Source: a virus | Virus record (IMG/VR): IMGVR_UViG_3300009551_000036 | Span: 1 to 36,348 of that record | Strand: one strand, 5' to 3' | DNA length: 36,348 nt | In this document: one piece after another, positions 1 to 36,348 of the stretch | Layout: the number at the start of each line of letters is the position of its first letter | Numbering within the stretch: the first letter of the stretch is position 1 | Notes under the pieces: generated by a model | The model's input: the letters and a program-made list of their open reading frames with translations, nothing else | Told to the model about the DNA's origin: nothing | Databases searched by the model: none | Made by a program: the position numbers and the translations under genes

Positions 1-123
1 TGTGTCCCGTTATAAATATTCGTTGCTGCTGCTGCTCCCACTAATATATATCCACTCGGGATTTTATTCAAAGTGTGTGGGAATCCTTGATTGGCATTGG
101 CTGCGTGAAATTGTGCTGAAACA
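1..123. repeat. Terminal direct repeat, left copy (identical to 36226..36348); most likely the assembly overlap of a circular or circularly permuted genome
   Basis: Read base by base: tgtgtcccgttataaatattcg...gtgctgaaaca occurs at both window ends (123/123). A minus-strand ORF is continuous across the implied junction. Confidence 0.9.
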
Positions 124-269
124 ATCTGAGTCTGGCAATTATCCGTCAAACTCACGTGGCCATTTAAGATGTTTTGAATCTGACCTAAGAGCTGAGACAA
201 GTAAGTATTGTAGCTTGGATCACTGGTCGTTAAATTATTCATCGTGACTGGAACTGTGATCTTAGCCAT
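1..269 (-). CDS. Small virion-module protein, 5' part of a 112-codon ORF that wraps the circular junction (continues at 36225 down to the stop at 36156)
   Basis: Hand translation. ATG at 269-267 shares one base with the TGA of the upstream 607-aa gene. It reads MAKITVPVTMNNLTTSDPSYNTYLSQLLGQIQNILNGHVSLTDNCQTQIVSAQFHAANANQGFPHTLNKIPSGYILVGAAAATNIYNGTQ, then through the junction ...ANTVNTIYLQSTVATSASVLVF*. Confidence 0.7.
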   Translation of the reverse strand, partial: MAKITVPVTMNNLTTSDPSYNTYLSQLLGQIQNILNGHVSLTDNCQTQIVSAQFHAANANQGFPHTLNKIPSGYILVGAAAATNIYNGT

Positions 270-2092
270 CAGGTACTCCTTTGGTATCTAGACTCAAAAG
301 TGTACCCATGGACTCTTAAGGGCAGGCTTGCTGAGGCATGTGTGAATTGAGAGGAAATCGATCTCGCTGAAATCCCGAAATCAAGCCTCGTTTGAAAAGA
401 TGATTGATAGATGGCCCCGGAAAAAGAAACGGTATTGGAACTGTAGTTATTATAGAGATTGACCCTGATGGCCTGCGTGATTCCCAAAACAGGATCCATA
501 TTCATCCAAAACCTGCGGTAGAGGCTTTCTGTGGTCTGTCCCATCTGAGAGTGCCAGAGGGTGAATGCCATACAAGTAATGGCGTTCCCATTATCTCCAA
601 AGAAGGATGAGCCCATGTAAGAGAGTGCTCCGGTGTACCCTCCGTAAAAGAGAGTGCGGGTGGGGTTGGTTCCTTGGCCGATAAAGAAATAAGAACTTTG
701 GATTCCGTCATACCTCGTCCAAGCGTTTGAGACATAGTCATACACCATGAGTAAGTTGTTAATCGTTGAGCCTTGGTAAGGGACATGAAACCAGACTTCA
801 TTAAATTGCTTAAAATGCGCTCCCACGGCATAGTCGAGTGCCGAAGGGACATTCATCTGAAGGAAAAAAGGCTCAGTCTTGGTTGAGATGATTTGGATAT
901 TGGCTCCATCAAATTCCACGATTCCTTTTTGATCGAGCATCCAAAGCTTGTTTTGAAAAGTAACCATCGCTTGATGACTGAGGCACCCATACTGATCCGT
1001 AATCATCTGGATGGTGAAATTACTAGGATCAGTCCCTGACATCAGAAAAAGGCTCTTTTGCTTAGCCACAATGAGATTGCCTTGGAAGATTTTCAGTCCT
1101 GTAATCCGGTCCCCGTCATTGCTGACAAAATCAGCGTAATAGGTGGGCTGCACCCCTTCAGGCTCCCCAATCTCACTCCAGTAAAGGCGGGAGGGCAAGG
1201 CTGAGAACCCTCCCATGAAAAGCTGGTTATTATAGACTTGCTGAAACCTTGGAGTCAGGGTGAACCAAAGGTGAGGCAGAGCTAAAGACGATCCTAAGGG
1301 GAATCCCGTATCAATGGCTTGAGTTCCATTCGAAACAACGTAGGTGGTTCCAAAGAAATTAGCCCCCCCACCGGTTGTTCTCCAAAGCTGAAGTGCGGTA
1401 ATGCCATAACCCGATTGATCGAGTGTCATCCCGTAATAGGTGATTGAGTTATTGGACACTCCATCAATGATGATCGTCACCCCGTTACTGAGAGGTCCCC
1501 CGTATCCCCGGTCATTCACGTAGCCATAAGCGCAGGTGAAAATCGTTGTCACTCCTGGAGTTAAGGATCCTCCAGCCGTCGCAGTCACTCCCCAATGAGC
1601 GGTTGCTCCAGGGGGTAGGGAATATTTCGTATTATTGGTTCCATCAAATTTAAAGAAATTCCCGCCATTGGCTGCAAAGAGGCGATCCAGATAAGTGACA
1701 AATGAAAAGATCGCGCCATTTTGTAAGCCAGTCACCACCGGAGTCACAGTCATCGGGGGAATGACCTGGTAGAAATTCGTATTGGCTGCAAAAAGAATCT
1801 GAGATTGCCCACTCGATTTAGCAAACTCTACTCCCCCTAAAATCGATCCGATCACCGTCACACCCGCATACATCGTACTTCCAGGGCGCTTGGTTAAATC
1901 TCCGGGATAGAGAAAATTGAAATTGGATAAATCTCGAAACTCAGTTGGGTTATTCACATAGGGCGAGGCCTTGGCATTAATCCCGCCAAACATATAAAAA
2001 TGCTCAGCCTTAAATTTGGGATAAGGCCCTGGCATCCCTTGGGGGGATTGCTGAAGCATCGGAGCCTGAGGGGTGAGAGGTTCCATTGGCAT
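269..2092 (-). CDS. Large tail structural protein (607 aa), possibly tail-tubular-B/nozzle-like
   Basis: Long ORF in the tail block, coupled to both neighbours by TAATG/ATGA overlaps. N-terminal FRDLSNFNF..GDLTKRPG recalls the G-L-x-K-R-P motif of T7 gp12-type proteins. This is recollection only. Confidence 0.4.
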   Translation of the reverse strand: MPMEPLTPQAPMLQQSPQGMPGPYPKFKAEHFYMFGGINAKASPYVNNPTEFRDLSNFNFLYPGDLTKRPGSTMYAGVTVIGSILGGVEFAKSSGQSQILFAANTNFYQVIPPMTVTPVVTGLQNGAIFSFVTYLDRLFAANGGNFFKFDGTNNTKYSLPPGATAHWGVTATAGGSLTPGVTTIFTCAYGYVNDRGYGGPLSNGVTIIIDGVSNNSITYYGMTLDQSGYGITALQLWRTTGGGANFFGTTYVVSNGTQAIDTGFPLGSSLALPHLWFTLTPRFQQVYNNQLFMGGFSALPSRLYWSEIGEPEGVQPTYYADFVSNDGDRITGLKIFQGNLIVAKQKSLFLMSGTDPSNFTIQMITDQYGCLSHQAMVTFQNKLWMLDQKGIVEFDGANIQIISTKTEPFFLQMNVPSALDYAVGAHFKQFNEVWFHVPYQGSTINNLLMVYDYVSNAWTRYDGIQSSYFFIGQGTNPTRTLFYGGYTGALSYMGSSFFGDNGNAITCMAFTLWHSQMGQTTESLYRRFWMNMDPVLGITQAIRVNLYNNYSSNTVSFSGAIYQSSFQTRLDFGISARSISSQFTHASASLPLRVHGYTFESRYQRST

Positions 2093-2754
2093 TAGAAATA
2101 TCCAAACATCTGAGTGAGATCATTGCCCGTCTGAGTGACCACACGCGGGGAATCCTCGTTTCGGTCCTGAGTCTCTTGCTTTAAGAGATTCTCATAATAA
2201 GCTTTCTTGAGCTGCATCGCGCTCTGATCACGTCCGTCTTTCATCAGGCCATCGATGGTGGCTAAAACGCCTAAGAGCTCATGATAAGGCCTGGGGATAT
2301 CAGGCTCATCCGTTAGATTGACCATGTCAGAGACTGCGTATGAGTAATAGAGTCTGAGAGGTAGCGCCGTATCAGGTGCCGGTAAAAGAGTGAGCCTATT
2401 TTTCTTAAAGAAATAAAACTGAGGGGTACCGACCTGGCTTGGCACTAAGTCCTGCTGATTAATGGTAATCGGGTCTAAACAGACGGTGTCTTCAAACGGA
2501 GGAACCCCGTTATTGATCATCTCAAGCCTGTGAAGAGTCATAAAATCACTGGGCAAGACGTAGTCATTTTGATTCACAACCAGGGTCGTCTGCACTCGGG
2601 TGACATAGAAATTGACGTGGGATTGAAGGAGAATTTTCTGAACCTCACGTTGCGCATTATTGAGCCAAAAGGTCAATTGCGTCGGCGTGAAGTAGGTCAT
2701 ATTGAGATCGTCTAACCAAAACGCGCATAGGTTCTGAAGATCGTTGAGCGTCAT
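2092..2754 (-). CDS. Head-tail adaptor / tail-tubular-A-like structural protein (220 aa)
   Basis: Sits immediately upstream of the nozzle-like gene. The pattern ..DYVLPSDF..GTPQFYFFKKNRLTLLPAPD..LRLYYSY..D.PDIPRPYHELL resembles widespread phage adaptor proteins (recollection). Confidence 0.4.
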   Translation of the reverse strand: MTLNDLQNLCAFWLDDLNMTYFTPTQLTFWLNNAQREVQKILLQSHVNFYVTRVQTTLVVNQNDYVLPSDFMTLHRLEMINNGVPPFEDTVCLDPITINQQDLVPSQVGTPQFYFFKKNRLTLLPAPDTALPLRLYYSYAVSDMVNLTDEPDIPRPYHELLGVLATIDGLMKDGRDQSAMQLKKAYYENLLKQETQDRNEDSPRVVTQTGNDLTQMFGYF

Positions 2755-2981
2755 CCCAGGCCTCCCATATCATCCGAACAGACCTCAGTTGTGATTACTG
2801 GAACCGAAGCAGGGACCCAGGTGGTTGTGATGGGAGCATCACTGGGTTGCCAAATCCCGTCACAGGGCCAAAGAAAGCCAAAGCTGACCAGTCCTAACCC
2901 TGCAATCGTGTTAAAGCCAATGAGCCCGTCTGTCTCAAGCGCCGTTCCAACAACAATCGTATCTGCTGGGGCTAGGGCCAT
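2751..2981 (-). CDS. Hypothetical small protein (76 aa)
   Basis: ORF in an operon series, with a 4-nt overlap onto the downstream gene. Confidence 0.4.
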   Translation of the reverse strand: MALAPADTIVVGTALETDGLIGFNTIAGLGLVSFGFLWPCDGIWQPSDAPITTTWVPASVPVITTEVCSDDMGGLG

Positions 2982-2987
2982 TGCTGA

Positions 2988-5213
2988 TCACGGCGAGACT
3001 GCTACCGCCTCCCTTTTCATGGATTCAAAATCAACGGGAATCTGTTCCATCTCAGTGAGCCAACTTTCGGCAACTTTCTCCCAAGAAAGCGACTGAGGCT
3101 TAAAGCTCTGAAACGCTTCCCGTTCCCATCGTTTTTCACGTAAAGCTTGAAGGGTCGCGTTTGTAAAATTGCGAAACTCATCGCTTGTGACGCAATCGTG
3201 ATTGAGAAGCGTTGCCATGCCTGACTTTTCGGCTAGAGCCAAGGTGTCCTTAAGTCCACCCAAACGTCGGGTCACTGGATAGACTCCTGAGGCAATCATT
3301 TCCATTGCCGTAATGCAGCTCGTTTCGATGAAATCGCAGGGATGAAGCCAAATGACGGCTTCTTTAAAATGCCTGATCAGCTCATTCTGCTCCGTTTTGC
3401 CGTGGTATTTGACCCAGGGTCTGGAAGCAAACATCCCTTTCAATTTGTCATGGAGCGCCTGATGCCCCCACTGAGGGAGATGTTCGATGCCGTAAAAGAC
3501 ATGGAGCTCAAGATCAGGGAATTCTTTCCTGACCTCATCACAGACCAAAATAGCTCGATCGAGTCCGCGATCAGGACTAGAGGGAAATACGATCTTATTT
3601 GGGTTTTTAGCGGGCTTAGGCCCCAGGAACCTGTCGGGGTGAATTCCGTTTCTTGAAATCCAGATTTTGTCATAAGGAACGAGTTGCATGTTATGCATGA
3701 AATCCGCGTGAAACGGAGTCAGACAAATCGCCTTCACATAATTGGAAGTCTCCTCAATGCCAGGGGTGATTAAATCATGGCACCAAGCATAAGTGGGAGC
3801 ATCGGTCAGTTTCACGTTGTGGCGCCAAGAGATATGCAGATAGGGCTTATATTGAGAGAAGTAATGCTGAATCTGAGCCACAGGTAAGTACTCCACCCCG
3901 CGGATCGTTTTAATGTCAGCTCTCGCATTGAAGACTTTGACTTTTCTGCCTGAGAGTTTGGCCAGGTGTTCTGCCATTTCAATACAAGCGGTCTCAGACC
4001 CCCCCATTCCTTGCTTTCGGTACTCTTCTCCATCCCAGACATAAGGAGAGGTCGGAGTGCCTGAGAAGACAATCTCGCGAGTGGGCTTGGCCGCTTTCCT
4101 TCCACACATCAATGTGCTCATCTTCGTCAATTCATCTAAGATCTGCTTGGTCTCAGGATGCTTGTATTCGCCATGACACCGAAAGGCCACTTCCTTAGCC
4201 TCATCGATTTTCCCGAGATTGGCATAGATCCTAGCCAGCTGATTTTTGGGATAAACGCCATACGCATCATCATGAAAGAAAATAGGAGAGACGACTTGAT
4301 TGCCCGCCGGCAAATAGCATTTGCATGCGGCTTGATAAAACGGAACGGCATTCAAAAACTGGTTCATTTTCAGATAACAATCGCCCACGGCCACATAAAG
4401 CTCAGCTCGCTGAGGTGCGAGTTGAATAGCAGTCAGTGCAATTGAAATGGCTTTGTCATACTGACCAAACTCCATGTAAGAGAGAGTCAAATACTGCATG
4501 GCCAAAATCCGGTCATGCATCTCCATTTCTTCTCCACTTGAGGTGACCTCTTCTAGCTTCCGGATCGCATCAAAGCGTTTGCCTGCTTCAAAGAGTTCTT
4601 TGCCCCAATAGTATTTCATCCGGGCATCCAGTTTCGATTGATTCTTCTCAAGGAGACTGAGATTTCTGCTTCGGTCTTTGGCAAGGTCCATCTCGGTTCT
4701 CATATGCCTCACTCGCCAAGAGGGAATGAAATTGACCTTGGTATCAGGACCAGGAACAATGCCTTCATGAACGAAGTATTTCCATTTCAGGTTCTTTGAT
4801 CGCTTCGTCACTCTTTCTCTGACAAAAGTACAAGCCGGAGTCCCATCAGGTTTTGAGGCGTAGACATAATTGGCTAACCAGAAATCAGCCAGATGCATGA
4901 TATCGTTTCGCCAAGATAGAAACTCGTCTCTGCCTTCTAAGATATCATCTCCGTCCATCCAGAAGATATAATCGGTCTTTAAAGGCTCATAGCTGACATT
5001 TCTGGCAGCTGCAAAATCATTGCACCAAGTGAACTCATAGACCTCAGCTCCGAGTTTAGCTGCGATTTCCTTGGTATCATCGGTTGATCCGGTATCGGTA
5101 ATACAAATTTGGTCAAAACATCCTTGAATCGATTCAAAAACGCGTGGCAGATTTTCAGCCTCGTTTTTGACAATCATAGCAAGTCCAAGAGTGGGTCTAA
5201 GGTGTTGAGTCAT
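2988..5213 (-). CDS. Three-part glycosyltransferase: N-terminal GT2-like domain, central TPR repeats, C-terminal GT4/GT1-like domain (741 aa)
   Basis: N-terminus LAMIVKNEAENLPRVFESI..ICITDTGSTDDT...WMDGDDIL gives GT-A nucleotide-binding and DxD-type motifs. The middle has repeated helical-hairpin motifs (YYWGKELFEAGKRFDAIRKL; GQYDKAISIALTAIQLAP; LYVAVGDCYLKMNQF; LARIYANLGKIDEAKE). The C-terminus has GMGGSETACIEMAEHL typical of GT-B enzymes. Confidence 0.7.
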   Translation of the reverse strand: MTQHLRPTLGLAMIVKNEAENLPRVFESIQGCFDQICITDTGSTDDTKEIAAKLGAEVYEFTWCNDFAAARNVSYEPLKTDYIFWMDGDDILEGRDEFLSWRNDIMHLADFWLANYVYASKPDGTPACTFVRERVTKRSKNLKWKYFVHEGIVPGPDTKVNFIPSWRVRHMRTEMDLAKDRSRNLSLLEKNQSKLDARMKYYWGKELFEAGKRFDAIRKLEEVTSSGEEMEMHDRILAMQYLTLSYMEFGQYDKAISIALTAIQLAPQRAELYVAVGDCYLKMNQFLNAVPFYQAACKCYLPAGNQVVSPIFFHDDAYGVYPKNQLARIYANLGKIDEAKEVAFRCHGEYKHPETKQILDELTKMSTLMCGRKAAKPTREIVFSGTPTSPYVWDGEEYRKQGMGGSETACIEMAEHLAKLSGRKVKVFNARADIKTIRGVEYLPVAQIQHYFSQYKPYLHISWRHNVKLTDAPTYAWCHDLITPGIEETSNYVKAICLTPFHADFMHNMQLVPYDKIWISRNGIHPDRFLGPKPAKNPNKIVFPSSPDRGLDRAILVCDEVRKEFPDLELHVFYGIEHLPQWGHQALHDKLKGMFASRPWVKYHGKTEQNELIRHFKEAVIWLHPCDFIETSCITAMEMIASGVYPVTRRLGGLKDTLALAEKSGMATLLNHDCVTSDEFRNFTNATLQALREKRWEREAFQSFKPQSLSWEKVAESWLTEMEQIPVDFESMKREAVAVSP

Positions 5214-5698
5214 GAGCTCCCTGTCCGAGTTGCACTGGTCGTGGTGTTAGTGAGAGATTTGGTCCTAAGCAATGTGCTCGAACCGCGATTAAAAATTTGC
5301 CAAATGCCTGAAGCTTTCGTAAAGATCTGGTCGCCTTCGAAGAATTCCTGAAGGCGTTTGACATATCCCCAAATTGAAGCTGGGTCAGTAGCTGTGGACC
5401 CAAACGAATCGGTTTGATATCCCAGCTGCTGATCGACAGCCTGAACTGGATCTAAAGTCCCTGAAATAAATCGATCGTTGGTCGATAAGCTATTGCCGCC
5501 GTCGGCTTTAAATAAAATCGCCTGAGTGGGCCCGTATTGAAATTGATAGTATCCTGAGCCCGCTGGGATTTCGGTAATGCCAGGTGCGGCTAAGGCAGTC
5601 GATCCTAGGGCATTGAAAATCACAAATGTCGGAAACAAGCCTGAGAAAGTGGCTGGATCTCCGGAACCAAATTTGAGGTAATAGACTTTTGTGGCCAT
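5210..5698 (-). CDS. Hypothetical structural-module protein (162 aa)
   Basis: ORF with an ATGA overlap onto the glycosyltransferase gene. It lies directly downstream of the fibre-like gene. Confidence 0.5.
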   Translation of the reverse strand: MATKVYYLKFGSGDPATFSGLFPTFVIFNALGSTALAAPGITEIPAGSGYYQFQYGPTQAILFKADGGNSLSTNDRFISGTLDPVQAVDQQLGYQTDSFGSTATDPASIWGYVKRLQEFFEGDQIFTKASGIWQIFNRGSSTLLRTKSLTNTTTSATRTGSS

Positions 5699-5703
5699 AA
5701 GAG

Positions 5704-8196
5704 TTACCCCGCAATTTCCGTAAGTGTGATTGAGGATGAAGCGCGTTGATGCCTTCCATCGGCTGTATCAGCGATGCTCTGATTGATCCAGGTTCCAGGA
5801 GAAAACCAACTTGCTGCTTGAAGTTTATAAGTTAAGGCAGAACTATCCCCGGGAGTATCCAGATAATTAAACACATTAGAAAGAGGTGGAGTATCGGTAT
5901 TCGCAGGAAGTGCAATGGCTGTAGAAACCAGATTCGTATTGCCCGCGCTATTTTGACCGAGGCCAATCGGCATCCCGTTTCGGCAAAGTCTCATGCCCGC
6001 TCCGCCCACATTACTTGAAACAGCCGATAAGGAGACTTGTACATAAATCTTACTCCGAATGGAACGGGGGCTGATATTGACGGCTGATCCTGGAATATCC
6101 CACCACACATTGGTTCCAATGGCCGTATTTCCACCTGTGACCGTCGTATTCCACCAATTTTGAACGACTTGGATGACCGATCCGGCTGGCATCTGATTGA
6201 TTTGAAGGGGGGGCTGAACCGGCGAGAAAGTCTGAATATTGCTCATCTCGCCTTGTGGCCTAAAAAAATCAATGGCTGAGATTAAAACGGTCCCTCCCTG
6301 GACCACAAGACTCACACTATGAAACGTGAGACTGGCATTGGAGCCTGCCGGCATGATCACGGTATTCATGCTCGTTGCCCCTAAATTTGCCCCGGAATCA
6401 ATCGCAAAGGTCAGGCTTCCCCCGGCTCCAATCGAGGATCCAGTGACGACAGCCATGCGATCGCCATAATATTGGAAATTGAGAGTACAAGTGGTTGTCG
6501 CCCCGAAATACCCAATGCCCCCTGGCATCGTCGCTCCAACGGCTCTCACCCACGGGCCTTTGAATAAAAGGGCATCTCCAAACACGCGTTGAAAGATTCC
6601 GGGTGGGATGAACGTGGCATTCGTATTGTGAGGGATAAACGCTTGCAGAGTATCGTAGGCCGCCAGAATCCCAAAGGTGGGGGAGAGATCATGAGCCCGA
6701 CGGTACATATTGATCTTAGTCAGTCCAACATTGATGTGAGAGGATCCAGGAAAGAAGGCGAAATTATTCCAGCCAGGTCCTGCATCCATGAAGACCGTCT
6801 TTTTCAAAACGCCTGTAAAGCCAATATTATTGTGACTAAAGACCGGTAGTCCGTTCACAATCATGGTGCCTGAAAGAACGGCAAAACTCATCCCAGCCCA
6901 CTCAATCTCAGCGGCACTGAAATAGCCTTCGCATTGAACGAATCCTGCGGCTGAGGTAAAGACCATGGCGTTGGAGTTATCGAGTAAGGTCACCCCTGCC
7001 ACGTTATTGCCCCACACACAGTATTTCTGATACCCATCGATAAAGGGCATGGTGGATAAATCACTGCCCAAATAGGTATAGGAGAGAATATTCAAACTGG
7101 CATTAATGGCTAAGGATTGCCCTGCTTTGAAATAGGTATAAATCGCAGAGGACACTCCAAAGGGCAATTGAGGATAAACGGTCAAAGCATCCGTTGAAAT
7201 CGACTGAATGACGCCAATATAGGGAGTAGCCCCGGAATTGGACGCCGTAATGATGCCTTGGCCCGCAGTGAATTTGGAACCATCCCCTGTCGTGACGTTC
7301 AGGATACTCGTTGAAATATTCCCTTGGGCAATACTATTGATCGTACTGACGCCTAGGGTTGAGGTCGAATAGCCTGCGGTAATCGTCTTATAGATGACCG
7401 ACCTGCCGCCGAGAGAGGTCCCAAAGGTCGGCAACGGAAGGGTCGCATTGACTGAGGTTTTAGCCTGAGTCTTATTGTTATAGGTCAGGCCTGGGAATTG
7501 ATCGATCGAAAGAGTGGAGTTTTCCGAATAGACAACGACTCCAGCAATCGTAAAAACCCCGCCGCCTTGATTGGCGGTTAACCTAAAATCATGGATATTG
7601 TAAGTCTCGTTAGCCCCGGCATGGACGCTTGCTGCATACATGGGGGTTGTTTGCGGATTTTGAGTCGTATTGATGGATGCAGGTCCCACTGACATGTTGG
7701 ACCAATCCACACTAGTCGAATTCGAAACCCCATCCACAAAGACGGTTCCTGTGGCATTGCCTGCTGCGGCCGTATTGCCAATCATCATAAACATGCAGCG
7801 CGCAAAGACTCCGCCTACTCCAAAACCATCGTTGGGAGTCCTGATTTGAATAAAAGTCTGAAGTCCTTGCCTAATGAGCTGAAAATTCCCATAGACATAG
7901 CCTTGAGCCGAAGGAAAAGGCTCATGCCAAACGATGTTATAGGTGGGTTCGCCATTGATCCAAAAGGCTTTGTTTTGAACCAAAACGAGGTCCTTAATCC
8001 AAAGAGTTTTAGGACCAAATCTTGGGAAATCATCATTCCCATAGAGATTATTCAGCGGGTTATTCGAGAAAGTAGAACTAAACCCTGAATTCGTTGAGGG
8101 AGTGTCAGTGACATCAGAAAACACATCCTGCGTGAAAGCGGCGCTTCCTGCAGAGGTCGAGTCACTGGAGAACATCGTAATGGAGTTCTGACTCAT
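5704..8196 (-). CDS. Tail fibre / tailspike-like protein (830 aa)
   Basis: Very long ORF rich in Gly/Ser/Thr/Asn/Ala, with a beta-strand-like periodicity. RBS AAAGGA lies upstream of the ATG. Position is in the tail block. Confidence 0.5.
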   Translation of the reverse strand: MSQNSITMFSSDSTSAGSAAFTQDVFSDVTDTPSTNSGFSSTFSNNPLNNLYGNDDFPRFGPKTLWIKDLVLVQNKAFWINGEPTYNIVWHEPFPSAQGYVYGNFQLIRQGLQTFIQIRTPNDGFGVGGVFARCMFMMIGNTAAAGNATGTVFVDGVSNSTSVDWSNMSVGPASINTTQNPQTTPMYAASVHAGANETYNIHDFRLTANQGGGVFTIAGVVVYSENSTLSIDQFPGLTYNNKTQAKTSVNATLPLPTFGTSLGGRSVIYKTITAGYSTSTLGVSTINSIAQGNISTSILNVTTGDGSKFTAGQGIITASNSGATPYIGVIQSISTDALTVYPQLPFGVSSAIYTYFKAGQSLAINASLNILSYTYLGSDLSTMPFIDGYQKYCVWGNNVAGVTLLDNSNAMVFTSAAGFVQCEGYFSAAEIEWAGMSFAVLSGTMIVNGLPVFSHNNIGFTGVLKKTVFMDAGPGWNNFAFFPGSSHINVGLTKINMYRRAHDLSPTFGILAAYDTLQAFIPHNTNATFIPPGIFQRVFGDALLFKGPWVRAVGATMPGGIGYFGATTTCTLNFQYYGDRMAVVTGSSIGAGGSLTFAIDSGANLGATSMNTVIMPAGSNASLTFHSVSLVVQGGTVLISAIDFFRPQGEMSNIQTFSPVQPPLQINQMPAGSVIQVVQNWWNTTVTGGNTAIGTNVWWDIPGSAVNISPRSIRSKIYVQVSLSAVSSNVGGAGMRLCRNGMPIGLGQNSAGNTNLVSTAIALPANTDTPPLSNVFNYLDTPGDSSALTYKLQAASWFSPGTWINQSIADTADGRHQRASSSITLTEIAG

Positions 8197-8234
8197 CGCT
8201 TAATCCTTTAAGCAAAGTGAAGGGGCGTGCCCCC

Positions 8235-8264
8235 CTTCTGGGAAAATGAAAAAAAACCCAGAAG
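8235..8264 (-). terminator. Hairpin between the head-accessory gene and the fibre gene (possible attenuator/terminator)
   Basis: cttctggg (8235-8242) pairs with cccagaag (8257-8264). On the minus strand the loop is T8CATTTT. A GGGG-cgtg-CCCC mini-hairpin lies at 8222-8233. Confidence 0.3.
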
Positions 8265-8310
8265 AGGGACACGAAGGCTCCCTTTTTCAACTCTATCGAC
8301 TGCTTCTAGC

Positions 8311-8781
8311 TTAGGTCGATACCCCTTGGTATGCAACAATGTCCTGGGTCTTTTTCACGACCAATTGAACAATGAGGTTTGTAATAGCGGTATTCGACGC
8401 TGCTGTCGTACAAATGACGACGTCATTCTGAAGCAGGTTCAAAAGTGTCGACCCCGCCGCAGGGAGTCCCGACAATCCTTGAACTCCACTGGTTCCAAAA
8501 GCAGTCAGAACCATGTTGGAAATGCCGATTGCATAGCTGGTGGAACCTGCAGCAAATCTCTGAAGTCCTAGAGAAATCTGCGGTGCTCCGGAAACGCCGA
8601 GCGCAAAGACTGCTCCGCTGAGAACCGTGCAAGGATAGGGAACCATCCCCATAAAGAGTGTGGTTCCTGTAGCGATGACGTTTCCGCCGTTGAGTGCCAA
8701 GCTTTGACCTGAAAACTGTGAGGTAAAGGTCAAAACCTCTTTTCTTTCCGAGTTATCTAAATCTCTACCCACGATAGCCAT
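8311..8781 (-). CDS. Hypothetical head-associated protein (156 aa from ATG 8781), possibly a decoration protein
   Basis: RBS AAGGAG lies 7 nt upstream of ATGGCTATCGTG. Ala/Gly/Thr/Ser-rich, two genes downstream of the capsid gene. Confidence 0.5.
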   Translation of the reverse strand: MAIVGRDLDNSERKEVLTFTSQFSGQSLALNGGNVIATGTTLFMGMVPYPCTVLSGAVFALGVSGAPQISLGLQRFAAGSTSYAIGISNMVLTAFGTSGVQGLSGLPAAGSTLLNLLQNDVVICTTAASNTAITNLIVQLVVKKTQDIVAYQGVST

Positions 8782-9232
8782 CGTGAATTCTCCTTCTTTC
8801 AATCCGATTTAATGATGAAGTGTTAATGTCATTGGTTGCCCTAGCAAAGTCCCGTCTCAGATCATAAGCTCGTGCACGCATTTCATTCCGAAATGCGCGT
8901 TGTTTATTGTCCCTTCGTCTTTGTCGGTCCTCACAGAAGCGATCATAATCACTGTCGTCTCGCCAGCCGTCGATCTTTTGCATTTGAGCCAAAATCGGCT
9001 CTATGCCCCAATCCACAGGCTTTCCTGTTTCAATCCAATTATCGGTGAGAGGGAGGACTAGTTGTTCCCAATCAAAACCAAACCAAAGAACGCAATCTCC
9101 AGGCATTCTGTAAAAATCATACCCTCTGCGTTTCCTTAAGATAGCTAAGGCGCCGTCCATGTAACGGCGGCTCACCAAATCAGAATCGTACCGTTTAAGA
9201 AGTCCGTTCATTTGTCTAAGCTTCTGATCCAA
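8765..9232 (-). CDS. Hypothetical protein (155 aa, TTG start) with an Arg-rich C-terminal half
   Basis: RBS TAAGGAG followed by 7 nt and TTG. Directly downstream of the capsid stop. Confidence 0.5.
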   Translation of the reverse strand: MDQKLRQMNGLLKRYDSDLVSRRYMDGALAILRKRRGYDFYRMPGDCVLWFGFDWEQLVLPLTDNWIETGKPVDWGIEPILAQMQKIDGWRDDSDYDRFCEDRQRRRDNKQRAFRNEMRARAYDLRRDFARATNDINTSSLNRIERRRIHDGYRG

Positions 9233-9243
9233 AACGAATCTCC

Positions 9244-11221
9244 TTATGGGCTAATGTAGTTTTGCAAACAAGCGGAGGCTGATGGCTTTTCCAAAAACAG
9301 ATTGGCAAAAAGCCTGAGACGCGCTTCGAATGCGTCACTTCCAATTTGGGCGATCAGGTAACTGCCCGTTTCGTCCGCCCATTCCATCTCGGCGAGTACG
9401 TATTTTTTCAGGTTCCCTTCTGTAATAAAGAAGAACCGTGTAGGGCAGGATTGATCCGCTAGAATCGGAGCACCTGAGAAGTTGAGGTAAACCTCATCCT
9501 TACTCGTGAATGTTCCGTCTCCAGTGACCTTTTCACCGATGTATCTGCGATCAGCGACCAATACAGTCTTGTTATCGCCTTGGCTTTTTATCCTAGGCTT
9601 CTTAGGCTTCTTTTTTCACCTAAGCTCAGCGTACATTTTCAGTCTTTTGAACTGTCGACCACTCTTGGGGGCATTGTTGGTTTCATCCCTCAGCCCCTAC
9701 GCGTTACGCAGCTAACGAAATTTCTTCGTCAGTTTGCTCGGGATTGGCATCGCAGCGTCCCCCGATTTTGGTCAATTTTGAATCGCCCATTTTGGTTAAG
9801 CGATTGTAATATCTCTCAGAATCGAAATCGCAATAAACGACAGAAATCTTCCCACCGCCTCGCCGTCTAGCATTATTCAATGCTTGTTGCATGGCGTTTA
9901 GATTCAGCTGTTGACCTGCTAAATCAATATTGTTTCCTTGGAAACTTGGAAAGAGGCTCCTGTCAATATTATAGATAGAACTGGTGCCGCCGTCCAAGCT
10001 CGTCAAGAGGCCCTGGATTTCGTTGCTCACTGTTCCAGACCGAATGACAAGATTGTTGGCTGCCACACTCACATTATTATCCAATGTCAGAGTAACCGTC
10101 GCTGTTCCAATTCCGCTCATAGCTGTAATCTGAACGTTATTGGCCAACACGTTGTTATTGGTGTCGACGATATCGATCTGAGTTCCGATATCGAGAAACT
10201 TCTCAGGGGCTTCAGCTGAAGCAATCCCTGCTTGGGTATCCCGATTCTGAATCGAAATGGAGTTCGTTCCGACAGCATTAGCAGAAACGGTCGCGAGACG
10301 GCCATTGCCGTTCCACCCCAACTGACGATTCACGTCCCATTTGGAATCGTTCACATTCTGTTACCCCTAGCCTTTCGGCTAGTGGAGGAACCGCTTCGGA
10401 TTCCTCTCAACGGCTTCTTTGGTTATACCGTTGTTCAGACTATCGCATCCCTTTCGGGCCCTCTCACTTAGTCGTTCAGGCTGCTTTCGCTTGCCCCTTG
10501 TCACCCGCTTCCGGGCTTCCAAGTCAATCAGAGTGGGTTTTAGAGGGACTGTAAGTACTTGAAATACTTGAGTTAATCCCTCAGTCATTTCAAATTCCAT
10601 CGCTGTAACAAATGCGCCCTTATCACCCTGGGAGCTTTTGATCAGCGGGCCTGTGAGACCGAACAAACGATCACAGTTTTGAAATGACTTCTGCGCTTCG
10701 GTCATGCAGCACGCAGATAATTATACTTCGCAGCAATAATGGCTTGCTGAGTGGTCTGTTGACCGATTTTGGGTAGGTTTCCGCCATCACTGGTAGCTCC
10801 GATACCCTGGTTACGTCTTACCTTCACAGGTCGAATGACTTGTTGACCGTTCCACTTCTCTTTTCCCTTTTCAGCTCCCCTATAGAGCGGTAGCAAGTTT
10901 GTTATCGTCCAGGTTTTTTATCCCAGACTTCTCACCATTTTATTTCAGTGAGTTCAGCGTACATTTTCAACCATTTCTGGTTGCCGGGGACTCTTGGGAG
11001 AGTTTATGTCTCCTACGCGTTACGGACGGATCAATCCTTGATCTCGCCCTCGGTATTCCCGTCTCAGGGTCCACCGATACACCCCAGTTTTTCATTTTCT
11101 ACTTACGTAGAAAAGCGACCATTTTTACATAATCGTCATTGAATTGGGAAACGATTGGACCGGCATAGTAGTTCTTCAGAATCGCCAGGGCGTTTGCCAC
11201 GTTGGCGAATTGATTAGCCAT
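9244..11221 (-). CDS. Major capsid protein (HK97-fold-like), interrupted. Proposed coding segments, complement: 11221..11132, 10893..10711, 10669..10576, 10353..9799, 9563..9244. Mature product about 410 aa.
   Basis: GGAGG RBS then ATG at 11221 (MANQFANVANALAILKNYYAGPIVSQFNDD). Later pieces read LPLYRGAEKGKEKWNGQQVIRPVKVRRNQGIGATSDGGNLPKIGQQTTQQAIIAAKYNYLR / LFGLTGPLIKSSQGDKGAFVTAMEFEMTEG / (L)NDSKWDVNRQLGWNGNGRLATV...SERYYNR / LLVADRRYIGEKV...LQNYISP*. Together these match the recalled pattern of this capsid family (..Y.YGRI.v.GP.I.....GAF..A.E.E......NRq..GdG.G.LA.v). The gene follows the scaffold gene. Confidence 0.8.
9564..9798 (-). ncRNA. Group I-like intron 3 in the capsid gene (235 nt, no ORF), paralogue of intron 1
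   Basis: P1: exon AAUCGCU | UAACCAAAAUG GGCGAUU gives 7 bp with U.G at the splice site. It ends ...CGAUAACAAGACUG | UAUUGG. It shares these blocks with intron 1: cctacgcgttacg (9696-9708 vs 11012-11024), tcagcgtacattttca (9626-9641 vs 10954-10969), actcttggg (9661-9669 vs 10990-10998), ttgttatcg and tttttatcc. Splicing gives ...YYNR-L-LVADRRY in frame. Confidence 0.7.
10354..10575 (-). ncRNA. Group I intron 2 in the capsid gene (222 nt, no genuine ORF)
   Basis: P1: exon GAGGGAU (10582-10576) pairs with GUCCCUC (10549-10543), with U.G at the splice site. R-like UGAACGACUAAG and S-like GCGAUAGUCUGAAC give P7 GACUA (10473-10469) / UAGUC (10442-10438). P4/P5 is CUUG-GAA-GCCCG-GAAG-CGGGU-GA-CAAG. 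GAAA tetraloops occur at CCC-GAAA-GGG, GC-GAAA-GC and CUAGCC-GAAA-GGCUAG (10382-10367). It ends ...GGUAACAGAAUG | UGAAC. Length is divisible by 3 and joins GGA U|UG AAC in frame. Confidence 0.75.
10894..11131 (-). ncRNA. Group I-like intron 1 in the capsid gene (about 238 nt, no ORF)
   Basis: 5' exon ...GACGAU | UAUGUAAAAAUG GUCG gives a 4-bp P1 with a U.G pair at the splice site. It ends ...CGAUAACAAACUUG (terminal G) | CUACCG. A UUUUCUAC-GUAA-GUAGAAAA tetraloop hairpin is present. P7 candidate is GCGUA (in GUAACGCGUAGG) with UACGC (in AUGUACGCUGA). An alternative 5' splice site lies 3 nt downstream (after UAU). Confidence 0.65.
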
Positions 11222-11269
11222 GATTGGCCTCCTTGCCTTGTCTCTCTCAATTGCGTTTTAAGTTATGGT

Positions 11270-12118
11270 TCAGAATGCGCCTGAATCAATGTCACTCAGA
11301 GCTGCAGCGGTTGCTTCTTTAATGGATTTGAATTGTCTCGGAGCTTGCCCCGGATTTCCGCCTCCACGTCCCGCATCACTGCTTTTCCGATTGGCTTGAA
11401 CTTGCGCTTGAACCTGCTTTTTATAGTTCTTATCGGCAATCTGGTGATTACGGTCATGCACGCCCTTCCAAAGAGCATCCCATTGTTTATCCGAAATCCT
11501 GAGATTGCGGTTCATTGGGTCTGCTTCTTTGAGTTTATTGAGCAATGCTTGAGCGCGAGCCACCACGGCTTCCTCATCAGCAAAGGGATATTTCTGCGAG
11601 AGTGTTCGAAATTTATTATCGAGTTCTGCGGAAATAGCTGCGACTTCTTTTTCGCGAAAATTCTGCTCAAGCTGATTGATCCTCATTTCCATGGATGGAT
11701 CTAACCGGGCATAAGCATTTTGCTGAGATTGGCCTGGATTGGGATAATTGGGAGATTGACTGGAGTTTTCTAAGACATATCTCAGATAGCCATGAAACTT
11801 ATCTGGATAGATCGTTCGAAATTGTTCCGCCAAATGGGGATTAGCACGCACTCGGTCCAAATCGACAGCCAGGTTGTCGTAATATTTACGTTCCTGGGCC
11901 ATTTGAGCCGTTTTCTGGGTGTAATCGCCATGTCTCATGTAGCCGGTCTCCCAGTCTTTGAGAGGTCGGCCTCGGTACCGATAACGATCTGGATTCTCTA
12001 TCTCAATGGGTTCTTCAGCTTTTTTTGCTGATTCCGCAGGAGAAGGAGTCTCTAGGGTGCCGTTATCTAAACTCGGTTCGGAAGCAGGGACTGCTTCCTG
12101 AATATTTTGTTCTTCCAT
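11270..12118 (-). CDS. Putative scaffolding protein (282 aa)
   Basis: Lies between the portal-side genes and the capsid gene. Charged, helix-prone, Gln/Glu/Lys/Arg-rich sequence with an acidic N-terminus. Confidence 0.5.
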   Translation of the reverse strand: MEEQNIQEAVPASEPSLDNGTLETPSPAESAKKAEEPIEIENPDRYRYRGRPLKDWETGYMRHGDYTQKTAQMAQERKYYDNLAVDLDRVRANPHLAEQFRTIYPDKFHGYLRYVLENSSQSPNYPNPGQSQQNAYARLDPSMEMRINQLEQNFREKEVAAISAELDNKFRTLSQKYPFADEEAVVARAQALLNKLKEADPMNRNLRISDKQWDALWKGVHDRNHQIADKNYKKQVQAQVQANRKSSDAGRGGGNPGQAPRQFKSIKEATAAALSDIDSGAF

Positions 12119-12130
12119 GATGTCTGATCT

Positions 12131-12610
12131 TTATGCTTTCTCGTATTTTTCCTTAAGAGCTGCCATTTTGACTCGTTCCCCGAGACTGGTCGGAGGACGA
12201 TCTTTCATGCGCTCGTATTCATCTGGGGATTCATGACCAATGACATGGTCTCGGATTTCATCATGAGCGGGAGCCTGATCGCCGTCGTAATCCCCATCAC
12301 TATCGACTTTGGCCTCTTTCAGACCGACTGGCACTGCGCCGTCTTTCACATTCTCAATGGCTTCCTCGCCCTCACCGGCTTCTTTGGGATGAGGCTGGGG
12401 TTTCTTAGAACCGGGATATCCAATCGCCTCGCCTAGCGTTTGAGCAACCATTGGATCCGCATGAGGGGATTCTTGGTGGATTTCATCCACCGCTTCATCG
12501 ATTTGGGATTCAGGCGATTGATCACCGCCGTATGCCATTTGAAGCATCGATGGATCAATGGAAGCTCCACGGCGTTGTTTTAATGCCTCTGAATAAGAAT
12601 CTTTTGCCAT
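12131..12610 (-). CDS. Acidic hypothetical protein (159 aa)
   Basis: RBS GGAGAC upstream of the ATG. Asp/Glu-rich. Lies between the portal and scaffold genes. Confidence 0.5.
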   Translation of the reverse strand: MAKDSYSEALKQRRGASIDPSMLQMAYGGDQSPESQIDEAVDEIHQESPHADPMVAQTLGEAIGYPGSKKPQPHPKEAGEGEEAIENVKDGAVPVGLKEAKVDSDGDYDGDQAPAHDEIRDHVIGHESPDEYERMKDRPPTSLGERVKMAALKEKYEKA

Positions 12611-12611
12611 A

Positions 12612-15155
12612 TCATCGTCTCCTTGGGGGTAATCCCACCGGTCGCGGCGGCGACCCTCGTCCCTGCTTAGGCGGTCCTACGGGCGCAGGGCCCGGAGCTG
12701 GTGCTCCAGCTCCAAACTGTGCTTTTTTGGCCGCCATTCGGTCGTTGGCACCTGGGGGTAATCCGGCAATGGCTTCTCCACCTGCTCCAATGGGCGGTGG
12801 AGGCATTGGGGGAAGCGGAGGCATCGGAGTATTGGAAGGGCCTGGAGGCATGAGCTGATTGAGCCTGTCTTCCATCTGAGCTTCAAAAAGACGCCTAATT
12901 TCCTCAGGCAGCATTCCCCATTTATCGGATTTTCTGAATCGATTGAGCTCTTGGCACCAAAGGATGTTGTTATCCTTCTTATCGATCTCGACGAATTCGC
13001 CTTTTTCCAATGCGTCCATGCCTCGTTTGATTTGAGCCATGTCGATGTGTTGGTCTTCAAAGATTTCCTGACTCTGTCCAAATTCCAAAGCATCCAAGAT
13101 CTTCATTGCAACCGATGGATCGGATTTGGGGTCACCGAGAAGTCCCAGACTCATGGTATTGACGATGTCCTGGCGCTTGAGAGTCTTTGAATCAGGGAGA
13201 GTGGATCCTCTCACGACTCTCACATCCGTATTGCCTCTCAAAAGCCTGCCATCGAGTTCCCGGATAATGTATTCGCCTGATTTGCCGGCAAGTTTCATTT
13301 TGCGGGGCATTTCGTAATTCTTCTCCACCTGTTTTAGGATCTGACGAAACACTTTGGACCAAGATCGCTCTAAGAGTTCAGTGATGACGCTTAATCGAGT
13401 CTGATCTTGCTCCTGGAGAAGCTGAGCGCCAATAGCGGGTATAGAAGCAGAAGGCAGAATGCCGCGAGAAACGTCGCCGATCCCAAAAATATAATCCATA
13501 ATTTTGTCGAGACGCTCTTCTTCAGTGTAAGCGTATTCTGGGATGGTGGGGACGGGTAAGGGTTCGATGTTTTGAGGGGCTGAGGGCACGACATTGTAAT
13601 AAAGCACTTCTCCTGATTCATCATTCATGGCCTCTTGGGCAAGGCCGGAACCTCTCGGGGCTTTGTATTTGCCCGCAAGCATTCGTCTTGTCCATTCAGC
13701 CCTTCGTCTTAAAGTTTCATTATATTGATCCTGAATCGGTCTTGCATGAGTGACCGGAGTCTCACTGTAATATTTGCCGCCTATGATGGTATCATCAAAT
13801 TTGGTGAGCGGGATTTCTCCGATAGGCAAATCTTTGCTATCTAAGAACACACCATTCGCTGCAGCAATCATCCGTCCTTGAGGAAATTTGGCTGAAGGCT
13901 TTTCATACTTAATCATTTCAATCGCAGAATTTTTCATCTGCTCAGTCAACCCCCCTTGCGAAGGGCCGCGAGAATTGAGCGAATTGACCCGCATTTCATA
14001 CTGAGCAGAAAGAAGCCACGCTGCTTCTTCTTTCACTAAATGTCCTCGTTCTGGATAATTGGCCTGAAAGTAATGAAGCGGTCTGACTTTAGCCAGCATC
14101 AAATATTGAGCATCATCATCGGTTCTAGCAAAAGGATCTGGAAAGACCGAAAACGCCGATTCAACTTCAATATCGACATCTCCTTGATAACCCAACGTCC
14201 CATCTTCCAGGATCATCGGATCGCCTAGTAATGGGTTCCATTTCACATGAATATAGGAATGCCCACATTGCTGCATCCACATGTAAAGAAACAGGCGCTT
14301 CTTATTGACTTCCAATCTTTCGATTTGAGTGTTTAAGACCTGCATCGAAAGTTTCGCTGCATCCTTATCCTCAACATCATCTGTTTCTGGAACAATGTCG
14401 TATTCGGGTGGATTCTGACAAAGACGCGCTAATCGATTTTGAACCGTAGGTAAGATCTTATTGGCATGAATGCGGTTTCGTCTCAAGTAGGCACTGGCGC
14501 GATTGATGGGCTGAAACTGGCGCGCAGTCGTATTATACATCAGGCCGTCGTAGCCTAGGCAGTTATGGACTAAGATCCCATTGGCGAAATATTCATGGAT
14601 TGTCTCAATGGTTAGGTCAAAGACATGTTGTGGACCTACACATAAGCGCTTCACAAAACAAACGTCTTCATTCTTTTCTGAGATGACATGCATCCCGACT
14701 TGCAGATTTTGGGCTTGGACCCAGCCATAAGCTTTGGTGTAAATCTTATGCTCATCGGTGCATTTCAGAATCGATCCATCTGAGAAATAATGGTCATAAC
14801 AGGTCTTTGTGCCATTATCCCAGACTCGAAGAACACGCCGATACCCATCGCGTGTTTTAACAAGATCTTTCGTTGTGAGTTTCTCGATTGCGGTATAGCC
14901 ATTGGCCGTCGCAATGACTGAATCGCCTGAGACGCAATAGGCGCAGTTCGTCATCCAGATTCCCTCATGTGCAATTCGATTCGCACTCGAGCGATTGGAT
15001 TCCAGCTCAGCTCTTAATTTCTGAGCCATGTCGATTTCTTCAGAGGATTGATCACTGACGCTTTTGGGCTTTTTATTGCGATCTGGGTCCGTCTGCGACG
15101 ACTGGGCCGCAAAGGGCTGATTCCCCCCAAATAATGATTTCAATAAACCCGCCAT
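12612..15155 (-). CDS. Portal protein precursor (847 aa) containing a mini-intein and a Pro-rich basic C-terminal tail
   Basis: Largest head-module ORF, downstream of the terminase pieces. RBS AAGGA. The mature protein would be about 722 aa after intein removal. The portal assignment rests on size and position. Confidence 0.65.
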   Translation of the reverse strand: MAGLLKSLFGGNQPFAAQSSQTDPDRNKKPKSVSDQSSEEIDMAQKLRAELESNRSSANRIAHEGIWMTNCAYCVSGDSVIATANGYTAIEKLTTKDLVKTRDGYRRVLRVWDNGTKTCYDHYFSDGSILKCTDEHKIYTKAYGWVQAQNLQVGMHVISEKNEDVCFVKRLCVGPQHVFDLTIETIHEYFANGILVHNCLGYDGLMYNTTARQFQPINRASAYLRRNRIHANKILPTVQNRLARLCQNPPEYDIVPETDDVEDKDAAKLSMQVLNTQIERLEVNKKRLFLYMWMQQCGHSYIHVKWNPLLGDPMILEDGTLGYQGDVDIEVESAFSVFPDPFARTDDDAQYLMLAKVRPLHYFQANYPERGHLVKEEAAWLLSAQYEMRVNSLNSRGPSQGGLTEQMKNSAIEMIKYEKPSAKFPQGRMIAAANGVFLDSKDLPIGEIPLTKFDDTIIGGKYYSETPVTHARPIQDQYNETLRRRAEWTRRMLAGKYKAPRGSGLAQEAMNDESGEVLYYNVVPSAPQNIEPLPVPTIPEYAYTEEERLDKIMDYIFGIGDVSRGILPSASIPAIGAQLLQEQDQTRLSVITELLERSWSKVFRQILKQVEKNYEMPRKMKLAGKSGEYIIRELDGRLLRGNTDVRVVRGSTLPDSKTLKRQDIVNTMSLGLLGDPKSDPSVAMKILDALEFGQSQEIFEDQHIDMAQIKRGMDALEKGEFVEIDKKDNNILWCQELNRFRKSDKWGMLPEEIRRLFEAQMEDRLNQLMPPGPSNTPMPPLPPMPPPPIGAGGEAIAGLPPGANDRMAAKKAQFGAGAPAPGPAPVGPPKQGRGSPPRPVGLPPRRR
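14562..14936 (-). mobile_element. Mini-intein (125 aa, residues 74-198 of the portal ORF, +1 Cys at residue 199), no endonuclease domain
   Basis: Block A CVSGDSVIATANG. Block B ILKCTDEHKIY (TxxH). Block F VFDLTIETIHEYFANG. Block G ILVHN followed by C. Codons checked on the sequence: tgc at 14936-14934, aac at 14564-14562, tgc at 14561-14559. Confidence 0.8.
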
Positions 15156-15173
15156 TCCTTGGCATCCTTTACG

Positions 15174-15419
15174 TTAAGGAATCCCAGCAAACTCTTGCAG
15201 AGGACCCAGATCTTCTTCCAAGGCCTGCTCATGTCTAACGCCCTGGTTTAATTCCCCGTCTGTCATGGTCTTATCGACATTCTTGGCAAACATATAATCG
15301 TGATAATTCTTCGACATGACTTTGTTAATCAACTTCTGAGTGGTCACGATAAACATGACTTGCTGAATAAAAGTATAAAGCACGAATCCCAGAATGATAA
15401 AGTCTTTAGCGTCTGCCAT
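15174..15419 (-). CDS. Small membrane-anchored hypothetical protein (81 aa)
   Basis: N-terminal hydrophobic helix FIILGFVLYTFIQQVMFIV. Sits in the operon series just upstream of the portal gene. Confidence 0.45.
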   Translation of the reverse strand: MADAKDFIILGFVLYTFIQQVMFIVTTQKLINKVMSKNYHDYMFAKNVDKTMTDGELNQGVRHEQALEEDLGPLQEFAGIP

Positions 15420-15738
15420 TGTTTTTACTCGGAACTTTGGCTGTGTTAGTCCCCTGAATCACCTTGGCTTCATCATCCCCATAAAGAATTTGACCCAAAG
15501 GACGCTCTAATTCCTCTTTTAAGCGCTGAGATTTGCCAAATTCAGTCACTTTGACGGATTGGAAGATAAAGTATTCGGCATGGGGACCTAATCCCCCTTT
15601 ATTGAAATGATCGATGATTTCCTTGGAAGTTTCGATCCATTCCTGTCCTTCAATCGTTGCGCGGTGAATCTTGGAATAAAATTGGTTGAGAGTTTCTTCA
15701 GTCTCATTCAGACCAAGCTTCACGCCCTGAGCTTCCAT
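15406..15738 (-). CDS. Hypothetical protein (about 110 aa from the internal ATG; the ORF is open from 15846)
   Basis: The ORF overlaps the 3' end of the terminase nuclease gene. The start was chosen at MEAQGVKL to minimise that overlap. Confidence 0.4.
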   Translation of the reverse strand: MEAQGVKLGLNETEETLNQFYSKIHRATIEGQEWIETSKEIIDHFNKGGLGPHAEYFIFQSVKVTEFGKSQRLKEELERPLGQILYGDDEAKVIQGTNTAKVPSKNNGRR

Positions 15739-16516
15739 TTTGTGAGCTTTCGGTGAGGTGTTGGATATACCAGGACTCGTATTTGGGGTCGTTTGGACTG
15801 TGGGGTTGCTCAAGCTTCTTTTTCTCCCTTGTTGGATAATAAACAAGTTCCTCTAAACTGGCCAATGCGTCAAGGATATCATCGTGAGTTCCGCGGGGGA
15901 ACGCGTCATATTCATCCTCGAATTCAACCATTCCAGGGTAACAGAATAAATGTCCCCACTCGAATCTGGGGACTAGGCCTAAGATTCGAGAGGATTTAGA
16001 GATATTGTTTCTCCTAATGCCTTTTACGGGAAGCATTTTGTCGCGCTTGATCATTTCTTCTGAAATGAGATATAAAAGCGCCTCTTGATAACCCACGATT
16101 TCAATCCCGATGGCATCGAGTTCAAACTGCTCTTGAAGATCAAAGGCTTTATTAACAATCTGTGTCGGAGTCAGGCGATAGCGTGAAGCGAGTCTTAAAT
16201 ACCAATTCCGATCCTGATCAGCATAGACGACGGCGATGCCGGTATAGTCACTGTGCTTATGCTGGCCAATGGCTGGATCAATGAAAGCAAACTTAGTGCA
16301 TCCTTCTGGGATTTGAGTGGTGTATCTCAGCCATTCTTTTCTAAACTTCTTTTCCTCATCGGGGATGATGACGTTTAAATATTGGTTGGCAAAGAGATAA
16401 GACCCCATGGTCCGTCTGGCTTGATCTAAGAACTCTTGGGTCAGTCTTTCAGGAAAGAAAAGAGATCCATCGTCATTGATGGCCTTTTTATAGACGACGC
16501 TCCAGCGGTCGTTCAA
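15704..16516 (-). CDS. terL: Large terminase, C-terminal nuclease-domain fragment (270 aa, TTG start)
   Basis: RWSVVYKKAINDDGSLFFPERL..LFANQYLNVIIPDEE..FAFIDPAIG..YTGIAVVY..GIEIVGYQ..HDDILDALASL are RNase-H-like nuclease motifs of TerL. GGGAG lies 7 nt upstream of a TTG that overlaps the TGA of the upstream ORF. Confidence 0.85.
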   Translation of the reverse strand: MNDRWSVVYKKAINDDGSLFFPERLTQEFLDQARRTMGSYLFANQYLNVIIPDEEKKFRKEWLRYTTQIPEGCTKFAFIDPAIGQHKHSDYTGIAVVYADQDRNWYLRLASRYRLTPTQIVNKAFDLQEQFELDAIGIEIVGYQEALLYLISEEMIKRDKMLPVKGIRRNNISKSSRILGLVPRFEWGHLFCYPGMVEFEDEYDAFPRGTHDDILDALASLEELVYYPTREKKKLEQPHSPNDPKYESWYIQHLTESSQNGSSGREAWSE

Positions 16517-16881
16517 TACCCAGCTCCCTTATCGATTCTCATAGCAATAATCGATGTGGTGCCTAAGGAGGAAATATAAAACGAAGCAGGTCCTTCGATT
16601 TCAAAAATCTCAGGAATCATGGTCGCTCCGACGGGATGTAAGGGCCAACCTTTTCCGGAGAGAGCTGCTAGCGTTGCCCCTGCCATCGTGGTTCCAAAGA
16701 AAAAGTTCAGGTTACTACTCCCAATAGCAGGAGGGAGGATCTCACAAGAGGAACCGAGGAGTGCTTTCATCGCCCAGGTCTGTTGCCCTAAAAGAGGCTG
16801 ACAGAAAACAGCCAGAGTAGGGCCGACTGGAACGATGACTTGAGTGATGCCTAGAGTAAAGATGCTATCTGCGAGATTCAT
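16513..16881 (-). CDS. Hypothetical protein (122 aa), paralogue of 17349..17705
   Basis: Aligns with the 118-aa ORF: LG.T.VIVP.G.TLAVF.QP..GQ.......G..CEIL.PA........F.GTTMAG.TLAALSG.G. Lies between the two terL fragments. Confidence 0.6.
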   Translation of the reverse strand: MNLADSIFTLGITQVIVPVGPTLAVFCQPLLGQQTWAMKALLGSSCEILPPAIGSSNLNFFFGTTMAGATLAALSGKGWPLHPVGATMIPEIFEIEGPASFYISSLGTTSIIAMRIDKGAGY

Positions 16882-17346
16882 TTAGTTTCCTAATCGAAAG
16901 ATTGAAAAATAAATTTGTGACGCGTTTCCAGACTGCAAAGACGGGCTCCCAGCATTACACGAACCTTTGATTACTACATTATCCCCATCCGCTAATTGAA
17001 GAATATCACCGACAGGACAAAATTGGGCTGTCATACTGGTTGCAAGTCGATTGATTGTTTGACTTGTCGCTACTCCATTCACATAGATTGAATTCTGAAC
17101 GACATTATTGACCGCCGCAGCATTGAAGGAATAGACCAGCTGGGAATGGAGATGATACTTTCCTCCTAAGCCGGATCCCACAACCCAGACGCCATTACTC
17201 ATGCTCATTCCGCCGACGGTGTCAAAGCTCTTATTGATCCAAACAATCGGCGCGTCACCACCACCGATTGAGCTATTTGAATCAGTAAATCGACCTGCAA
17301 CAAGTGGATTATAAAAAGGCACTGTGGAGAAAATCTCTAATGCCAT
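16882..17346 (-). CDS. C1q/TNF-like jelly-roll domain protein (154 aa)
   Basis: IVWINKSFDTVGG..NGVWVV..GGKYHLHSQLVYS...IYVNGV......LQLADGDNVVIKG.....IYFSIFRLG matches the recalled C1q-domain pattern (F..v..N.G....G.F....G.Y.f.....v.L..NG....l.L..GD.V.....FsGfLl). Confidence 0.5.
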   Translation of the reverse strand: MALEIFSTVPFYNPLVAGRFTDSNSSIGGGDAPIVWINKSFDTVGGMSMSNGVWVVGSGLGGKYHLHSQLVYSFNAAAVNNVVQNSIYVNGVATSQTINRLATSMTAQFCPVGDILQLADGDNVVIKGSCNAGSPSLQSGNASQIYFSIFRLGN

Positions 17347-17348
17347 GT

Positions 17349-17705
17349 CTATTGACCCTCAGCCTTTCCAAAGATCGCATGCAGGACCGATGTAGCCCCT
17401 GTGGATGAGAGGTAGTAATACGCAGGTCCGCTCAGGGATAAGGTCTCATTGGTGGATAGGCAATAGCCTGAACCAGACAAGGCAGCTAAGGTTCCCCCTG
17501 CCATAGTCGTTCCTAAGAATATGTTAAATGCGACCTGAGTAAAAGCGGGACCCAGGATTTCACAAGTCCCACCTGAGAACATTTTGAGCAGAGTGCTCAC
17601 CTGTCCTGCTTGAGGTTGCATGAAGACAGCAAGTGTGGCTCCGATTGGAACAATGACGCGCGTTGCCCCTAAACTCCACACCGAATCAAATGAGGTAGTC
17701 GCCAT
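17349..17705 (-). CDS. Hypothetical protein (118 aa), paralogue of 16513..16881
   Basis: See the paralogue alignment above. Same strand, and the pair flanks the C1q-like gene. Confidence 0.6.
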   Translation of the reverse strand: MATTSFDSVWSLGATRVIVPIGATLAVFMQPQAGQVSTLLKMFSGGTCEILGPAFTQVAFNIFLGTTMAGGTLAALSGSGYCLSTNETLSLSGPAYYYLSSTGATSVLHAIFGKAEGQ

Positions 17706-17755
17706 GATAGAAGTTTAGGTGTCTCCACCCGGTTAATCAAGGTTTGTTCGTGAAC

Positions 17756-17926
17756 TTACTCCTGACCATCATGCTTGATATCCATCAAGTATTCTCGATC
17801 CAAGGTTTGGATCATATGGCGAATGGTATCGGCAACCTCAGGCTTTCCAGAAGCCTCCATCTCTTTCATAAACTCATGCAGGTTCCAAACTAAGTCTAGA
17901 ATCCTCTTATGGGTAACTGACATCAT
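17756..17926 (-). CDS. Small hypothetical protein (56 aa), below the ORF-track cutoff
   Basis: RBS AAGGAG (17938-17933), then ATGATG. Hand translation: MMSVTHKRILDLVWNLHEFMKEMEASGKPEVADTIRHMIQTLDREYLMDIKHDGQE*. Confidence 0.5.
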   Translation of the reverse strand: MMSVTHKRILDLVWNLHEFMKEMEASGKPEVADTIRHMIQTLDREYLMDIKHDGQE

Positions 17927-17946
17927 AATGAACTCCTTACCTTAGT

Positions 17947-17976
17947 ATTATACTCTAATATAACGCATTAAGTCAA
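17947..17976 (-). promoter_or_regulatory. Sigma70-type promoter inside the terL-splitting region
   Basis: Minus-strand TTGACT (17976-17971), 18-nt spacer, TATAAT (17952-17947), followed by the RBS and ATG of the 56-aa ORF. Confidence 0.5.
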
Positions 17977-17987
17977 GCCAGGGTGTG

Positions 17988-18215
17988 TCAGGGATGATCC
18001 TTTTCTAGATCATCGACCTTCTCGCGTTCAGCTAAGGCGATATTGAGATGATGGATCAGCATGGCGACATCTTGGCTGAAGTACTTGCTTTGGAGCAGGC
18101 TCAGGAAATACTTCACTTGCTCATCGGGGCCTGTAAAGAGATCACGAAGCAAAGCCTTAGCGTTTGCTCGGGTGGTTGTCATCCAGTCATGCCGTCGTTG
18201 GGGATTGATCATCAA
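17988..18215 (-). CDS. Hypothetical small protein (75 aa)
   Basis: ORF with a 4-nt overlap onto the upstream 69-aa ORF. Confidence 0.45.
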   Translation of the reverse strand: MMINPQRRHDWMTTTRANAKALLRDLFTGPDEQVKYFLSLLQSKYFSQDVAMLIHHLNIALAEREKVDDLEKDHP

Positions 18216-18421
18216 TGCCTCGTGAATTTATCCCAGTCAGAAATGGCTTCAGTGACATTAATCACCCCGAGCTTAATCATAGAGGCTTTGTCGCAGAGCT
18301 TATCGATATTCGTTTCGTTTAAGACTTCAGCTTTAGCCGCTAAGTCAGTCTCAGCCGTGATCTTGGCAGTCCCATAGATTTCAAGCTTATAGACCACATG
18401 CCATTTCTTTTTCATTGTCAC
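18212..18421 (-). CDS. Hypothetical small protein (69 aa)
   Basis: ORF beginning ATGACAATGAAAAAG. Its start codon is 17 nt from the divergent plus-strand ORF. Confidence 0.45.
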   Translation of the reverse strand: MTMKKKWHVVYKLEIYGTAKITAETDLAAKAEVLNETNIDKLCDKASMIKLGVINVTEAISDWDKFTRH

Positions 18422-18438
18422 TATTGTACAGGAAAGCC

Positions 18439-18714
18439 ATGGCTTTTAGATTTTTGCAGCATTTACCGGCTTATTTTGATGACAGCATTGCCCGTTTTGA
18501 CATCACCGTGGAAAATACCGAAGAATTGCTTCGCTATCCCAAAATTGATGGATGGAAAAGAAATCATCAGGATTTCTATCGTTTCGTGCAGTCAAAGTAT
18601 GGCGATAATTTGCACCTTATGGCCGAGCATAACAATGGCAAGAGTTGGTATGTCTTAGGAACCGCTTTTACCGAGGACCTAGGTTTGCCTCAATGGGAAC
18701 CTAAGAAGGATTAA
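18439..18714 (+). CDS. Hypothetical protein (91 aa from ATG 18439)
   Basis: AGGAAA lies upstream of ATGGCTTTT. Plus-strand ORF embedded in a minus-strand operon, between the terL halves. Confidence 0.45.
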   Translation: MAFRFLQHLPAYFDDSIARFDITVENTEELLRYPKIDGWKRNHQDFYRFVQSKYGDNLHLMAEHNNGKSWYVLGTAFTEDLGLPQWEPKKD

Positions 18715-18717
18715 GAA

Positions 18718-18993
18718 ATGCTGAGACTAAAACAGAAGCTAGCCCATGATTATTGCGTAGATCTTGTCCCTGAAGTTTTACCAAAAGATAATAAAGATTG
18801 GTATGAGGCAACTCTAGCATGCGACGTTTTAAGGGCTCAATATGCTGCAATTTATTTGGCTGGATTCGAAAAAGCACGAGAGTTGGTCTGGGAGACTTTA
18901 GGAGAGGAAATGTATTCCGTCCAACCCAAGATACAACATCTTATCCTGAATGTGGGGGAGGGAGAAGTGGATCTATCAGTCCCTGAGGCTTAA
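18718..18993 (+). CDS. Hypothetical protein (91 aa); its 3' end overlaps the 3' end of the terL ATPase fragment by 53 nt (convergent)
   Basis: RBS AAGGA lies 6 nt upstream of the ATG, which is 3 nt after the previous stop. Confidence 0.45.
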   Translation: MLRLKQKLAHDYCVDLVPEVLPKDNKDWYEATLACDVLRAQYAAIYLAGFEKARELVWETLGEEMYSVQPKIQHLILNVGEGEVDLSVPEA

Positions 18994-19672
18994 TCTCATT
19001 CTCTAAAATATATCCCAGACAATCGTCTGCGGCATAACGCGTCCCGATAACGACCATCACTCCATGGGGCTCTAGAATCGACGTATTAAGCTTATAGTGA
19101 TTCACGACCTTCTGTCTTTGCTCAGGAGTCTGGGAGTTTCGTTCAGAGTTTAAATCATCCATAATAATGCAATCATAGTGCTGTCCAGTCTTGCCGGCCC
19201 CGACACCTGAAGCCGTCACACTCGATTCCTTCAAGATCTTTCGCCTCTGAGCAATCGTAATACTTCCCTCAGCCCATTGGTTGGATCTAAAGGACCCAAA
19301 GAGTTGGGTCACTCGGGGAAGCTCAAGCTTGCCCCTGATCTCGCGGATGAAGTTCTTAGAATTCTCATAGATCTCTGAATCAATCAGGATCCTCAGATTC
19401 GGATTATTCATCAATGACCAAATGGAATACCCGACTACTCCTATCGATGATTTAAACGTGCCCCGAGGGACGCAGATGAGCTTGCGTTTGGTTGGAGCTT
19501 CTAAGGCTTCGATGATTTCGCCATGCGTATATTTAGTCAGATCGGAATATTCCAATAGATCTTTGCAGGTGAGATAGAGGCTATTCTTATAACGCGTTTT
19601 GATGCGTTCAGTTAAAGCGATGCGTTGGATTTGAGGGTCATACTTACCGAGTTGTTTGGAATAAGTGGCCAT
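18941..19672 (-). CDS. terL: Large terminase, N-terminal ATPase-domain fragment (243 aa)
   Basis: Walker A-like VPRGTFKSS. Walker [11 protein letters not shown]. Coupling motif [11 protein letters not shown]. It ends ...[26 protein letters not shown], exactly where homologues continue into the ..W.v...A...dG..lfPe.. segment found at the start of 15704..16516. Confidence 0.85.
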
Positions 19673-19687
19673 GCTTATAATACGACT

Positions 19688-19945
19688 ATGCCACTTGAAA
19701 AAGGAAAGTCACCCAAGACCATGTCAGATAACGTAGCGGAACTCGTTAAGGCGGGACATCCGGTGAACCAAGCAGCGGCGATTGCCTATAATGAAGCTGG
19801 CAAATACCGGAAAAAGCCAGCTGAGGAAGAATTGAACACCGCCAGAAGCGCGATGAACCGAGTTTCACATAATGGCAGTCCTATGGAAAAAGCGAGGGTG
19901 AGTGCTGCGGTTGAGAAGAAATACCAGAAGCTCAAGAAGTCTTAA
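19688..19945 (+). CDS. Small conserved-looking phage protein (85 aa from ATG 19688)
   Basis: [43 protein letters not shown] resembles a recurrent small phage protein motif (K.G.p.kQAvAIAy), from recollection. TATAAT (19676-19681) lies 6 nt upstream of the ATG, so the mRNA may be leaderless. Confidence 0.5.
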
Positions 19946-19954
19946 AGTTTCATT

Positions 19955-20179
19955 TCAAAAGAACCCCTTAGCCAGTCGTTGAAGTGCTCCCACTAAATCT
20001 GCAAAATCGGATGTCGTGAATCCATCTTTGGCGAAATAATCCTGAAGCTTTCGATTGCGAGCTATGACGGCCAACATATGGGCAAATGAATCCAAAGATT
20101 GTGCTGTGATCAATACAACATCTTTATCGCTTTCATCAAGCGTTTGGAACTTGGATTTCTGCTTCTTTGATTTTCTCAC
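19955..20179 (-). CDS. Hypothetical small protein (74 aa, GTG start uncertain)
   Basis: ORF-track entry. It overlaps the preceding small membrane ORF. Confidence 0.35.
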   Translation of the reverse strand: MRKSKKQKSKFQTLDESDKDVVLITAQSLDSFAHMLAVIARNRKLQDYFAKDGFTTSDFADLVGALQRLAKGFF

Positions 20180-20306
20180 AACCGTTCTCCAACTTCATTT
20201 GTAGCCATAGCATAGGGGTGATTACGATGACAGCGCTCCAGATACCGGCCTTCTGATACCAAGGCATTTCTTCCATCAAGGCTTTGAGTAGTTGCATTCC
20301 GTTCAT
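20136..20306 (-). CDS. Small membrane protein (56 aa), not in the ORF track
   Basis: RBS GGAGGAG then ATGAACGGAATG. Hand translation: MNGMQLLKALMEEMPWYQKAGIWSAVIVITPMLWLQMKLENGCEKIKEAEIQVPNA*. One hydrophobic helix. Confidence 0.35.
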   Translation of the reverse strand: MNGMQLLKALMEEMPWYQKAGIWSAVIVITPMLWLQMKLENGCEKIKEAEIQVPNA

Positions 20307-20315
20307 AACTCCTCC

Positions 20316-21002
20316 TTATTGCACGCCATAAGCCGGCGCATACTCACAAGTCCAGATGGATCCTGAATCCAAGGTGCCATTCACATAGGTCTGGATTTCC
20401 ATGTAATTCATATGGTCTTGGGAGTCTAAGACATAGGTCGGATATCCAGGATAGTTCACTGGGCCGATAATGGCATGAGTGTTATTGGATTGGTCTTTCA
20501 GGTCTAGCTCACAAGGAATCCCGCCATAAGGCAGGAATGCGGTATAGGTATGATCTATCCCCGCTTGGTCTCGAAGCGAGATCGTTCCATCTCGATAGAA
20601 TCCAATCCAGGTCACATCATTGGGATAGGCTGGATAGGGAGAGTTCGAATAAGAAGCCCCCCCGCCTGTACAGAGATAGCCTGAATTACCAGAAGCACCG
20701 AAGGAAGGACCATTGGTCCTGACCTGATTCTCCCAACATCCATTATTCGCAGTCTGAGTGCCTGCATAGTTATACGGAGTATCTATGGGAGCTGAGACCG
20801 TTGTATTGAGGGTAGGTGCTGCTTGGGTAACTGGAGTAGTTGTGGTTGTCGTTTGTGGGGCTTGTGGAGCATCACAGCCAGATGAGAAGAAAAATAGACC
20901 AACTGATAGGAGGATGACCAATTCCAAGAATCCGTCTTTCAGGATTTCCGCATCGATTTGACCAATCCTACTATTGCCAAGGGCATGCTTAAAAGAACGC
21001 AT
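20316..21002 (-). CDS. Putative lipoprotein / secreted protein (228 aa)
   Basis: Hydrophobic segment LELVILLSVGLFFFSSGC is lipobox-like (S-S-G-C). It is followed by a Thr/Pro-rich linker (QAPQTTTTTTPVTQAAP) and a Gly/Tyr/Asn-rich domain. It has its own promoter. Confidence 0.55.
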   Translation of the reverse strand: MRSFKHALGNSRIGQIDAEILKDGFLELVILLSVGLFFFSSGCDAPQAPQTTTTTTPVTQAAPTLNTTVSAPIDTPYNYAGTQTANNGCWENQVRTNGPSFGASGNSGYLCTGGGASYSNSPYPAYPNDVTWIGFYRDGTISLRDQAGIDHTYTAFLPYGGIPCELDLKDQSNNTHAIIGPVNYPGYPTYVLDSQDHMNYMEIQTYVNGTLDSGSIWTCEYAPAYGVQ

Positions 21003-21020
21003 AAATCACCTCTTGATAAT

Positions 21021-21049
21021 AGTATAGTATATTAGTATGGATTAGTCAA
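21021..21049 (-). promoter_or_regulatory. Sigma70-type promoter for the lipoprotein gene
   Basis: Minus-strand TTGACT (21049-21044), 17-nt spacer, TATACT (21026-21021), then GAGGTG and the ATG at 21002. Confidence 0.5.
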
Positions 21050-21182
21050 GAGATGTTAAACTAATTTTGTTTAACGCGATTGACCGCTAACCGCACCGAT
21101 CGCTTGCACATATCATAAAGAAAGTGAGCGATCAAATTGCAGATAACGAGATAGATCGTTGGGGATAACCCTGTCAGATAGT

Positions 21183-21365
21183 TCATGATTCCCCCTCTGT
21201 CCTCACCACAATCCCAATCTGCAGGATCTTATCCCGATACTCCGATAGCGCTAGCATGGACTCCGCATCAGATTGAGGCACGTCGAATGTGACCTTCCAT
21301 CCCCCATCGATCGTAGTGGTGATTCGAGATAGAGAGGCTTCGAAGCTAATCCCGGCATTCACCAA
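21183..21365 (-). CDS. Hypothetical small protein (60 aa)
   Basis: ORF in an operon series with overlapping stop/start. Confidence 0.4.
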   Translation of the reverse strand: MVNAGISFEASLSRITTTIDGGWKVTFDVPQSDAESMLALSEYRDKILQIGIVVRTEGES

Positions 21366-21607
21366 AAGACTCCTGTCTTTAAGAATGCAATTTGTTGTTT
21401 CTCTTTGCCTTTCACATTCAAAACGATTCGAACAAGATGATCCTGATAATCACTGGAAACGATGCGACTTGTAAGCGGCACTGTGAACTCCAACCATCGG
21501 TCCCCCAGTCTAGGGAAAATACGAATATGTGTACCCGATAACTCGTTTTCGGTTTGGTAATATCCGACTACCTTTTTCCCATCCCAGAGCTCATATTTAT
21601 AAGCCAT
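21359..21607 (-). CDS. Hypothetical small protein (82 aa)
   Basis: ORF, 2-nt spacing from the upstream gene. Confidence 0.45.
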   Translation of the reverse strand: MAYKYELWDGKKVVGYYQTENELSGTHIRIFPRLGDRWLEFTVPLTSRIVSSDYQDHLVRIVLNVKGKEKQQIAFLKTGVFW

Positions 21608-21609
21608 TA

Positions 21610-21825
21610 CTAATCCCGGCGTTCATCCGGATCCTTGGGTTTCAGATTCACTGAAATCTGAGTAGGCTGCATTGCGAGTTCGAAAAAGACTCCCAGCAAT
21701 AAAAGGCCAGCCGCGATCGAATAGGCTGCATCTCCGTAATTATTCTGGTCGATATGAAGCTTGACCGCCCAGGAGGTCGCCAAGTAAAGAATGCCCACTA
21801 ATCCTCGTAATAACATTGCACGCAT
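21610..21825 (-). CDS. Small two-helix membrane protein (71 aa)
   Basis: Hydrophobic helices LLRGLVGILYLATSWAV and AAYSIAAGLLLLGVFFELA. Confidence 0.45.
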   Translation of the reverse strand: MRAMLLRGLVGILYLATSWAVKLHIDQNNYGDAAYSIAAGLLLLGVFFELAMQPTQISVNLKPKDPDERRD

Positions 21826-21944
21826 CTGATCCTAAAATAGGTGTATCCAGGTGTGGGATTCAACCGCTAAATTGTTATTCCCAAATTTGGTCTGTTCAAA
21901 ACTATGGTTCAACAGAACGAGACTTCCACCCGGATACCTGAGTC

Positions 21945-21973
21945 TTTATAACACAGTGCGTAATGAATGTCAA
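21945..21973 (-). promoter_or_regulatory. Sigma70-type promoter
   Basis: Minus-strand TTGACA (21973-21968), 17-nt spacer, TATAAA (21950-21945), about 120 nt upstream of the ATG at 21825. Confidence 0.4.
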
Positions 21974-22473
21974 TCATCATCCCCGTCCTCTCTTGGAACG
22001 CTATATTCCTCGCCAGCAAATGCCCCGAAATCGACTCCGCCCTCGTGATAATCATAAAAGCCTTCTTTAAATTGAGCGAAGCCTGCTTTTGCGCCTTTCT
22101 TATAGAATTTCAATTCTCCGTCGGTCCAATTATCACCATCCAGTACCAATTGAACTTTGCCGGAGCATCCATTGTAAAATATCGCATCATGACTCTCTAT
22201 ATCCCTCAAATACCAGCTGTTTGATCTCTCCATGAATGAGAGGCTATTCAAATAGGGCTGAGCGTCTTCAAAGAAATCCCCTGGGAAAATTTGCATGGAT
22301 GCTAAAATAGTCATTGGATTGAATCCGAGCTGTTTATAAGCTGCTAAGGCGGCTTTTTCGATTAAGATGGAATGCCGATCCCGTTTACGCATCAGCAATT
22401 TCTTGTTTTTGTCTTTAGCCTTATTTTGATCTTTCATCAAACTCCGAATAAAACCGACCTTATAGTTCGCCAT
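21970..22473 (-). CDS. Hypothetical protein (167 aa) with an acidic C-terminus
   Basis: ORF with no motif I recognise. Confidence 0.5.
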   Translation of the reverse strand: MANYKVGFIRSLMKDQNKAKDKNKKLLMRKRDRHSILIEKAALAAYKQLGFNPMTILASMQIFPGDFFEDAQPYLNSLSFMERSNSWYLRDIESHDAIFYNGCSGKVQLVLDGDNWTDGELKFYKKGAKAGFAQFKEGFYDYHEGGVDFGAFAGEEYSVPREDGDDD

Positions 22474-22513
22474 GGCAGATCAGATAACACACTAACGCAT
22501 TGCGCTAGTAATG

Positions 22514-23062
22514 TCAAATATAGATATTCAGGGCCAATCCAGCATGAATCCCACGCCCATAATAAGGCTCTTTCGGCACTCGCCTAGCGATTCCAGGCAA
22601 TGCTTCAAAGCCCCCGACTTCAAGCGAGAATCCAAACCGGCTCACGAGATACTCCATCCCGAAATTAGGCGACCAACTCATGGATACGGAGTTTGAGATA
22701 TCGTTATCCGGAAGGACTAATCCTATCCCCAGTCTCAGAAATCCCCTCAATTGATCTAAGATGCGATGCGAGACAATGAGACTGGTCTCAAGCGTTTTGA
22801 AGTAATAGACCTCTGTCCCTAACATCGTCTCAAAAGGCTGTCCTAGAGTCAGATAGCTCGCTCGAATGGCTATTGTATCTGAGAGGACATAGGGCGTTGT
22901 GATTCCGAATCTGCTCCCAGTTCCATTACCCAGGTAGTCAAAGCCTAAATGGAATGAAGTGGATGTCCTATGAAGGGGACGTTCATCCGCACGCAAAGTA
23001 TGAACGCCCCCCAACGTCCAGAGGATACCTAAGATTATAACCCAGCTGCTTCGCATGCGCAT
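22514..23062 (-). CDS. Outer-membrane beta-barrel-like protein (182 aa) with a signal peptide
   Basis: Signal-like N-terminus MRMRSSWVIILGILWTLGGVHTLRA. Alternating hydrophobic beta-strand pattern with aromatic girdle residues. C-terminus GIHAGLALNIYI. Confidence 0.5.
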   Translation of the reverse strand: MRMRSSWVIILGILWTLGGVHTLRADERPLHRTSTSFHLGFDYLGNGTGSRFGITTPYVLSDTIAIRASYLTLGQPFETMLGTEVYYFKTLETSLIVSHRILDQLRGFLRLGIGLVLPDNDISNSVSMSWSPNFGMEYLVSRFGFSLEVGGFEALPGIARRVPKEPYYGRGIHAGLALNIYI

Positions 23063-23454
23063 TTAACTATTTCCCTCGCTGATTTGAGTTCATCGGGAAC
23101 GTGGGTTTTGATCAACGTATCGATGTCATTGCATGAGCCTGATTTCAATACGCCAAGCTTGGCCAATGTCGTGAATTGTACGAGCAGATTCTGAAACCCC
23201 GGATTGACGATATATCCCTTACAACCATCACTCAGTTTAGAACCTGCCGCATTTGCAGCGATGGCCGTTGCGACAGCTCTAGCCGGAGGATTAGCTAGAA
23301 GGGTAAGCAATATGCCGAATACAGCTTGGCTCGTTTGCGGATCCAGCTGAGATTGCTGCTGCTCGCTGATTGGATTTGAAGTCTCTGTTTCGTTGGCAAA
23401 AGCCATAGGCATGGCTAATAGGATCAGGATCGTAATTAATTTTGTTCGTTTCAT
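23035..23454 (-). CDS. Secreted hypothetical protein (139 aa)
   Basis: Classic signal peptide MKRTKLITILILLAMPMAFA-NE. Four Cys in the mature part. Confidence 0.55.
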   Translation of the reverse strand: MKRTKLITILILLAMPMAFANETETSNPISEQQQSQLDPQTSQAVFGILLTLLANPPARAVATAIAANAAGSKLSDGCKGYIVNPGFQNLLVQFTTLAKLGVLKSGSCNDIDTLIKTHVPDELKSAREIVKCACEAAGL

Positions 23455-23508
23455 GAAACCTCCGAGATGGAGGGATTGCCATGAGAGAGGAGATGAGTCG
23501 AGTTAAGA

Positions 23509-23733
23509 TTACGTCCTATTCCTCTCCCAAGCTTCGTCGATGGCGCGTTCTATTCTCAGTGCCGACTCAGCTTTTTGTTCGATCTCTTGTGCTTCTCGAA
23601 TTCTCTCATCGGTTTCTCGCTGAATGGCAGCATAGATGTCAGAGTGCTCGGGACAATATGCATATGGATCCGGGATTAAACTGCAGGTGCATCGATCTAA
23701 GTCCTCTCCCAGAAAGTATTTGAAAAATCTCAC
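23509..23733 (-). CDS. Hypothetical small protein (74 aa)
   Basis: ORF, Cys/His-containing (CTCS..CPEH). Confidence 0.4.
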   Translation of the reverse strand: MRFFKYFLGEDLDRCTCSLIPDPYAYCPEHSDIYAAIQRETDERIREAQEIEQKAESALRIERAIDEAWERNRT

Positions 23734-23839
23734 ACCGAATCCAATTCCTCATCCTCTGGCGCTTCAATACAAGCAGGACATTGCTGACCTATTTCATATT
23801 CGATCCAATGCTTAGTGCATAGATTAACCGTCTTATTAT

Positions 23840-24235
23840 TCACACACCGTCCAATTCCTCTAACCACTTTGTCAGTTGTTCAACCTGATCAGGATCTGAG
23901 TTCCCCAGGTTCGTGTCTTTGTTCTGCAGACCCTGATCAGATTGGCCTAGGTATTGTTTACCTAGAAAGATAAGCATGGTGCATTTCCCACGACCCTGCG
24001 CTTCATTCTCAGCGACTCTCCATTGCCACCTGCGTAAACTCATCCTGCCGCCACTGGCGTGGTTTTTTATATAATCCGATAATTTCAGTCCTGTTTCTTT
24101 GGGGCACCGCTTATCGAGCGTCCTAACATCGCATTTACAGGTATAGGCGATCTCCTCCTGTGTGCATTGAATATGGGCCAGCTTCGCAACGATCTCCCAG
24201 TCAATTGGGATGGGTTTAGGACCTCGTTTTGCCAT
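23840..24235 (-). CDS. Small-terminase-like HTH DNA-binding protein (131 aa)
   Basis: N-terminal GPKPIPIDWEIVAKLAHIQCTQEEIAYTC..VRTLDKR is HTH-like. Then RMSLRRWQWRVAE...TMLIFLGKQYLGQSD resembles the conserved TerS core (..a.Iw.lKn.lGw.D), from recollection. Confidence 0.5.
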   Translation of the reverse strand: MAKRGPKPIPIDWEIVAKLAHIQCTQEEIAYTCKCDVRTLDKRCPKETGLKLSDYIKNHASGGRMSLRRWQWRVAENEAQGRGKCTMLIFLGKQYLGQSDQGLQNKDTNLGNSDPDQVEQLTKWLEELDGV

Positions 24236-24241
24236 GAGTGA

Positions 24242-24412
24242 TCACCATAACACTAGCCCAAATAAGAACGATACAGCCGCAATGAATCCGCAGATAAATA
24301 TCCCTGTCGAGCTATCGGCTAGCGTGAATAGAATAATCCCAACTCCTGCTATCAGGCAGGTCAATGCAGCGTAATCTTCAGGATGAGGATTTCTGAGACG
24401 ATTGCGGGTCAT
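24242..24412 (-). CDS. Small two-helix membrane protein (56 aa), not in the ORF track
   Basis: Hand translation: MTRNRLRNPHPEDYAALTCLIAGVGIILFTLADSSTGIFICGFIAAVSFLFGLVLW*. Confidence 0.35.
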   Translation of the reverse strand: MTRNRLRNPHPEDYAALTCLIAGVGIILFTLADSSTGIFICGFIAAVSFLFGLVLW

Positions 24413-24497
24413 TCATTTCCTTTGGCTCCGAAACCTCGACTCGCACGAGGACTACACGTCTTAACAGGACGGCGTGCTACTTTGACACTATTTCGGA

Positions 24498-24740
24498 TCA
24501 CTTCTTCTCTCTTTTCCGAACTGGAACTAGTCTCACCCGAGGATCTTGAATTTCATTGGCCATGTGTTCTGGGACCCGGCCATGATTGATCTCACGCATC
24601 ACTACCCTTTCGGCAGCTTCAATCTCACTCTGAATCGCAGCTTCGAGCGTCATCATATCGCCGATGGATAGGTTTTTCAGTTCCCAGGCGCAGATGTCTA
24701 AAATCGCTTTAGCGCGCTGTAATGGCGTTCTGGCGCTCAT
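24498..24740 (-). CDS. Hypothetical small protein (80 aa)
   Basis: ORF with a 4-nt overlap onto the upstream gene. Confidence 0.45.
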   Translation of the reverse strand: MSARTPLQRAKAILDICAWELKNLSIGDMMTLEAAIQSEIEAAERVVMREINHGRVPEHMANEIQDPRVRLVPVRKREKK

Positions 24741-24982
24741 ATCTCATTGTCCCCATACCTTCCCCCTGGTGCATCCTTAGTTGCCCATTTCTTCTGGCTT
24801 TCTGCAATCCTAGATTGATGGTGTTCCTTGGCCAGGTCCTTTTCCTTCTTAGCCTGCTGATAAAGCTCTCTCAGGCGATCTAGACCGTAGTAGGAAACCA
24901 GAGATTCGAATTCAGCTGAATCCCGTTTGCCCTGCTGAATCAATCGAAAGACATAATCAGCAAGAGTGACCCTATCCCCCAT
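24737..24982 (-). CDS. Hypothetical small protein (81 aa)
   Basis: ORF in an operon series. Confidence 0.45.
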   Translation of the reverse strand: MGDRVTLADYVFRLIQQGKRDSAEFESLVSYYGLDRLRELYQQAKKEKDLAKEHHQSRIAESQKKWATKDAPGGRYGDNEI

Positions 24983-24994
24983 TGATTCAGTCTA

Positions 24995-25819
24995 CTATAA
25001 CTTGCCTGCTTTCAAAGCTTCTAGCTGAGATTGGAGCAAAGCTTTTCGGTCATCAAAGGCATCCCTAGTCATCCCGAGGGTTGGGGAACTGATATTGCCC
25101 TTCACATCAGTCCAAGATTCCCCGTTCCCATTCCCTGAACCGATAGGTTTATTTTCCTGATTTTGCCCTCTAGAAGAATCTAATAAAGATCTAGAAGAAT
25201 CTAAGGCACTTTTTTCTTCAATGATTTCAAGTTCTTCCGTTTGATCTAACCGACGATCTGTCGGTTCGTGCCCGATACTTCGTCGGATCGATACTGACGA
25301 TTCATCGGTTTCGGACCTTCGAATCGGATGTTCGTTTTTAGAATCATTCATTGGTTTTACAAGTTTGAGATGTTTTCTGCGTTCGATAGCGTCTTGTTTA
25401 TCGATCAAAATTTGACCGAATATCTCGGGGTTTAGTCCTATGATTTCTAATCCCTTGGATCGCGTGGGTCTTCTGATGATCAGTTTCTTGTTTTGAAGGG
25501 ATTTTAATAGAGACCAAATCTTGTCCTTTTCTTTGTATCCCAAAGCATTGGATAGATCCTCGATGTAAAGTTGAGCCTCGGATGCAATGGTACGCTTTTC
25601 GTTGCGGCCCCCAATAGTCGCCAATTCGATTTCATCAAGCAGATAATTTTCCGCGGGCTTCAACTGACTTCGAAGTTCACGCCGTTTGTCGACTATGTTG
25701 AAACGGATTGCCATAAATTCTAATCCTTTTCTTTCCGGCTCAATTTTGTCAGATTCTTTTTTGTTATTTGCTGCAACTTGTGCTTGAATTTTTGCTACTG
25801 AATCGATTATTGAATGCAT
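24995..25819 (-). CDS. Putative replication initiator / winged-helix DNA-binding protein (274 aa) carrying internal iterons
   Basis: Winged-helix-like segment YIEDLSNALGYKEKDKIWSLLKSLQNKKLIIRR. The C-terminal half contains DNA direct repeats, a lambda-O-like arrangement. Lies next to the Erf recombination genes. Confidence 0.45.
   Translation of the reverse strand: MHSIIDSVAKIQAQVAANNKKESDKIEPERKGLEFMAIRFNIVDKRRELRSQLKPAENYLLDEIELATIGGRNEKRTIASEAQLYIEDLSNALGYKEKDKIWSLLKSLQNKKLIIRRPTRSKGLEIIGLNPEIFGQILIDKQDAIERRKHLKLVKPMNDSKNEHPIRRSETDESSVSIRRSIGHEPTDRRLDQTEELEIIEEKSALDSSRSLLDSSRGQNQENKPIGSGNGNGESWTDVKGNISSPTLGMTRDAFDDRKALLQSQLEALKAGKL
25169..25329. repeat. Iteron-like direct repeats (candidate origin of replication) inside the initiator gene
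   Basis: tctagaagaatctaa occurs at 25169-25183 and 25190-25204 (21-nt period). tcgg(t/a)t occurs at 25261, 25283, 25305 and 25324 (19-22-nt period). cgatact occurs at 25273 and 25289. Confidence 0.5.
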
Positions 25820-25874
25820 GCAAACAATGTCCCTTCTGTTGCAAATGGCAAAAGGTACATTTCCTAAAAGAAAC

Positions 25875-25922
25875 TAGATCAGGGGCCCAATTTGATAAAT
25901 CGTCTAAACCGGGCCCCTGATC
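25875..25922 (-). terminator. Perfect 13-bp inverted repeat (possible intrinsic terminator or protein-binding site)
   Basis: agatcaggggccc (25875-25887) pairs with gggcccctgatct (25910-25922), with a 22-nt loop. On the minus strand it is followed by AGTTTCTTTT. Confidence 0.4.
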
Positions 25923-25988
25923 TCCTTAAGCCTCTAGTTGTTGGTTCTGAAGGCAACCTATAATCGGATCGTATTCACAATTGCAAAT

Positions 25989-26498
25989 TTATTTAGCTAA
26001 AGACTTGGCAAAATGTTCAGCCAACTGATTAGTCTCTCGCTTCACAAAATCGATATCCCGGTATGTCGAGAATCGCTCAAGATTAAAATCTGTTAGCATT
26101 GGCATCGATAAATCTTTCAAGATTGCGACCATGCCAGGTTGTAAGTCGGACCAATGAGCACAATCGAATCCAAACCAGAAAAGCTCATCAGGTTCTCCAG
26201 TTAAAGGCTGATGACAAACATGCCCGACACACTTTTCACCATAAGTGAGTCCGCCATGAACATCGACGTCGACGTCATCGTAGTCTTTCCCATAATCCGG
26301 ATGATGGGGTGGTAACCCCACATATCCACACCAATGAAAATGCCGGGAATGTCTAATTGCCATGCAATTGAGACCGGCATGGTTCCATTCCACTCGGTCT
26401 GGTTCGTCTAACCAAGCACCAGGAAATTTATCTTTCAAAAGTGCTCTGGTTTCCTGGCATTCCATCAGGTGGTCATGAGTGAATTTTGGGTCGTACAT
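25989..26498 (-). CDS. Hypothetical protein (169 aa), His/Cys/Asp-rich
   Basis: HWCGYVGLPPHHPDYG..VHGGLTYGE..WFGFDCAHWSD looks like a conserved phage family of unknown function (recollection only). Confidence 0.5.
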   Translation of the reverse strand: MYDPKFTHDHLMECQETRALLKDKFPGAWLDEPDRVEWNHAGLNCMAIRHSRHFHWCGYVGLPPHHPDYGKDYDDVDVDVHGGLTYGEKCVGHVCHQPLTGEPDELFWFGFDCAHWSDLQPGMVAILKDLSMPMLTDFNLERFSTYRDIDFVKRETNQLAEHFAKSLAK

Positions 26499-26510
26499 AT
26501 TTTTATCCTC

Positions 26511-27119
26511 TTATTTCACTAAAGCCGCATTCACATTACGGGCTTTCTTATGAGCCATATCCTCTAATTCCTTTTCCAGTAATTTGCATTGCTGATCCGT
26601 TAGTTCTGAAAGCTGATTGACCTGATAGCGCTTAGGAAGAATCTCTTTATCCAGATAAATTCTAGCAATTCCTGCAGAGGATAAGAGCTTATCTAAATTT
26701 GGAATGATTTTATCAGACGCTTCTTTTCCACGACCCATAGCTCCCTCGCCATCATCCTCAGCGGGAGCGATACCGACGATTGCAGATAAAGCATAGCGCC
26801 TCATGTAGGTGATTGCGCTTCCTAAGGCTTGCGGAGTGGTCTTTTCATTCATCGGAATCGGCAATTGACTCATGACCCACTCCCCACTGGTATGCATGAG
26901 AATGGTGAGGAGAAGCAATCCTTCTGGAGTTCCCTGGATCGGTTGAGTGACTGAAAGACCATTCTTACTTAAGGGTCCACGGCAGGCATCCCAACAAGAG
27001 GCTAAATCGGCATAGCTGGATTTGAAATAAGGATTCTCCTTATCCTTGTGAGCATGCATCATCTCGCCCTGAGCTTTAGAAAGCGCATCAGCTAGCTTTG
27101 CAATTGAGTCAGACTTCAT
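26511..27119 (-). CDS. erf: ERF-family single-strand annealing recombinase (202 aa)
   Basis: IAKLADALSKAQGEMMHAHKDKENPYFKSSYADLASCWDACRGPLSKNGLSVTQ and ..QALGSAITYMRRYALSAIVGI match the hallmark Erf N-terminal domain. Confidence 0.8.
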   Translation of the reverse strand: MKSDSIAKLADALSKAQGEMMHAHKDKENPYFKSSYADLASCWDACRGPLSKNGLSVTQPIQGTPEGLLLLTILMHTSGEWVMSQLPIPMNEKTTPQALGSAITYMRRYALSAIVGIAPAEDDGEGAMGRGKEASDKIIPNLDKLLSSAGIARIYLDKEILPKRYQVNQLSELTDQQCKLLEKELEDMAHKKARNVNAALVK

Positions 27120-27355
27120 TTCTTTTTCTCCTTCTGTTTTTTAACCAACTGAGTCATTGCCTGAACGCAACGGTCAATCATGAATCGGTATTTGGGATTA
27201 GCGCGATATTCTTGCTCAAGGAGATATTCCTCATATCTCAGATACCGCTCGCTGTATGCGTGACCTCGGCTATCGACCCATGCTTTGTACTCGGCTGAGC
27301 CCATCCGGTAGGCAGTGTCTGGGTCATTCCCGTCATCGGCCATAGCTATTCTCAT
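27116..27355 (-). CDS. Hypothetical small protein (79 aa), first gene of the leftward early operon
   Basis: ORF with a 4-nt overlap onto erf. Confidence 0.45.
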   Translation of the reverse strand: MRIAMADDGNDPDTAYRMGSAEYKAWVDSRGHAYSERYLRYEEYLLEQEYRANPKYRFMIDRCVQAMTQLVKKQKEKKK

Positions 27356-27389
27356 ATCGTTCAGACATAGTGCATTATCCTATACTCGG

Positions 27390-27408
27390 GTTTAACCAAG
27401 GGTTAAAC
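27390..27408. promoter_or_regulatory. Palindromic operator candidate in the divergent control region
   Basis: GTTTAACC-aag-GGTTAAAC (8-bp arms, 3-nt spacer), between the divergent starts at 27355 and 27447. TATACT lies at 27381-27386. Confidence 0.4.
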
Positions 27409-27446
27409 ACAAATATCTCGTTGCTTTAAAGTATTGTGTGGTAGGC

Positions 27447-27707
27447 ATGAATCGTGTAATGGGTAACCGCATGTCGAGAAGCATTAGAAGTTACATTCCG
27501 GACGAAGATTATACTGATTTCATTGCATGTAAGATTTCGCCTCGTTTGAAAGAACGGGTGGATGCGATTGCTAGGCGAAACAAATGGACGACCTCAGCTG
27601 TCATCCGGGCAGGCCTTCAGAAATTCGTCGATGATGAGGATAGTGAATACCGGGCTCCCGAAAAATACCGGATGCCTAGACAAATGGATTTCTTAGCGGA
27701 GAAGTAA
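27447..27707 (+). CDS. Ribbon-helix-helix (CopG/Arc-like) regulator candidate (86 aa from ATG 27447)
   Basis: IACKISPRLKERVDAIARRNKWTTSAVIRAGLQKFV fits a beta-strand/helix/helix RHH pattern. First gene of the plus-strand operon. Confidence 0.45.
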   Translation: MNRVMGNRMSRSIRSYIPDEDYTDFIACKISPRLKERVDAIARRNKWTTSAVIRAGLQKFVDDEDSEYRAPEKYRMPRQMDFLAEK

Positions 27708-27709
27708 TT

Positions 27710-28486
27710 TTGAGTGAACCTGTCGTTTCCGTCATTCTGACTCATCAGCTAGAAGAAAATCTACCTTATCTGCAATTAGCCTTAGATAGCGTTCTTCTAA
27801 GTCAGGGAATTGAATTTGAGGTCTTTTTAGTTTCAGGACAAAAGGACAAGCCTCCTGCAATTGAGCATCAATCCAAAAATCTTCAGATCATTTGGGACCC
27901 ACAACTGGATATAGCAACAAAGAAAATAAACTATGCCCTATCCAAAATCTCCACACATTCCACGCATCTGATGCTGCTATCGGATGATGTGATCTTATCC
28001 TGGAATTCCCTCTCTCGGATGTACAATGCATTCTTAGGTCGAGAACTCATCATAGGTCCGATGAGTAATTCAGATTTCAATTCAAGATACGAAGCATCGA
28101 TTGAATTGCAATTTCCAAAAATATACCTCCGTCCCGATATGTCGCTTCAAGATTTGAAGCTCAACCACCTGGATGACTTACTCAACGTCAAACTTTTCGA
28201 TGATTCCTTAGGCAGGCTTCTCATCCCATTCCCGTGGATTTCATTTTATTGTGTCATGATGCCCAAATCCGTCTGGCAAAAAGTGGGTGGACTCGATGAG
28301 AAATTAGAATACCGCTACAACGACCAAGATTTTTGTACTCGGGCTCAGCAACTTGGAATTCCAACGGTTGTGAATTTCGCAGCTTTTGCGTTTCATTTCG
28401 GATCAAGAACGATGAAGCATTTAAAGACTCCTCAGATTGACCAGGCGGCGACAGAGCATTTTATGAAGAAGTGGAGTTTGAGATGA
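27710..28486 (+). CDS. GT2-family glycosyltransferase (258 aa, TTG start)
   Basis: VSVILTHQLEENLPYLQLALDSV (GT-A N-terminus). LMLLSDDVIL (DxD-like). Late motif GGLDEKLEYRYNDQDFCTRAQQLG. Confidence 0.6.
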   Translation: MSEPVVSVILTHQLEENLPYLQLALDSVLLSQGIEFEVFLVSGQKDKPPAIEHQSKNLQIIWDPQLDIATKKINYALSKISTHSTHLMLLSDDVILSWNSLSRMYNAFLGRELIIGPMSNSDFNSRYEASIELQFPKIYLRPDMSLQDLKLNHLDDLLNVKLFDDSLGRLLIPFPWISFYCVMMPKSVWQKVGGLDEKLEYRYNDQDFCTRAQQLGIPTVVNFAAFAFHFGSRTMKHLKTPQIDQAATEHFMKKWSLR

Positions 28487-28764
28487 ATAATTTTAAAAAC
28501 ATTAAGCCGCATCTTGAAGCGATCACAAAGATTTTATCGGAAGTGAATCGTGAAGAATTAGAATCATTACGACAAGCTGGTTTTTCAATTCGATCCTGGA
28601 ATCAGCTTATCAATTATATTAGACAGCTTGGTAAAGGTATAGGTCATCCTGTGCCCAAGAATACAATTTCGAATGTTGCTTATGATTTAGATAGGGCATT
28701 ACAGGGAGAAAATGCTCCGCCTTATTTTCAGGCTCCAAATCTTAAAAAATGGCATAAAAACTAA
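28483..28764 (+). CDS. Hypothetical protein (93 aa from ATG 28483)
   Basis: The ATG overlaps the GT2 stop (ATGA). Confidence 0.45.
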   Translation: MNNFKNIKPHLEAITKILSEVNREELESLRQAGFSIRSWNQLINYIRQLGKGIGHPVPKNTISNVAYDLDRALQGENAPPYFQAPNLKKWHKN

Positions 28765-28805
28765 TCAATAGCTAGTGGAGTTCTTCGAGATGAGAGGATG
28801 GGAAT

Positions 28806-29093
28806 ATGGATAAACCCTATGTAATAGTTAGGACTTTTTCGGCAGGAGTATTTGCGGGATTTCTTGAAAAACGAGATGGAAAAGAGGTCACGCTCACTAA
28901 TGCTAGACGGCTATGGTACTGGAAGGGTGCTGCAAGTCTCAGTCAATTGGCAATGGAAGGCGTGAAATATCCGAAAGAATGCAAATTCCCCTGCCCAGTC
29001 GATTCCGTCGTTTTGACGGAGGCCATTGAAATTTTAAATGTAACCAACGAAGCCAAAGCATCGATCGAAAGTGTACCGATATGGAAAGCATAA
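28806..29093 (+). CDS. Conserved small phage protein of unknown function (95 aa)
   Basis: VIVRTFSAGVFAGFLEKRDGKEVTLTNARRLWYWKGAASLSQLAMEG...VLTEAIEILNVTNEA...W resembles a widespread phage DUF (pattern ..tL.nAR.iwyW.ga..L..lA..G). Recollection, not verified. Confidence 0.55.
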   Translation: MDKPYVIVRTFSAGVFAGFLEKRDGKEVTLTNARRLWYWKGAASLSQLAMEGVKYPKECKFPCPVDSVVLTEAIEILNVTNEAKASIESVPIWKA

Positions 29094-29395
29094 TGGTTTC
29101 GTTTAGCGGCTGCGGTTACGGCTTCGGCGACGGTTCCGGCTATGACTCCTGTGACGGCTCAGGTGACGGCTCCGGCTACGGCTACGGCTACGGATCAGGC
29201 TACGGCTCCGGCGACGGCTACGGCGACGGCTACGGCGACGGCTACGGCTACGGCGAAGGCGACGGCTACGGCTACGGCTACGGCGAAGGCGACGGCTATG
29301 GCTCCGGCAACGGCTATGGAGACGGCTATGGAGACGGCTATGGCTATGGCAACGGCTATGGAGACGGCTATGGAGACGGCTACGGATCAGGCTAA
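29093..29395 (+). CDS. Gly-Tyr-Asp repeat protein (100 aa)
   Basis: TAATG coupling to the upstream gene. MVSFSGCGYGFGDGSGYDSCDGSGDGSGYGYGYGSGYGSGDGYGDGYGDGYGYGEGDGYGYGYGEGDGYGSGNGYGDGYGDGYGYGNGYGDGYGDGYGSG*. This is the only one of the three open frames with a start context. Confidence 0.55.
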   Translation: MVSFSGCGYGFGDGSGYDSCDGSGDGSGYGYGYGSGYGSGDGYGDGYGDGYGYGEGDGYGYGYGEGDGYGSGNGYGDGYGDGYGYGNGYGDGYGDGYGSG

Positions 29396-29515
29396 GACAT
29401 ATTTGAGGGGAATATGGAAAGCAGAATCGACTCCAGCGAAGGTTACGGCTCTGGCTATGGCGATGGATCAGGATACGGCTACGGATCAGGCTACGGCTCC
29501 GGCGACGGCAAGGGC
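29100..29515. repeat. Imperfect tandem hexanucleotide array (GGCTAC/GGCGAC/GGCTAT units) in two blocks
   Basis: Visible runs ggctacggctacggc..., gacggctatggagacggctatgg.... All three forward frames and one reverse frame stay open. Confidence 0.85.
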
Positions 29516-29518
29516 TAA
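29414..29518 (+). CDS. Second, short Gly-Tyr-Ser/Asp repeat peptide (34 aa)
   Basis: RBS GAGGGG then ATG. MESRIDSSEGYGSGYGDGSGYGYGSGYGSGDGKG*. Confidence 0.4.
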   Translation: MESRIDSSEGYGSGYGDGSGYGYGSGYGSGDGKG

Positions 29519-29529
29519 AGGGGATTCTT

Positions 29530-30543
29530 ATGGGGGAGAAAATCATTGCGCACTGCTCGAATATCACCGCGTTCGATGTTGGAAAAACTGCTTGGAATAA
29601 TCCAGAAATCTGGCAACAATACCCCGGGTCGGGATGGATATCGTATCTCGATCAATATGCGAAGCGAGAGGGCTTCCAGCTGCTATCAGGCCTGGAAGCC
29701 TTAGTTGAGATTAAGAATAAGCGCATCGATCCTTCCGACGTCTATATTGTTCAAGAGGAAGAAAATCAGATCGGCCTCAGGCTCTACATGGCTCAAGCGA
29801 AGAGGGCAGTTCTTTACTGTCTCGAATCCCCTCTTTTTGTCCCAATCTTCTATGACATACTCAATTTGGTTCGGGGAGAATTTCCGTTTCAGATGCTGTT
29901 TGGTGAATTAGGCAATATCCGGGCTTACTTTCCAAGTTATGACGAGGAGAAGGATCTTCAGGCACCTATGCCCTGGGAAGAACGAAAGGGTTTGTCAGTG
30001 ATGGTGAGCTCCAATAAGCATTATAGGAGCATGCTTCAGAACAACGATCGCCTGGGATTATCTGAGACATGGGATTATGCCTTAAGTCATCAGCTCCATG
30101 ATTTGAGATTTCAGATGATCCGGCATTTTAGGGATGAGAAAAAGGTCATGGATCTTTACGGCAGGGGATGGGCTGATGCGCCTGAAATCCCTGCAGGACA
30201 AAAGATTGAGGTTTTGAGGAATTATAAATACTGCTTTTGCATCGAGAATGTCCAAATGCCAGGTTATGTGACTGAAAAGATCATCGATGCTTTAGTCGCC
30301 GGCTGCGTTCCGATTTATGTGGGAGCGCCTGATATTAATACCTATTTGGATGATCGAGTGATGGTTCCCATTGATCCGCTTCTGAACGACCGTTTAGATC
30401 CTAATCAAGATCCTCTCTCCTTTTGTCAGGATCTGGATAGAAGCCAAAAATATTTAGGCGAGTGCGGAGGATTTAGGAAATTCAGCTATCAATCCTTTGC
30501 GCGTACCGTGCTAGATTCTGTGATCAAAGTGATGCAATCATAG
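29530..30543 (+). CDS. GT10-family fucosyltransferase (alpha-1,3/4-FucT-like, 337 aa)
   Basis: NYKYCFCIENVQMPGYVTEKIIDALVAGCVPIYVGAP closely matches the GT10 signature (H. pylori FucT: CFENTQGYGYVTEKIIDAYFSHTIPIYWG). Confidence 0.8.
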   Translation: MGEKIIAHCSNITAFDVGKTAWNNPEIWQQYPGSGWISYLDQYAKREGFQLLSGLEALVEIKNKRIDPSDVYIVQEEENQIGLRLYMAQAKRAVLYCLESPLFVPIFYDILNLVRGEFPFQMLFGELGNIRAYFPSYDEEKDLQAPMPWEERKGLSVMVSSNKHYRSMLQNNDRLGLSETWDYALSHQLHDLRFQMIRHFRDEKKVMDLYGRGWADAPEIPAGQKIEVLRNYKYCFCIENVQMPGYVTEKIIDALVAGCVPIYVGAPDINTYLDDRVMVPIDPLLNDRLDPNQDPLSFCQDLDRSQKYLGECGGFRKFSYQSFARTVLDSVIKVMQS

Positions 30544-30556
30544 GCATGGGGGAGTC

Positions 30557-31489
30557 ATGGAAAAAGACGCCAGAATCTTTGTCGCAGGGAGTACCGGATT
30601 AGTCGGTCGCGCTTTAGTCAGAAAACTAAAAGGCCAAGGCTACAGCTCAATTATCACCCGAAGCCGAGAAGGCTTAAATCTATTAGATCCCAGGGCCGTG
30701 GATGACTTTTTCTGTCGGCATTATATCGATTACGTCTTTATGGCCGCAGGCAAAGTAGGCGGCATCATGGCTAATTCCATGAGCCCCGCAGACTTTCTTT
30801 ATGAAAATGCCATGATGGCTTGCAATGTTATTTACACGGCAGATAAATATAATGTCAAAAAGCTTCTTTATCTCGGATCCTCCTGCATTTATCCTAGAGA
30901 TTGCAAACAACCGATTGAAGAGAATGACTTACTCTCAGGTCCCTTAGAGAAGACGAACGAAGGCTATGCGATTGCAAAGATTGCGGGATTAAAACTGTGT
31001 GAAGCGTATGCGAAACAAAAAGGACGTCGCTTTATTTCTTGTATGCCTTGCAATCTGTACGGTCCTCATGACAATTTTGATCTGGCTACTTCACATGTTA
31101 TCCCTGCATTAATCCATCGATTTCATATCGCAAAAAAGACCAAACAGGATTCAGTGACTCTTTGGGGAACTGGACAAGCCAAACGGGAATTCCTTCATGT
31201 CGATGACGCAGCTGAAGGCATGATTCTTCTCATGGATCACTATGAGGGACTTCAGACGGTCAATTTAGGCTCAGGACGAGAGGAAAGCATTGGATCACTC
31301 GCTTTTAAAGTGAAAGAGGCTACCGGGTATTCAGGGGGCATCGACTATGATCGATCCAAGCCTGATGGCACGCCCAGAAAGATTATGACCTCAGATAAGA
31401 TGAGAAGCTTGGGGTTTCAACCTAAGATCAGTCTTCAAGAGGGACTGAATCAGACTTATCGATGGGCAATTGAGAATGAGGCTATTTAG
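30557..31489 (+). CDS. fcl: GDP-L-fucose synthase (GDP-4-keto-6-deoxymannose 3,5-epimerase/4-reductase)
   Basis: Collinear with E. coli Fcl: IFVAGSTGLVG..LNLLD.RAV.DFF....IDYVF.AA.KVGGI.AN...PADF.Y.N.M......I..A....V.KLL.LGSSCIYP....QP..E..LL.G.LE.TNE.YAIAKIAG.KLCE.Y......R.....P.NLYGPHDNF....SHVIPAL..RFH...WG.G...REFLHVDD.A...SKPDGTPRK. Confidence 0.9.
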   Translation: MEKDARIFVAGSTGLVGRALVRKLKGQGYSSIITRSREGLNLLDPRAVDDFFCRHYIDYVFMAAGKVGGIMANSMSPADFLYENAMMACNVIYTADKYNVKKLLYLGSSCIYPRDCKQPIEENDLLSGPLEKTNEGYAIAKIAGLKLCEAYAKQKGRRFISCMPCNLYGPHDNFDLATSHVIPALIHRFHIAKKTKQDSVTLWGTGQAKREFLHVDDAAEGMILLMDHYEGLQTVNLGSGREESIGSLAFKVKEATGYSGGIDYDRSKPDGTPRKIMTSDKMRSLGFQPKISLQEGLNQTYRWAIENEAI

Positions 31490-32051
31490 AGACTTGCTTT
31501 AAAATCTCATTTATCTGATCCACGTAAATTTGATTTGAATATTGACCGTTAATTTTTTGAAGACCTTTCGCGCCAGCGTTATACATCGAGAAAATGTCGT
31601 TTGGGTCATGGGATTTCTTCTTTAGGTGGTCAATCAGAATGCACATGTGTTTGACATTAAGTTCCGGTTGAACGAGTTCACTCATGAGTCCTAGGTGCCC
31701 TTGTTGCCTAGCGACTGCTCCCATGATTTGCCCTAATCCCCAGGAAATCTTCTGACTCTCAACCTCAGTAGGTAAAGTGATTCTCAACATCTTGGCGTAT
31801 TTCGAAGGCTCAACCAGGTAGTGATAAGCAGGCTCATACCGGATCTGATAAGGGTTCGATGAGGATTCTTTTTGAATAATGGCCAAAATCCAATAGGGAT
31901 TGACCTGATACTGAGCCGCAATCGGCAAAACGATAGACCTATAATCCTTCATACAGGCCTCCGGGATTAAGTGAAAATGGCTTATTTCATAAGGCGAGAC
32001 AATCTCAGGTCTGTGACAAAGTAATTCGTAAAGCAATAGATCCAAGATCAT
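31482..32051 (-). CDS. SLT-domain lytic transglycosylase (endolysin or virion-associated muralytic enzyme, 189 aa)
   Basis: ILAIIQKESSSNPYQIRYEP (catalytic Glu-Ser motif) ... WGLGQIMG ... YNAG. Last gene of the 32985->31482 cassette, converging on fcl with an 8-nt overlap. Confidence 0.75.
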   Translation of the reverse strand: MILDLLLYELLCHRPEIVSPYEISHFHLIPEACMKDYRSIVLPIAAQYQVNPYWILAIIQKESSSNPYQIRYEPAYHYLVEPSKYAKMLRITLPTEVESQKISWGLGQIMGAVARQQGHLGLMSELVQPELNVKHMCILIDHLKKKSHDPNDIFSMYNAGAKGLQKINGQYSNQIYVDQINEILKQVSK

Positions 32052-32088
32052 CTCGCCTCACTTCGTGTGGAGAGAAATATGAAATCGC

Positions 32089-32334
32089 TTACTTCTTATT
32101 GATTACCTTAGAGACCGCATCCGCAATCAGCTGCTCAACCAAAGCTTCTTCAGGCTGTAAAAAGCTTGGGATGTATTTCTCAAAAAGTGAGAAGACCTCT
32201 TGGACCAGCCCTTTCACCCAAACCGGATCAGGTGTGGCTGGAACTCCATTTTGATTCCCCAAAAGCTTTTCCGCCTCAGAAATCAAATAGGGCACGATGA
32301 CTGAGATCAGTCCTTCGACAACTGAAAGCGACAT
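32089..32334 (-). CDS. Hypothetical small protein (81 aa) in the lysis-like cassette
   Basis: ORF with a hydrophobic N-terminus SVVEGLISVIVPYLI. Confidence 0.4.
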   Translation of the reverse strand: MSLSVVEGLISVIVPYLISEAEKLLGNQNGVPATPDPVWVKGLVQEVFSLFEKYIPSFLQPEEALVEQLIADAVSKVINKK

Positions 32335-32382
32335 ATGAGCCTCCTTGTTATTAAATACTAATATTTAACGGAAGCTTTGGGA

Positions 32383-32640
32383 TTAATAATTAGCGTTTTG
32401 ATCAGGGGGGATATTGTCTCGATCTTTCGCAATCTTATTGCGGCGAGCCTTTAACGCTTCTTCTAAATTAGCGGCAGTGGGATCCTCACTATCCGAATGA
32501 GTCATCATGCCCATCAGACCCATAGCGCCAGGGCCGCCATGATTAAGCCCATTGTTCATGAGCTGGGATGACCCCTGGGGTTTTGAATTCCTGGGATGTA
32601 ATCCGGTCGTCTGAGATTTCGGGCCTCGTTGATCCACCAT
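32383..32640 (-). CDS. Hypothetical small protein (85 aa); its start lies inside the 3' end of the upstream membrane-protein ORF, in another frame
   Basis: ORF-track entry. Gly/Met/Asn-rich. 98-nt out-of-frame overlap with 32543..32761. Confidence 0.35.
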   Translation of the reverse strand: MVDQRGPKSQTTGLHPRNSKPQGSSQLMNNGLNHGGPGAMGLMGMMTHSDSEDPTAANLEEALKARRNKIAKDRDNIPPDQNANY

Positions 32641-32761
32641 TTCTTCTAGTTTGAATCCAATCGATCAAAAGCACAAGAGCAAGACCGAGTAATACCCAAT
32701 CCTCAATTACGTGCCAACCCATGAAAAACAGAACCTGCCAAGCTAGTTTATTGAAACTCAT
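32543..32761 (-). CDS. Two-helix membrane protein (72 aa), holin candidate
   Basis: Hydrophobic segments LAWQVLFFMGWHVI and WVLLGLALVLLIDWI, followed by a charged tail. Upstream of the SLT gene. Confidence 0.4.
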   Translation of the reverse strand: MSFNKLAWQVLFFMGWHVIEDWVLLGLALVLLIDWIQTRRNGGSTRPEISDDRITSQEFKTPGVIPAHEQWA

Positions 32762-32769
32762 AAATCACC

Positions 32770-32985
32770 TCAATACTTTCGCTTTCCAGTGACGGTGGTT
32801 AGGACTCCATGCTGAGGTGCACAGTTCTTACAGATGGGATACCACTGACGACGACCAAAGACGATCCGGTCAACTGACCAATCAGCTGGCCTTTTCTTCA
32901 AGCACATGCGGCACTGAAAAGGCTCGGTCATTCGACCTTTCGTGAACTTACTGAGCCTATCTGCTTGTCTTTGAATCGTAGCCAT
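32770..32985 (-). CDS. Zinc-ribbon small protein (71 aa)
   Basis: CRMC...(24 aa)...CKNC is a four-Cys arrangement. First gene after the promoter-like region. Confidence 0.45.
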   Translation of the reverse strand: MATIQRQADRLSKFTKGRMTEPFQCRMCLKKRPADWSVDRIVFGRRQWYPICKNCAPQHGVLTTVTGKRKY

Positions 32986-33005
32986 ATCCGTCCTTACCTA
33001 TCCTT

Positions 33006-33035
33006 AATATAACATAGTGCGTTACGATAAGTAAA
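33006..33035 (-). promoter_or_regulatory. Weak sigma70-type promoter candidate for the lysis-like cassette
   Basis: Minus-strand TTTACT (33035-33030), 18-nt spacer, TATATT (33011-33006), then AAGGA and the ATG at 32985. Confidence 0.3.
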
Positions 33036-33079
33036 GTGATATTACATATAAATTGTGTAATGATATTAGATGGTTGTTA

Positions 33080-33631
33080 TTAGTGCCCACCGAAAAGCTT
33101 CTTGTAAATCGCCAAACGGACCGCTTCGCCAACTAAGCCACCCACACCTTTTTCAGCGATTTTCTTGCCAAGCTCTTTGGCAGCAACGGATCCTGCTTTG
33201 TAGGCCGCAGTGCCTGCACCTAAAAGACCTATCCCTGCCCCTGCGAGCTGCCCACCATAATAGGGCCCTGGCATTTCCTTAGACTGCATTTCATGTCTTG
33301 CCGAGTTTCTAGCGATCGCTGTTGGAAAATCAACATAAGGCTGATCTTCAGGTTCATGGTACCCGCCTTCGATATGACCTGGAACCTGTTTTGCTGAATT
33401 CATGAAAGCTTGATGACCTGCCTCAAGGGCCGGCAAGAGACCGAATGTCGCCATATTTCCAAATCCCTCAACGCCAGCCTGAACTTTGTCGCCCAATGAA
33501 TGCTGATCTTCTGGCAAGGGATATTTCTTCATCAGGGCATCAGATGGCGATTGAGGCGCCGACGCAGTCGGTGCCGAAGGATTGGAGTTGGGAATCGGAT
33601 ACTTCGACATCAAATCATCAACTGAAGCCAT
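33080..33631 (-). CDS. Internal-virion/ejection-like protein (183 aa), Gly/Ala-rich with a hydrophobic C-terminal region
   Basis: Last of four consecutive low-complexity ORFs after the tail genes. C-terminal GGQLAGAGIGLLGAGTAAY is a membrane-active-like segment. Confidence 0.4.
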   Translation of the reverse strand: MASVDDLMSKYPIPNSNPSAPTASAPQSPSDALMKKYPLPEDQHSLGDKVQAGVEGFGNMATFGLLPALEAGHQAFMNSAKQVPGHIEGGYHEPEDQPYVDFPTAIARNSARHEMQSKEMPGPYYGGQLAGAGIGLLGAGTAAYKAGSVAAKELGKKIAEKGVGGLVGEAVRLAIYKKLFGGH

Positions 33632-33638
33632 AAAACCT

Positions 33639-34916
33639 CTATTTATAGATCTTTAAAACCTGTTTGAAGTGTTGAGCGGCCGGGCTATTTGGATTCTTCT
33701 TAATCTCAGATTCCATCATCATCCGATCTTTTGGATCAATGGATTGGGGAACCGTAGTCGCATTGCTAGTTTGATTTTGACGAACGGAGTTTCCAGCAGA
33801 CAGTAATCCTTTGGCTTTATCTGCGAGATTTCCGGCTCCAGCGACAATGGAATTGCCTATATCCTTAGCTGCGCCAAAGTGTTGGGGGAATACATCAGCT
33901 AAGAGCCCAGTGGTCGTCGGTGCCTGATAAGGCCCCAATTCTTTCAATTTCTCCTTGGCCAGCTTGCCGTATTTGTCGACCCCTTGCATTTGAATGTAGC
34001 TGGGGTTTTGCACTCCTCGAGTATTGGCAATACGACCTTCATCGGCCTGCAGGTTTTTGAAATTCTCATATTTGCCTGCATACATATTGGATGCAACACG
34101 CTGTAGATCTTTGATACTCGTTTCAGTCGGCTGACCGCTGCGGCCCATTTTAATCATATCCCCCCACCGTTGCATGATTTGGGGATTTTGTTCCATCTGT
34201 TCGATACTGGTAATACTTGCGGCCTGGCCGGGCATATCGAGTTTCACAAGAGAAAGCAGCGCAGCTTGATAGTTCTTCGGGCTAGGATCATCCGTCAGTC
34301 GCATCGCCTTGCCAAAGGCATCATTGGCATTGCCCATTTCTTGTTTGGTCGTTTTAAAAGATTCAGCGCCTTTATTGTATTGTTCCAATCCAGCATTTTT
34401 GACATCGGTTTGCTTCTTTTCCAGTTCCAGTTGATAAGCCGGATCATGTGCCATCATCTGTTCATGCATATAAATGGGCATGAAAGCATCTCTAGCCCTC
34501 TTTCCATAAGCATTTGGATTCGCTTTGAATTGCTCATAAGTGGGCATAGCAAGAGGATCGTTGGTCTGAGCTTGAACGGCCGGGGAGCCTCCGATTAATC
34601 CAGGACTAGATTGTCCACTAATATTTCGTTCAGGATATCCGCTCGAGGTCTGGGGTTGGGCTTGAGAAGTCTGAGCAGACTGAACTGGATCTTGGGGTAG
34701 CAATCCTGATCTTTGCATTTGCTGTCTGGCATATTCAGGAGTTGTCGATTCGGCAAGCCTGGCAAAAGCCTCCATGCTTTGAGCATTCGCCATTCTTTTC
34801 TTAATCGCCGTCTCTTGCATCATATTCTGCATTTGAAGCGCAGATTGGATGCCTTCTAAAAGTCCTGAGGAGATTCCTGCTCCAGTTGCTAGTCCCATGT
34901 CAGCCATAAAACTCAT
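33639..34916 (-). CDS. Internal-virion/ejection-like protein (425 aa), Gln/Ala/Met/Asn-rich
   Basis: Long low-complexity ORF in the same block. Confidence 0.4.
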   Translation of the reverse strand: MSFMADMGLATGAGISSGLLEGIQSALQMQNMMQETAIKKRMANAQSMEAFARLAESTTPEYARQQMQRSGLLPQDPVQSAQTSQAQPQTSSGYPERNISGQSSPGLIGGSPAVQAQTNDPLAMPTYEQFKANPNAYGKRARDAFMPIYMHEQMMAHDPAYQLELEKKQTDVKNAGLEQYNKGAESFKTTKQEMGNANDAFGKAMRLTDDPSPKNYQAALLSLVKLDMPGQAASITSIEQMEQNPQIMQRWGDMIKMGRSGQPTETSIKDLQRVASNMYAGKYENFKNLQADEGRIANTRGVQNPSYIQMQGVDKYGKLAKEKLKELGPYQAPTTTGLLADVFPQHFGAAKDIGNSIVAGAGNLADKAKGLLSAGNSVRQNQTSNATTVPQSIDPKDRMMMESEIKKNPNSPAAQHFKQVLKIYK

Positions 34917-34922
34917 CTCCCC

Positions 34923-35498
34923 TTAAGCGTAATTGGACATATCCATTTCTGTTCCGGAAAAATTATTACCTGCATAATTGCTCGTTACGGGCGAAGCGCC
35001 CATGGTTTCTATAGGCGACGGATTCGCAGCGGAAACAAGACCCTTTGCAGCCCATGCTCCACCAAATCCCACTCCTTGAAAGATATTATTCATCAACTGA
35101 GATTGAATCCCTGCTTGAGTGAGTGCTGCTTGGCGTTTAAATGCTGTTTGTTGATATTGCATTGCCATCCTGGATTGCTGATTCGTATACTCAGCTGCTT
35201 GATTATCAATGGCATTGCTTTGTAAGCCCATTTTCCTTTGCATGGCAGGGGCAATGGAGTTTCGGGTCATATTGGCCAACTGGCCTTGATACATCTGATT
35301 GGCTCTAGCATTTAAGGCCTGGGATTCTGGATTCTGATCATCCGAAGGACCCATGAGATTGGATTGTTCTTTGACTCCCTGATTGAGATCGTTCTGAAAT
35401 TCAGAAACATCTCGACCAGCGTAATCGTTCATTTTACTTACGCCAGTCAGATAATCCTGATTCGCTCCTGGTATTAATGTTGGCTTATAATCTTCCAT
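34923..35498 (-). CDS. Internal-virion-like protein (191 aa), Gln/Asn/Ala/Met-rich
   Basis: Composition and position. Confidence 0.4.
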   Translation of the reverse strand: MEDYKPTLIPGANQDYLTGVSKMNDYAGRDVSEFQNDLNQGVKEQSNLMGPSDDQNPESQALNARANQMYQGQLANMTRNSIAPAMQRKMGLQSNAIDNQAAEYTNQQSRMAMQYQQTAFKRQAALTQAGIQSQLMNNIFQGVGFGGAWAAKGLVSAANPSPIETMGASPVTSNYAGNNFSGTEMDMSNYA

Positions 35499-35508
35499 AA
35501 TTTTATCC

Positions 35509-36141
35509 TCAGAGTGCTAAGGCGACATCGGCTCCAATGCCCGCAATCCCTTTAATTAGATTTCCAAAGAAGCTTTGTTGTTGTTGTTGTTCTTGTAAGG
35601 CCTGGCCATAAGAGGTTTCCTGGGCCTGTTCTTGAAGTGCAGCGGTATTGATATTTTGGGTTTCGCCTGCTTGAATGGCTTTTGCAGTGAGTTGATCCAA
35701 TTGATCAGCCGTAGTATTGGCTGTCTGGTTAATGTTTTGAATGTTTTGGGCAAGCTTTCCGCTTTCCTGAGCCCTGGCATTGGCTTGATTTCCGGCGTTG
35801 ACCCCGGATTGAAGGAGTCCCCTCGCGTTGGCGTCTGATTTCGCTCCTTGAATATCATTCGCGAGATTCATGCGAGCTGATTCCTGAGCCGCATTAATTT
35901 GCGGGTTGGTATAGGTATTTAGATTATTCCTAAAATTATAAGCTGCGTTCCCTAGTCTTTCTGCGTTCACATTCCGTTGCAAGGTCGGGTCATTGATGTA
36001 ACCTTGCTCGGCCGTCATTGGTAAATCGACAGCAGCGATGCTCGCGTTCTGCCAGTCGCCGGTTCGACTTTGCATTTGGTTCAGCCTATTTTGATGATAA
36101 GCTAAGGTGTCTTCATAAGCTGTCGAATAATTAAATGCCAT
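35509..36141 (-). CDS. Internal-virion-like protein (210 aa), Gln/Asn/Ala-rich
   Basis: RBS GAGGAGGG upstream of the ATG at 36141. Composition and position. Confidence 0.4.
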   Translation of the reverse strand: MAFNYSTAYEDTLAYHQNRLNQMQSRTGDWQNASIAAVDLPMTAEQGYINDPTLQRNVNAERLGNAAYNFRNNLNTYTNPQINAAQESARMNLANDIQGAKSDANARGLLQSGVNAGNQANARAQESGKLAQNIQNINQTANTTADQLDQLTAKAIQAGETQNINTAALQEQAQETSYGQALQEQQQQQSFFGNLIKGIAGIGADVALAL

Positions 36142-36155
36142 AGCTTAAGCCCTCC

Positions 36156-36348
36156 TCAAAAAACCAAAACACTGGCTGATGTCGCCACAGTCGATTGCAG
36201 ATAAATGGTATTGACGGTATTCGCCTGTGTCCCGTTATAAATATTCGTTGCTGCTGCTGCTCCCACTAATATATATCCACTCGGGATTTTATTCAAAGTG
36301 TGTGGGAATCCTTGATTGGCATTGGCTGCGTGAAATTGTGCTGAAACA
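36156..36348 (-). CDS. 3' part of the junction-spanning 112-codon ORF (same gene as 1..269)
   Basis: Same frame after removing the 123-nt overlap (36225 is divisible by 3). TGA at 36158-36156 lies just upstream of the RBS (GAGGAGGG) and ATG of the 210-aa gene. Confidence 0.7.
   Translation of the reverse strand, partial: VSAQFHAANANQGFPHTLNKIPSGYILVGAAAATNIYNGTQANTVNTIYLQSTVATSASVLVF
36226..36348. repeat. Terminal direct repeat, right copy (identical to 1..123)
   Basis: Exact 123-nt identity with the window start. Unit length is 36225 bp. Confidence 0.9.

Follow-up and report, generated by a model that had tools for sequence, protein, structure and literature searches.

Twort orf142 is reportedly a phage gene with multiple interruptions. 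The bypass element of T4 gene 60 is a coding gap of 50 nt. In crAss-like phage, the major capsid protein (MCP) gene is split into five fragments (PMC7886860). The degenerate small group I introns of fungal SSU rDNA, PaSSU and its relatives, span 56–81 nt (PMC3160393). Meanwhile, the Azoarcus ribozyme works in vitro with its guide sequence supplied in trans (PMC2709566), and trans-acting group I ribozymes have been engineered (PMC6155759).

Here we analyze a stretch of viral DNA of 36,348 nucleotides (positions 1 to 36,348 of IMG/VR record IMGVR_UViG_3300009551_000036), referred to as the window, in which a putative MCP gene on the minus strand (9244..11221) is interrupted four times. From comparison of its sequence with those of relatives, we propose that three of the interruptions are self-splicing group I introns (I1, I2 and I3), and that the fourth, a core-less mini-intron of 47 nt, would be spliced by I2 acting as a helper. 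We give this reading a probability of roughly 0.6.

The capsid gene and its five exons

Colinearity with homologues divides the gene into five exons and four intervening sequences, all read on the minus strand. Exon 1 (11132..11221) has 30 codons, encoding MANQ...FNDD, and exon 2 (10711..10893) has 61 codons, encoding LPLY...YNYLR, with CUGCGU at its 3' end. Exon 3 (10576..10663) spans 88 nt and encodes FGLTGP...EFEMTEG plus 1 nt. It is followed by exon 4 (9799..10353, 555 nt) and exon 5 (9244..9563, 320 nt), the latter including the TAA stop at 9246-9244. Once all four elements are taken out, a spliced coding sequence of 1236 nt remains, which specifies 411 aa plus TAA. The predicted spliced DNA junctions are GACGAT/CTACCG, GAGGGAT/TGAACG and AATCGCT/TATTGG for I1, I2 and I3, and TATCTGCGT/TTCGGTCTCACAGG for the mini-intron.

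The spliced coding sequence is colinear with the intact gene of the relative L298, ungapped and codon for codon, with 71.6% nucleotide identity. This comparison is an ungapped one on the spliced sequence, as a global MAFFT alignment of the interrupted against the intact gene misplaced large gaps. Among the best 120 of 931 protein homologues, most are single uninterrupted ORFs of nearly full length, about 400–414 aa. Uninterrupted homologues of 411 aa run without gaps across NDD/LPLY, TEG/LND and YYNR/LLVAD. At the fourth site they read YNYLR/FGLTGP with no residues between, where the window has 47 extra bases (10710-10664).

The original prediction had listed ORF fragments of 64, 108, 216 and 105 aa together with a short first exon. 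All are present, the first as a 40-aa ORF made of the 30 exon codons and read-through. Its three junctions, 11132/10893, 10576/10353 and 9799/9563, prove exact, and standard gene callers do fragment the gene as it had anticipated. Joining at these three sites does not yield one continuous protein, however. The pieces of 64 and 108 aa are not in the same frame, and a TGA occurs at 10704-10702. The count of three introns and at least four pieces overlooked the 47 nt; the gene has four interruptions and five exons. Such a gene had also been called unusual, which overstates the case beside the crAss-like MCP gene and what is reported of Twort orf142.

Several observations suggest that the host gene encodes an HK97-fold MCP. 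The top Foldseek matches of the structure predicted by AlphaFold, a poor model (pLDDT 55), are the capsids of Mic1, SU10, VP1, Pa223, T5 and HK97. PF17236 is present in some of the homologues, and a portal gene and two ORFs without annotation (282 and 159 aa) lie upstream of the gene, as in a capsid module. The spliced protein itself has no Pfam match and no capsid match in a PDB profile search. Its sequence is absent from the protein collection, in which the closest match is 86% identical. A scan of GTDB genomes returned three uninterrupted relatives in MAGs; these sit in unrelated taxa, so we draw no conclusion about the host of the phage.

Taken at face value, the 47-nt insert is a frameshift plus a stop, and the gene could simply be broken, in a defective phage or by an assembly error, with the insert having no function. 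We regard this as barely credible and the least probable of the readings weighed here. This contig emerged from independent assemblies of Logan, JGI and ENA data. Five lineages retain the insert along with intact exons, down to roughly 60% protein identity; by tblastn, identity to the best reference is 61–66% in the N-terminal exons and 48–50% downstream. The codon differences between the window and L298 comprise 209 synonymous and 58 non-synonymous ones, and the helices of the insert, described below, carry compensatory changes.

Three ORF-less introns of two families

Intron I1 (10894..11131, minus strand) is an ORF-less element of 238 nt, assigned to an IA-like group I family with P7.1. Its predicted P1, of only 4 bp, pairs CGAU (11135-11132) with GUCG (11119-11116), and is followed by P2 (11114-11095) and P3 (11087-11082 with 10989-10984). 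P7 (11018-11014 with 10961-10957) flanks P7.1 (11013-10997) and P8 (10982-10969), and P9 (10952-10931) and P9.1 (10928-10907) precede the terminal G at 10894. Intron I3 (9564..9798, 235 nt, minus strand) is an ORF-less paralogue of I1 without P2. In I3, P1 pairs AAUCGCU (9805-9799) with GGCGAUU (9787-9781), P3 pairs 9775-9770 with 9660-9655, P7 pairs 9702-9698 with 9633-9629, and the terminal G is at 9564.

Intron I2 (10354..10575, minus strand) has 222 nt and likewise lacks an ORF and P2. Its P1 pairs GAGGGAU (10582-10576) with GUCCCUC (10549-10543), and its P3 pairs 10537-10531 with 10465-10459. P7 is formed by GACUA (10473-10469) and UAGUC (10442-10438), P8 lies at 10458-10449, then come P9, P9.1 and P9.2, and the terminal G is at 10354.

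All three introns have a U·G pair in P1 at the 5' splice site, a terminal G, and the core order P3-P4-P5-P6-P7-P8-P9 with a P3/P7 pseudoknot. Their boundaries are uniquely fixed by colinearity with the uninterrupted homologues. The features that the original prediction had pointed out, a 5' exon ending in U, an intron starting with UA and ending with G, and a (G/A)UAACA...UG tail, are found in each. Its proposal of three ORF-less group I introns is borne out by this colinearity, by covariation within the intron families and by the classic intron contexts of the homologues. We consider the assignment of I1, I2 and I3 as ORF-less group I introns at these splice sites well supported. Each of them would excise itself by the standard two-step pathway initiated by guanosine.

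The I2 family has at least 120 matches in IMG/VR. A second family, with 108 matches in IMG/VR, includes I1 and I3 (nhmmer E values of 2e-26 for I1 and 4.9e-28 for I3), and the family profiles match the window only at I1, I2 and I3. In the I2 family, the fold comprising P1, P3–P9.1 and the P3/P7 pseudoknot is paired in 95.2% of cells, against 36–46% in slid controls, and 32 of its 52 pairs show compensatory changes, a result reached by none of 500 shuffles. The fold of the I1/I3 family is paired in 94.1% of cells, with compensatory changes in 37 of 52 pairs (0/500 shuffles). P7 is invariant in both sets except for one compensatory change in L035, which makes it largely uninformative.

Homologous introns elsewhere lie in a split RNR gene, in a split coat gene, in a DNA polymerase gene with a LAGLIDADG ORF, and beside an HNH ORF. 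I2-type introns occupy at least seven sites within about 110 nt of one gene, and the guide of each matches its own 5' exon, including the U·G pair. With so many sites and matching guides in one gene, the I2 family offers a good system for the retargeting of ORF-less introns.

The Rfam model RF00028 gives no match to the elements of the capsid gene, either at the gathering threshold or at E<=10. It also misses the homologues in the split RNR and DNA polymerase genes and 20 IMG/VR family members, and it does find an unrelated neighboring intron in L106 with 80.5 bits. The model is therefore insensitive to both intron families. The original prediction had proposed this search and had named its failure as grounds for rejection. 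Formally, that outcome was obtained, yet it is uninformative, because RF00028 misses every family member tested.

A 47-nt element with group I splice-site helices

The mini-intron (10664..10710, minus strand) reads GCUGCAUGA-CCGAA-GCGCAG-A-AGUCAUUUCAAA-ACUGUGAUCGUUUG, with an in-frame UGA at 10704-10702 and a terminal G at 10664. In the putative P1, the exon end CUGCGU (10716-10711) pairs with the guide GCGCAG (10696-10691), placing a U·G pair at the splice site. In the putative P10, CCGAA (10701-10697) pairs with UUCGG (10663-10659), the first five nucleotides of exon 3. As with the larger introns, its boundaries are uniquely fixed by colinearity.

L017 (45 nt), L034 (45 nt), L035 (38 nt) and L040 (40 nt) have a copy of the mini-intron between the same two codons. 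The reading frame of these copies is not conserved, and each has an early stop. P1 and P10 are paired in all 55 cells of the five lineages, and compensatory changes in them track synonymous changes of the exon. P1 of L034 changes to CUCCGU/GCGGAG, and P10 has a compensatory change in two of the five lineages (UUCGG/CCGAA versus UUUGG/CCAAA), in an alignment that comprises five lineages and two covarying columns. CGU precedes all copies, and 7 of 14 intronless genes have CGU at this position.

The P3–P9 core is absent from the mini-intron. The guide is followed by 18–27 nt, in which the five lineages have no conserved sequence or hairpin, and the tails share no sequence. We found no conserved P7-like hairpin or G-binding site in the mini-introns. 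Judging from what it retains, the mini-intron is a group I-like substrate domain rather than an autonomous group I intron. At the very site of the mini-intron, L173 carries a full-size I2-type intron whose guide is identical to that of the L034 mini-intron, and it is plausible that a full-size intron of the L173 type is the ancestor of the mini-intron.

Pattern scans for the mini-intron in IMG/VR DNA either came back empty or matched MT(K/E)AQK gene starts by chance. Such scans of JGI metagenome contigs, a collection without relevant contigs, gave no match and then 19 chance matches. L038 resembled a long mini-intron that bears an ORF and adds a third compensatory pair in P1. The ORF downstream is a fragment of a lambda Nu1-like small terminase, and this 590-nt contig was dropped as a probable assembly chimera.

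The insert might act at the level of translation. In a bypass of the T4 gene 60 type, the ribosome would skip the 38–47 nt and land at the start of exon 3, leaving the RNA uncut. The gap is near the 50 nt of gene 60 in size, an in-frame stop stands 0–2 codons past the final codon of the exon, and the take-off region takes part in a stem. That stem, however, is the P1 helix with its U·G pair, and a ribosome at the stop codon would melt both P1 and P10. CGU stands before every insert, whereas no in-frame CGN stands before exon 3 in L017, L034, L035 and L040. Bypass assigns no role to the U at position -1, the 3'-terminal G or the U·G pair. The pairing of the tail with exon 3, described below, would sequester exon 3 and would have no reason to track the position of I2. 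We judge bypass very unlikely.

The gene might otherwise encode two polypeptides, one of 93 aa ending at the stop of the insert and one of 321 aa whose translation restarts at the NUG closing the insert. Indeed, the last three bases of each of the five inserts are UUG, GUG or AUG, in the frame of exon 3, and the window has an ATGA stop/start overlap. But the NUG ending is common to the full-size introns of both families, a Shine-Dalgarno-like sequence occurs in L040 only, and the ATG frame of the window is not used in L017. The split would cut the HK97 fold between the E-loop and the P-domain, and the covariation of P1, P10 and the tail pairing would go unexplained. This reading appears extremely unlikely to us. 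We set aside bypass, re-initiation, frameshifting and read-through of the insert alike, given that neither frame nor length (47, 45, 45, 38 and 40 nt) is conserved and that there are no matched codons.

Removal by protein enzymes would require an endonuclease of host or phage and an RNA ligase such as RtcB, recognizing the exon-bridging duplex with no ribozyme involved. The 11-bp duplex that the guide forms across the exon junction could in principle present both junctions to such enzymes, although the bulge-helix-bulge geometry is absent. The U·G pair and the terminal G point specifically to group I chemistry, and the link to I2 is left unexplained. We know of no splicing pathway by endonuclease and ligase for bacterial mRNAs, and we rate this explanation slightly less probable than bypass.

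The tether helix and a proposed helper model

An I2-type intron lies 39–88 nt downstream of the mini-intron in all five lineages, at four different sites; the co-occurrence is obligatory. In the window, the tail AGUCAUUUCAAA (10689-10678) can form a tether helix of 12 bp with UUUGAAAUGACU (10594-10583) in exon 3 (10583..10689 overall, minus strand), and the exon strand of this helix directly abuts the 5' strand of P1 of I2. Across 1.8 kb, the tail forms its best duplex at this site (-20.5 kcal/mol, with a shuffle p of 0.0045).

In each lineage the tail can pair with the part of the exon that directly adjoins the I2 P1, over 12, 5, 11, 10 and 8 bp in the window, L017, L034, L035 and L040, respectively. 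The shuffle p values in the same order, which apply to a site noticed first and tested afterwards, are 0.0045, 0.10, 0.0025, 0.0035 and 0.0075; the 5-bp tether of L017 is not significant alone. The site ranks 1, 3, 1, 3 and 2 in the 1.8-kb scans, and cognate tether pairs beat non-cognate ones in four of five rows. The tether covaries between lineages, and its G·U pairs argue for pairing of RNA rather than a DNA repeat. Pairing of the tail with I2 itself was also considered; in each of the five lineages, exon 3 is the stronger partner. The P1/P10 stack of the mini-intron, about 19 bp away along a helical arm, would have to reach the I2 active site.

The same architecture recurs in other genes. 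A blind search upstream of 87 I2-type 5' splice sites from IMG/VR returned the three-helix architecture at four loci, compared with a decoy mean of 0.4. At one of these, L188, double splicing restores the C-terminus without gaps relative to a contiguous homologue, a check made for L188 alone among the extra loci. When the strict abutment rule was lifted, the search also returned L220 and L266, which have compensatory changes in P1 and a tether that follows a switch of serine codon from AGU to UCU. P1 with U·G, P10 and the terminal G are present in L188, L192, L246, L220 and L266. Including the capsid genes, mini-introns range from 33 to 47 nt. Searches by tblastn and PHROGs gave no matches for the host genes of the extra loci.

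We also weighed whether the mini-intron could be a minimal group I-like ribozyme that needs no partner ribozyme and folds with the help of exon 3, I2 being a mere frequent neighbor. The small fungal introns retain P1, P10 and a pairing of the intron's central part with the 3' exon, and a 67-nt one is reported to splice in vitro (PMC3160393). The phage mini-introns likewise have P1, P10 and a pairing with the 3' exon. Against this stand the lack of a conserved P7-like hairpin or G-binding site at 33–47 nt, and a 3'-exon partner that always abuts P1 of I2 and moves with I2. The co-occurrence with I2 in all five lineages and at the other loci points the same way. We consider self-sufficiency unlikely.

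In the helper model, the mini-intron would be a group I intron that has kept only the parts that recognize the substrate, namely a P1 hairpin in which the 5' splice site is displayed with its U·G pair, an adjacent P10 strand aligning the 3' exon, and the terminal G. Lacking a P3–P9 core, it could not catalyze its own removal. We propose that the pairing of the tail beside P1 of I2 parks both splice sites of the mini-intron at the catalytic core of I2, which would then perform both transesterifications. Removal of the mini-intron would probably precede the self-excision of I2, since the departure of I2 would leave nothing to hold a core nearby. More broadly, we find it an evenly balanced question whether phages carry a class of non-autonomous, helper-dependent group I mini-introns of 33–47 nt, defined by P1, P10, a terminal G and a retargetable tether, in which stacking of the tether on the helper P1 enforces the order of mini-intron first and helper second.

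The four interruptions hide a highly expressed, essential gene from gene callers. The mini-intron resembles a frameshift or pseudogene, and is missed by intron detection based on ORFs as well as on covariance models. Because the same architecture occurs in other phage genes, some 'broken' genes of viromes may be intact. If the helper model is true, group I introns have non-autonomous derivatives, as transposons have MITEs, and a ribozyme acts in a naturally modular way, with substrate domain and core on separate elements joined by a programmable helix. To our knowledge, no natural group I ribozyme splices a second, core-less intron; this would be the first natural case of one ribozyme core doing so, and the smallest group I-type intron. 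It would also be relevant to the degeneration of introns, to the question of how exon skipping is avoided where introns stand in tandem, and to trans-splicing ribozyme design.

Comparison with known systems

The capsid gene resembles the crAss-like MCP gene and, as reported, Twort orf142 in having several small group I introns and short exons within one late or structural gene that gene callers fragment. One of the four gaps in the crAss-like gene also lacks intron-typical domains. Here, in contrast, all three full introns are ORF-less and belong to two families invisible to the Rfam model, and the fourth element is too small for a usual intron and is predicted to base-pair beside its neighbor. 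With T4 gene 60 the locus shares a non-coding gap of about 40–50 nt with an early stop in an essential phage gene, unseen by gene callers. Unlike gene 60, the phage mini-intron has no matched take-off and landing codons; it has the splice-site signatures of group I introns, and would pair with both exon ends and with the exon beside a ribozyme.

In the fungal SSU rDNA introns, as in the phage mini-introns, flanking RNA is suspected to supply the missing structure. The fungal introns keep P7, lie in rRNA and are reported to self-splice, and one has a terminal U. The phage mini-introns are smaller (33–47 nt), lie in mRNA, have no detectable P7, keep the terminal G, and in every case precede a complete group I intron, abutting its P1. 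The engineered trans-acting ribozymes, together with ribozymes given their guide in trans, offer a parallel to the helper model, as the substrate helix (P1, P10 and extra guide pairing) and the core are separate modules joined by base pairing. Those are laboratory constructs, whereas the phage arrangement would be natural, would act in cis, and would remove a second intron.

Four interruptions of the capsid gene

The capsid gene, on the minus strand from 11221 to 9244, is broken into ORF fragments of 40, 64, 108, 216 and 105 aa. We fused them at the three junctions of the original prediction and bridged the frame break between the 64- and 108-aa fragments manually. The resulting 426-aa query matched 931 homologues; most of the best 120 have about 400–414 aa, and the closest are 411 aa long with 83% identity. 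The junctions NDD/LPLY, TEG/LND and YYNR/LLVAD are colinear with the homologues, and the group I folds described below are supported; the three predicted introns are correct with exact coordinates. The claim that three joins restore the whole gene does not hold. Between YNYLR and FGLTGP, where the 64- and 108-aa fragments differ in frame with an ATGA overlap, the query has 15 surplus residues relative to the homologues. The surplus DNA is a 47-nt insert (10710–10664), missed by the original prediction and referred to as the mini-intron, which has unique boundaries because the flanking bases differ.

Removing all four elements leaves 1236 nt (411 codons and TAA), which align ungapped with the intact 1236-nt gene of the syntenic relative L298 at 71.6% nucleotide identity. 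The codons show 209 synonymous and 58 non-synonymous differences, distributed across all five exons. This colinearity and the excess of synonymous differences indicate that the capsid gene is under purifying selection, with the four inserts neutralised somehow. A dead gene, one of the rival explanations, is at odds with this comparison. In the capsid gene of another relative (L174, 2783–2806), an in-frame TAA occurs without insertion (FGLTAGMVDS*KSDAGSFV aligns with FG.TGPMIKASQSDVGSFV). Possible reasons are a sequencing error, pseudogene status or recoding of the stop codon.

The 847-aa product of the portal gene (12612–15155, minus strand) contains a HINT/intein-like domain (residues ~74–198) matching PF07591 above the cut-off (41.8 bits) and, more weakly, Intein_splicing and Hint_2. 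Since the L298 portal has 699 aa and no HINT/intein match on record, the window portal probably carries a mini-intein of ~150 aa. For the large terminase, only the C-terminal (nuclease) half is recognisable (15704–16516, minus strand), as a 270-aa ORF matching phrog_38 positions 466–713 of 760, with Terminase_6C slightly under the cut-off. The ATPase half had no match in adjacent ORFs up to 17705, and a profile search of the window found neither intron family at the terminase region; the terminase gene, too, may be interrupted, or else highly divergent. Within the virion structural module, a 741-aa protein with two glycosyltransferase domains (2988–5213, minus strand; phrog_13126, E 2e-51) is kept in the relatives L017 and L298.

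The full-size introns and their families

By blastn against phage genomes, matches were confined to the interiors of the three large inserts I1 (11131–10894), I2 (10575–10354) and I3 (9798–9564). The matched elements are flanked by two 'P22 coat protein' CDSs or two ribonucleotide reductase CDSs, or lie downstream of an HNH ORF (Staphylococcus phage ROSA) or of a LAGLIDADG ORF inside a DNA polymerase gene. IMG/VR contains at least 120 members of the I2 family, and an alignment of nine supports P1, P3, P4, P5, P6, P7, P8, P9 and P9.1, with P7 pseudoknotted with P3. In this alignment 95.2% of cells are paired, versus 36–46% with slid partners, and 32 of 52 pairs show compensatory changes; none of 500 shuffles reached the pairing and compensatory values. 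I1 and I3 are paralogues and belong to another family, whose motif has 108 exact matches in IMG/VR. In the window, a profile from 72 unique members of this second family recovers only I3 (E 4.9e-28) and I1 (E 2e-26). Nineteen full-length members are 94.1% paired, with compensatory changes in 37 of 52 pairs and an additional hairpin, P7.1, between P7 and P3'. I1, I2 and I3 all carry a U·G pair at the 5' splice site and end in G.

The Rfam search proposed with the original prediction gave no group I match for I1–I3, even at E≤10. This negative is uninformative, because RF00028 fails on all relatives tested and still picks up, at 80.5 bits, an unrelated intron that lies 230 nt from a family member. 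The viral contig concerned, L106, carries two different group I introns ~230 nt apart (1700–1781 and 2012–2235, minus strand), only one of which RF00028 recognises. We regard I1–I3 with high confidence as self-splicing group I introns. As such they belong to known kinds, and capsid genes with multiple introns are already on record (PMC7886860); the interesting part is the 47-nt insert.

Within ~110 nt of the capsid gene, I2-type introns occupy at least seven different sites, including those after CU/U in a Leu codon (L039, L041), CGU in an Arg codon (L173), SQG (L034), SDVG (L040), AFV (L017) and TEG/DMG (the window, L035, P0124). The 6–7-nt guide sequence of every copy is complementary to that copy's 5' exon. 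Such a pattern suggests that the ORF-less intron is frequently retargeted, for example via reverse splicing. An I2-type intron also lies near the 3' end of a distant capsid gene (25% identity) of another P22/SU10-portal phage (L032/L033, 2900–3250). Many IMG/VR contigs hold at least two within a few hundred bases (L192, L228, L181, L184, L199, L203, L246, L257); in L192 the second begins ~45 nt past the end of the first, and L228 may contain further mini-intron-like elements.

The mini-intron and its tether to I2

The first 20 nt of the insert read loop(9)-CCGAA-GCGCAG. P1 forms between GCGCAG and CUGCGU, the six bases that end the exon, with a U·G pair at the splice junction; P10 forms between CCGAA and UUCGG, the five bases that open exon 3. 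The 3'-terminal base of the insert is G. Tracing N-terminal ORF fragments of ~93 aa revealed inserts at the same codon boundary in L017 (45 nt), L034 (45 nt), L035/L036 (38 nt) and L040 (40 nt). Their reading frames differ because their lengths differ, and all reach a stop within three codons. Across the five lineages, P1 and P10 are paired in 55 of 55 cells, with one covarying column in each helix. In P1, a synonymous exon change from CUG to CUC accompanies GCGCAG to GCGGAG in the guide; in P10, synonymous UUC to UUU accompanies CCGAA to CCAAA, in both of two divergent lineage pairs. CGU precedes all inserts and is used in just 7 of 14 intact genes.

Translational bypass would leave the insert in the mRNA for the ribosome to skip. 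P1 and P10 must act before translation, since neither helix would survive a ribosome positioned at the insert's stop codon. Downstream of the guide sequence only 18–27 unconserved nt remain, far too short for P3–P9. Separately, in L038 (ENA k141 contig, 590 nt), probably an assembly chimera, a capsid N-terminal fragment (...YLRTA*) is joined directly to part of a lambda Nu1-like small terminase (phrog_1790, E 1.7e-23); ~18 nt are common to L038 and the 5' part of the mini-intron.

In all five lineages an I2-type intron follows 39–88 nt downstream of the mini-intron, at four different sites, and I1 and I3 are not present in the other four (L017, L034, L035, L040). Each mini-intron has an unconserved tail complementary to an exon-3 stretch 0–1 nt from the 5' strand of I2 P1. 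In the window, tail AGUCAUUUCAAA pairs with UUUGAAAUGACU over 12 bp, followed by the P1 strand GAGGGAU. The corresponding tethers are GAAGCUUUGAU with AUCAAGGCUUC before CCAGGGU in L034 (11 bp), CGAGUUUGUA with UAUGAACUCG, then A and UAUGGGU in L035 (10 bp), GUCUGAGG with CCUCAGAC, then G and UAGGGU in L040 (8 bp), and CACCC with GGGUG before CCUUCGU in L017 (5 bp). Against shuffled tails, the cognate duplex gives p = 0.0045 (window), 0.10 (L017), 0.0025 (L034), 0.0035 (L035) and 0.0075 (L040), and it is stronger than with non-cognate exons in four of five rows. In ~1.8-kb scans the tether site ranks 1, 3, 1, 3 and 2, respectively. The window and L035 share an I2 site with different exon codons, and their tails differ correspondingly. 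G·U pairs in the L034 and L035 tethers indicate pairing as RNA.

We then scanned the sequence preceding each of 87 5' splice sites of I2-type introns in IMG/VR, requiring 6/6 pairing in P1 with U·G, 5/5 pairing in P10 following a G, and a tether of 7 bp or more that abuts I2 P1. Four loci were found, versus 0–1 in each of eight decoy sets. Mini-introns of 46, 35 and 33 nt precede middle exons of 33, 26 and 25 nt in L188, L192 and L246. Without the strict abutment rule, the same search yields L220 and L266 (46 and 45 nt; middle exon 35 nt), whose tethers are bipartite or 1–3 nt away from I2 P1. At these extra loci, ORFs are open through both junctions once the elements are removed, and in L188 the C-terminus obtained by double splicing matches a contiguous homologue without gaps. 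Between L220 and L266, which are homologous genes, a compensatory P1 pair distinguishes the mini-introns (GACCCU/GGGGUC versus GAUCCU/GGGAUC), and the tethers track an AGU-to-UCU serine codon switch.

The 47-nt insert recurs and covaries; it is a core-less group I element that is tethered to a full intron. None of the five rivals (a dead gene, a capsid made in two pieces, translational bypass, a self-sufficient mini-ribozyme and splicing by proteins) accounts for the tail tracking I2 P1, and every rival fails at least one specific test.

Proposed reaction and known degenerate introns

We propose that I2 would fold and its guide sequence would base-pair with the exon-3 end, while the mini-intron tail would pair with the adjoining exon-3 bases and stack on the I2 guide helix. 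The mini-intron P1/P10 stack and both its splice sites would thereby lie beside the I2 core, which would cut after CGU using exogenous G. Exon 2 would then be ligated to exon 3 at the mini-intron's terminal G, and I2 would excise itself last; the mini-intron should go first because, with I2 gone, nothing would link it to a core. We put the probability that group I chemistry removes the 47 nt from the RNA at roughly 0.7, and marginally favour I2 as the catalyst.

In L173, a full-size I2-type intron with the same guide sequence occupies the mini-intron site, which suggests that the mini-intron originated from a full-size I2-type copy. If a nearby second copy could complement it, the first could lose its core by deletion. 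The literature searched yielded no account of helper-dependent mini-introns, which does not prove that none exists. In vitro, a guide sequence can be provided to a group I core in trans (PMC2709566). Fungal rDNA contains degenerate group I introns of 56–81 nt that have P1, P7 and P10 and also pair with the 3' exon (PMC3160393).

Follow-up and report, generated by a model that had tools for sequence, protein, structure and literature searches.

The major head protein gene of a phage of ~36 kb, encoded on the minus strand, is divided by four interruptions into five exons. The first and fourth of these (introns A and B) are very probably two small, ORF-less group I introns of IA type, predicted to be self-splicing, that belong to one phage intron family and reached the gene in two separate acquisitions. 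The initial annotation of this window (i.e., the whole stretch of DNA analysed, 36,348 nt, IMG/VR record IMGVR_UViG_3300009551_000036) had called the same elements introns 1 and 3 and had read them as paralogues produced by intron spread within the gene; of that interpretation, a single homologous intron family and selection at the RNA level hold up, but copying within the gene does not.

Results

The product of the interrupted gene matches phrog_14242 (major head protein). On the minus strand, exon 1 (11132..11221, with the ATG at 11221) encodes residues 1–30 and ends in GACGAU; exon 2 (10711..10893) encodes residues 31–91 and ends in CUGCGU; exon 3 (10576..10663), which is kept in all homologues, encodes residues 92–120 (FGLTGPLIKSSQGDKGAFVTAMEFEMTEG plus the first base of L); exon 4 (9799..10353) encodes residues 121–305 plus the first base of L306 and ends in AAUCGCU; and exon 5 (9244..9563) encodes residues 306–411 and the stop codon. 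The predicted spliced coding sequence of 1236 nt yields a protein of 411 residues, collinear from exon 1 onwards with uninterrupted 411-residue homologues that are 75–86% identical to it, and the exons are clearly conserved at the protein level. A model with four exons, 383 residues and a single 354-nt "middle intron" was rejected, as alignment to the 411-residue homologues shows a 28-residue exon that is absent from this model; it was this exon that led to recognition of a 47-nt insert and of the true 222-nt intron (intron M).

Intron-less alleles of the head protein gene, a search for which the initial annotation had suggested, were found. When metagenomes were scanned with the capsid protein, only 8 loci were recovered, all 8 of them uninterrupted, and in the empty-site allele L005 the 5' flanks are identical at the sites of both intron A and intron B. 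Comparison of the homologues revealed no relative of the gene with an intron at the A or the B site. The sole candidate for an intron-bearing allele, obtained in a search with an exon-5 fragment (L267), proved to be a frameshifted contig that contains no intron.

Intron A (10894..11131, minus strand, 238 nt, ending in CUUG) is an IA-like group I intron with helices P1, P2, P3–P9 and P9.1; intron B (9564..9798, minus strand, 235 nt, ending in ACUG) is likewise IA-like and has no P2. Their coordinates and lengths had been given correctly at the outset. Each is preceded by an exon U and ends in a G, and removal of either keeps the reading frame. Judged from sequence and fold, the internal guide of intron A (AUGGUCG, 11116..11122, minus strand) pairs with CGAU|UAU and that of intron B (GGGCGAUU, 9781..9788, minus strand) with exon AAUCGCU, each with a U.G pair at the splice site. 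The matches of guide to own exon first noticed in these elements (GGCGAUU with AAUCGCU in B, GUCG with CGAU in A) are thus real, and in both a G.U wobble involves the final U of the exon. Minimum-energy folding recovers all helices P1–P9.1, and the introns score 184.1 bits (A) and 185.3 bits (B) with covariance model R1. The core helices are all intact in both introns and free of destabilising changes, and the 3' tail has the order P9/P9.1/GAUAACA in each. Both also contain the extra P7.1 hairpin that is a feature of subgroup IA, a single hairpin between the P7 5' strand and P3' (GGAGA/UCUCC in A, GGGGC/GCCCC in B), which is short in A, the intron with P2, and long in B, which has no P2, as in the related intron L108. 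Neither intron contains an endonuclease gene, as had been noted initially (the longest internal ORF is 42 residues), and scanning of 20 ORFs of the window for the HNH, GIY-YIG and LAGLIDADG Pfam domains gave no match.

The five collinear blocks shared by the two elements (GTAACGCGTAGG, CCAAGAGT, TGAAAATGTACGCTGA, GGATAAAAA and CGATAACAA) are all present in both A and B, and the 16-mer and 12-mer blocks occur exactly twice each in the window, both times in these introns. The two hairpins with paired substitutions described earlier correspond to P9 (CUCAC/GUGAG in A, CUUAGG/CCUAAG in B) and P9.1 (GUCUGG/CUGGAC in A, GCCUAGG/CCAAGGC in B, with one A.A mismatch in B); paired A–B differences are found in P3, P4 (last pair), P5, P6, P7.1 and P8 as well. 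Exact copies of the three longest blocks are present in more than 119 IMG/VR contigs and in ~40 GenBank phages, where some copies of the family carry intron-encoded endonucleases (e.g., crAss cr6_1 and Leptolyngbya Lbo-JY46). The blocks are therefore generic, as the initial annotation had allowed they might be, but generic to introns rather than to repeats in non-intron contexts.

Covariation was assessed in a MAFFT alignment of 22 family members, covering 9 helices and 45 pairs. Across these 22 sequences 90.6% of the cells pair, compared with 30–44% in slid-partner controls; double changes are seen in 31 of the 45 pairs, and the observed score was reached in none of 500 shuffles. P3, which crosses P7 as a pseudoknot, covaries in all six of its pairs, and P7.1 in three of five. 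P7 itself (GCGUA/UACGC) is invariant in 22/22 members, and P4 and P7 together are invariant or nearly so. The paired differences between A and B are ordinary helix covariation and reflect selection on RNA structure, as had been proposed. The shared blocks correspond to the invariant catalytic core of a very large phage intron family, namely J6/7-P7, J7.1/3, J8/7-P7', the P9.1 loop and the 3' tail; in intron A, J6/7 with the P7 5' strand (GUAACGCGUAGG, 11012-11023, minus strand) is the partner of J8/7 with the P7 3' strand (UGAAAAUGUACGCUGA, 10954..10969, minus strand).

Rfam returned nothing for A or B, either over the window at the gathering threshold or over positions 9000–11600 at E ≤ 10. 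A model derived from A, B and their relatives nevertheless matches the intron in the tape-measure gene of phage JCL1032 (93 bits, E = 6e-29), for which the GenBank entry gives a joined CDS and which RF00028 does recognise (59.4 bits). Because the family model ties A and B to an intron that is itself matched by RF00028, the silence of Rfam is a gap in sensitivity and no argument against their identity as introns; phage introns are under-represented in such covariance models (PMC11878797).

The identity between A and B is 62–63%, whereas the nearest relatives of each, among those listed, are 72–74% identical to it. Again among the relatives listed, A as a relative of B, and B as a relative of A, ranks 42nd of 74, and 27th of 32 in another sample. 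In phylogenies over ~200 aligned positions, built from the relatives listed (closer ones may exist), bootstrapping recovers A and B as sisters in 0/100 and 2/200 replicates; A groups with L045 and L138, with which it has the shape of P6 in common, and B with L047 and L108, with which it has P7.1 in common. A tblastn search with the present capsid protein gave no match at the loci of the nearest listed intron relatives, so PHROG profiles were needed to identify their hosts; by these profiles, the genes that host the introns in L045, L108 and L095 encode major head proteins. Nine other contigs contain two or three copies of the family, and co-resident copies are never nearest neighbours. Given that A and B lie in different sub-lineages, separate acquisition of the two is likelier than copying between the sites.

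In one NJ tree, A and B do fall inside the same broader 8-member clade, and they may go back to an ancient duplication whose products were then exported to other phages. The same clade can be cited for duplication of a single intron within this gene (through reverse splicing or aided in trans), followed by divergence, re-tuning of the guides and compensation in the stems, and so can the similar size of A and B, their lack of ORFs and their membership of one family in one gene. Introns without homing endonuclease genes do move within the head gene, as the M-type intron described below illustrates, and there are precedents in IVS1/IVS2 of the B. cereus prophage TMP gene and in I2/I3 of Twort orf142 (PMC2504315, PMC10136302). 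We nevertheless consider such a duplication unlikely: known intragenic paralogues are 80–92% identical, dozens of introns in other phages are closer to A, and dozens to B, than these two are to each other, the two are almost never recovered as sisters, their P2 and P7.1 architectures differ, and neither has been found alone in any relative of the gene. That A and B are not spliced at all, being repeats or decayed intron remnants in a capsid gene that has broken down to a pseudogene, or else an artefact of assembly, is highly improbable, since the silence of Rfam and the unusual number of four interruptions in one gene stand against intact core helices, conserved exons that encode a full 411-residue product and a complete-looking genome of ~36 kb with intact neighbouring genes.

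Intron M (10354..10575, minus strand, 222 nt) is a group I intron of another family than A and B, with the core GAACGACUAAGUG / GCGAUAGUCUGAAC and the guide GUCCCUC (10543-10549, minus strand), which pairs with exon GAGGGAU. The 34-nt M core has exact copies in 107 IMG/VR contigs, and in relatives of the head gene the M-type intron is found at seven positions spread over ~110 nt of coding sequence, with a matching guide at each.

The remaining interruption (10664..10710, minus strand) is a mini-insert of 47 nt with an in-frame UGA, a +2 frame shift and a terminal G, and is a candidate for a group I intron without a core. It is composed of an 8-nt leader that contains the in-frame stop, a continuous 12-nt guide, a short tail and the terminal G. 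The guide (ACCGAA|GCGCAG, 10691..10702, minus strand) is complementary to UUCGGU in the 3' exon (P10-like) and to CUGCGU in the 5' exon (P1-like, with a G.U at the junction). By comparison with homologues, exon 3 comes immediately after the mini-insert, and in four other phage lineages (L006, L265, L266 and L268/L269) a mini-insert occupies the same site. The pairing of guide and exons is perfect (6+6) in 5/5 lineages, with compensatory changes, and P1 with its G.U, P10, the U at position −1 and the terminal G are likewise present in all five. The lengths are 47, 45, 45, 40 and 38 nt (2, 0, 0, 1 and 2 modulo 3), which is too short to hold a catalytic core, and the mini-insert thus has none; a full M-type intron is always located 30–105 nt downstream in the same transcript. 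Arg91 is encoded by CGU in 7/7 interrupted alleles, as against 9/21 uninterrupted ones. Searches with mini-insert patterns gave no match in IMG/VR or GTDB genomes. A search upstream of 131 M-type motif sites returned the known cases and one further match (L194), which falls within an intact ORF for an HNH-AP2 endonuclease and was dismissed as a chance hit.

Taken at the level of sequence, these features suggest that the mini-insert may be a group I "mini-intron" that naturally has no core of its own, is non-autonomous and is excised by the downstream M-type core, a reading that we hold to be credible and slightly short of probable. The insert may instead split the capsid gene into two cistrons translated by termination–reinitiation, with which the last three bases, always NUG and in frame with the downstream exon, are consistent; or it may represent a new kind of ribosomal bypass. 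Bypass of the gene 60 type is rejected, there being no matched take-off and landing codons in the five lineages (UUG, UUG, GUG, UUG and AUG before the 3' exon; GCA, GCA, GCU, CGU and GCU as last sense codon before the stop; 0 matched), and read-through translation is ruled out by the mixed lengths modulo 3.

Discussion

We propose that introns A and B were each drawn separately from the family pool. Candidate routes of entry would be recombination, in a co-infected cell, with a relative that has the intron, cutting of the empty site by an endonuclease acting in trans, and reverse splicing. Once in place, the guide of each intron would pair with the last 4–7 bases of its exon, forming a G.U wobble where cleavage takes place, and guanosine-initiated transesterification would excise the intron together with its terminal G and restore the 411-residue frame.

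The value of the result is mainly corrective: shared blocks and paired stem changes between two introns indicate membership of a family and structural constraint, and do not demonstrate that either arose as a copy of its counterpart. Among uncultivated phages the IA-like family is very common, and one of its sub-lineages recurs in genes for the major head protein in phages that are unrelated to one another. Family members that reside together consistently diverge from each other, which could be caused by selection against similar introns in one transcript; we conjecture that such selection would arise because similarity promotes exon skipping and recombination.

The closest parallel to introns A and B is in B. 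cereus-group prophages, where TMP-IVS1 and TMP-IVS2 are 80% identical overall and 90–92% identical in the core (Tourasse & Kolsto 2008, PMC2504315). There, too, two homologous IA-type introns occupy two sites in one late phage gene and differ mainly in P1/P10 and peripheral helices; unlike those true paralogues, A and B share only 62–63% identity and neither is the other's nearest relative. The BLASTN relatives given in PMC2504315 (the JCL1032 TMP intron and phage ROSA) are members of the A/B family. The tape-measure intron of Lactobacillus phage JCL1032, assigned to the same family by the covariance model, resides in another host gene of another phage and is recognised by Rfam, whereas A and B are not.

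In Staphylococcus phage Twort, the single gene orf142 is interrupted by three group I introns (Landthaler & Shub 1999, as cited in PMC10136302 and PMC11878797). In the accounts given there, orf142 resembles the present gene in being a structural phage gene whose three group I introns are small and have no ORF; I2 and I3 of Twort are described as highly similar and as causing exon skipping, whereas here the pair from the same family is divergent, and, unlike orf142 as so described, the present gene combines three full introns from two families with a 47-nt insert. The 3' domain of the Twort ribozyme (P9 hairpin, AAG, P9.1 and a GUAACA tail) is presumably similar to that of A and B.

For the mini-insert, T4 gene 60 offers a comparison, with a 50-nt coding gap that is crossed by translational bypass (bioRxiv 10.1101/2022.08.31.505936). 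Both are phage genes with an untranslatable gap of 38–50 nt and an in-frame stop near its start, but the mini-insert differs in that it lacks matched codons and instead carries a guide to the ends of both exons, follows a U and terminates in a G. Engineered spliceozymes are trans-acting group I ribozymes that excise a foreign intron (PMC4094466, PMC4509937). As is proposed for the mini-insert, a core can excise a core-less segment if base pairing holds both splice sites; in spliceozymes the guides are on the ribozyme, whereas the guide of the mini-insert is on the insert itself. We know of no natural example in which an insert-borne guide is coupled to core-less excision. If our reading of the mini-insert is correct, the M-type core would be the first natural group I ribozyme that splices out a separate core-less segment.

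Organization of the interrupted capsid gene

The gene that holds the two elements under study, A and B, runs on the minus strand from an ATG at 11221 to a stop at 9244 and is interrupted four times, by A (11131–10894, 238 nt), a 47-nt mini-insert (10710–10664), M, a 222-nt group I intron of a different ("M-type") family (10575–10354), and B (9798–9564, 235 nt), all on the same strand. The initial annotation had counted only three introns because a 28-residue exon was missed; A is the first interruption and B the fourth. Once all four elements are taken out, a 1236-nt reading frame of 411 residues is left, whose product is collinear with many uninterrupted 411-residue homologues (gapless, 75–86% identity) and matches PHROG 14242, "major head protein"; Pfam SU10_MCP is found on some of the homologues. 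From the sequence, we infer that A and B would be removed from the transcript by splicing. Intron-less alleles, which the initial annotation had proposed to look for, do exist: in the closest uninterrupted one (L005; L-numbers denote other viral contigs or loci; 86% amino acid identity) the 5' flanks are identical at both the A and B sites, and among the relatives in the protein collection none has an intron at the A or the B site.

Elsewhere in the window, the P22/SU10-like portal ORF (12612–15155) contains a mini-intein of ~125 residues at about 14562–14936 on the minus strand (CVSGDS...VHN^C; here and below, carets mark junctions), with Pfam PT-HINT and Intein_splicing at residues 81–198 and without an endonuclease domain. 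The large terminase (15704–19672, minus strand) appears split into an ATPase-like ORF (19672–18941) and a nuclease-domain ORF (Terminase_6C; 16516–15704), between which lie ~2.4 kb with five or six small same-strand ORFs; ORFs 16881–16513 and 17705–17349 in this interval look like paralogues. Neither intron family was detected in region 15704–19672.

A and B are members of a large phage group I intron family

The five sequence blocks that A and B had been said to share are all present in both, in the same order, and for the 16-mer and 12-mer blocks A and B are the only places in the window. Scored against the entire window without filters, a family covariance model picks out A (184 bits), B (185 bits) and nothing else, the third-best match scoring 4.9 bits. 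The minimum-energy fold of A contains P1, P2, P3, P4, P5, P6, P7.1, P8, P9 and P9.1, with P7.1 forming a hairpin between P7 and P3'; P7 (GCGUA with UACGC) crosses P3, giving the kind of pseudoknot that group I introns typically have. The guides (the intron segments pairing with the exon ends) fit their own exons, as originally proposed (CGAU^UAU with AUGGUCG in A, AAUCGCU^ with GGCGAUU in B); in both elements the 5' exon ends in a U that forms a wobble pair with a G of the internal guide, and the terminal base is G.

The two hairpins in which the initial annotation saw paired changes are P9 and P9.1, and paired differences between A and B extend to P3, P5, P6, P7.1 and P8. In a MAFFT alignment of 22 diverse family members, with the structure transferred from A, standard pairs occupy 90.6% of cells, compared with 30–44% when partners are slid by 1–3 columns; both-sided changes occur in 31 of 45 pairs, and the observed covariation score was reached by none of 500 shuffles. 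Covariation is found in P3, P5, P6, P7.1, P8, P9 and P9.1, and P4 and P7 are essentially invariant. The structural reading of the A/B differences is thus confirmed and extended, to family-wide covariation and to more helices.

A blastn search with the 3' halves matched ~40 GenBank phages (hosts Staphylococcus, Clostridioides, Enterocloster, Lactobacillus, Arcanobacterium, Alicyclobacillus and Leptolyngbya, plus a crAss-like phage), in two of which the homologous element has an annotated intron endonuclease inside; exact copies of the three long blocks occurred together in more than 119 IMG/VR contigs among the matches listed by a pattern scan. Rfam, run over the window, found nothing. The tape-measure gene of Lactobacillus phage JCL1032, a joined CDS in GenBank, holds an intron that Rfam's RF00028 does recognize (59.4 bits) and that a model derived from A and B together with relatives matches at 93 bits; the miss in the window therefore reflects a sensitivity gap, a shortcoming that PMC11878797 discusses for phage introns. 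A and B are group I introns and belong to a large phage family of known kind.

A core-less insert and an apparently relocating M-type intron

The surprising object of the span is the core-less insert between A and B. Flanked by ..CUGCGU (Arg91) and UUCGGU.. (Phe92), the mini-insert introduces an in-frame UGA and a frame shift and ends in G. Its ACCGAA^GCGCAG is fully complementary to the junction that ligation of the exons would form, a G.U pair falling at the 5' junction, and the 3'-exon guide lies 5' of the 5'-exon guide, the same order as in group I introns. The site is also occupied by an insert in four other lineages, with capsids 62–78% identical to that of the window (L006, 3261–3305, 45 nt; L265, 960–1004, 45 nt; L266, 754–793, 40 nt; and L268/L269, at 585–622 of L268, 38 nt). 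Insert lengths of 38–47 nt, too small for a ribozyme core, are not uniformly divisible by three. The 8-nt leader is fixed and the 6+6 guide pairing is perfect in every lineage, with compensatory changes at synonymous codon positions (CUG with GCGCAG versus CUC with GCGGAG; UUC with ACCGAA versus UUU with ACCAAA) and a UUG/GCGCAA version in L270. Arg91 is CGU in 7/7 interrupted versus 9/21 uninterrupted alleles. At 355–590 of L270, the insert leader and guide are kept (UUGCGU^ACCGCUUAACCAAAGCGCAA) and followed by a long insertion with an ORF of at least 54 residues, which runs to the end of the 590-nt contig, its 3' border lying beyond; L270 may represent the long form behind the mini-inserts.

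A full M-type intron lies 30–105 nt downstream of every insert; such introns are present in only 9 of the ~36 capsid loci examined, and no insert occurs without one. In L271, a full M-type intron with guide GCGGAG occupies exactly the insert site. In all, ORF-less M-type introns (in the window, L006, L263–L266, L268, L271 and L272) occupy seven sites within a ~110-nt stretch of this capsid coding region, lying in relatives after ..TEG-L, ..AFV, ..SQG, ..DVG-S or ..DMG, exactly after Arg91, or 4 nt upstream of that point. Each copy has a guide that fits its own site, and copies are 69–82% identical, a pattern that suggests frequent short-range relocation within the capsid gene. The 34-nt M-type core is found exactly in 107 IMG/VR contigs; on the reverse strand of IMG/VR contig L194, two tandem M-type cores ~300 nt apart (about 3385–3560 and 3680 onward) lie a short distance downstream of an ORF for an HNH-AP2 endonuclease.

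We consider it quite possible, if still short of probable, that the mini-insert is an M-type intron that has lost its core and still functions through the core of its neighbour. Alternatively, the capsid gene could be expressed as two cistrons with reinitiation, given that the final three bases of the inserts (UUG, UUG, GUG, UUG, AUG) are always in frame; however, the full introns here normally end in UG as well. A bypass of the mini-insert would be unprecedented, and matched take-off/landing codons are absent. The mini-insert was found neither in IMG/VR nor in GTDB genomes, and a generic search for inserts beside 131 M-type motif sites gave a single match, by chance.

Kinship of A and B

The shared blocks, being the family's invariant core, carry no information on the relationship between A and B, which the initial annotation took for paralogues spread within the gene. 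In the conserved 3' half, each ranks 20–21/50 among the other's relatives. Over the core (P3 to the 3' tail), A and B are 62% identical and each ranks 27/32 for the other, the best relatives being L095 and L108 for A (73%) and L108 for B (72%); the core tree makes them sisters in 2/200 bootstraps. A covariance-model alignment (113 hits, 75 distinct) gives 63% identity, a mutual rank of 42/74 and sister status in 0/100 bootstraps. In structure, A resembles L045 and L138 (P2 hairpin present, P7.1 short, P6 of the form GGNCGA..AAGGA..), and B resembles L108 and L047 (P2 absent, P7.1 long, GGCUGAG..GAUGAAA..AAUGCC). These identities, ranks and bootstrap counts do not support spread from one of the two sites to the other, and short-range relocation in the capsid gene is seen for the M-type intron but not for A or B. 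On sequence comparison, the better reading is that A and B would go back to two independent acquisitions, neither being a copy of the other. An ancient duplication is less likely but keeps some standing, because one tree puts both inside the same broader 8-member clade.

As for how A and B could have arrived, no homing endonuclease family was detected among the 20 window ORFs scanned. The nearest relatives, in L045 (intron at about 4204–4395), L108 (515–726) and L095 (7347–7553), interrupt major head protein genes of other phages (PHROG families 14242, 9953 and 334), so this sub-lineage recurs in capsid genes; the L045 site appears to match the NYLR^FG hot spot of the capsid family. Many viral contigs have two or three A/B-family members close together. 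Nine other contigs with 2–3 family copies were compared (L086, with copies at 923–1132, 2490–2695 and 4507–4710; L123; L056; L052; L055; L049, which has no separate table entry; L066; L088; and L103); co-residents are never nearest neighbours (ranks 19 to 74), and divergent co-resident copies are the rule. Introns I2 and I3 of Twort orf142 are described as highly similar (PMC10136302), and IVS1 and IVS2 of the B. cereus prophage TMP gene, documented paralogues within one gene, are 80% identical overall and 90–92% in the core (PMC2504315), compared with 62–63% for A and B.

What the first reader, a model, noticed from the sequence alone, without database searches (positions are those of the whole stretch)
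10354..10575. Intron 2 is a compact, textbook-like group I ribozyme whose RNA is mis-read as a 108-aa ORF
The 222-nt element can be folded by eye:
- P1 of 7 bp with a U.G pair (GAGGGAU/GUCCCUC).
- P4-P5 with A-rich internal loops.
- P6 and P8 capped by GAAA.
- P7 GACUA/UAGUC embedded in R-like UGAACGACUAAG and S-like GAUAGUCUGAAC.
- Three peripheral P9 hairpins, including CUAGCC-GAAA-GGCUAG.
- A terminal G.

It belongs to a different lineage from introns 1 and 3, so the capsid gene was invaded at least twice independently. ORF 10379..10705 in the track is a chimera of 94 nt of real exon plus in-frame intron RNA.
Basis: partly seen in the sequence, partly recalled or inferred. Interest (0 to 1): 0.6.

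Follow-up and report, generated by a model that had tools for sequence, protein, structure and literature searches.

The report
Small group I intron in capsid gene
The 222-base insert in this phage's major capsid gene is a genuine small group I (self-splicing type) intron with no gene of its own; the kind is well known, but this copy belongs to a large phage intron family that the standard Rfam model misses, and it may also supply the catalytic RNA for a 47-base core-less insert just upstream.

Summary
Confirmed. Window 10575..10354 (minus strand) is a 222-nt ORF-less intron in an SU10/P22-type major capsid gene.

- **Splice junction.** Removing it joins ...AMEFEMTEG + L + NDSKWDV..., as in uninterrupted 411-aa homologues. 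All 80 related capsid genes fetched from IMG/VR lack it.
- **Fold.** Fifty-eight relatives from viral contigs support P3, P5, P6, P7, P8, P9 and P9a by compensatory changes: 94.7% of cells paired, against 40-46% with slid partners. This includes the P3/P7 pseudoknot and the bulged P7 typical of group I. A P1 ending in U.G is kept in 41 of 49 relatives, with unrelated sequences.
- **Rfam.** RF00028 gives no hit on this copy or on two relatives, although it finds the T4, Twort and S-PM2 introns. My own model of the family weakly picks out the S-PM2 psbA and Twort orf142 introns.
- **Differences from known types.** The intron lacks P2 and P7.1/P7.2. I could not assign a subgroup.
- **108-aa ORF.** It is a read-through artefact.
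- **Introns 1 and 3.** They belong to a separate lineage.
- **Untested.** Self-splicing. No RNA data were found.

The scan has met this family before on other DNA.

In passing: the 47-nt frame-breaking insert upstream has a group I guide, a terminal G and a 12-bp tether abutting this intron's P1. Six relatives show the same layout.

The parts
10354..10575 (-). Intron 2: 222-nt ORF-less group I intron. First base is U10575; the last base is the terminal G (omega-G) at 10354.
   Evidence: Exon junction against intronless homologues. Covariation-supported fold. Family model score of 173 bits.
10576..10663 (-). Upstream coding exon of 88 nt (FGLTGPLIKSSQGDKGAFVTAMEFEMTEG plus the first base of a Leu codon). 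Its last 7 nt, GAGGGAU (10582-10576), are the 5' strand of P1.
   Evidence: Aligns with homologue codons at 81% DNA identity.
10543..10549 (-). Internal guide sequence GUCCCUC (3' strand of P1). G10549 pairs with U10576 as the splice-site wobble.
   Evidence: Sequence. P1 of 6 bp or more ending in U.G in 41 of 49 relatives, against 5.8% of shuffles.
10553..10569 (-). Hairpin inside the P1 loop (AAGUAUU-UCA-AGUACUU). Specific to this copy.
   Evidence: Minimum-free-energy folds. Not conserved in relatives.
10531..10537 (-). P3 5' strand CCCACUC. It pairs with GAGAGGG (10465-10459) with one A.A mismatch. Preceded by J1/3 UAAAA (10542-10538), so there is no P2.
   Evidence: All 7 pairs show double changes and 99% of cells are paired.
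10479..10523 (-). P4-P6 domain. P4 10523-10520/10500-10497; P5 10516-10512/10507-10503 with a GAAG loop; P6 10495-10493/10481-10479; P6a 10490-10489/10484-10483 with a GAAA loop.
   Evidence: P5 and P6 covary. P4 varies on one side only.
10437..10475 (-). P7 and its enclosed elements. P7 is A10475 plus GACUA 10473-10469, with C10474 bulged, pairing with UAGUCU 10442-10437. It encloses the P3 3' strand, P8 (10458-10456/10451-10449, GAAA loop) and J8/7 AUGCGA. G10473-C10438 is the presumed guanosine-binding pair.
   Evidence: The pair beside the bulge covaries (AU 50, GC 6, UA 2). The last P7 pair covaries (AU 42, GC 15, UA 1). P7 crosses P3, forming a pseudoknot.
10367..10433 (-). Peripheral 3' domain. 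P9 10433-10427/10414-10408; P9a 10406-10399/10392-10385; P9b 10382-10377/10372-10367 with a GAAA loop. The stop codon of the false 108-aa ORF (UAG 10381-10379) lies in P9b.
   Evidence: P9 and P9a covary. P9b is seen in the subset of relatives with the same 3' end.
9799..10353 (-). Downstream coding exon. It starts with UG, which completes the Leu codon, and continues NDSKWDVNRQ... (the 3' end is approximate).
10664..10710 (-). 47-nt frame-breaking insert ('mini-intron'). Not part of the assigned finding but physically linked to it. The guide ACCGAA-GCGCAG (10702-10691) pairs with the ligated exons CUGCGU|UUCGGU. The insert ends in G. Its nt 22-33 (10689-10678) pair perfectly with exon 10594-10583, which directly abuts the P1 strand of intron 2.

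Best explanation
Window 10575-10354 (minus strand) is an ORF-less group I intron transcribed within the major capsid mRNA of a 36-kb podophage.

**How it most likely works.** It is removed by the standard two-step group I pathway.
1. The guide GUCCCUC pairs with the exon end GAGGGAU to form P1, with a U.G wobble at the cleavage site.
2. A free guanosine bound at the G10473-C10438 pair of P7 attacks after U10576.
3. The terminal G10354 then takes the same pocket.
4. The freed exon end attacks after G10354 and joins the exons. This creates the Leu codon UUG and restores a 411-aa-type capsid protein.

**What is shown.** The exact insertion point, the conserved and covarying group I fold, the non-coding nature of the insert, and membership of a large mobile phage intron family that splits capsid and ribonucleotide reductase genes.

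**What is inferred.** The chemistry, autonomy from proteins, and the identity of the G-binding pair.
For: **Exact excision site.**
- Intronless homologues of 411 aa (up to 81% identity) read AMEFEM(S/T)EGLND(L)K straight across the site.
- An uninterrupted gene aligns to the window in collinear DNA blocks on either side.
- All 80 related capsid genes fetched from IMG/VR are uninterrupted.

**Fold, measured on 58 distinct relatives.**
- 94.7% of cells are paired, against 74.6% in shuffles and 40-46% with slid partners.
- 33 of 45 pairs have double changes, and 0 of 500 shuffles reach the observed values.
- This includes P3 crossing P7, and the P7 pair beside a bulged base.
- RNAalifold predicts the same nested helices on its own.

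**P1.** A P1 of 6 bp or more ending in U.G occurs in 41 of 49 relatives, with unrelated sequences, against 5.8% of shuffles.

**Non-coding.** 54 of 58 relatives have stops in all three frames, and core lengths are spread over all three residues mod 3.

**Mobile-intron behaviour.**
- Relatives split a P22-type coat gene in MW202674.1 and a ribonucleotide reductase gene in Roseobacter phage CRP-118.
- Others split a class II ribonucleotide reductase gene and other capsid genes.
- In some relatives the P6 loop carries a long insert with an ORF. One of six such ORFs tested matches the LAGLIDADG endonuclease family.

**Link to proven ribozymes.**
- The family model R1 gives one hit at E <= 1 in each of the S-PM2 and Twort genomes, both weak (18.8 bits, E 0.015; 14.6 bits, E 0.10).
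- Both hits fall on introns that RF00028 also finds.
- The alignments share J1/3, P3, P4-P5, the ACGACUA and AUAGUC(U/C)GAAC elements, P9 and P9a.
Against: - RF00028 gives no hit at all on this intron or on two relatives, even at E <= 10. It does score the T4, Twort and S-PM2 introns at 36-105 bits.
- The links to Twort and S-PM2 are weak (15-19 bits).
- The intron has no P2, a 4-bp P4, an unusually long J3/4 and only a 2-3 bp P10.
- There is no RNA evidence of the spliced junction, and no homing endonuclease in or next to this copy.
- A sub-lineage of the family (the MW202674.1 type) has a P1 region that I could not reconcile with a U.G splice site.
Confidence: 0.9

Rival explanations
1. It is a group I-derived intron that no longer splices on its own. 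It would need a phage or host protein, or help from the other introns on the same transcript, to fold or to catalyse splicing.
For: The periphery is minimal: no P2 and no P7.1/P7.2. P4 and P10 are short. Scores against RF00028 are very low. Three introns plus a mini-intron share one transcript.
Against: All core helices and joining strands are intact and under purifying selection in 58 or more relatives. To my knowledge, group I introns of similar or smaller size self-splice; the 212-nt S-PM2 psbA intron, for example, is equally compact.
Confidence: 0.07
2. It is not an intron. It would be a structured intergenic RNA between two separately translated capsid fragments, or the 108-aa ORF would be a real protein.
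For: One reading frame stays open for 197 nt into the element, and an ORF of 108 aa is called.
Against: The downstream exon has no start context of its own and begins in the middle of a codon. The two exons join in frame to match homologues residue for residue. 54 of 58 relatives have stops in all frames. The ORF fragments tested, including the upstream exon portion of the 108-aa ORF, hit no Pfam family.
Confidence: 0.02
3. It belongs to a ribozyme class of its own that only resembles group I introns by convergence.
For: RF00028 fails completely on this family.
Against: The order of helices, the P3/P7 pseudoknot, the bulged P7 with GACUA/UAGUC, the J8/7 sequence, the U.G pair and the terminal G are all the group I pattern. 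My model also aligns end to end with the Twort and S-PM2 introns. RF00028 is known to miss whole subgroups (PMC6125680, PMC11878797).
Confidence: 0.01

Closest known systems
Staphylococcus phage Twort orf142 group I introns (subgroup IA2; crystal structure of the I2 ribozyme, from my own knowledge: Landthaler and Shub 1999; Golden et al. 2005)
   Same: Phage late-gene setting, with three ORF-less introns in one gene. The 3' half is very similar: ACGACUA in P7, AUAGUCUGAAC, then a P9 hairpin, a second hairpin and a ...GUAACA...G end. My family model aligns to two of these introns over its full length.
   Different: The Twort introns have P2 and the P7.1/P7.2 pair (a 90-nt insert in the alignment). 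RF00028 scores them at 64-101 bits, whereas the window's intron has neither element and gets no RF00028 score.
Synechococcus phage S-PM2 psbA intron (about 212 nt, ORF-less)
   Same: Compact ORF-less phage group I intron of about the same size. It is the only hit of my family model at E <= 1 in that 196-kb genome (18.8 bits), and the hit shares J1/3 UUUAAA, P3, P4-P5, J8/7-P7 and P9/P9a.
   Different: RF00028 recognises it at 87.8 bits, and it carries a long P6 insert in my alignment. It lies in a photosynthesis gene rather than a capsid gene.
Group I introns already reported in phage capsid genes (Cluster J mycobacteriophages, PMC3706429; others listed)
   Same: An intron interrupts the major capsid gene and must be spliced to make the virion protein.
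   Different: No sequence relationship was tested here. This copy belongs to a family known so far mainly from metagenomic viral contigs.
Engineered group I 'spliceozymes' and trans-excision-splicing ribozymes (PMC4094466, PMC2532722)
   Same: A group I core removes an internal segment from an RNA that has no core of its own. This is what the mini-intron layout beside intron 2 suggests.
   Different: Those are laboratory constructs in which the guide sits on the ribozyme. Here the guide sits in the excised segment and a separate helix ties it to the neighbouring natural intron. Nothing has been tested at the bench.

Membership tests
Group I introns (class defined by fold and mechanism) | P1 formed by the 5' exon end and an internal guide, with U.G at the cleavage site | tested here: met
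   GAGGGAU/GUCCCUC with U10576.G10549. Conserved as a pairing, not as a sequence, in 41 of 49 relatives.
Group I introns (class defined by fold and mechanism) | Core order P3-P4-P5-P6-P7-P3'-P8-P7', with P3 and P7 crossing as a pseudoknot, supported by covariation | tested here: met
   94.7% of cells paired, 33 of 45 pairs with double changes, slid controls 40-46%; the nested helices are recovered by RNAalifold.
Group I introns (class defined by fold and mechanism) | P7 with a bulged base next to a G-C pair (the guanosine pocket) | tested here: met
   A(c)GACUA/UAGUCU. The pair beside the bulge covaries (AU, GC, UA), and the G-C pair is invariant in all 58 sequences. Its function as a pocket is inferred.
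Group I introns (class defined by fold and mechanism) | Intron ends in G (omega-G) | tested here: met
   G10354 is fixed by the homologue junction. Relatives end ...GUAACA(N2-6)G in most rows.
Group I introns (class defined by fold and mechanism) | P10 between the 3' exon and the guide region | tested here: inconclusive
   Only UG/CA, plus one more pair across an A.A mismatch, can form.
Group I introns (class defined by fold and mechanism) | Guanosine-dependent self-splicing | not testable with these tools
   No RNA-holding run was listed for the window. A bench assay is needed.
Rfam RF00028 (Intron_gpI) | Score at or above the 50-bit gathering threshold | tested here: not met
   No match even at E <= 10. 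Two relatives also score nothing, while T4, Twort and S-PM2 score 36-105 bits. This is a limit of the model, not of the class (PMC6125680, PMC11878797).
Subgroup IA (IA1/IA2) | Extra P7.1/P7.2 helices between the P3 3' strand and P8 (from my own knowledge of Michel and Westhof 1990) | tested here: not met
   Only one hairpin (P8) lies between the P3 3' strand and J8/7 in the window and in all 58 relatives.
GISSD subgroups IA3, IB, IC, ID, IE | Best score with a subgroup-specific covariance model | not testable with these tools

The most novel reading that the evidence does not exclude
The catalytic core of intron 2 may serve two introns. Besides removing itself, it would excise the 47-nt core-less 'mini-intron' 88 nt upstream (10710-10664).

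**What the mini-intron carries.**
- A 12-nt guide that pairs with both flanking exons: P1 with U.G, plus a 6-bp P10.
- A terminal G.
- A 12-bp helix to the exon bases that directly abut the P1 of intron 2. In the predicted fold the mini-intron's P1, this tether and the intron 2 P1 follow one another with no unpaired base between them.

**Recurrence.** The same layout recurs in six other members of this intron family, at two further exon sites.
- The mini-introns are 30-59 nt long. Each has an 8-10 bp tether ending 0-1 nt from the neighbour's P1.
- Both the P10 pairing and the tether differ in sequence between copies while staying complementary to their own exons.
- Shuffled controls never give a tether longer than 5 bp.
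- Removing each mini-intron restores the same conserved peptide.

**Status.** A natural intron that has lost its ribozyme and borrows its neighbour's would be new as far as my literature search shows. Other follow-up notes of this scan reached the same idea. That is not independent proof.
Probability: 0.5. Interest if true: 0.85.

Novelty: new member of a known kind. Interest (0 to 1): 0.4.

Why it matters
- **Annotation.** The capsid gene of this phage is called as fragments, including a false 108-aa protein. Knowing the intron lets the real protein be assembled, roughly 411 aa as in its homologues.
- **Detection gap.** The intron belongs to a large family: 78 distinct ORF-less copies in the IMG/VR contigs sampled here, splitting capsid and ribonucleotide reductase genes. 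RF00028 does not see this family at all, so current pipelines undercount phage group I introns. A dedicated covariance model would fix that.
- **Minimal ribozyme.** At about 170 nt the core has no P2 and no P7.1/P7.2, which makes it a compact natural ribozyme to study.
- **Possible shared catalysis.** If the link to the neighbouring mini-intron holds, this intron is the catalytic half of a natural two-part splicing system. That bears on how introns degenerate and yet persist.

Tried and rejected
- **Rfam.** The whole window at gathering thresholds, and 9000-11600 at E <= 10, gave nothing. RF00028 run directly on the genome gave nothing. Because the model does find the T4, Twort and S-PM2 introns, I read this as a limit of the model for this lineage, not as evidence against a group I fold.
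- **RNA evidence.** No RNA holder was listed for the capsid region; only three DNA runs from rhizosphere metagenomes came up. I did not lay reads.
- **The 16-mer in bacterial and archaeal genomes.** By my own estimate, a 16-mer in 596 Gb is expected roughly 280 times by chance. The family model confirmed only 7 of the first 100 loci, mostly short MAG contigs. I therefore claim no host range.
- **Intron-bearing close relatives of this capsid gene.** None were found; 5 of 5 and 80 of 80 relatives are uninterrupted. There is no second copy at this site for direct comparison.
- **Subgroup assignment.** Not possible without the GISSD models. The paper on subgroup ID (PMC7595605) gave no usable structural criteria.
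- **Pfam on exon fragments.** Nothing was found. The capsid identity comes from homologues carrying PF17236.
- **P1 of the MW202674.1-type sub-lineage.** I could not place a U.G splice site by eye and left it unresolved.
- **Translational bypass from CGU to CGU for the 47-nt insert.** I consider it less likely. It would add a Leu that is absent from all homologues, and it does not explain the 12-nt guide or the tether.
Full report
**Setting.** The window is a complete 36.3-kb phage record with terminal repeats. Its portal protein is P22/SU10-like and carries a Hint/intein-type insert. The major capsid gene lies on the minus strand between 11221 and 9244. ORF calling finds only fragments there. 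Uninterrupted homologues of 401-411 aa are common in metagenomes, and some carry Pfam PF17236.

Aligning five of these homologues with the window's exon translations shows four interruptions. Aligning one intronless gene (L124) at the DNA level shows the same four:
- about 238 nt after ...SQFNDD (intron 1);
- 47 nt between ...YNYLR and FGLTGP...;
- 222 nt between ...FEMTEG and NDSKWD... (intron 2, the assigned finding);
- about 235 nt after ...YYNRL (intron 3).

**The observation.** Read on the minus strand, the element starts at U10575 and ends at G10354. Taking it out joins GGA-U to UG-AAC. This makes a Leu codon and gives AMEFEMTEGLNDSKWDV. Homologues read AMEFEM(S/T)EGLND(L)KxDV with no gap.

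The helix coordinates are in the parts list. The single sequence folds better than all 200 shuffles, with z = -3.8.

**Relatives.** A blastn search of phage records found the intron core, at 76-79% identity, inside two split genes:
- a P22-type coat gene of the uncultured podovirus MW202674.1;
- a ribonucleotide reductase gene of Roseobacter phage CRP-118.

A few of these are chance matches, but 78 distinct ORF-less copies carry all the core motifs.
- In other copies the P6 loop carries a long insert with an ORF. One of six such ORFs tested matches the LAGLIDADG endonuclease family, on the opposite strand.
- Host genes I could name are a class II ribonucleotide reductase and two further capsid genes.
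- Several contigs carry two to six copies close together.
- The window's copy is at most about 68% identical to any sampled relative.

**Structure test.** I aligned 58 distinct copies and counted pairs for the group I model, with P7 written as a pseudoknot.
- 94.7% of cells form standard pairs. Column shuffles give 74.6%, and sliding every 3' partner by 1-3 columns gives 40-46%.
- 33 of 45 pairs show changes on both sides, and no shuffle reached any observed measure.
- All pairs of P3, P6/P6a, P8 and P9a show double changes, as do 6 of the 7 pairs of P9.
- P7 is mostly invariant, but its last pair switches between A-U and G-C. The pair on the far side of the bulged base switches between A-U, G-C and U-A.
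- P4 varies on one side only, so it says little either way.
- RNAalifold, given no structure, returned the same nested helices.

The 5' strand of P1 does not align by column, so I tested P1 separately. In 41 of 49 rows with G at the wobble column, the guide pairs over 6-8 contiguous positions with an upstream stretch ending in U. The sequences are unrelated between copies. Only 5.8% of shuffled upstream regions do as well.

The element is not coding. 54 of 58 cores have stops in all three frames, and core lengths are spread evenly over the three residues mod 3. The window's open frame ends at a UAG inside P9b.

**Is it a group I intron?** The helix order, the P3/P7 pseudoknot enclosing P8, the bulged P7 with an invariant G-C, the A-rich J4/5, J8/7, the U.G pair and the terminal G are the defining pattern of the class.

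Rfam finds nothing in the window, even at E <= 10 over 2.6 kb. RF00028 run directly on the genome also finds nothing.

As a control, the same model scores the known T4, Twort and S-PM2 introns at 36-105 bits. It gives no candidate in MW202674.1 or CRP-118. The lineage is therefore invisible to that model.

This is a known weakness of RF00028:
- Nawrocki and colleagues found no significant RF00028 hits where subgroup models found 95 (PMC6125680).
- A 2025 study of Bastillevirinae introns notes that the seed lacks whole subgroups and may miss phage variants (PMC11878797).

I built a covariance model of the 170-nt core (R1).
- It scores intron 2 at 173 bits.
- In the whole S-PM2 and Twort genomes it gives one hit each at E <= 1, both weak (18.8 bits, E 0.015; 14.6 bits, E 0.10). 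Both fall on introns that RF00028 also marks.
- In a search of the fetched loci alone, a second Twort intron also scored (17.8 bits).
- The alignments run end to end and share J1/3, P3, P4-P5, the P7 strands, J8/7, P9 and P9a.

Compared with the Twort introns, this family lacks P2; only UAAAA separates P1 from P3. It also lacks P7.1/P7.2. I therefore do not file it under subgroup IA, and I could not test the other subgroups.

**Introns 1 and 3.** They match each other (blastn E = 4e-12), but neither matches intron 2. They hit different phages: Staphylococcus and Arcanobacterium phages for intron 1, and Leptolyngbya and Alicyclobacillus phages for intron 3. R1 scores them at only 10 and 17 bits, aligning mainly P8-P9-P9a. 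Their P7-like strands are GCGUA/UACGC.

**Mechanism.** The best reading is ordinary group I splicing, as set out in the best explanation. The insertion site, the fold and the selection on it are shown. Catalysis is inferred. No RNA-holding run was listed for this DNA.

**Noticed beside it.** The 47-nt insert at 10710-10664 is not a multiple of three and carries a stop codon, so it cannot be read through. It is relevant here because it is tied to intron 2.
- Its bases 9-20, ACCGAA-GCGCAG, are complementary to the joined exons CUGCGU|UUCGGU, with a U.G at the junction. The insert ends in G.
- Its bases 22-33 pair perfectly with exon 10594-10583, the twelve bases that directly precede the P1 strand of intron 2. 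None of 300 shuffles matched this pairing.
- The minimum-energy fold of 10730-10530 places the mini P1, this tether and the intron 2 P1 side by side, with no unpaired base between them.

I then scanned the 400 nt upstream of 84 family introns that have a confident P1.
- Seven, including the window, have a short insert of 30-59 nt lying 26-88 nt upstream.
- Each has a P1 guide with U.G, a contiguous P10 guide, a terminal G and an 8-12 bp tether ending 0-1 nt from the neighbour's P1.
- Five-fold shuffled controls gave guide-only candidates with tethers of at most 5 bp.
- The six others lie in another capsid gene family, at two sites. Removing each insert restores the same peptide...SFYG|TYV.LNEQ.... 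A distant uninterrupted homologue is continuous there.
- P10 covaries at one site: ACCU/AGGU, ACAU/AUGU and ACGUA/UACGU. The tethers differ in sequence, yet each matches its own exon.

This supports, but does not prove, that the full intron lends its core to the mini-intron. Engineered group I ribozymes can remove internal segments in trans (PMC4094466, PMC2532722). My one literature search for a natural case turned up none.

Earlier notes of this scan describe the same idea for this window and for two other genomes. I treated them as leads and re-derived the evidence on my own loci.

**Verdict.** As a kind it is familiar: group I introns in phage capsid genes are documented (PMC3706429), and several introns in one phage gene are known from Twort orf142 (my own knowledge: Landthaler and Shub 1999). 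What is worth keeping is the large, compact, Rfam-invisible family, and the probable helper role for the neighbouring mini-intron.

Noticed in passing
window 10664-10710 (minus strand), with 10583-10594: A 47-nt frame-breaking insert between ...YNYLR and FGLTGP... It has a contiguous 12-nt guide for both exons (P1 with U.G, plus P10) and a terminal G. A perfect 12-bp helix joins it to the exon bases abutting the P1 of intron 2. It has no catalytic core.
   Followed up: partly
L011 1118-1176, L051 740-773, L062 2302-2342, L077 11576-11605 (plus strand); L026 and L099 (minus strand of the locus; positions 6341-6371 and 2782-2817 counted on the reverse complement): Six more core-less mini-introns of 30-59 nt lie 26-66 nt upstream of full introns of the same family in another capsid gene family. 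Each has its guide, a terminal G and an 8-10 bp tether next to the neighbour's P1. P10 and the tethers differ in sequence between copies, yet each stays complementary to its own exon.
   Followed up: partly
window 9564-9798 and 10894-11131 (minus strand): Introns 1 and 3 are paralogues of each other (blastn E = 4e-12). They have a group I-like 3' half and P7-like strands GCGUA/UACGC. Rfam misses them too. Their relatives lie in Staphylococcus, Arcanobacterium, Leptolyngbya and Alicyclobacillus phages.
   Followed up: partly
L279 (3.5-kb MAG contig), L115, L110, L092, L059: Several contigs carry two to six copies of this intron family within 1-2.6 kb, so single genes have been colonised repeatedly. 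L279 has six model hits in 2.5 kb.
   Followed up: no
L038 67-555 (opposite strand to the intron); similar ORF in L006: Some family members carry a LAGLIDADG endonuclease ORF in the P6 loop, encoded antisense to the intron. This orientation is unusual for a phage group I intron.
   Followed up: partly
L001 (MW202674.1), L003, L009, L020, L046: In the sub-lineage that splits a P22-type coat gene after ...MSTY, the last exon base appears to sit in a Watson-Crick pair (U-A or C-G, covarying) rather than a U.G wobble. Either the splice site or the P1 model for this sub-lineage is unresolved.
   Followed up: no
window 12612-15155 (minus strand): The portal protein gene carries a Hint/intein-type insert (matches to PT-HINT and to the intein splicing domain). 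So the head module holds an intein, three introns and a mini-intron.
   Followed up: no

Follow-up and report, generated by a model that had tools for sequence, protein, structure and literature searches.

The window analyzed here (the whole 36,348-nt stretch of the IMG/VR virus record IMGVR_UViG_3300009551_000036) contains on its minus strand an ORF with a listed translation of 847 aa (Table 1). As judged from profile matches, its product is a P22/SU10-type portal protein, which agrees with the portal assignment of the first-pass annotation: the host protein matched Pfam P22_portal above the gathering score (57.6 bits vs. a cut-off of 26.1; E = 1.1e-15), over residues 226-698 of the precursor, as well as SU10_portal and the PHROG 156 portal profile (8.5e-33). 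The position of the gene within a packaging and head module pointed in the same direction, the order being the C-terminal part of the large terminase (TerL), two small ORFs, the portal, a 159-aa ORF, a scaffold-like gene and the major head protein, with a SU10 adaptor gene further downstream. The order next to the portal was identical in L001, a relative with an intein-free portal. Nearly all of the 569 portal homologues were 610-730 aa long. A profile of 14 portals found no PDB chain, even at E ≤ 10, on which the insertion site could be placed; no relative was found in the GTDB genomes searched for host assignment. Other genes of this genome are also interrupted: the large terminase is encoded by two separated ORFs, and the major capsid gene (window 9244..11221) carries three putative ORF-less group I introns of about 222-238 nt together with a 47-nt frame-breaking insert. 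Rfam searches gave no match at gathering thresholds in the window, and none at E ≤ 10 over the four capsid-gene inserts (9540..11160).

Table 1. Features of the interrupted portal gene, in window positions, with the evidence for each.
Feature	Position	Strand	Evidence
Portal protein precursor ORF, intein included, 847 aa	12612..15155	-	Pfam P22_portal and SU10_portal, PHROG 156, 569 homologues
N-extein, residues 1-73, with conserved end motif SANRIAHEGIWMTNCAY	14937..15155	-	S57-N70 invariant in 14 portals
Predicted class 1 mini-intein, 125 aa, precursor residues 74-198	14562..14936	-	Gap in homologues, DNA insertion, HINT profiles, AF2/Foldseek
Block A nucleophile Cys1 (C74), codon TGC	14934..14936	-	Invariant column in 43-intein alignment (A4)
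Block B T-D-E-H, intein T60...H63, precursor 133-136	14748..14759	-	T and H invariant in A4
Block F VFDLTIETIHEYF, intein Asp107 and His114	14586..14624	-	Aligned with Mtu RecA, Spl DnaX and gp41-1
Block G NGILVHN (His124-Asn125) and C-extein +1 Cys (C199)	14559..14582	-	A4, TIGR01443 intein_Cterm
C-extein, residues 199-847 and stop codon: portal core and Pro-rich C-terminal tail	12612..14561	-	Pfam

The first-pass annotation had placed a 125-aa intein within this ORF at 14562-14936, and translation reproduced these limits to the base, together with the C74/N198 numbering and the flanks proposed for the insertion (...EGIWMTNCAY upstream and CLGYDGLMYNTT downstream). The domain begins with CVSGDSVI at residue 74 and ends with ...ILVHN at residue 198 (codon 14562..14564), followed directly by Cys199. 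A gapless alignment of homologous portals through this segment, which would speak against an intein, was not what was found: a gap spanning precisely C74 to N198 was present in 12 of 14 aligned portals and in 64 of 66 in a larger set, and the segment was filled in just two of the latter. The counts for 66 portals are based on the portal rows of a combined alignment of portals and intein fragments (A3), an alignment that was left out of structure prediction because the fragments were misplaced in it (8-21% identity). In portals with 57-89% identity to the host protein, the limits of the gap coincided with C74 and N198. The residues preceding the insertion (S57-N70) showed no variation among the 14 portals of alignment A1. 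Cys occupied the +1 position in 15 of the 64 intein-free relatives, the others having L, I, V, A or T.

The insertion was equally precise at the DNA level. All 14 IMG/VR relatives lacked the intein, the host protein was 87% identical over the exteins to the intein-free portal P0002, and comparison of the window with the 87%-identical L001 revealed an insertion of exactly 375 bp. The alignment consisted of two blocks (window 16515..14935 and 14563..12739) that overlap by 4 nt because a Cys codon is found at both junctions. The segment is thus an in-frame insertion missing from orthologues in which the flanks are contiguous. Since the window derives from a metagenome-type assembly, and the protein is recorded on 2 contigs only, a chimeric contig joining unrelated intein sequence to the portal gene was considered. 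That origin is hardly conceivable: the insertion preserves the reading frame exactly and is limited by the catalytic residues, a Cys codon stands at both of its junctions, its base composition is near that of the exteins (GC 0.443 vs. 0.485; GC3 0.456 vs. 0.473), and contigs from other samples carry an independent, diverged intein at precisely this site.

The four splicing blocks claimed in the first-pass annotation were all recovered, with their key residues in invariant or near-invariant columns of an alignment of 43 mini-inteins. In that alignment C1, T60, H63 and N125 were invariant and H124 was conserved in more than 90% of the sequences; blocks F and G (VFD180LTIETIH187EYF and H197-N198 in precursor numbering) could be aligned with those of known inteins. 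The combination of Cys1, block B TxxH, block F Asp/His, block G HN and Cys199 at +1 corresponds to class 1 inteins. Class 3 inteins have a WCT triplet, with a Cys at position 4 of block F acting as the first nucleophile; here Asp (VFD) occupies that position, and the domain does have a Cys1. The ORF is uninterrupted, as opposed to the genes of naturally split inteins.

Profile searches gave a graded picture. The best Pfam match of the intein was PT-HINT (E = 1.7e-10, above the gathering score), while Intein_splicing reached 31.1 bits, under its gathering threshold of 35.8. Among the NCBIfam models, TIGR01443 (intein_Cterm) scored 22-24 bits vs. a cut-off of 15.6, and TIGR01445 (intein_Nterm) exceeded its cut-off of 24.5 with the intein alone (27.4 bits) but not with the full protein (21.9 bits). 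When homologues of the intein were sought through a word index, three candidates and one weak match were obtained; the exhaustive HMMER scan of 1.84 billion representatives that replaced this search gave 4191 matches at E ≤ 1e-3 (310 at E ≤ 1e-10). There were 51 end-to-end matches to natural mini-inteins of 123-142 aa. Comparison with the PDB (phmmer) produced end-to-end alignments with the Spl DnaX mini-intein (4e-9), gp41-1 (9e-8) and the Mtu RecA mini-intein (1e-7). Taken at the sequence level, these matches indicate that the intein motifs are real and not due to chance.

The predicted structure was in agreement with these results. An AlphaFold (AF2) run on the single sequence was unusable (pLDDT 36), while a rerun with the 43-sequence alignment gave a model with pLDDT 97.8 and pTM 0.90. 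Foldseek retrieved 67 PDB matches to the model at E ≤ 1e-3, the first being gp41-1 (TM 0.91/0.90, rmsd 1.4-1.5 Å), followed by the RecA, DnaB, NrdJ-1, DnaX and DnaE mini-inteins. Over 30 solved intein structures could be superposed on the model with TM values of 0.78-0.91, and the domain is thus predicted to adopt the HINT horseshoe fold.

PT-HINT is a family of domains that cleave and do not splice, and its rank as best Pfam match, together with the presence of the bacterial intein-like (BIL) domain 2lwy among the PDB matches, raises the question of whether this domain cleaves without ligation, which would leave an N-terminal peptide of 73 aa separate from a shortened portal. BIL and PT-HINT domains usually lack a +1 nucleophile and cleave instead of splicing; they are found where secreted or toxin proteins vary and are not known from the interior of conserved phage structural genes. 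The domain described here lies inside an invariant portal motif, has both the terminal HN and the +1 Cys nucleophile, and its closest structural and sequence neighbours (gp41-1, DnaX, RecA and DnaB) are true inteins. Moreover, intein-free orthologues have the two flanks side by side and without variation, and therefore both are needed within one chain. Cleavage without ligation is thus highly improbable.

The first-pass annotation had also stated that there was no room for an endonuclease, which is consistent with the end-to-end alignment of the 125 aa with natural 123-142-aa mini-inteins and with the 125-aa gp41-1 structure; only about 40 residues separate H63 from D107, unlike in a homing intein. 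No endonuclease Pfam domain was matched in the portal precursor, and HNH, LAGLIDADG and GIY-YIG domains had no match in the 60 ORFs representing the coding regions of the genome, which fits the description of the intein as immobile or helper-dependent. In the absence of an endonuclease, the intein would not be capable of self-sufficient homing. It has probably persisted by vertical descent, with rare spread through recombination between co-infecting relatives, and its source appears to be a pool of mini-inteins circulating mainly in phage large-terminase genes.

The other filled portal among the 66, P0004, was the sole additional intein-bearing allele, with a 130-aa intein at the same site. 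The two inteins shared 40% identity and the exteins 72.5%, and the P0004 intein retained Cys1, TxxH, the block F Asp, HN and Cys+1. The conservation of these catalytic residues at 40% identity argues for selection on splicing. The evidence is relevant to the idea of a degenerate HINT insertion that does not splice and would therefore be a lasting additional domain of the mature portal. In favour of this idea one could cite the lack of homing pressure (because no endonuclease is present), the score of Intein_splicing under its threshold and the other gene interruptions of the same genome, including the 47-nt frame-breaking insert in the capsid gene. A degenerate state is nevertheless very unlikely, given that the catalytic residues are all intact, in invariant columns, in this allele and likewise in P0004, and that the site splits a motif invariant in all aligned portals, where a permanent 14-kDa insert would be hard to tolerate. 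In view of the 47-nt insert in its capsid gene, the genome may itself be a defective one whose intein is no longer selected.

Common ancestry of the two portal inteins was not demonstrable: with the window intein as query, the P0004 intein and the intein of the TerL protein P0142 scored about equally (93.7 and 93.2 bits, respectively), and the best match of the P0004 intein was P0142. On these comparisons, the portal inteins may go back to a single invasion with later divergence or to two independent ones. When further intein-bearing alleles were sought by means of a degenerate pattern for the junction (HNC[L/F]GYDG), IMG/VR gave no match and the JGI metagenomes gave six, all of them chance matches.

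Taken together, residues 74-198 are very probably a mini-intein of the canonical, cis-splicing class 1 type that has a HINT fold and lacks a homing-endonuclease domain, and we infer that it splices. In the first step, the Thr and His of block B would assist an N-S acyl shift at Cys74. Trans-thioesterification onto Cys199 would come next, then cyclisation of Asn198, in which both His197, the penultimate residue, and the Asp/His of block F would help, and finally an S-N shift. The expected product is a 722-aa portal in which ...EGIWMTNCAY would be joined to CLGYDGLMYN..., as encoded directly by the intein-free relatives. The unspliced precursor is presumably unable to build a functional dodecameric portal, and it is reasonable to expect that splicing efficiency would gate head assembly, as had been suggested in the first-pass annotation. 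The N-terminal junction of the window allele, C71-A-Y-C74, forms a CxxC of Cys-3 and the catalytic Cys1. It resembles the disulfide "redox trap" reportedly engineered into the Ssp DnaE intein and the native Cys-3 reported for the Pab MoaA intein. The intein might act as a conditional switch and not just as a passenger, in which case portal and head assembly would be delayed because splicing was delayed until a reducing or assembly-competent state was reached, although we regard this as very unlikely. In a more modest version of the proposal, the 125-aa domain would be a fast splicer of the gp41-1 kind, but contiguous by nature, and may be useful as a minimal cis-splicing scaffold; if fast splicing holds true, it could be of interest to protein engineers.

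For annotation, the consequence is that the 847-aa "long" portal corresponds to a 722-aa portal plus a 125-aa intein, and a P22/SU10-type portal can be added to the phage genes in which inteins have inserted. Together with the P0004 allele and the TerL relatives, the case supports the circulation of endonuclease-free mini-inteins among phage packaging and structural genes. The finding is fairly ordinary, since inteins in phage packaging and portal genes, and mini-inteins of such size, are already known, and it leaves current understanding unchanged.

Portal-gene inteins have been described in actinobacteriophages, as in the "PORT" inteins of cluster C1 mycobacteriophages (Kelley et al. 2016, PMC5050341). 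In a 2025 survey, portal inteins fell into five separate groups, so that portals must have been invaded repeatedly, and those in its phylogeny carried LAGLIDADG endonuclease domains (bioRxiv 10.1101/2025.01.02.630785). The actinobacteriophage portal inteins differ from the 125-aa mini-intein reported here in those endonuclease domains, in the portal families involved and in belonging to phages of Actinobacteria, the present one being found in a P22/SU10-type portal of a 36-kb genome; no related intein was found in P22/SU10-type portals of this family among GenBank phage records. The closest sequence relatives are the mini-inteins of phage large terminases (34-45% identity end to end), such as those of P0142 (PHROG TerL), P0159 and P0210 (Terminase_3), and P0211 and P0223 (Terminase_6), which share with the portal intein a length of 123-142 aa, a ...FANGILVHNC C-terminus and the lack of an endonuclease, but differ in host gene and insertion site. 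The best sequence matches in the PDB, Spl DnaX and Mtu RecA (ΔI), aligned block by block, including VFDL...H...VHN, although these mini-inteins are of cellular origin and longer (137-139 aa), and the RecA form that was crystallised had been engineered by deletion from a full-length intein. The portal intein, in turn, is natural and contiguous and about as small as a HINT fold can be, its closest solved structure being the widely used split intein gp41-1 (126 aligned columns; PDB 6qaz/6riz), from a cyanophage-like metagenomic sequence. Sequence identity between the two is just 25%, gp41-1 is naturally split over two genes and splices in trans, its extein is a DnaB-like helicase and its +1 residue is Ser where the portal intein has Cys; yet both are phage-associated and share class 1 chemistry, Cys1, TxxH and the terminal HN.

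The insert in the portal gene is an intein, an identification on which four independent lines of evidence agree, namely profile and sequence matches, comparison with homologues, catalytic residues and fold. Translation gave exactly the 125 residues placed at these coordinates in the first-pass annotation, with the same flanking sequences (...EGIWMTNCAY upstream and CLGYDGLMYNTT downstream). That the host protein is a portal, as proposed there, was borne out by Pfam P22_portal (57.6 bits vs. a gathering score of 26.1; SU10_portal also matched, more weakly), by PHROG 156 'portal protein' (E = 8.5e-33) and by gene position, with the large-terminase C-terminal ORF on one side and the scaffold and major-head genes on the other. 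The proposed search with Hint/intein profiles returned Pfam PT-HINT (residues 81-198, E = 1.7e-10) and NCBIfam intein_Cterm above their thresholds; NCBIfam intein_Nterm exceeded its cut-off with the 126-aa segment scanned alone, and the Pfam Intein_splicing model fell just short, with 31.1 vs. a threshold of 35.8. Among PDB sequences, phmmer matched the Spl DnaX mini-intein (4e-9), gp41-1 (9e-8), the Mtu RecA mini-intein (1e-7) plus some 40 more intein chains, with alignments that begin at the first few residues and extend as far as the terminal HN.

Coordinates of the portal intein and of other features of the window and of other IMG/VR loci
Feature	Coordinates	Strand	Remarks
Portal precursor ORF	12612..15155	-	847 aa, single ORF
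Intein	14562..14936	-	residues 74 (CVSGDSVI) to 198 (...GILVHN), 125 residues, from translation
Terminase C-part	15704..16516	-	270 aa, nuclease, PHROG 38 positions 466-713
Terminase N-part	18941..19672	-	243 aa, Walker-type motifs, PHROG 38 positions 294-465
Major head protein gene	9244..11221	-	interrupted
IVS1	11131..10894	-	insert in major head protein gene
IVS3	about 10573..10352	-	insert in major head protein gene
IVS4	about 9798..9564	-	insert in major head protein gene
Fourth insert	10665..10711	-	47 nt, capsid gene, between ...KYNYLR and FGLTG...
ORFs over tandem-repeat array	29081..29395 and 29142..29600	+	
IVS1/IVS4-type copies, examples	L130:543-1058, L064:4201-4431, L145:904-1134		other IMG/VR loci

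Portal lengths among the best 120 of 569 homologues ranged from 611 to 729 aa, except for the query and one other protein. Aligned portals showed a clean gap rather than the continuous alignment that would speak against an intein: in 12 of 14 it started exactly at C74 and ended exactly at N198, between invariant positions (S57-N70, A72 and Y73 on one side, L200-G204 on the other), and in a 66-portal alignment the intein columns were filled in only two rows. A comparison at the DNA level was provided by an intein-free relative (L001), whose extein protein is 87% identical to that of the window and whose DNA aligned in two blocks (16515..14935 and 14563..12739), as expected of a clean 375-bp insertion; the blocks overlap by 4 nt because a Cys codon is present at both junctions. 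The splicing blocks read in the first-pass annotation were likewise recognized by their key residues when 43 mini-inteins were aligned: C1, T60, H63 and N125 (intein numbering) were invariant and H124 was more than 90% conserved. Block F (VFD107LTIETIH114EYF) aligned with that of RecA, DnaX and gp41-1, and the presence of Asp, not Cys, at its fourth position assigns the intein to class 1, not class 3. An AlphaFold prediction from the single sequence had a pLDDT of 36, and the model used was therefore that built from the 43-sequence alignment (pLDDT 97.8, pTM 0.90). Its top Foldseek match in the PDB was the gp41-1 intein (TM 0.91/0.90, rmsd 1.4-1.5 Å over 126 columns), followed by RecA, DnaB, NrdJ-1, DnaX and DnaE inteins, with 67 hits at E ≤ 1e-3.

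Judging from these residues and the modelled fold, the portal precursor most likely undergoes ordinary class 1 splicing. An N-S shift at Cys74 would be followed by trans-thioesterification onto Cys199, cyclization of Asn198 and a final S-N shift, yielding a 722-aa portal. The motif split by the intein is invariant across all aligned portals, and twelve subunits have to pack together in the portal ring; the earlier suggestion of head assembly being gated by the efficiency of splicing is plausible. A solved portal on which to place the insertion site in three dimensions was sought by sequence, and none was detectable. The N-terminal splice junction also carries a CxxC arrangement (C71-A-Y-C74; 14934..14945, - strand), formed by a Cys at -3 and the catalytic Cys1. 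Cys occupies position -3 in only 5 of 66 portals, most having Ile. In other inteins, arrangements of this kind serve as redox traps, an analogy from which redox-sensitive splicing might be proposed here, speculatively and with low probability.

The absence of an endonuclease domain, noted in the first pass, was confirmed by the distance between blocks B and F (only about 40 residues) and by 51 natural domains (123-142 aa), within the best 150 representatives, to which the 125 residues align end to end. With 125 residues, as in gp41-1 (88+37), the intein is at the fold's lower size limit; it is not unique in this, since other contiguous inteins of 123-125 aa occur naturally. No HNH, LAGLIDADG or GIY-YIG family was matched by any of 60 ORFs scanned in the window (Pfam, PHROGs), and the portal-adjacent genes are the same as in intein-free L001; thus, there is no cis-encoded or neighboring free-standing homing endonuclease. 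The window begins and ends with an exact 123-bp direct repeat (1..123 and 36226..36348), so the genome is probably complete and circularly assembled (36,225 bp), and this absence would apply genome-wide.

The only further portal cluster with an intein, P0004 (830 aa, on contigs of other samples), carries one of 130 aa at the identical site; all 14 IMG/VR relatives were without any. The two inteins are 40% identical and their exteins 72.5% identical, with every catalytic residue kept in both; of the indirect evidence available, this conservation speaks most strongly for selection on splicing. A degenerate junction pattern gave no match in IMG/VR and only chance matches in JGI metagenomes. No related intein was found in GenBank phage portals, the intein part of the query matching terminase and ribonucleotide-reductase genes. 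Among the 4191 intein relatives from an exhaustive HMMER scan, the closest full-length ones (34-45% identity) were mostly in phage large terminases, to which structural neighbors in BFVD likewise pointed. The window intein scored almost equally with that of P0004 (93.7 bits) and with a mini-intein of a phage TerL (P0142, 93.2 bits), itself the best match of the P0004 intein, which leaves either one ancient invasion or two independent ones at the same site. Portals lacking an intein have L (31), C (15), I, V, A or T at position +1; Cys being common in the closest relatives, the site was intein-ready with no change of the extein. Sequence around the junction is well conserved, as is typical of inteins, without being the single most conserved block (mean over 20 residues 0.83, compared with an overall 0.69; 92nd of 653 such windows).

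The intein is one of several intervening elements in the head and packaging genes of this phage. The large terminase is encoded by two ORFs 2.4 kb apart, and the split coincides exactly with the boundary between ATPase and nuclease in the PHROG 38 profile. The DNA between them (16517..18940) contains three ORFs (16513..17705), of which two are paralogues rich in Gly, together with several small ORFs and others on the opposite strand, none with a family match. In L001, a stretch homologous to the N-part lies about 2 kb from the 269-aa C-part ORF. Elsewhere, at 29059..29541, tandem repeats of 12/18 nt (GGCTACGGCGAC...) form a long array, whose predicted product would be a low-complexity protein rich in Gly, Tyr and Asp/Ser.

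The gene for the major head protein (PHROG 14242), which is uninterrupted and encodes 411 aa in the relatives L001 and L004, is divided in the window into five collinear exons by four inserts. Compared with shuffled controls, the three long ones (IVS1, IVS3 and IVS4; 222-238 nt, with no ORF) folded better (z = -5.0, -2.9 and -4.0), and they are probably compact group I introns. Group I R/S boxes of the canonical form (GAACGACTAAG / GATAGTCTGAAC) are present in IVS3, and IVS1 is homologous to IVS4. IVS1 and IVS4 belong to a large family: their 16-mer TGAAAATGTACGCTGA matched at least 120 loci in IMG/VR (L026-L145), and in these nhmmer detected at least 151 copies, with up to four per locus. Rfam had no match to the copies in the window, either at the gathering threshold over the whole window or at E ≤ 10 over 9540..11160, nor, at the gathering threshold, to family copies in 12 of the loci. 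Boxes GTAACGCGTAG and ATGTACGCTGA covary in the family (GCATA/TATGC, GAGCGTA/TACGCC) and are exchanged in L049 and L105 for canonical group I R/S elements (GACTA/TAGTC); these elements are therefore read as compact group I introns missed by Rfam's model, in what looks like a P7-variant subclass that escapes RF00028. One copy, in L064, adjoins a distant major-capsid homologue. The contig L145, from another intron-rich phage, has three such copies, and a canonical Rfam group I intron was also observed there (6322-6530; RF00028, 63.5 bits).

At 47 nt, the fourth insert is too small to be a group I intron; it puts the gene out of frame, bringing in a TGA two codons downstream. The CGT codon that precedes it is part of a 7-bp hairpin, in its 5' arm, and another CGT follows in frame 44 nt later, loosely resembling the translational bypass of T4 gene 60; the resemblance is limited in that the stop is not next to the take-off codon and the fold z-score was only -1.4. 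The insert could also reflect an assembly error or be a sign of a defective genome.

Mini-inteins are well known, as is their abundance in phage packaging genes. Some crAss-like phages have been described as dense in introns and inteins (PMC7886860). Portal-protein inteins have been recorded in cluster C1 mycobacteriophages (PMC5050341) and in actinobacteriophages more widely, where they fall into five separate groups (bioRxiv 10.1101/2025.01.02.630785). What is new here is only the combination of a P22/SU10-type portal of a 36-kb uncultured phage, the insertion site and a contiguous intein of 125 aa, to which the nearest solved structure is gp41-1.

Follow-up and report, generated by a model that had tools for sequence, protein, structure and literature searches.

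Organisation of the terL locus

The window, that is, the whole stretch of 36,348 nucleotides analysed here, holds a complete, circularly assembled phage genome of about 36.2 kb, in which an exact terminal overlap of 123 bp closes the contig on itself. The large terminase (TerL) of this phage is encoded on the minus strand by two genes, terL-N and terL-C, separated by further ORFs and a promoter-like site. From terL-N towards terL-C, the features are:

18941..19672, minus strand: terL-N, the 243 N-terminal residues of TerL, carrying Walker A, Walker B and the GTRY of motif III (phrog_38 positions 294-465, E 2.4e-34)
18944..18994, minus strand: clade-specific C-terminal tail of terL-N with a recurrent G-L-I motif, extra sequence when compared with 35 intact homologues
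17977..18940, both strands: lineage-specific orphan segment, program-listed ORFs of uncertain reality
17988-18215 and 18212-18421, minus strand: program-listed ORFs of the orphan segment
18048-18377, 18415-18714 and 18718-18993, plus strand: program-listed ORFs of the orphan segment
17947..17976, minus strand: putative sigma-70-like promoter, TTGACT-18-TATAAT, 11/12 matches
17756..17926, minus strand: 56-aa ORF with a strong Shine-Dalgarno sequence (AAGGAG 7 nt before the ATG), nearest gene downstream of the promoter-like site
17349..17705, minus strand: fam0 copy 1, small jelly-roll protein of 118 aa (fam0 HMM E 8e-30)
16882..17346, minus strand: 154-aa ORF, putative accessory protein, probably of fibre or receptor-binding type, sole homologue in related locus L088 (14857-15249)
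16513..16881, minus strand: fam0 copy 2, small jelly-roll protein of 122 aa, stop overlapping the terL-C start (fam0 HMM E 6e-21)
15704..16516, minus strand: terL-C, 270 aa, TTG start; next ATPase strand (WSVVY), lid helices and RNase H-like nuclease (phrog_38 positions 466-713, E 9.7e-47; Terminase_6C)

All ASCE ATPase motifs of a TerL are present in terL-N, at the coordinates given in the preliminary description, and an alignment of 53 distinct N halves shows Walker A (PRG.[F]KS), Walker B (QHYD..I.DD) and GTRY to be conserved. The RNase H-like nuclease of a TerL lies in terL-C, as is indicated by phrog_38 and by the acidic residues D80, E139 and D212/D213, which are invariant in 26 C halves and bear out the nuclease motifs noted earlier. 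The Terminase_6C match of terL-C scores 22.3 bits, slightly below the curated 22.6. The TTG start with its own GGGAG ribosome-binding site, also part of that description, was found at position 16516, with GGGAG/GGAG 7-8 nt upstream and a TTGA overlap with the stop of the preceding ORF. Such an overlap, whichever ORF precedes, occurs in 38 of 74 distinct loci, a pattern that suggests translational coupling.

Position of the cut within the terminase

The two gene products abut exactly on phrog_38, at positions 465 and 466, so that terL-C is indeed, as had been proposed, precisely the next TerL segment. Intact homologues align continuously through the junction; in one of them (P0046), aa 17-224 correspond to 19615..18995 and aa 226-470 to 16510..15794. 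The sequence GAGAU|UAAG described for the break is present there (GAGAUUAAG). Two details of the earlier account had to be revised. Beyond ILENE, terL-N runs on for 17 residues rather than a few, and the division is not one of an ATPase ORF from a nuclease ORF, because the lid subdomain and the following ATPase strand also belong to terL-C. The cut lies within the ATPase core, after the helix that follows motif III, and not at the ATPase/nuclease boundary.

An AlphaFold2 (AF2) model of the concatenated halves (pLDDT 85.8) recovers the overall TerL fold, and disorder at the junction is confined to the terL-N tail. In this model, helix 218-230 is the end of the ordered part of terL-N and residues 231-243 have pLDDT <50, followed by strand 248-252, lid helices at 270-290 and the nuclease from 317. 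The best Foldseek match is chain 8dgc_E, the T7-like PhiV-1 TerL (PDB 8DGC), with an E value of 5e-25, followed by Sf6, HK97, D6E and T4. The tail has no counterpart in intact TerLs, which have just a short loop there. Across related loci, N-half tails measure 0-40 aa, are unconserved and begin with neither Cys nor Ser; G[LIVM][hydrophobic] within the last 8 aa is found in 19 of 53 N halves, against a background of 2.4%.

Conservation of the split

The preliminary description had asked for a survey of relatives for an uninterrupted terL. In each of the related metagenomic loci with both halves (59/59), terL is cut at this very residue, the order and strand of the halves do not vary, and each half has its own stop and start, so ATPase and nuclease do not share one polypeptide either here or there. 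These loci extend down to 44-50% identity, and their halves lie between 2 nt and 8.7 kb apart, with some relatives lacking any cassette. In L079, the reading is ...GAT GTT TAATG CAG TGG..., a stop/start overlap with a GAGGA Shine-Dalgarno sequence, and the halves of L064 are separated by a spacer of 81 nt. In a search of 5.8 billion proteins, every match at >=49% identity was a stand-alone C half (272-337 aa), and no intact TerL exceeded 42%. A neighbour-joining (NJ) tree places 86 short forms in a monophyletic group apart from 35 intact TerLs.

Strong purifying selection acts on both halves, which co-diverge. In every pair tested, pN was far below pS for terL-N and terL-C (dN/dS of 0.033 for N and 0.056 for C between L073 and L075); on average the two halves have diverged equally (0.483 and 0.486), and N distances correlate with C distances (Mantel r 0.61, p <= 0.001). 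The sole fused form is a distant relative, P0140, with 47% identity, in which the same two parts are joined via a 15-residue linker; this indicates that the termini are able to be adjacent. P0140 falls inside the clade or at its base, and since the NJ tree is weak, a single fission is parsimonious rather than proven. The split is shared by nearly all of a large uncultured clade with genomes of ~36-39 kb, for which the searches returned no cultured member.

Contents of the interval between the halves

The interval had been described as holding seven or eight ORFs on both strands. Only three of these, at 17349-17705, 16882-17346 and 16513-16881, have homologues in relatives, and the ORFs of the orphan segment (17977-18940) are doubtful, having no homologue in 88 related loci and no Pfam or PHROG match. 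The ~100-aa fam0 family occurs in 47 of 60 loci, exclusively between the terL halves, where large fibre genes often separate it from terL-C. Its AF2 model (pLDDT 82) is all-beta, and its closest counterparts in the PDB have cupin/jelly-roll folds, with E values (>= 4e-3) too weak to inform. The 154-aa ORF has no match in Pfam or PHROG, and its homologue in L088 sits outside the terL gap of that locus; the 56-aa ORF, whose expression signals are good, has no homologue in related loci. The promoter previously reported at 17947-17976 is real as a sequence site. It reads from 17976 to 17947, is followed by AAGGAG and ATG, and is directed at fam0, the 154-aa ORF, fam0 and terL-C, although the number of sigma-70-like sites across the region is not above that in shuffled sequence. 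Pfam and PHROG detected no recombinase, transposase or homing endonuclease among the gap ORFs. Taken together, the gene content suggests a cargo hot spot in which the jelly-roll family, fibres and tailspikes vary and are exchanged.

Alternative explanations

The halves could be functionally independent, a nuclease-plus-lid protein and a separate ATPase acting at different steps. Packaging motors of the phi29 type function without a nuclease domain, and the two genes can be far apart and on different transcription units, both of which favour such independence. However, given the topology of the ASCE ATPase fold, the cut deprives the ATPase of its lid and of a core beta-strand, so that terL-N by itself would be unlikely to fold or hydrolyse ATP. 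The correlated N and C distances and the existence of the fused relative also argue against independence, which is therefore regarded as unlikely.

A recent mobile cassette could instead have split an intact terL in this phage, being either tolerated or leaving the phage defective. The variable gap content and the restriction of 17977-18940 to the present genome would fit, but the cut is older than this genome, as the 59 loci and the cassette-free relatives indicate, the gap contains no mobility gene of the kinds sought, and both halves remain under purifying selection. The earlier suggestion of an inserted and tolerated cassette holds in so far as the cargo is variable and exchanged; it fails as a cause of the split, because the cargo occupies the intergenic gap of an older fission. 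A recent insertion is accordingly very improbable.

Rejoining in RNA, whether through trans-splicing or through a cis-spliced intron that is very large or unrecognised, is a slightly poorer prospect still. The capsid gene of the same phage contains small, unrecognised intron-like intervening sequences (IVS) that Rfam missed, and the terL break falls at a motif, GAGAU|UAAG, that invites this reading. The capsid-gene interruptions are missing from relative L003. Since Rfam misses an evident IVS, the absence of Rfam matches in the whole window is in itself weak evidence, as is a lax scan of 16400-19100 that gave chance snoRNA-like matches only, and the case against splicing rests on comparative data. 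The gaps span 2 nt to 8.7 kb, their contents are unrelated, and in L079, L009, L071, L027 and L035 they consist of overlapping or tightly packed coding sequence, which leaves a ribozyme no room. Both halves have their own stop or start with a Shine-Dalgarno sequence. No copy of the capsid IVS family was detected by nhmmer in the terL gap or in related loci, and neither a ribozyme core nor conserved boundary RNA was found, the boundaries being coding and differing among loci. The presence of the split is also not sporadic as for an intron, every both-half locus being cut at the same residue, whereas the capsid interruptions, absent from L003, are sporadic. The (trans-)splicing offered in the preliminary description thus finds no backing, and its statement that intein blocks and a group I core are lacking agrees with the null results of Pfam and Rfam at terL.

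Post-translational ligation has a precedent in a metagenomic 'fractured' terminase gene, in which an atypical split intein comprises a short N part and a 122-aa C part (PMC2677866). The 17-aa tail of terL-N and the all-beta ORF of 122 aa directly upstream of terL-C recall this arrangement, but N-half tails of 0-40 aa, unconserved and without an initial Cys or Ser, are not those of an intein. In the scored loci, terL-C begins 1-8 residues before a conserved Trp, which leaves no IntC and no His-Asn followed by Cys, Ser or Thr. The 122-aa ORF lies in a different frame and terminates in ...KGAGY-stop, large fibre genes often intervene between its family and terL-C, and the jelly-roll model of fam0 matched no HINT domain or intein in the PDB. 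Pfam detected no HINT domain or intein in either terL half or in any gap ORF, and neither IntN/IntC residues nor a homing endonuclease was found between the halves. Ligation by a split intein is hence scarcely credible. A genuine intein is found in the portal protein of the same phage, where Pfam detects it.

An assembly artefact, or a decaying terL beside another complete terminase, would be conceivable for a sequence of metagenomic origin, but its probability is negligible: the contig closes on itself, six intact TerL queries match only terL-N and terL-C in the genome, an identical terL-N is present in three contigs (the one shown being an ENA assembly, with JGI and Logan also listed by the database as sources for a neighbouring gene product), and dozens of independent samples show the same architecture, which dispels the earlier concerns about misassembly, a second terminase and a decaying pseudogene.

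Ancient gene fission as the proposed explanation

The most probable explanation (roughly 0.8) is that an ancestral terL underwent fission into two independently translated genes whose polypeptides would reassemble non-covalently. The two-polypeptide TerL put forward in the preliminary description is favoured by the single cut site, by selection on both halves and by relatives in which only a stop/start overlap separates them. Each part has its own start and stop, and both are inherited clade-wide under purifying selection. The fission would have occurred in the ancestor of the large uncultured clade with ~36-39 kb genomes and been inherited by the present phage. terL-N would contribute most of the ASCE ATPase core, from Walker A, Walker B and motif III to the next helix, and terL-C the following core beta-strand together with the lid and the RNase H-like nuclease. 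The polypeptides would stay unjoined at the DNA, RNA and protein levels, and fragment complementation, in which the terL-C strand completes the ATPase sheet, may yield the packaging motor and nuclease. We infer the stoichiometry and transcription pattern of the halves likewise. The intergenic site created by fission would have become a place where exchangeable cargo can insert and is tolerated; in this genome the cargo is two fam0 copies, the fibre-like 154-aa ORF and ~1.2 kb of orphan sequence with the promoter-like site, from which a transcript carrying terL-C may start. Because the genes can be kilobases apart and possibly on different transcripts, balanced expression is non-trivial.

It is also conceivable, albeit as an outside chance, that the fission is not neutral. 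Avs-type STAND NTPases are host immune receptors that bind TerL (see PDB 8DGC), and a cut in the ATPase core could alter what such receptors see. Alternatively, halves placed on different transcripts could let the phage control motor assembly, or the near-ubiquitous ~100-aa jelly-roll protein could be a third subunit or assembly factor of the split motor.

Comparison with known systems

Single-chain T7-type TerLs (gp19; PhiV-1 TerL 8DGC; Sf6 gp2, T4 gp17) share fold and motif order with the present enzyme, which differs in being encoded by two genes, cut after the post-motif III helix, and in the added N-half tail. In herpesviruses, the gene of the terminase protein pUL15 consists of two exons flanking UL16 and UL17, so that in this case, too, unrelated genes separate the coding parts of a terminase ATPase. 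Unlike the terL halves, these exons give a single polypeptide through spliceosomal splicing of the mRNA. A literature search returned no published description of a clade-wide two-gene TerL.

Interruption of terL by an intron or intein is known from Jug jumbo phages (PMC12880540) and cyanophage Mic1 (PMC7156551). These cases and the fractured gene (PMC2677866) likewise present separate ORFs, sometimes with genes between them; they are repaired by RNA or protein splicing, show signatures of ribozymes or HINT domains along with homing endonucleases, and occur sporadically among relatives, whereas the present split is clade-wide and such signatures are absent. Podoviridae sp. ctLwi270 (MW202554) is annotated in GenBank with two 'terminase large subunit' CDSs and a small ORF between them. 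Its cut lies elsewhere, after the lid in the ATPase/nuclease linker, with an intein in the first part, and this different site, together with ~30% identity, indicates an independent event. PHROGs contains two half-length 'terminase large subunit' families, phrog_4758 (243 positions) and phrog_5573 (250 positions), which terL-N matches over positions 8-221 and terL-C over positions 11-233; half-size TerLs with similar boundaries have thus already been catalogued, as database clusters only, no paper discussing these families having been found.

The RNA polymerase beta/beta' subunits of phiKZ-like jumbo phages are split into several reassembling polypeptides (PMC7824862). This is likewise a conserved enzyme in parts that is stably inherited in a phage clade, although the enzyme is a different one and its reassembly is experimentally supported, whereas that of the terminase is deduced. 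The terL locus encodes the packaging enzyme as two genes, and the interval between them has become a slot for variable accessory and tail-fibre genes.

Organization of the large terminase gene

The large terminase (TerL) of this phage is encoded by two separate ORFs, both on the minus strand:

18941..19672, minus strand: terL-N, 243 aa, N-terminal part of one large terminase
15704..16516, minus strand: terL-C, 270 aa, TTG start, second part of the same large terminase

The preliminary description had recognized TerL as two ORFs, and profile and homologue searches confirm this. In the PHROGs search, the TerL profile phrog_38 is matched by terL-N at positions 294-465 and by terL-C at positions 466-713, with zero overlap and zero gap. 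Intact metagenomic TerL homologues are divided between the two ORFs as the profile is; in one of them, P0046, residues 17-224 align to 19615..18995 and residues 226-470 to 16510..15794.

The codons at the break are ...ATTTTAGAGAATGAG in the N half and ...CGCTGGAGCGTCGTC in the C half. terL-N ends with a helix followed by a 17-residue tail, and the first residues of terL-C are MNDRWSVVYKKAINDDGSLFFPERL. Aligned with 35 intact TerLs, which read ...TRWDYxDVYQYILDNE-x-D-x-FN-ILVRKAYNxDGSLFFPERLT, this tail and the first C-half residues amount to about 18 inserted residues where the intact proteins have a short loop. The TTG codon of terL-C has GGAG 7 nt before it and overlaps, as TTGA, the stop codon of a preceding 122-aa ORF. 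Upstream of terL-N (minus strand, 19673-19690) there is no obvious Shine-Dalgarno sequence, and a TATTAT hexamer lies 4 nt 5' of the ATG, so that this start may be leaderless or otherwise unusual.

An AlphaFold2 model of the two halves, concatenated as one chain, reached a mean pLDDT of 85.8 and a pTM of 0.76. Its top structural match is the TerL of the T7-like phage PhiV-1 (8dgc_E, E 5e-25), followed by the Sf6, HK97, D6E and T4 TerLs.

Elements of the AlphaFold2 model, by residue of the concatenated chain
218-230: helix, final ordered element of the N half
231-243: N tail, disordered
248-252: beta-strand WSVVY, start of the C half
270-290: lid helices
317 onward: nuclease

In the model the cut falls within the ATPase domain, beyond the helix C-terminal to motif III; terL-C provides the core strand that comes next, together with lid and nuclease. 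From the known fold, rather than from the model coordinates, this strand would be expected to complete the ASCE sheet. The description of the pair as ATPase and nuclease ORFs is thus correct in counting two ORFs, but alignment and model move the cut away from the ATPase/nuclease boundary into the ATPase domain.

The C-termini of N halves are variable, yet 19 of 53 share the terminal motif G-[LIVM]-hydrophobic (GLI, GLL, GLIL, GVLL) against a background of 2.4%, an approximately 15-fold enrichment. In the tail of terL-N (18944-18994) the related PQGLI is internal. As a speculation, the motif could act as a docking element.

Conservation of the cut across the clade

When the concatenated TerL was used as a query against 5.8 billion proteins and the best 120 hits were considered, 85 were stand-alone C halves (272-337 aa, 49-77% identical), and no full-length TerL exceeded 42% identity. 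Related loci, six fetched around stand-alone C halves and 80 from IMG/VR, were then searched for both halves by tblastn. In all 59 loci holding both, N precedes C on one and the same strand, the N-half ORF terminates 0-40 residues past the ...ILENE[ILV] helix, and the C-half frame opens a few residues ahead of a conserved Trp. The distance between them ranges from 2 nt to 8.7 kb (2424 nt in the window). At the short end, locus L079 reads GAT GTT TAATG CAG TGG, where the TAA stop and the ATG start overlap and a Shine-Dalgarno sequence, GAGGA, lies 6 nt upstream; in another locus (L064) the spacer is 81 nt, and in L009, the closest IMG/VR relative (77%), a single 124-aa gene fills the entire gap. 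A neighbour-joining tree of the C region groups the 86 short forms as monophyletic, with the 35 intact TerLs outside. The split is a clade-wide state rather than a local accident.

The survey for an uninterrupted terL in relatives, proposed in the preliminary description, thus returned split genes in 59/59 loci with both halves and one exception. The latter, P0140, came from a later exhaustive search that used 50%-identity representatives and is a fused TerL of 508 aa, a single ORF (L090, 578-2104) on a 2.1-kb contig, which joins the same two parts via the linker LELREFPYGRYDKGE. Its existence indicates that the two termini can be adjacent. P0140 groups within the split clade or at its base, and represents either a retained ancestral state or a re-fusion.

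Cargo between the halves

ORFs in the gap were clustered from 60 loci. One family, fam0, comprises small proteins (92-156 aa, median 106) encoded in 47/60 loci, in one to three copies that all share the terL strand and are confined to the space between the terL halves. The window holds two:

17349-17705, minus (terL) strand: fam0 copy
16513-16881, minus (terL) strand: fam0 copy

fam0 has no match in Pfam or PHROGs, and comparison of its AlphaFold2 model with PDB and BFVD by Foldseek returned only generic jelly-roll or uncharacterised phage proteins. The common gap module opens with a protein of about 260 aa (two families) and one or two fam0 genes, followed by a large fibre/tailspike gene of 500-1600 aa (one with a K1-lyase_C domain), small ORFs, and the gene for a membrane protein (about 137 aa), its stop codon overlapping the start of terL-C. 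An overlap of the terL-C start with the stop of the preceding gene is found in 38 of 74 distinct loci.

The cargo of the window consists of a fam0 gene, a 154-aa ORF, the second fam0 gene, a 56-aa ORF preceded by a promoter-like site, and roughly 1 kb of orphan sequence. The sole homologue of the 154-aa ORF lies in L088, outside the gap of that locus, and the listed ORFs of the orphan sequence have no homologues. The promoter-like site, already noticed from the sequence, holds up as TTGACT-18-TATAAT (17976..17947, minus strand, 11/12 matches) and is followed by AAGGAG and the ATG of the 56-aa ORF. It could start a transcript of fam0, the 154-aa ORF, fam0 and terL-C, apart from terL-N.

These observations bear on the suggestion that a cassette had inserted into terL and was tolerated. 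The suggestion is half right: the variable cargo agrees with it, but a sporadic, local split does not fit a cut found throughout the clade.

Splicing and inteins

An unrecognised (trans-)splicing mechanism joining the halves had also been considered, and the break had been described as similar to the capsid 5' splice sites. Rfam gave no relevant match in the whole window, nor in a lax-filter scan of 16400-19100 and the capsid region; this null is weak evidence alone, since Rfam also misses the elements that interrupt the capsid gene four times. An nhmmer model of these capsid intervening sequences (IVS) matched neither the terL gap nor any of the related loci, and recurrence of the capsid family or its "splice site" at the terL break was rejected. 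The capsid elements are missing from the close relative L003, as mobile introns would be; the terL cut is universal in the clade. It is flanked by ordinary stop and start codons and Shine-Dalgarno sequences, and relatives with small gaps have no non-coding space for a ribozyme. Splicing is therefore unsupported.

As for inteins, N-half tails are variable and none starts with Cys or Ser, while terL-C has neither an IntC nor a His-Asn/Cys junction. Pfam detects no intein-like match in the halves or the gap, although the same search detects the intein of the portal protein. The earlier remark that no intein blocks or group I core could be found at the break agrees with these Pfam and Rfam results. 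Because a published "fractured" terminase with an atypical split intein has a 122-aa C part (PMC2677866), the 122-aa fam0 ORF upstream of terL-C was checked as an atypical IntC. It was rejected on frame, termini, fold and variable position: it lies in a different frame from terL-C and ends ...KGAGY-stop, and its family models as a jelly-roll, has no HINT match and is often parted from terL-C by large fibre genes.

Interrupted genes are found elsewhere. A stand-alone terL-C of the split clade, P0139 (576 aa), has an insertion resembling an intein within its nuclease motif (..HDDV|CFVADTL...LVSN|CDALAMM..). The portal protein of the window (12612-15155, minus strand) contains a mini-intein at residues ~74-198 (PT-HINT, E 1.7e-10; Intein_splicing; CVSGDS...VHNC), which the 699-aa portal of L003 lacks. 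The major capsid gene (9247-11221, minus strand) consists of five exon-like pieces when compared with the intact 411-aa protein of L003:

11131..10894, minus strand: IVS 1, 238 nt
10710..10664, minus strand: IVS 2, 47 nt
~10570..10361, minus strand: IVS 3, ~205 nt
9796..9565, minus strand: IVS 4, 232 nt

IVS 1 and IVS 4 are homologous. The four elements have no match in Rfam and do not occur in 88 related loci; they have the look of small, unrecognised self-splicing elements.

Selection on both halves and genome completeness

The Walker A, Walker B and GTRY motifs are conserved in 53 distinct N halves, and among 26 C halves the acidic residues of the nuclease do not vary. In all pairs tested, each half shows far fewer non-synonymous than synonymous differences; dS is saturated in most pairs, so that only pN versus pS and a few closest pairs are usable. 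For the window and L003, pN/pS is 0.215/0.867 (N) and 0.160/0.805 (C), and for the closest pair, L073/L075, dN/dS is 0.033 (N) and 0.056 (C). Mean divergence is 0.483 (N) and 0.486 (C), and the pairwise distances of the two halves correlate (Mantel r 0.61, p <= 0.001). Selection and matched divergence argue for joint inheritance and joint constraint of the two genes, and both appear functional by these sequence measures; a decaying pseudogene is ruled out by pN << pS in both halves and by their equal, correlated divergence.

Misassembly or a second terL is excluded by circular closure (an exact 123-bp direct repeat, 1-123 = 36226-36348, giving a genome of ~36.2 kb, about 36,225 bp), by six intact TerL queries that matched terL-N and terL-C and nothing else in the window, and by an identical N half on three contigs, of which the one displayed is an ENA assembly (JGI and Logan are also named by the database as sources, for a neighbouring gene product). 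Elsewhere the genome has genes for glycosyltransferase-like proteins and for a nucleotide-sugar epimerase (PHROG hits at 2988-5213, 27710-28486 and 30557-31489) and an Erf-like recombinase (26511-27119).

Proposed mechanism and significance

There are two genes, one cut clade-wide, selection on both and no splicing signatures, which supports the two-polypeptide TerL first offered as one of three explanations. A two-gene TerL that arose by fission, with the halves reassembling non-covalently, is the favoured reading, with a probability of roughly 0.8; its functional aspects are deduced from sequence. The terL-N and terL-C polypeptides would associate non-covalently, the terL-C strand completing the ATPase core, and may be expressed from separate transcripts. 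The fission site would have turned into a neutral intergenic slot, which recombination fills with host-range and other cargo.

TerL is a hallmark gene of tailed phages, treated as one two-domain polypeptide, and a split is surprising for an essential ring motor. A clade with a two-polypeptide motor, broken within the ASCE core, would offer a naturally occurring case of fragment complementation for work on TerL domain coupling, for instance on how the lid and the final core strand link ATP hydrolysis to translocation and cleavage. TerL has been called universal in a comparative review (PMC7824862). Half-size TerLs are mis-scored or missed in marker-based phage detection, completeness estimates and TerL phylogenies, and the gap offers a predictable swap site for fibre/tailspike-like, putative host-range genes. 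More speculatively, if the split altered recognition by TerL-sensing defence systems, it would represent a new kind of immune evasion.

Comparison with known systems

No isolate or host was found in GenBank or GTDB searches. GenBank phages gave no DNA match, and their best protein hits reach at most 34% identity; the annotations opened describe intact TerLs, except for ctLwi270. GTDB genomes gave only two close hits, on short or phage-sized MAG contigs, with no host or cultured system. The literature search returned only intron- or intein-based cases and no published description of a natural two-gene TerL.

Compared with T7-type TerLs, motifs and fold match, but the single polypeptide does not. 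Compared with intron- or intein-split terL genes (PMC12880540, PMC7156551, PMC2677866), the present system lacks every defining element. In ctLwi270 (MW202554, L002 2929-5466), an unrelated metagenomic podovirus, terL is divided at the ATPase/nuclease linker, a 62-aa ORF separating the two parts, and also has a LAGLIDADG-type intein within its lid motif (..PYQFA|CSRPD...SRN|CQQMNNP). That split, at the linker, is independent of the one described here, which lies inside the ATPase domain. PHROGs also contains half-length "terminase large subunit" families whose boundaries match terL-N and terL-C, so that these proteins are already catalogued.

Follow-up and report, generated by a model that had tools for sequence, protein, structure and literature searches.

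A gene for a small DUF6948 protein and one or more genes for acidic Gly-X repeat proteins form a gene pair that is widespread in phages and comprises thousands of protein clusters, yet is undescribed, with neither a name nor a literature of its own. We analysed it starting from the IMG/VR virus record IMGVR_UViG_3300009551_000036, of which the whole stretch of 36,348 nucleotides is called the window below. The two kinds of gene would constitute a conserved phage module and act jointly, one supplying an Sm-like barrel and the other the acidic Gly-X protein or proteins. Within the module, a protein that is among the best conserved of small phage proteins is paired with another that ranks among the least conserved.

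The pairing is reciprocal (86-93%) and very strong both ways. A Gly-X ORF is found at the DUF6948 stop codon in 143 of 167 loci collected through DUF6948; its start lies within about 20 nt of that stop codon in 78 of 90 viral loci plus the window, and in 65 of 77 genome loci. The reverse search collected loci by a DNA pattern encoding GYGDGYGDG, and 99 of the 107 testable ones are immediately preceded, on the same strand, by a DUF6948-superfamily ORF, divergent DUF6948 subfamilies having been joined by hhalign with 94-97% probability. The initial annotation had mentioned similar Gly/Tyr/Ser/Asp repeat ORFs beside the 95-aa family elsewhere, and these counts bear this out. The leader motif and the tract composition of the Gly-X protein vary in step with the subfamily of the DUF6948 partner; shared ancestry could explain this co-variation instead of co-adaptation.

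Organization of the locus

All parts of the module in the window lie on the plus strand. The DUF6948 gene (positions 28806..29093) encodes a 95-aa protein of Pfam family PF22253 with a predicted Sm-like barrel. It is followed by GX1 (29081..29395), whose 104-aa product consists of the leader MESIMVSFS and a (Gly-X)n tract, and by a second copy of the repeat gene, GX2 (29414..29518), which encodes 34 aa: the leader MESRIDSSE, then (Gly-X)12 ending in Gly. A Shine-Dalgarno-like GAGGGG (29405..29410) stands 3 nt 5' of the GX2 start codon. All ORFs of the initial annotation, with Gly/Tyr/Asp repeat ORFs of 100 and 34 aa after the 95-aa gene, were found as described. The hexanucleotide tandem repeats that it reported correspond to a (GGC-NNY)n array at 29107..29385, of period 6 and 46.5 copies according to Tandem Repeats Finder, with 30-nt segments duplicated exactly within it at 29238/29268 and 29306/29348. 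Other phages have arrays of 2-6 tandem GX genes (loci L012, L045, L047, L052, L061 and L064).

Translational coupling through TAATG had also been proposed. The TAATG is present, and its ATG at 29093 would serve as an alternative start giving a 100-aa product in the same frame, but the conserved start is the overlapping ATG at 29081, 12 nt upstream, and an ATG occupies the equivalent -12 position in 122 of 167 related loci. This ATG overlaps the last four codons of DUF6948, with the third base of an Ile codon supplying its A and the conserved Trp codon its TG; the overlap (29081..29093, 13 nt, ATGGAAAGCATAA) contains the DUF6948 C-terminus, I-W-K-A-stop. At the synonymous position on which the -12 ATG depends, the base is A in 137 of 156 loci, versus 24% expected from controls (P 3e-64), and the comparison of loci shows the ATG at 29081 to be the conserved start, kept by selection on this synonymous base. 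Since the GX start codon overlaps the end of the DUF6948 gene, the two products are probably made together.

A programmed -1 frameshift from DUF6948 into GX was rejected: the window has T_TTA_AAT at 29033-29039, and a canonical heptamer occurs in just 5 of 122 loci. In 36 loci the open GX frame extends no more than 12 nt beyond its ATG on the upstream side, which likewise counts against a frameshift fusion.

Identifiable flanking genes of related loci belong to DNA replication, recombination and modification, and the neighbours in nine annotated phages are recombinases, nucleases and regulators. The position of the module is early or moron-like; it is often first in an early operon, or forms an isolated cassette between genes of the opposite strand. 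A leader followed by repeats is also the architecture of RiPP precursors, a candidate that we discarded: the only conserved neighbour is the 95-aa Sm-like protein, other flanking genes are not conserved, and no recognised RiPP-modifying enzyme occurs among the listed flanking families.

The DUF6948 protein

The 95-aa protein matches the Pfam profile of DUF6948 with 113.6 bits (E 4.6e-33; gathering cut-off 27 bits), residues 4-87 covering the full profile. The family had been described as widespread in phages and uncharacterised, which agrees with its 6246 clusters at 90% identity (2443 representatives at 50%). It is unusually conserved, with protein identity of 55-76% across phages and prophages of many bacterial phyla, and the invariant residues include R9, G14, G18, R34, R35, W37, W39, G52 and W93 (alignment columns).

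The AlphaFold2 model (mean pLDDT 96.3, pTM 0.86) is a five-stranded β-barrel (strands 5-10, 15-24, 27-35, 65-70 and 73-78) with two helices. When this model was compared with PDB by Foldseek, all of the best 50 of 895 matches were Sm, LSm, SmAP or Sm-like proteins, with target-normalised TM of 0.6-0.7 and E-values of the Sm/LSm matches from about 2e-3 to 1e-2, none of them at or below 1e-3. At the level of prediction, and with these marginal E-values, the DUF6948 protein belongs among the Sm/LSm-like β-barrels. A Pfam scan at E <= 0.01 gave only DUF6948, with neither the LSM model nor Sm1/Sm2 motifs found, and a PDB sequence search with the DUF6948 profile gave no match. One distant homolog (L009) has a weak match to DUF2642 (E 0.12). 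PADLOC models matched neither the DUF6948 protein nor the Gly-X protein, the sole PHROG match was phrog_18306, which is without functional annotation, and a literature search on DUF6948 and on Gly-X repeat peptides found no relevant paper.

The Gly-X proteins

Past their 9-residue leaders GX1 and GX2 are pure Gly-X repeats, with X being Tyr > Asp > Ser. Of the 48 in-register positions of the 104-aa GX1, 46 are Gly, and no Gly falls out of register; the X residues at tract positions are Y21, D12 and S8, and the whole protein has G46, Y21, D13 and S11 and a net charge of -16 (GX2, -3). Gly-X ORFs of related loci are likewise acidic (median net charge -0.11 per residue), with about 1% Ala, so that the products are acidic and Tyr-rich, as first described. 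The best open segment of the window contains 44 GxG motifs, against a mean of 2.8 and a maximum of 5 in 100 shuffles. Judging by composition, the Gly-X product almost certainly is without a folded core and would be disordered. Family searches with the Gly-X proteins returned only low-complexity noise (TrAA12, Serglycin, ser_rich), all below cut-offs.

An open frame proves nothing by itself here, because all three forward frames of the repeat are nearly free of stop codons. Comparison between loci shows that the Gly-X frame is translated. GGC makes up 80% of repeat Gly codons in the window, versus 31% in the phage's other genes, and codon use is strongly C-ending; the dominant Gly codon depends on the lineage (GGC in 68 ORFs, GGT in 23, GGG in 5 and GGA in 3), and Ser is drawn from both the TCN and the AGY box. 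Degenerate, non-repetitive variants of the tract still have the G/Y/D/S composition.

Variation of the repeat copy number, suggested as possible in the initial annotation, is seen between close relatives: sibling Pectobacterium phages have an identical leader and tracts of 53-89 aa, and in gut phages the tract ranges from about 12 to 95 aa among proteins whose leader and C-terminal domain are identical. The spread in metagenomic proteins may partly be an artefact of short-read assembly, to which the Pectobacterium isolate phages are less exposed. Near-identical phages thus differ in the length and residue order of the tract, and the aligned sequences show that composition, register and frame are kept. 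As read from these comparisons, it is the frame of the tract, the register of its Gly residues and its composition that are selected, and not its sequence. The 6-nt units of the repeat rapidly expand, contract and reshuffle. For the same phage, an independent assembly in Logan stops within the repeat, at about 29212, which is an assembly ambiguity and not proven heterogeneity. The repeat breaks short-read assemblies, and this bears on the completeness of phage genomes and on gene calling.

Diversification by a DGR-type element was also considered, as the X codons are nearly all NNY and resemble the outcome of adenine mutagenesis of AAY, but no reverse transcriptase or template repeat accompanies the tract (the window ORFs scanned contain no RVT domain); tract variation consists of gain, loss and reshuffling of units without a template copy. 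An apparent second repeat class, 'GTGPG', after the stop codon in five loci (L023, L026, L027, L041 and L046) would by codon arithmetic be nothing but GX genes with GGG as their Gly codon, read in the +1 frame, and we do not retain it as a class.

Fusions of the tract to folded domains

The tract is fused in frame to the Sm-like domain in a small minority of DUF6948 family members. The order is Sm-GX in P0241, P0257, P0283-P0285 and L183, GX-Sm in P0282, P0286, P0334 and P0340, and TIGR02996-GX-Sm in P0301 and P0346; the DUF6948 domains of the fusions scanned against Pfam (P0241, P0284, P0286, P0288, P0301 and P0346) score 66-102 bits. GX tracts are also attached to unrelated domains, namely DUF7666 and a 150-aa domain of gut phages. 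The latter has a confident AF2 model (pLDDT 91.8), with no match in Pfam, PHROG, NCBIfam or PADLOC and no structural neighbour in PDB (best E 0.38). Because tracts occur on unrelated domains, they could be generic linkers or tails and not specific ligands of the Sm-like protein.

Proposed function of the module

Our preferred interpretation of the sequence data, held tentatively and at somewhat short of an even chance, is that the Gly-X protein may serve the Sm-like protein as a low-complexity tail that can detach, and that both would bind each other and act as one particle. Binding would occur via the subfamily-specific leader, via contacts of Tyr and Asp of the tract with the invariant Arg-Arg-x-Trp-x-Trp patch, or via both. 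It is a rather unlikely extension, made by analogy, that the polyanionic aromatic tail might mimic single-stranded nucleic acid or work as a multivalent 'sticker'. The tail would then gate the ligands of the (probably oligomeric) barrel or, alternatively, recruit and sequester nucleic-acid-binding proteins in the early phase of DNA replication and recombination. The model for such a tail is provided by Hfq, SSB and T7 gp2.5, whose own tails are acidic.

Several known systems resemble the module in part. The eukaryotic proteins SmD1, SmD3, SmB and LSm4 have C-terminal tails of Arg-Gly repeats, which serve partner recognition and not folding. The phage module similarly has a small Sm-type barrel (a predicted fold here) and a low-complexity tail of Gly-X dipeptides. 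The eukaryotic tail, however, is basic (Arg), whereas the phage tail is acidic and aromatic (Tyr/Asp/Ser) and hypervariable in length; unlike in eukaryotic Sm/LSm, it is usually the product of a separate, translationally coupled gene, and the phage protein has no Sm1/Sm2 motifs.

The acidic tip of the C-terminal domain (CTD) of E. coli Hfq mimics nucleic acid, and the Acinetobacter Hfq CTD is made of Gly-rich GGFGGQ repeats. Like the phage module, as predicted, Hfq combines an Sm-like core carrying a basic patch with an acidic or Gly-rich, repetitive disordered tail. The patch is formed by rim Arg in Hfq and by the invariant Arg-Arg-x-Trp-x-Trp in DUF6948; there is no sequence homology with Hfq, and the phage tail is encoded by its own gene and is a strict, Tyr-containing dipeptide repeat. 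The Hfq tail can compete with nucleic acid, and Hfq provides the functional analogy for the detachable-tail interpretation.

SSB (in E. coli, a Gly-rich linker and a DDDIPF tip), T7 gp2.5 and T4 gp32 have acidic tails that mimic ssDNA and recruit partners. The shared features are a small β-barrel with a Gly-rich, acidic, aromatic tail, and the phage module is found among recombination and replication genes. The SSB-type fold is OB and the tip is short and conserved, whereas DUF6948 is Sm-like by prediction and its tail is a long regular repeat.

A still broader proposal is a 'split Sm protein' in phages of very many phyla, in which a conserved oligomeric barrel and a hypervariable, genetically unstable polyanion of Gly-Tyr/Asp/Ser dipeptide repeats, a nucleic-acid mimic or condensate tail, would shield or organise phage DNA/RNA metabolism independently of the host; slippage of the repeat would adjust the length of the tail across the population. 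We regard this as speculative, with a low probability. If true, it would be the first widespread phage system built on an intrinsically disordered protein selected for composition.

Alternative explanations

The two proteins could have separate jobs and merely be co-expressed, the Sm-like protein as an RNA chaperone or nucleotide-signal sponge and the Gly-X protein as a decoy, anti-defence factor or inhibitor of a host machine. Phages commonly have small oligomeric sponges, the early or moron-like position of the module would suit such functions, and GX tracts occur on DUF7666 with no fused Sm domain. Separate functions are hard to reconcile with the reciprocal linkage, with the selection on the overlapping start and with the repeated independent fusions, and neither PADLOC nor PHROG gave an informative match; we consider this possibility unlikely.

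Somewhat less likely again is a condensate or scaffold, in which the tract, prion-like in its Tyr/Gly/Ser/Asp composition, would be cross-linked by an oligomeric Sm-like ring patched with Arg and Trp, forming a phase-separated body that would organise phage DNA metabolism. Tyr would be the stickers, Gly and Ser the spacers and GX-fused domains the clients. This agrees with the conservation of nothing but tract composition and length, with the multi-copy arrays of GX genes, with the tethering of other domains by GX tracts and with the invariance of Arg and Trp in the DUF6948 partner, and a self-contained, host-independent system would account for the extreme conservation across host phyla. The argument is, however, purely compositional, the high negative charge (median -0.11 per residue) opposes homotypic condensation, and GX2 of the window is just 34 aa.

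The transcript itself might be what matters: a (GGY-NNY)n RNA would be the ligand of the Sm-like protein, for autoregulation or as an RNA sponge, and its translation would be secondary. Sm-like proteins bind short repeated RNA motifs, and Hfq binds repeated ARN motifs. Pyrimidines strongly predominate at third positions, with GGC/GGT accounting for 86% of Gly codons and NNY for nearly all X codons, and the repeat RNA has less structure than its shuffles do (z +2.55), hence is accessible. Yet the third position of Gly codons and the Ser codon box differ by lineage with the amino acids kept, non-repetitive variants retain the amino-acid composition, the tract reads in frame into folded domains, the GX start codon is under selection, and there is no Rfam match, all of which makes an RNA-level function improbable. 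A role of the RNA could also add a layer over a protein function. A structured RNA was rejected in view of the missing Rfam match and of the repeat RNA folding worse than shuffles.

The initial annotation placed the repeat ORFs between glycosyltransferase (GT) genes and suggested the Gly-X proteins as substrates of the neighbouring GT/Fcl enzymes. The downstream neighbour is confidently GT10 (37 bits in Pfam), whereas for the upstream 258-aa ORF all GT matches stay below threshold; an epimerase / GDP-fucose-synthase-like gene is also among the flanks. Glycosylation or fucosylation of Tyr and Ser by the GT10, GDP-fucose synthase-like and GT2-like (weakly GT-like) gene products would find abundant hydroxyls in the tract. 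However, the 25 most frequent Pfam families of 150 flanking ORFs of related loci include no GT, and the nine annotated phages have other neighbours; the substrate proposal therefore has no support from synteny and is very improbable. The GT genes of the window look like an ordinary O-antigen-modifying cassette of the lysogenic-conversion type.

Least probable, and largely refuted, is a DNA-level function as a non-coding attachment site, origin or recombination hotspot, for which the published reading of one repeat speaks, and against which stand the selected start codon, the conserved leader peptide, synonymous codon turnover alongside amino-acid conservation, in-frame fusions on both sides of the tract, and prophages of large chromosomal contigs in which the repeat is intact and flanked on either side by phage-like genes (L104, L111 and L152; only modest evidence on att sites, because their flanks are mosaic). 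That reading concerns Iodobacter phage phiPLPE, whose '(KMGCCG)35' repeat at 46,046-46,255 was published as a non-coding repeat that might be an att site (Comeau et al. 2012, PMC3391216). The repeat sits inside a GX ORF (46,045-46,290 of the record) directly after the DUF6948 gene gp84, and the intact prophage repeats and the coding evidence rule against the attachment-site proposal.

Distribution in phages and their hosts

Hosts of the module, which occurs in phages and prophages, include Proteobacteria, Clostridia, Treponema, Planctomycetes, Cyanobacteria and CPR bacteria. Cultured carriers are the Pectobacterium phages of the Ymer genus, Iodobacter phiPLPE, Ralstonia NK-7 and Vibrio IKEMa6-1, and their existence makes knockouts and biochemistry feasible. 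Because selection would be on composition and register only, the Gly-X protein is a tractable natural example of a functional disordered protein of bacterial viruses. Published genomes leave the repeat gene unannotated, call it in the wrong frame or term it non-coding DNA.

The GenBank record of Ralstonia phage NK-7 names its homolog 'fibroin heavy chain-like protein'. The Gly-X alternation is indeed shared with the silk fibroin heavy chain (GAGAGS/GAGAGY), where Tyr and Ser are also among the X residues. There is no homology, however, and X in GX proteins is mostly bulky Tyr or charged Asp instead of Ala; unlike silk fibroin, they are short (34-195 aa), acidic intracellular proteins, and it is unlikely that they form β-sheet crystallites.

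Gene order around the repeat module

The 95-aa DUF6948 protein (PF22253) and the glycine-X (Gly-X) repeat ORFs that follow it, with X mostly Tyr, Asp or Ser, represent a real, widespread, essentially undescribed and evolutionarily unusual phage gene pair. At about 36.3 kb, the window is apparently an entire podophage-like genome, with genes for a portal of P22/SU10 type, an SU10 adaptor, a terminase and an ERF recombinase; it is identical to a 36,366-nt metagenome contig in ENA. The module belongs to a plus-strand block (27438-31489) with minus-strand genes on either side. A CopG/Arc-like ORF opens the block, followed by a 258-aa ORF with weak glycosyltransferase similarity, a 97-aa ORF without matches, the DUF6948 gene (28806-29093, E 4.6e-33), the two repeat ORFs, a GT10-like gene (29530-30543) and, last, an epimerase/GDP-fucose-synthase-like gene (30557-31489). 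The initial annotation placed the repeats between glycosyltransferase genes, which is correct on the downstream side, where the GT10-like gene lies; on the upstream side there is only the weakly similar 258-aa ORF. No glycosyltransferase is found among the top 25 Pfam families of 150 flanking ORFs from related loci, so the GT10/epimerase neighbourhood is specific to the window. Those flanking ORFs include AAA_24, DNA methylases, RusA, PD-(D/E)XK, HNH, DnaB, ERF, YqaJ, ParB, integrase and Gp157, one or two each. In annotated phages the module opens the early region or is embedded in it, with Erf, SSB, RecE/Bet, exonuclease, HNH or XerD-like genes nearby; in others it is an isolated cassette between oppositely oriented genes.

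Elsewhere in the window, a 741-aa protein (2988-5213, minus strand) within the structural-gene block combines GT2, TPR repeats and GT1, and is a second glycosyltransferase locus apart from the GT10/epimerase cassette. The 847-aa portal protein (12612-15155, minus strand; P22_portal/SU10_portal) has a PT-HINT/intein-splicing match at residues 81-198, and its gene therefore probably bears an intein.

Repeat ORFs of the window

The Gly-X ORFs described 3' of the DUF6948 gene are confirmed. The first, GX1 (29081-29395, plus strand), may start at ATG 29081 (104 aa) or at the TAATG overlap with the DUF6948 stop at 29093 (100 aa); the second, GX2 (29414-29518, plus strand), encodes 34 aa and is preceded by a GAGGGG Shine-Dalgarno sequence. 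Tandem Repeats Finder reports a 6-nt unit repeated 46.5 times at 29107-29385, exact 30-nt internal duplications are present, and the best open segment of the window has 44 GxG motifs, whereas none of 100 shuffles exceeded 5. Gly is found at 46 of the 48 in-register positions of the 104-aa product and at no out-of-register position; X comprises 21 Tyr, 12 Asp and 8 Ser, and the net charge is -16, in agreement with the product having been described as acidic and Tyr-rich.

Codon choice in the tract is skewed, with 80% of Gly codons being GGC (31% in the rest of the genome) and 13/13 Asp codons GAC (25% elsewhere). GGC, GAC and TAC are all far commoner in 29081-29395 than in the other genes of this phage, and this preference for C-ending codons explains the local GC peak (0.53 vs about 0.45). 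GGC also dominates the repeat genes of most relatives, regardless of genome.

Association of DUF6948 with the Gly-X repeat

A tblastn search of GenBank phages with the 95-aa protein retrieved 17 records. Nine loci were inspected. In eight of them, among which are Iodobacter phiPLPE, Vibrio IKEMa6-1, Ralstonia NK-7, Pectobacterium phage Taid and Chlorobiaceae phage CV-1-33, a Gly-X ORF abuts or overlaps the DUF6948 stop, and in the ninth the repeat is immediately 5' of DUF6948 instead. The NK-7 repeat protein is annotated as 'fibroin heavy chain-like'. When 80 IMG/VR loci are added to those inspected earlier, the Gly-X ORF starts within 20 nt of the DUF6948 stop in 78 of 90 loci; in GTDB genomes it does so in 65 of 77, with 5 more truncated by a contig end.

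The reverse search, with a degenerate DNA pattern encoding GYGDGYGDG, gave at least 120 viral loci. Among the matches listed, DUF6948 was recognized directly upstream in 62 by the first HMM, and in most of the remaining loci that overlapping position is taken by proteins of 90-110 aa whose motifs are arranged in the same way; the iterated profile converged at 104 loci, of which 99 have the gene where expected, and 13 of the 16 that it missed have almost no upstream sequence. The divergent subfamilies, B1 and B2, are related to each other (hhalign probability 97%, E 5e-10), B2 is related to canonical DUF6948 (94%, E 9e-8), and one divergent subfamily also scores above the Pfam DUF6948 threshold. 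Co-occurrence of the family with low-complexity G/Y/D/S ORFs, mentioned in the initial annotation, is thus borne out by 143 of 167 viral and GTDB loci in the forward direction and, among the matches listed, by 99 of 107 testable loci in the reverse. The two genes are a reciprocal, translationally coupled pair.

DUF6948 is a large family (6246 clusters at 90% identity, 2443 representatives at 50%). Members with 55-76% identity are present in MAGs of the following assignments: Acidobacteria, Proteobacteria, Clostridia, Treponema, Planctomycetes, Verrucomicrobia, Cyanobacteria, Chlamydiae and CPR phyla.

Start codon and reading frame

In 122 of 167 loci an ATG lies 12 nt before the DUF6948 stop codon ends (position 29081 in the window). 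The initial annotation was right about coupling but placed it at TAATG; the conserved start is this ATG. Its A is the third base of the codon preceding a conserved Trp, and its TG comes from the TGG of that Trp. The synonymous base that creates it is A in 137/156 loci, against 24% at the remaining Val/Ile codons of these genes (P ~3e-64): GTA is used 72 times vs 11 for other Val codons, and ATA 40 times vs 1 for ATT.

Since all three forward frames of the repeat are nearly stop-free, openness alone is not evidence of coding. A single Gly codon dominates each ORF, and its identity varies by lineage (GGC 68, GGT 23, GGG 5, GGA 3); Ser is encoded by both TCN and AGY; non-repetitive variants in several loci retain the G/Y/D/S/C/N composition; and many proteins read through in frame from the tract into folded domains. 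The selected start, lineage-specific codons, composition-keeping variants and in-frame read-through together show protein-level selection in the Gly-X frame.

The Gly-X frame is open from 29030, and a -1 shift at the canonical slippery heptamer T_TTA_AAT (29033-29039, DUF6948 frame) would join DUF6948 residues 1-77 to the repeat. The site is not conserved, any canonical heptamer being present in only 5 of 122 related loci, and is probably due to chance.

Variation of the tract

Gly-X ORFs (n=99) have a median length of 86 aa (range 34-195), a core of G 45.5%, S 16.6%, Y 12.0%, D 10.6% and F 2.7% with scarce K, R and aliphatics, and a median net charge per residue of -0.11. Several phages have arrays of 3-6 Gly-X genes; the window has two. 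Copy number had been suspected to vary, and it does: in eight sibling Pectobacterium/Dickeya phages the tracts span 53-89 aa and differ in X order, behind a near-identical N-terminal leader, MSKLIKPE(K/R)YG, with Arg only in Dickeya phage Setonix. The 976 nt upstream are 90-96% identical to Taid (ungapped) in six of the seven others and 59% in Setonix. In a gut (Bacteroides-associated) family, tracts range from about 12 to about 95 residues, always in steps of whole dipeptides, between a leader of 14 residues and a C-terminal domain of 149 aa that are (near-)identical, though part of this diversity could be a short-read assembly artefact. Turnover of the repeat is rapid and in frame, with only composition, register and leader conserved.

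Leader motif and tract composition vary with the partner subfamily. The canonical subfamily has ME[SKN][LIV] or ...RIKxFL... leaders and Ser-containing tracts; B2 has ...LTLDG leaders and tracts with Y 22%, D 17% and S 3%; B1 has ...P[VI]G leaders and tracts with Y 19%, D 12.5% and N 8%.

A second, independent assembly of the window phage (L298, Logan SRR6056499 contig) breaks within the repeat. It and about 13 IMG/VR contigs (e.g. L010, L016, L026, L039, L065) end in or just past the repeat, which makes it a recurrent breakpoint of short-read phage assemblies.

Predicted fold of DUF6948 and domain fusions

The AF2 model of the 95-aa protein (40-sequence alignment; pLDDT 96.3, pTM 0.86) has five strands and two helices. 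In a Foldseek search of PDB, the best 50 of 895 matches are all archaeal SmAP, eukaryotic Sm/LSm or Sm-like proteins, with target-normalised TM of 0.6-0.7 and E-values of only 2e-3 to 1e-2; in BFVD, DUF6948 proteins rank first, followed by weak Sm-like phage proteins. A Pfam scan of the protein gives no LSM match, so the predicted Sm-like barrel is assigned at the fold level only. Invariant residues include R9, G14, G18, R34, R35, W37, W39 and G52.

In a minority of the family, the two partners are fused, in several independent architectures. A single ORF of viral locus L183 joins the Sm-like domain and a tract; database proteins have the order Sm-GX (P0241, P0257, P0283, P0284, P0285), GX-Sm (P0282, P0286, P0334, P0340) or TIGR02996-GX-Sm (P0301, P0346, TIGR02996 confirmed). 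P0288 and P0291 have the last layout with an N-terminal region that does not match TIGR02996, and P0312 has a different N-terminal domain and a sub-threshold DUF6948 score (18.8 bits). The Pfam-scanned fusions P0241, P0284, P0286, P0288, P0301 and P0346 score 66-102 bits for DUF6948. TIGR02996 is a 'repeat-companion' domain typical of Planctomycetes and Myxococcota.

Tracts of like composition are also found at the C-termini of DUF7666 (PF24703) proteins (P0289, P0294, P0315, P0342), so that at least one other uncharacterised domain also carries them. The gut family (L002, L008, L158, L174-L176; proteins P0121-P0240) consists of a leader, a hypervariable tract and a conserved domain of 150 aa in which the motifs FAHGET and WHxxLTGSC occur. 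Its roughly 1900 clusters come for the most part from human-gut metagenomes, and one member is labelled Bacteroides uniformis. The 150-aa domain is modelled confidently by AF2, and has no Pfam family and no structural neighbour in PDB. Some Gly-X proteins, from several B2-type loci among L177-L296, have a ~60-aa N-terminal domain with the motif G-[AS]-C-x-x-G-x-x-x-F (e.g. VVDVLDTGACIDGVLAFV), which resembles LTGSCxxGRxxF of the gut-phage domain; the two may possibly share a small domain.

Possible function and earlier interpretation

We infer that the Gly-X protein would bind the Sm-like protein and serve it as a detachable low-complexity tail. More speculatively, this polyanionic, Tyr-rich tail might mimic single-stranded nucleic acid or act as a multivalent sticker in the early, DNA-metabolism phase. 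Analogous tails are the acidic and Gly-rich C-terminal domains of Hfq, the Arg-Gly tails of SmD1/D3 and the acidic tails of SSB or gp2.5; the likeness is structural, not homologous.

Alternatives weighed were a condensate scaffold, independent functions of the two proteins, an RNA ligand, a modification substrate and a DNA element. The repeat RNA folds less than its shuffles (z +2.55) and has no match in Rfam. Comeau et al. 2012 (PMC3391216) entered '(KMGCCG)35' of phiPLPE (46,046-46,255) among GC-rich DNA repeats and speculated that it is an attachment site, but this repeat lies within an unannotated Gly-X ORF after gp84 (L003, EU876853 46,045-46,290). The coding evidence in the Gly-X frame speaks against such a reading, and so do prophages in large contigs, where intact repeats have phage-like genes on both sides. 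That paper is the sole earlier mention found; a literature search for DUF6948 and Gly-X peptide strings gave none. PADLOC, PHROG and NCBIfam were negative, placing the module outside any described system. In existing annotation, the CV-1-33 repeat gene (L006, gene25) is called in the wrong frame (AMAMAL...), and that of MW202478 (L009, CDS 1505-2077) is annotated, out of frame, as one CDS together with the DUF6948 gene.
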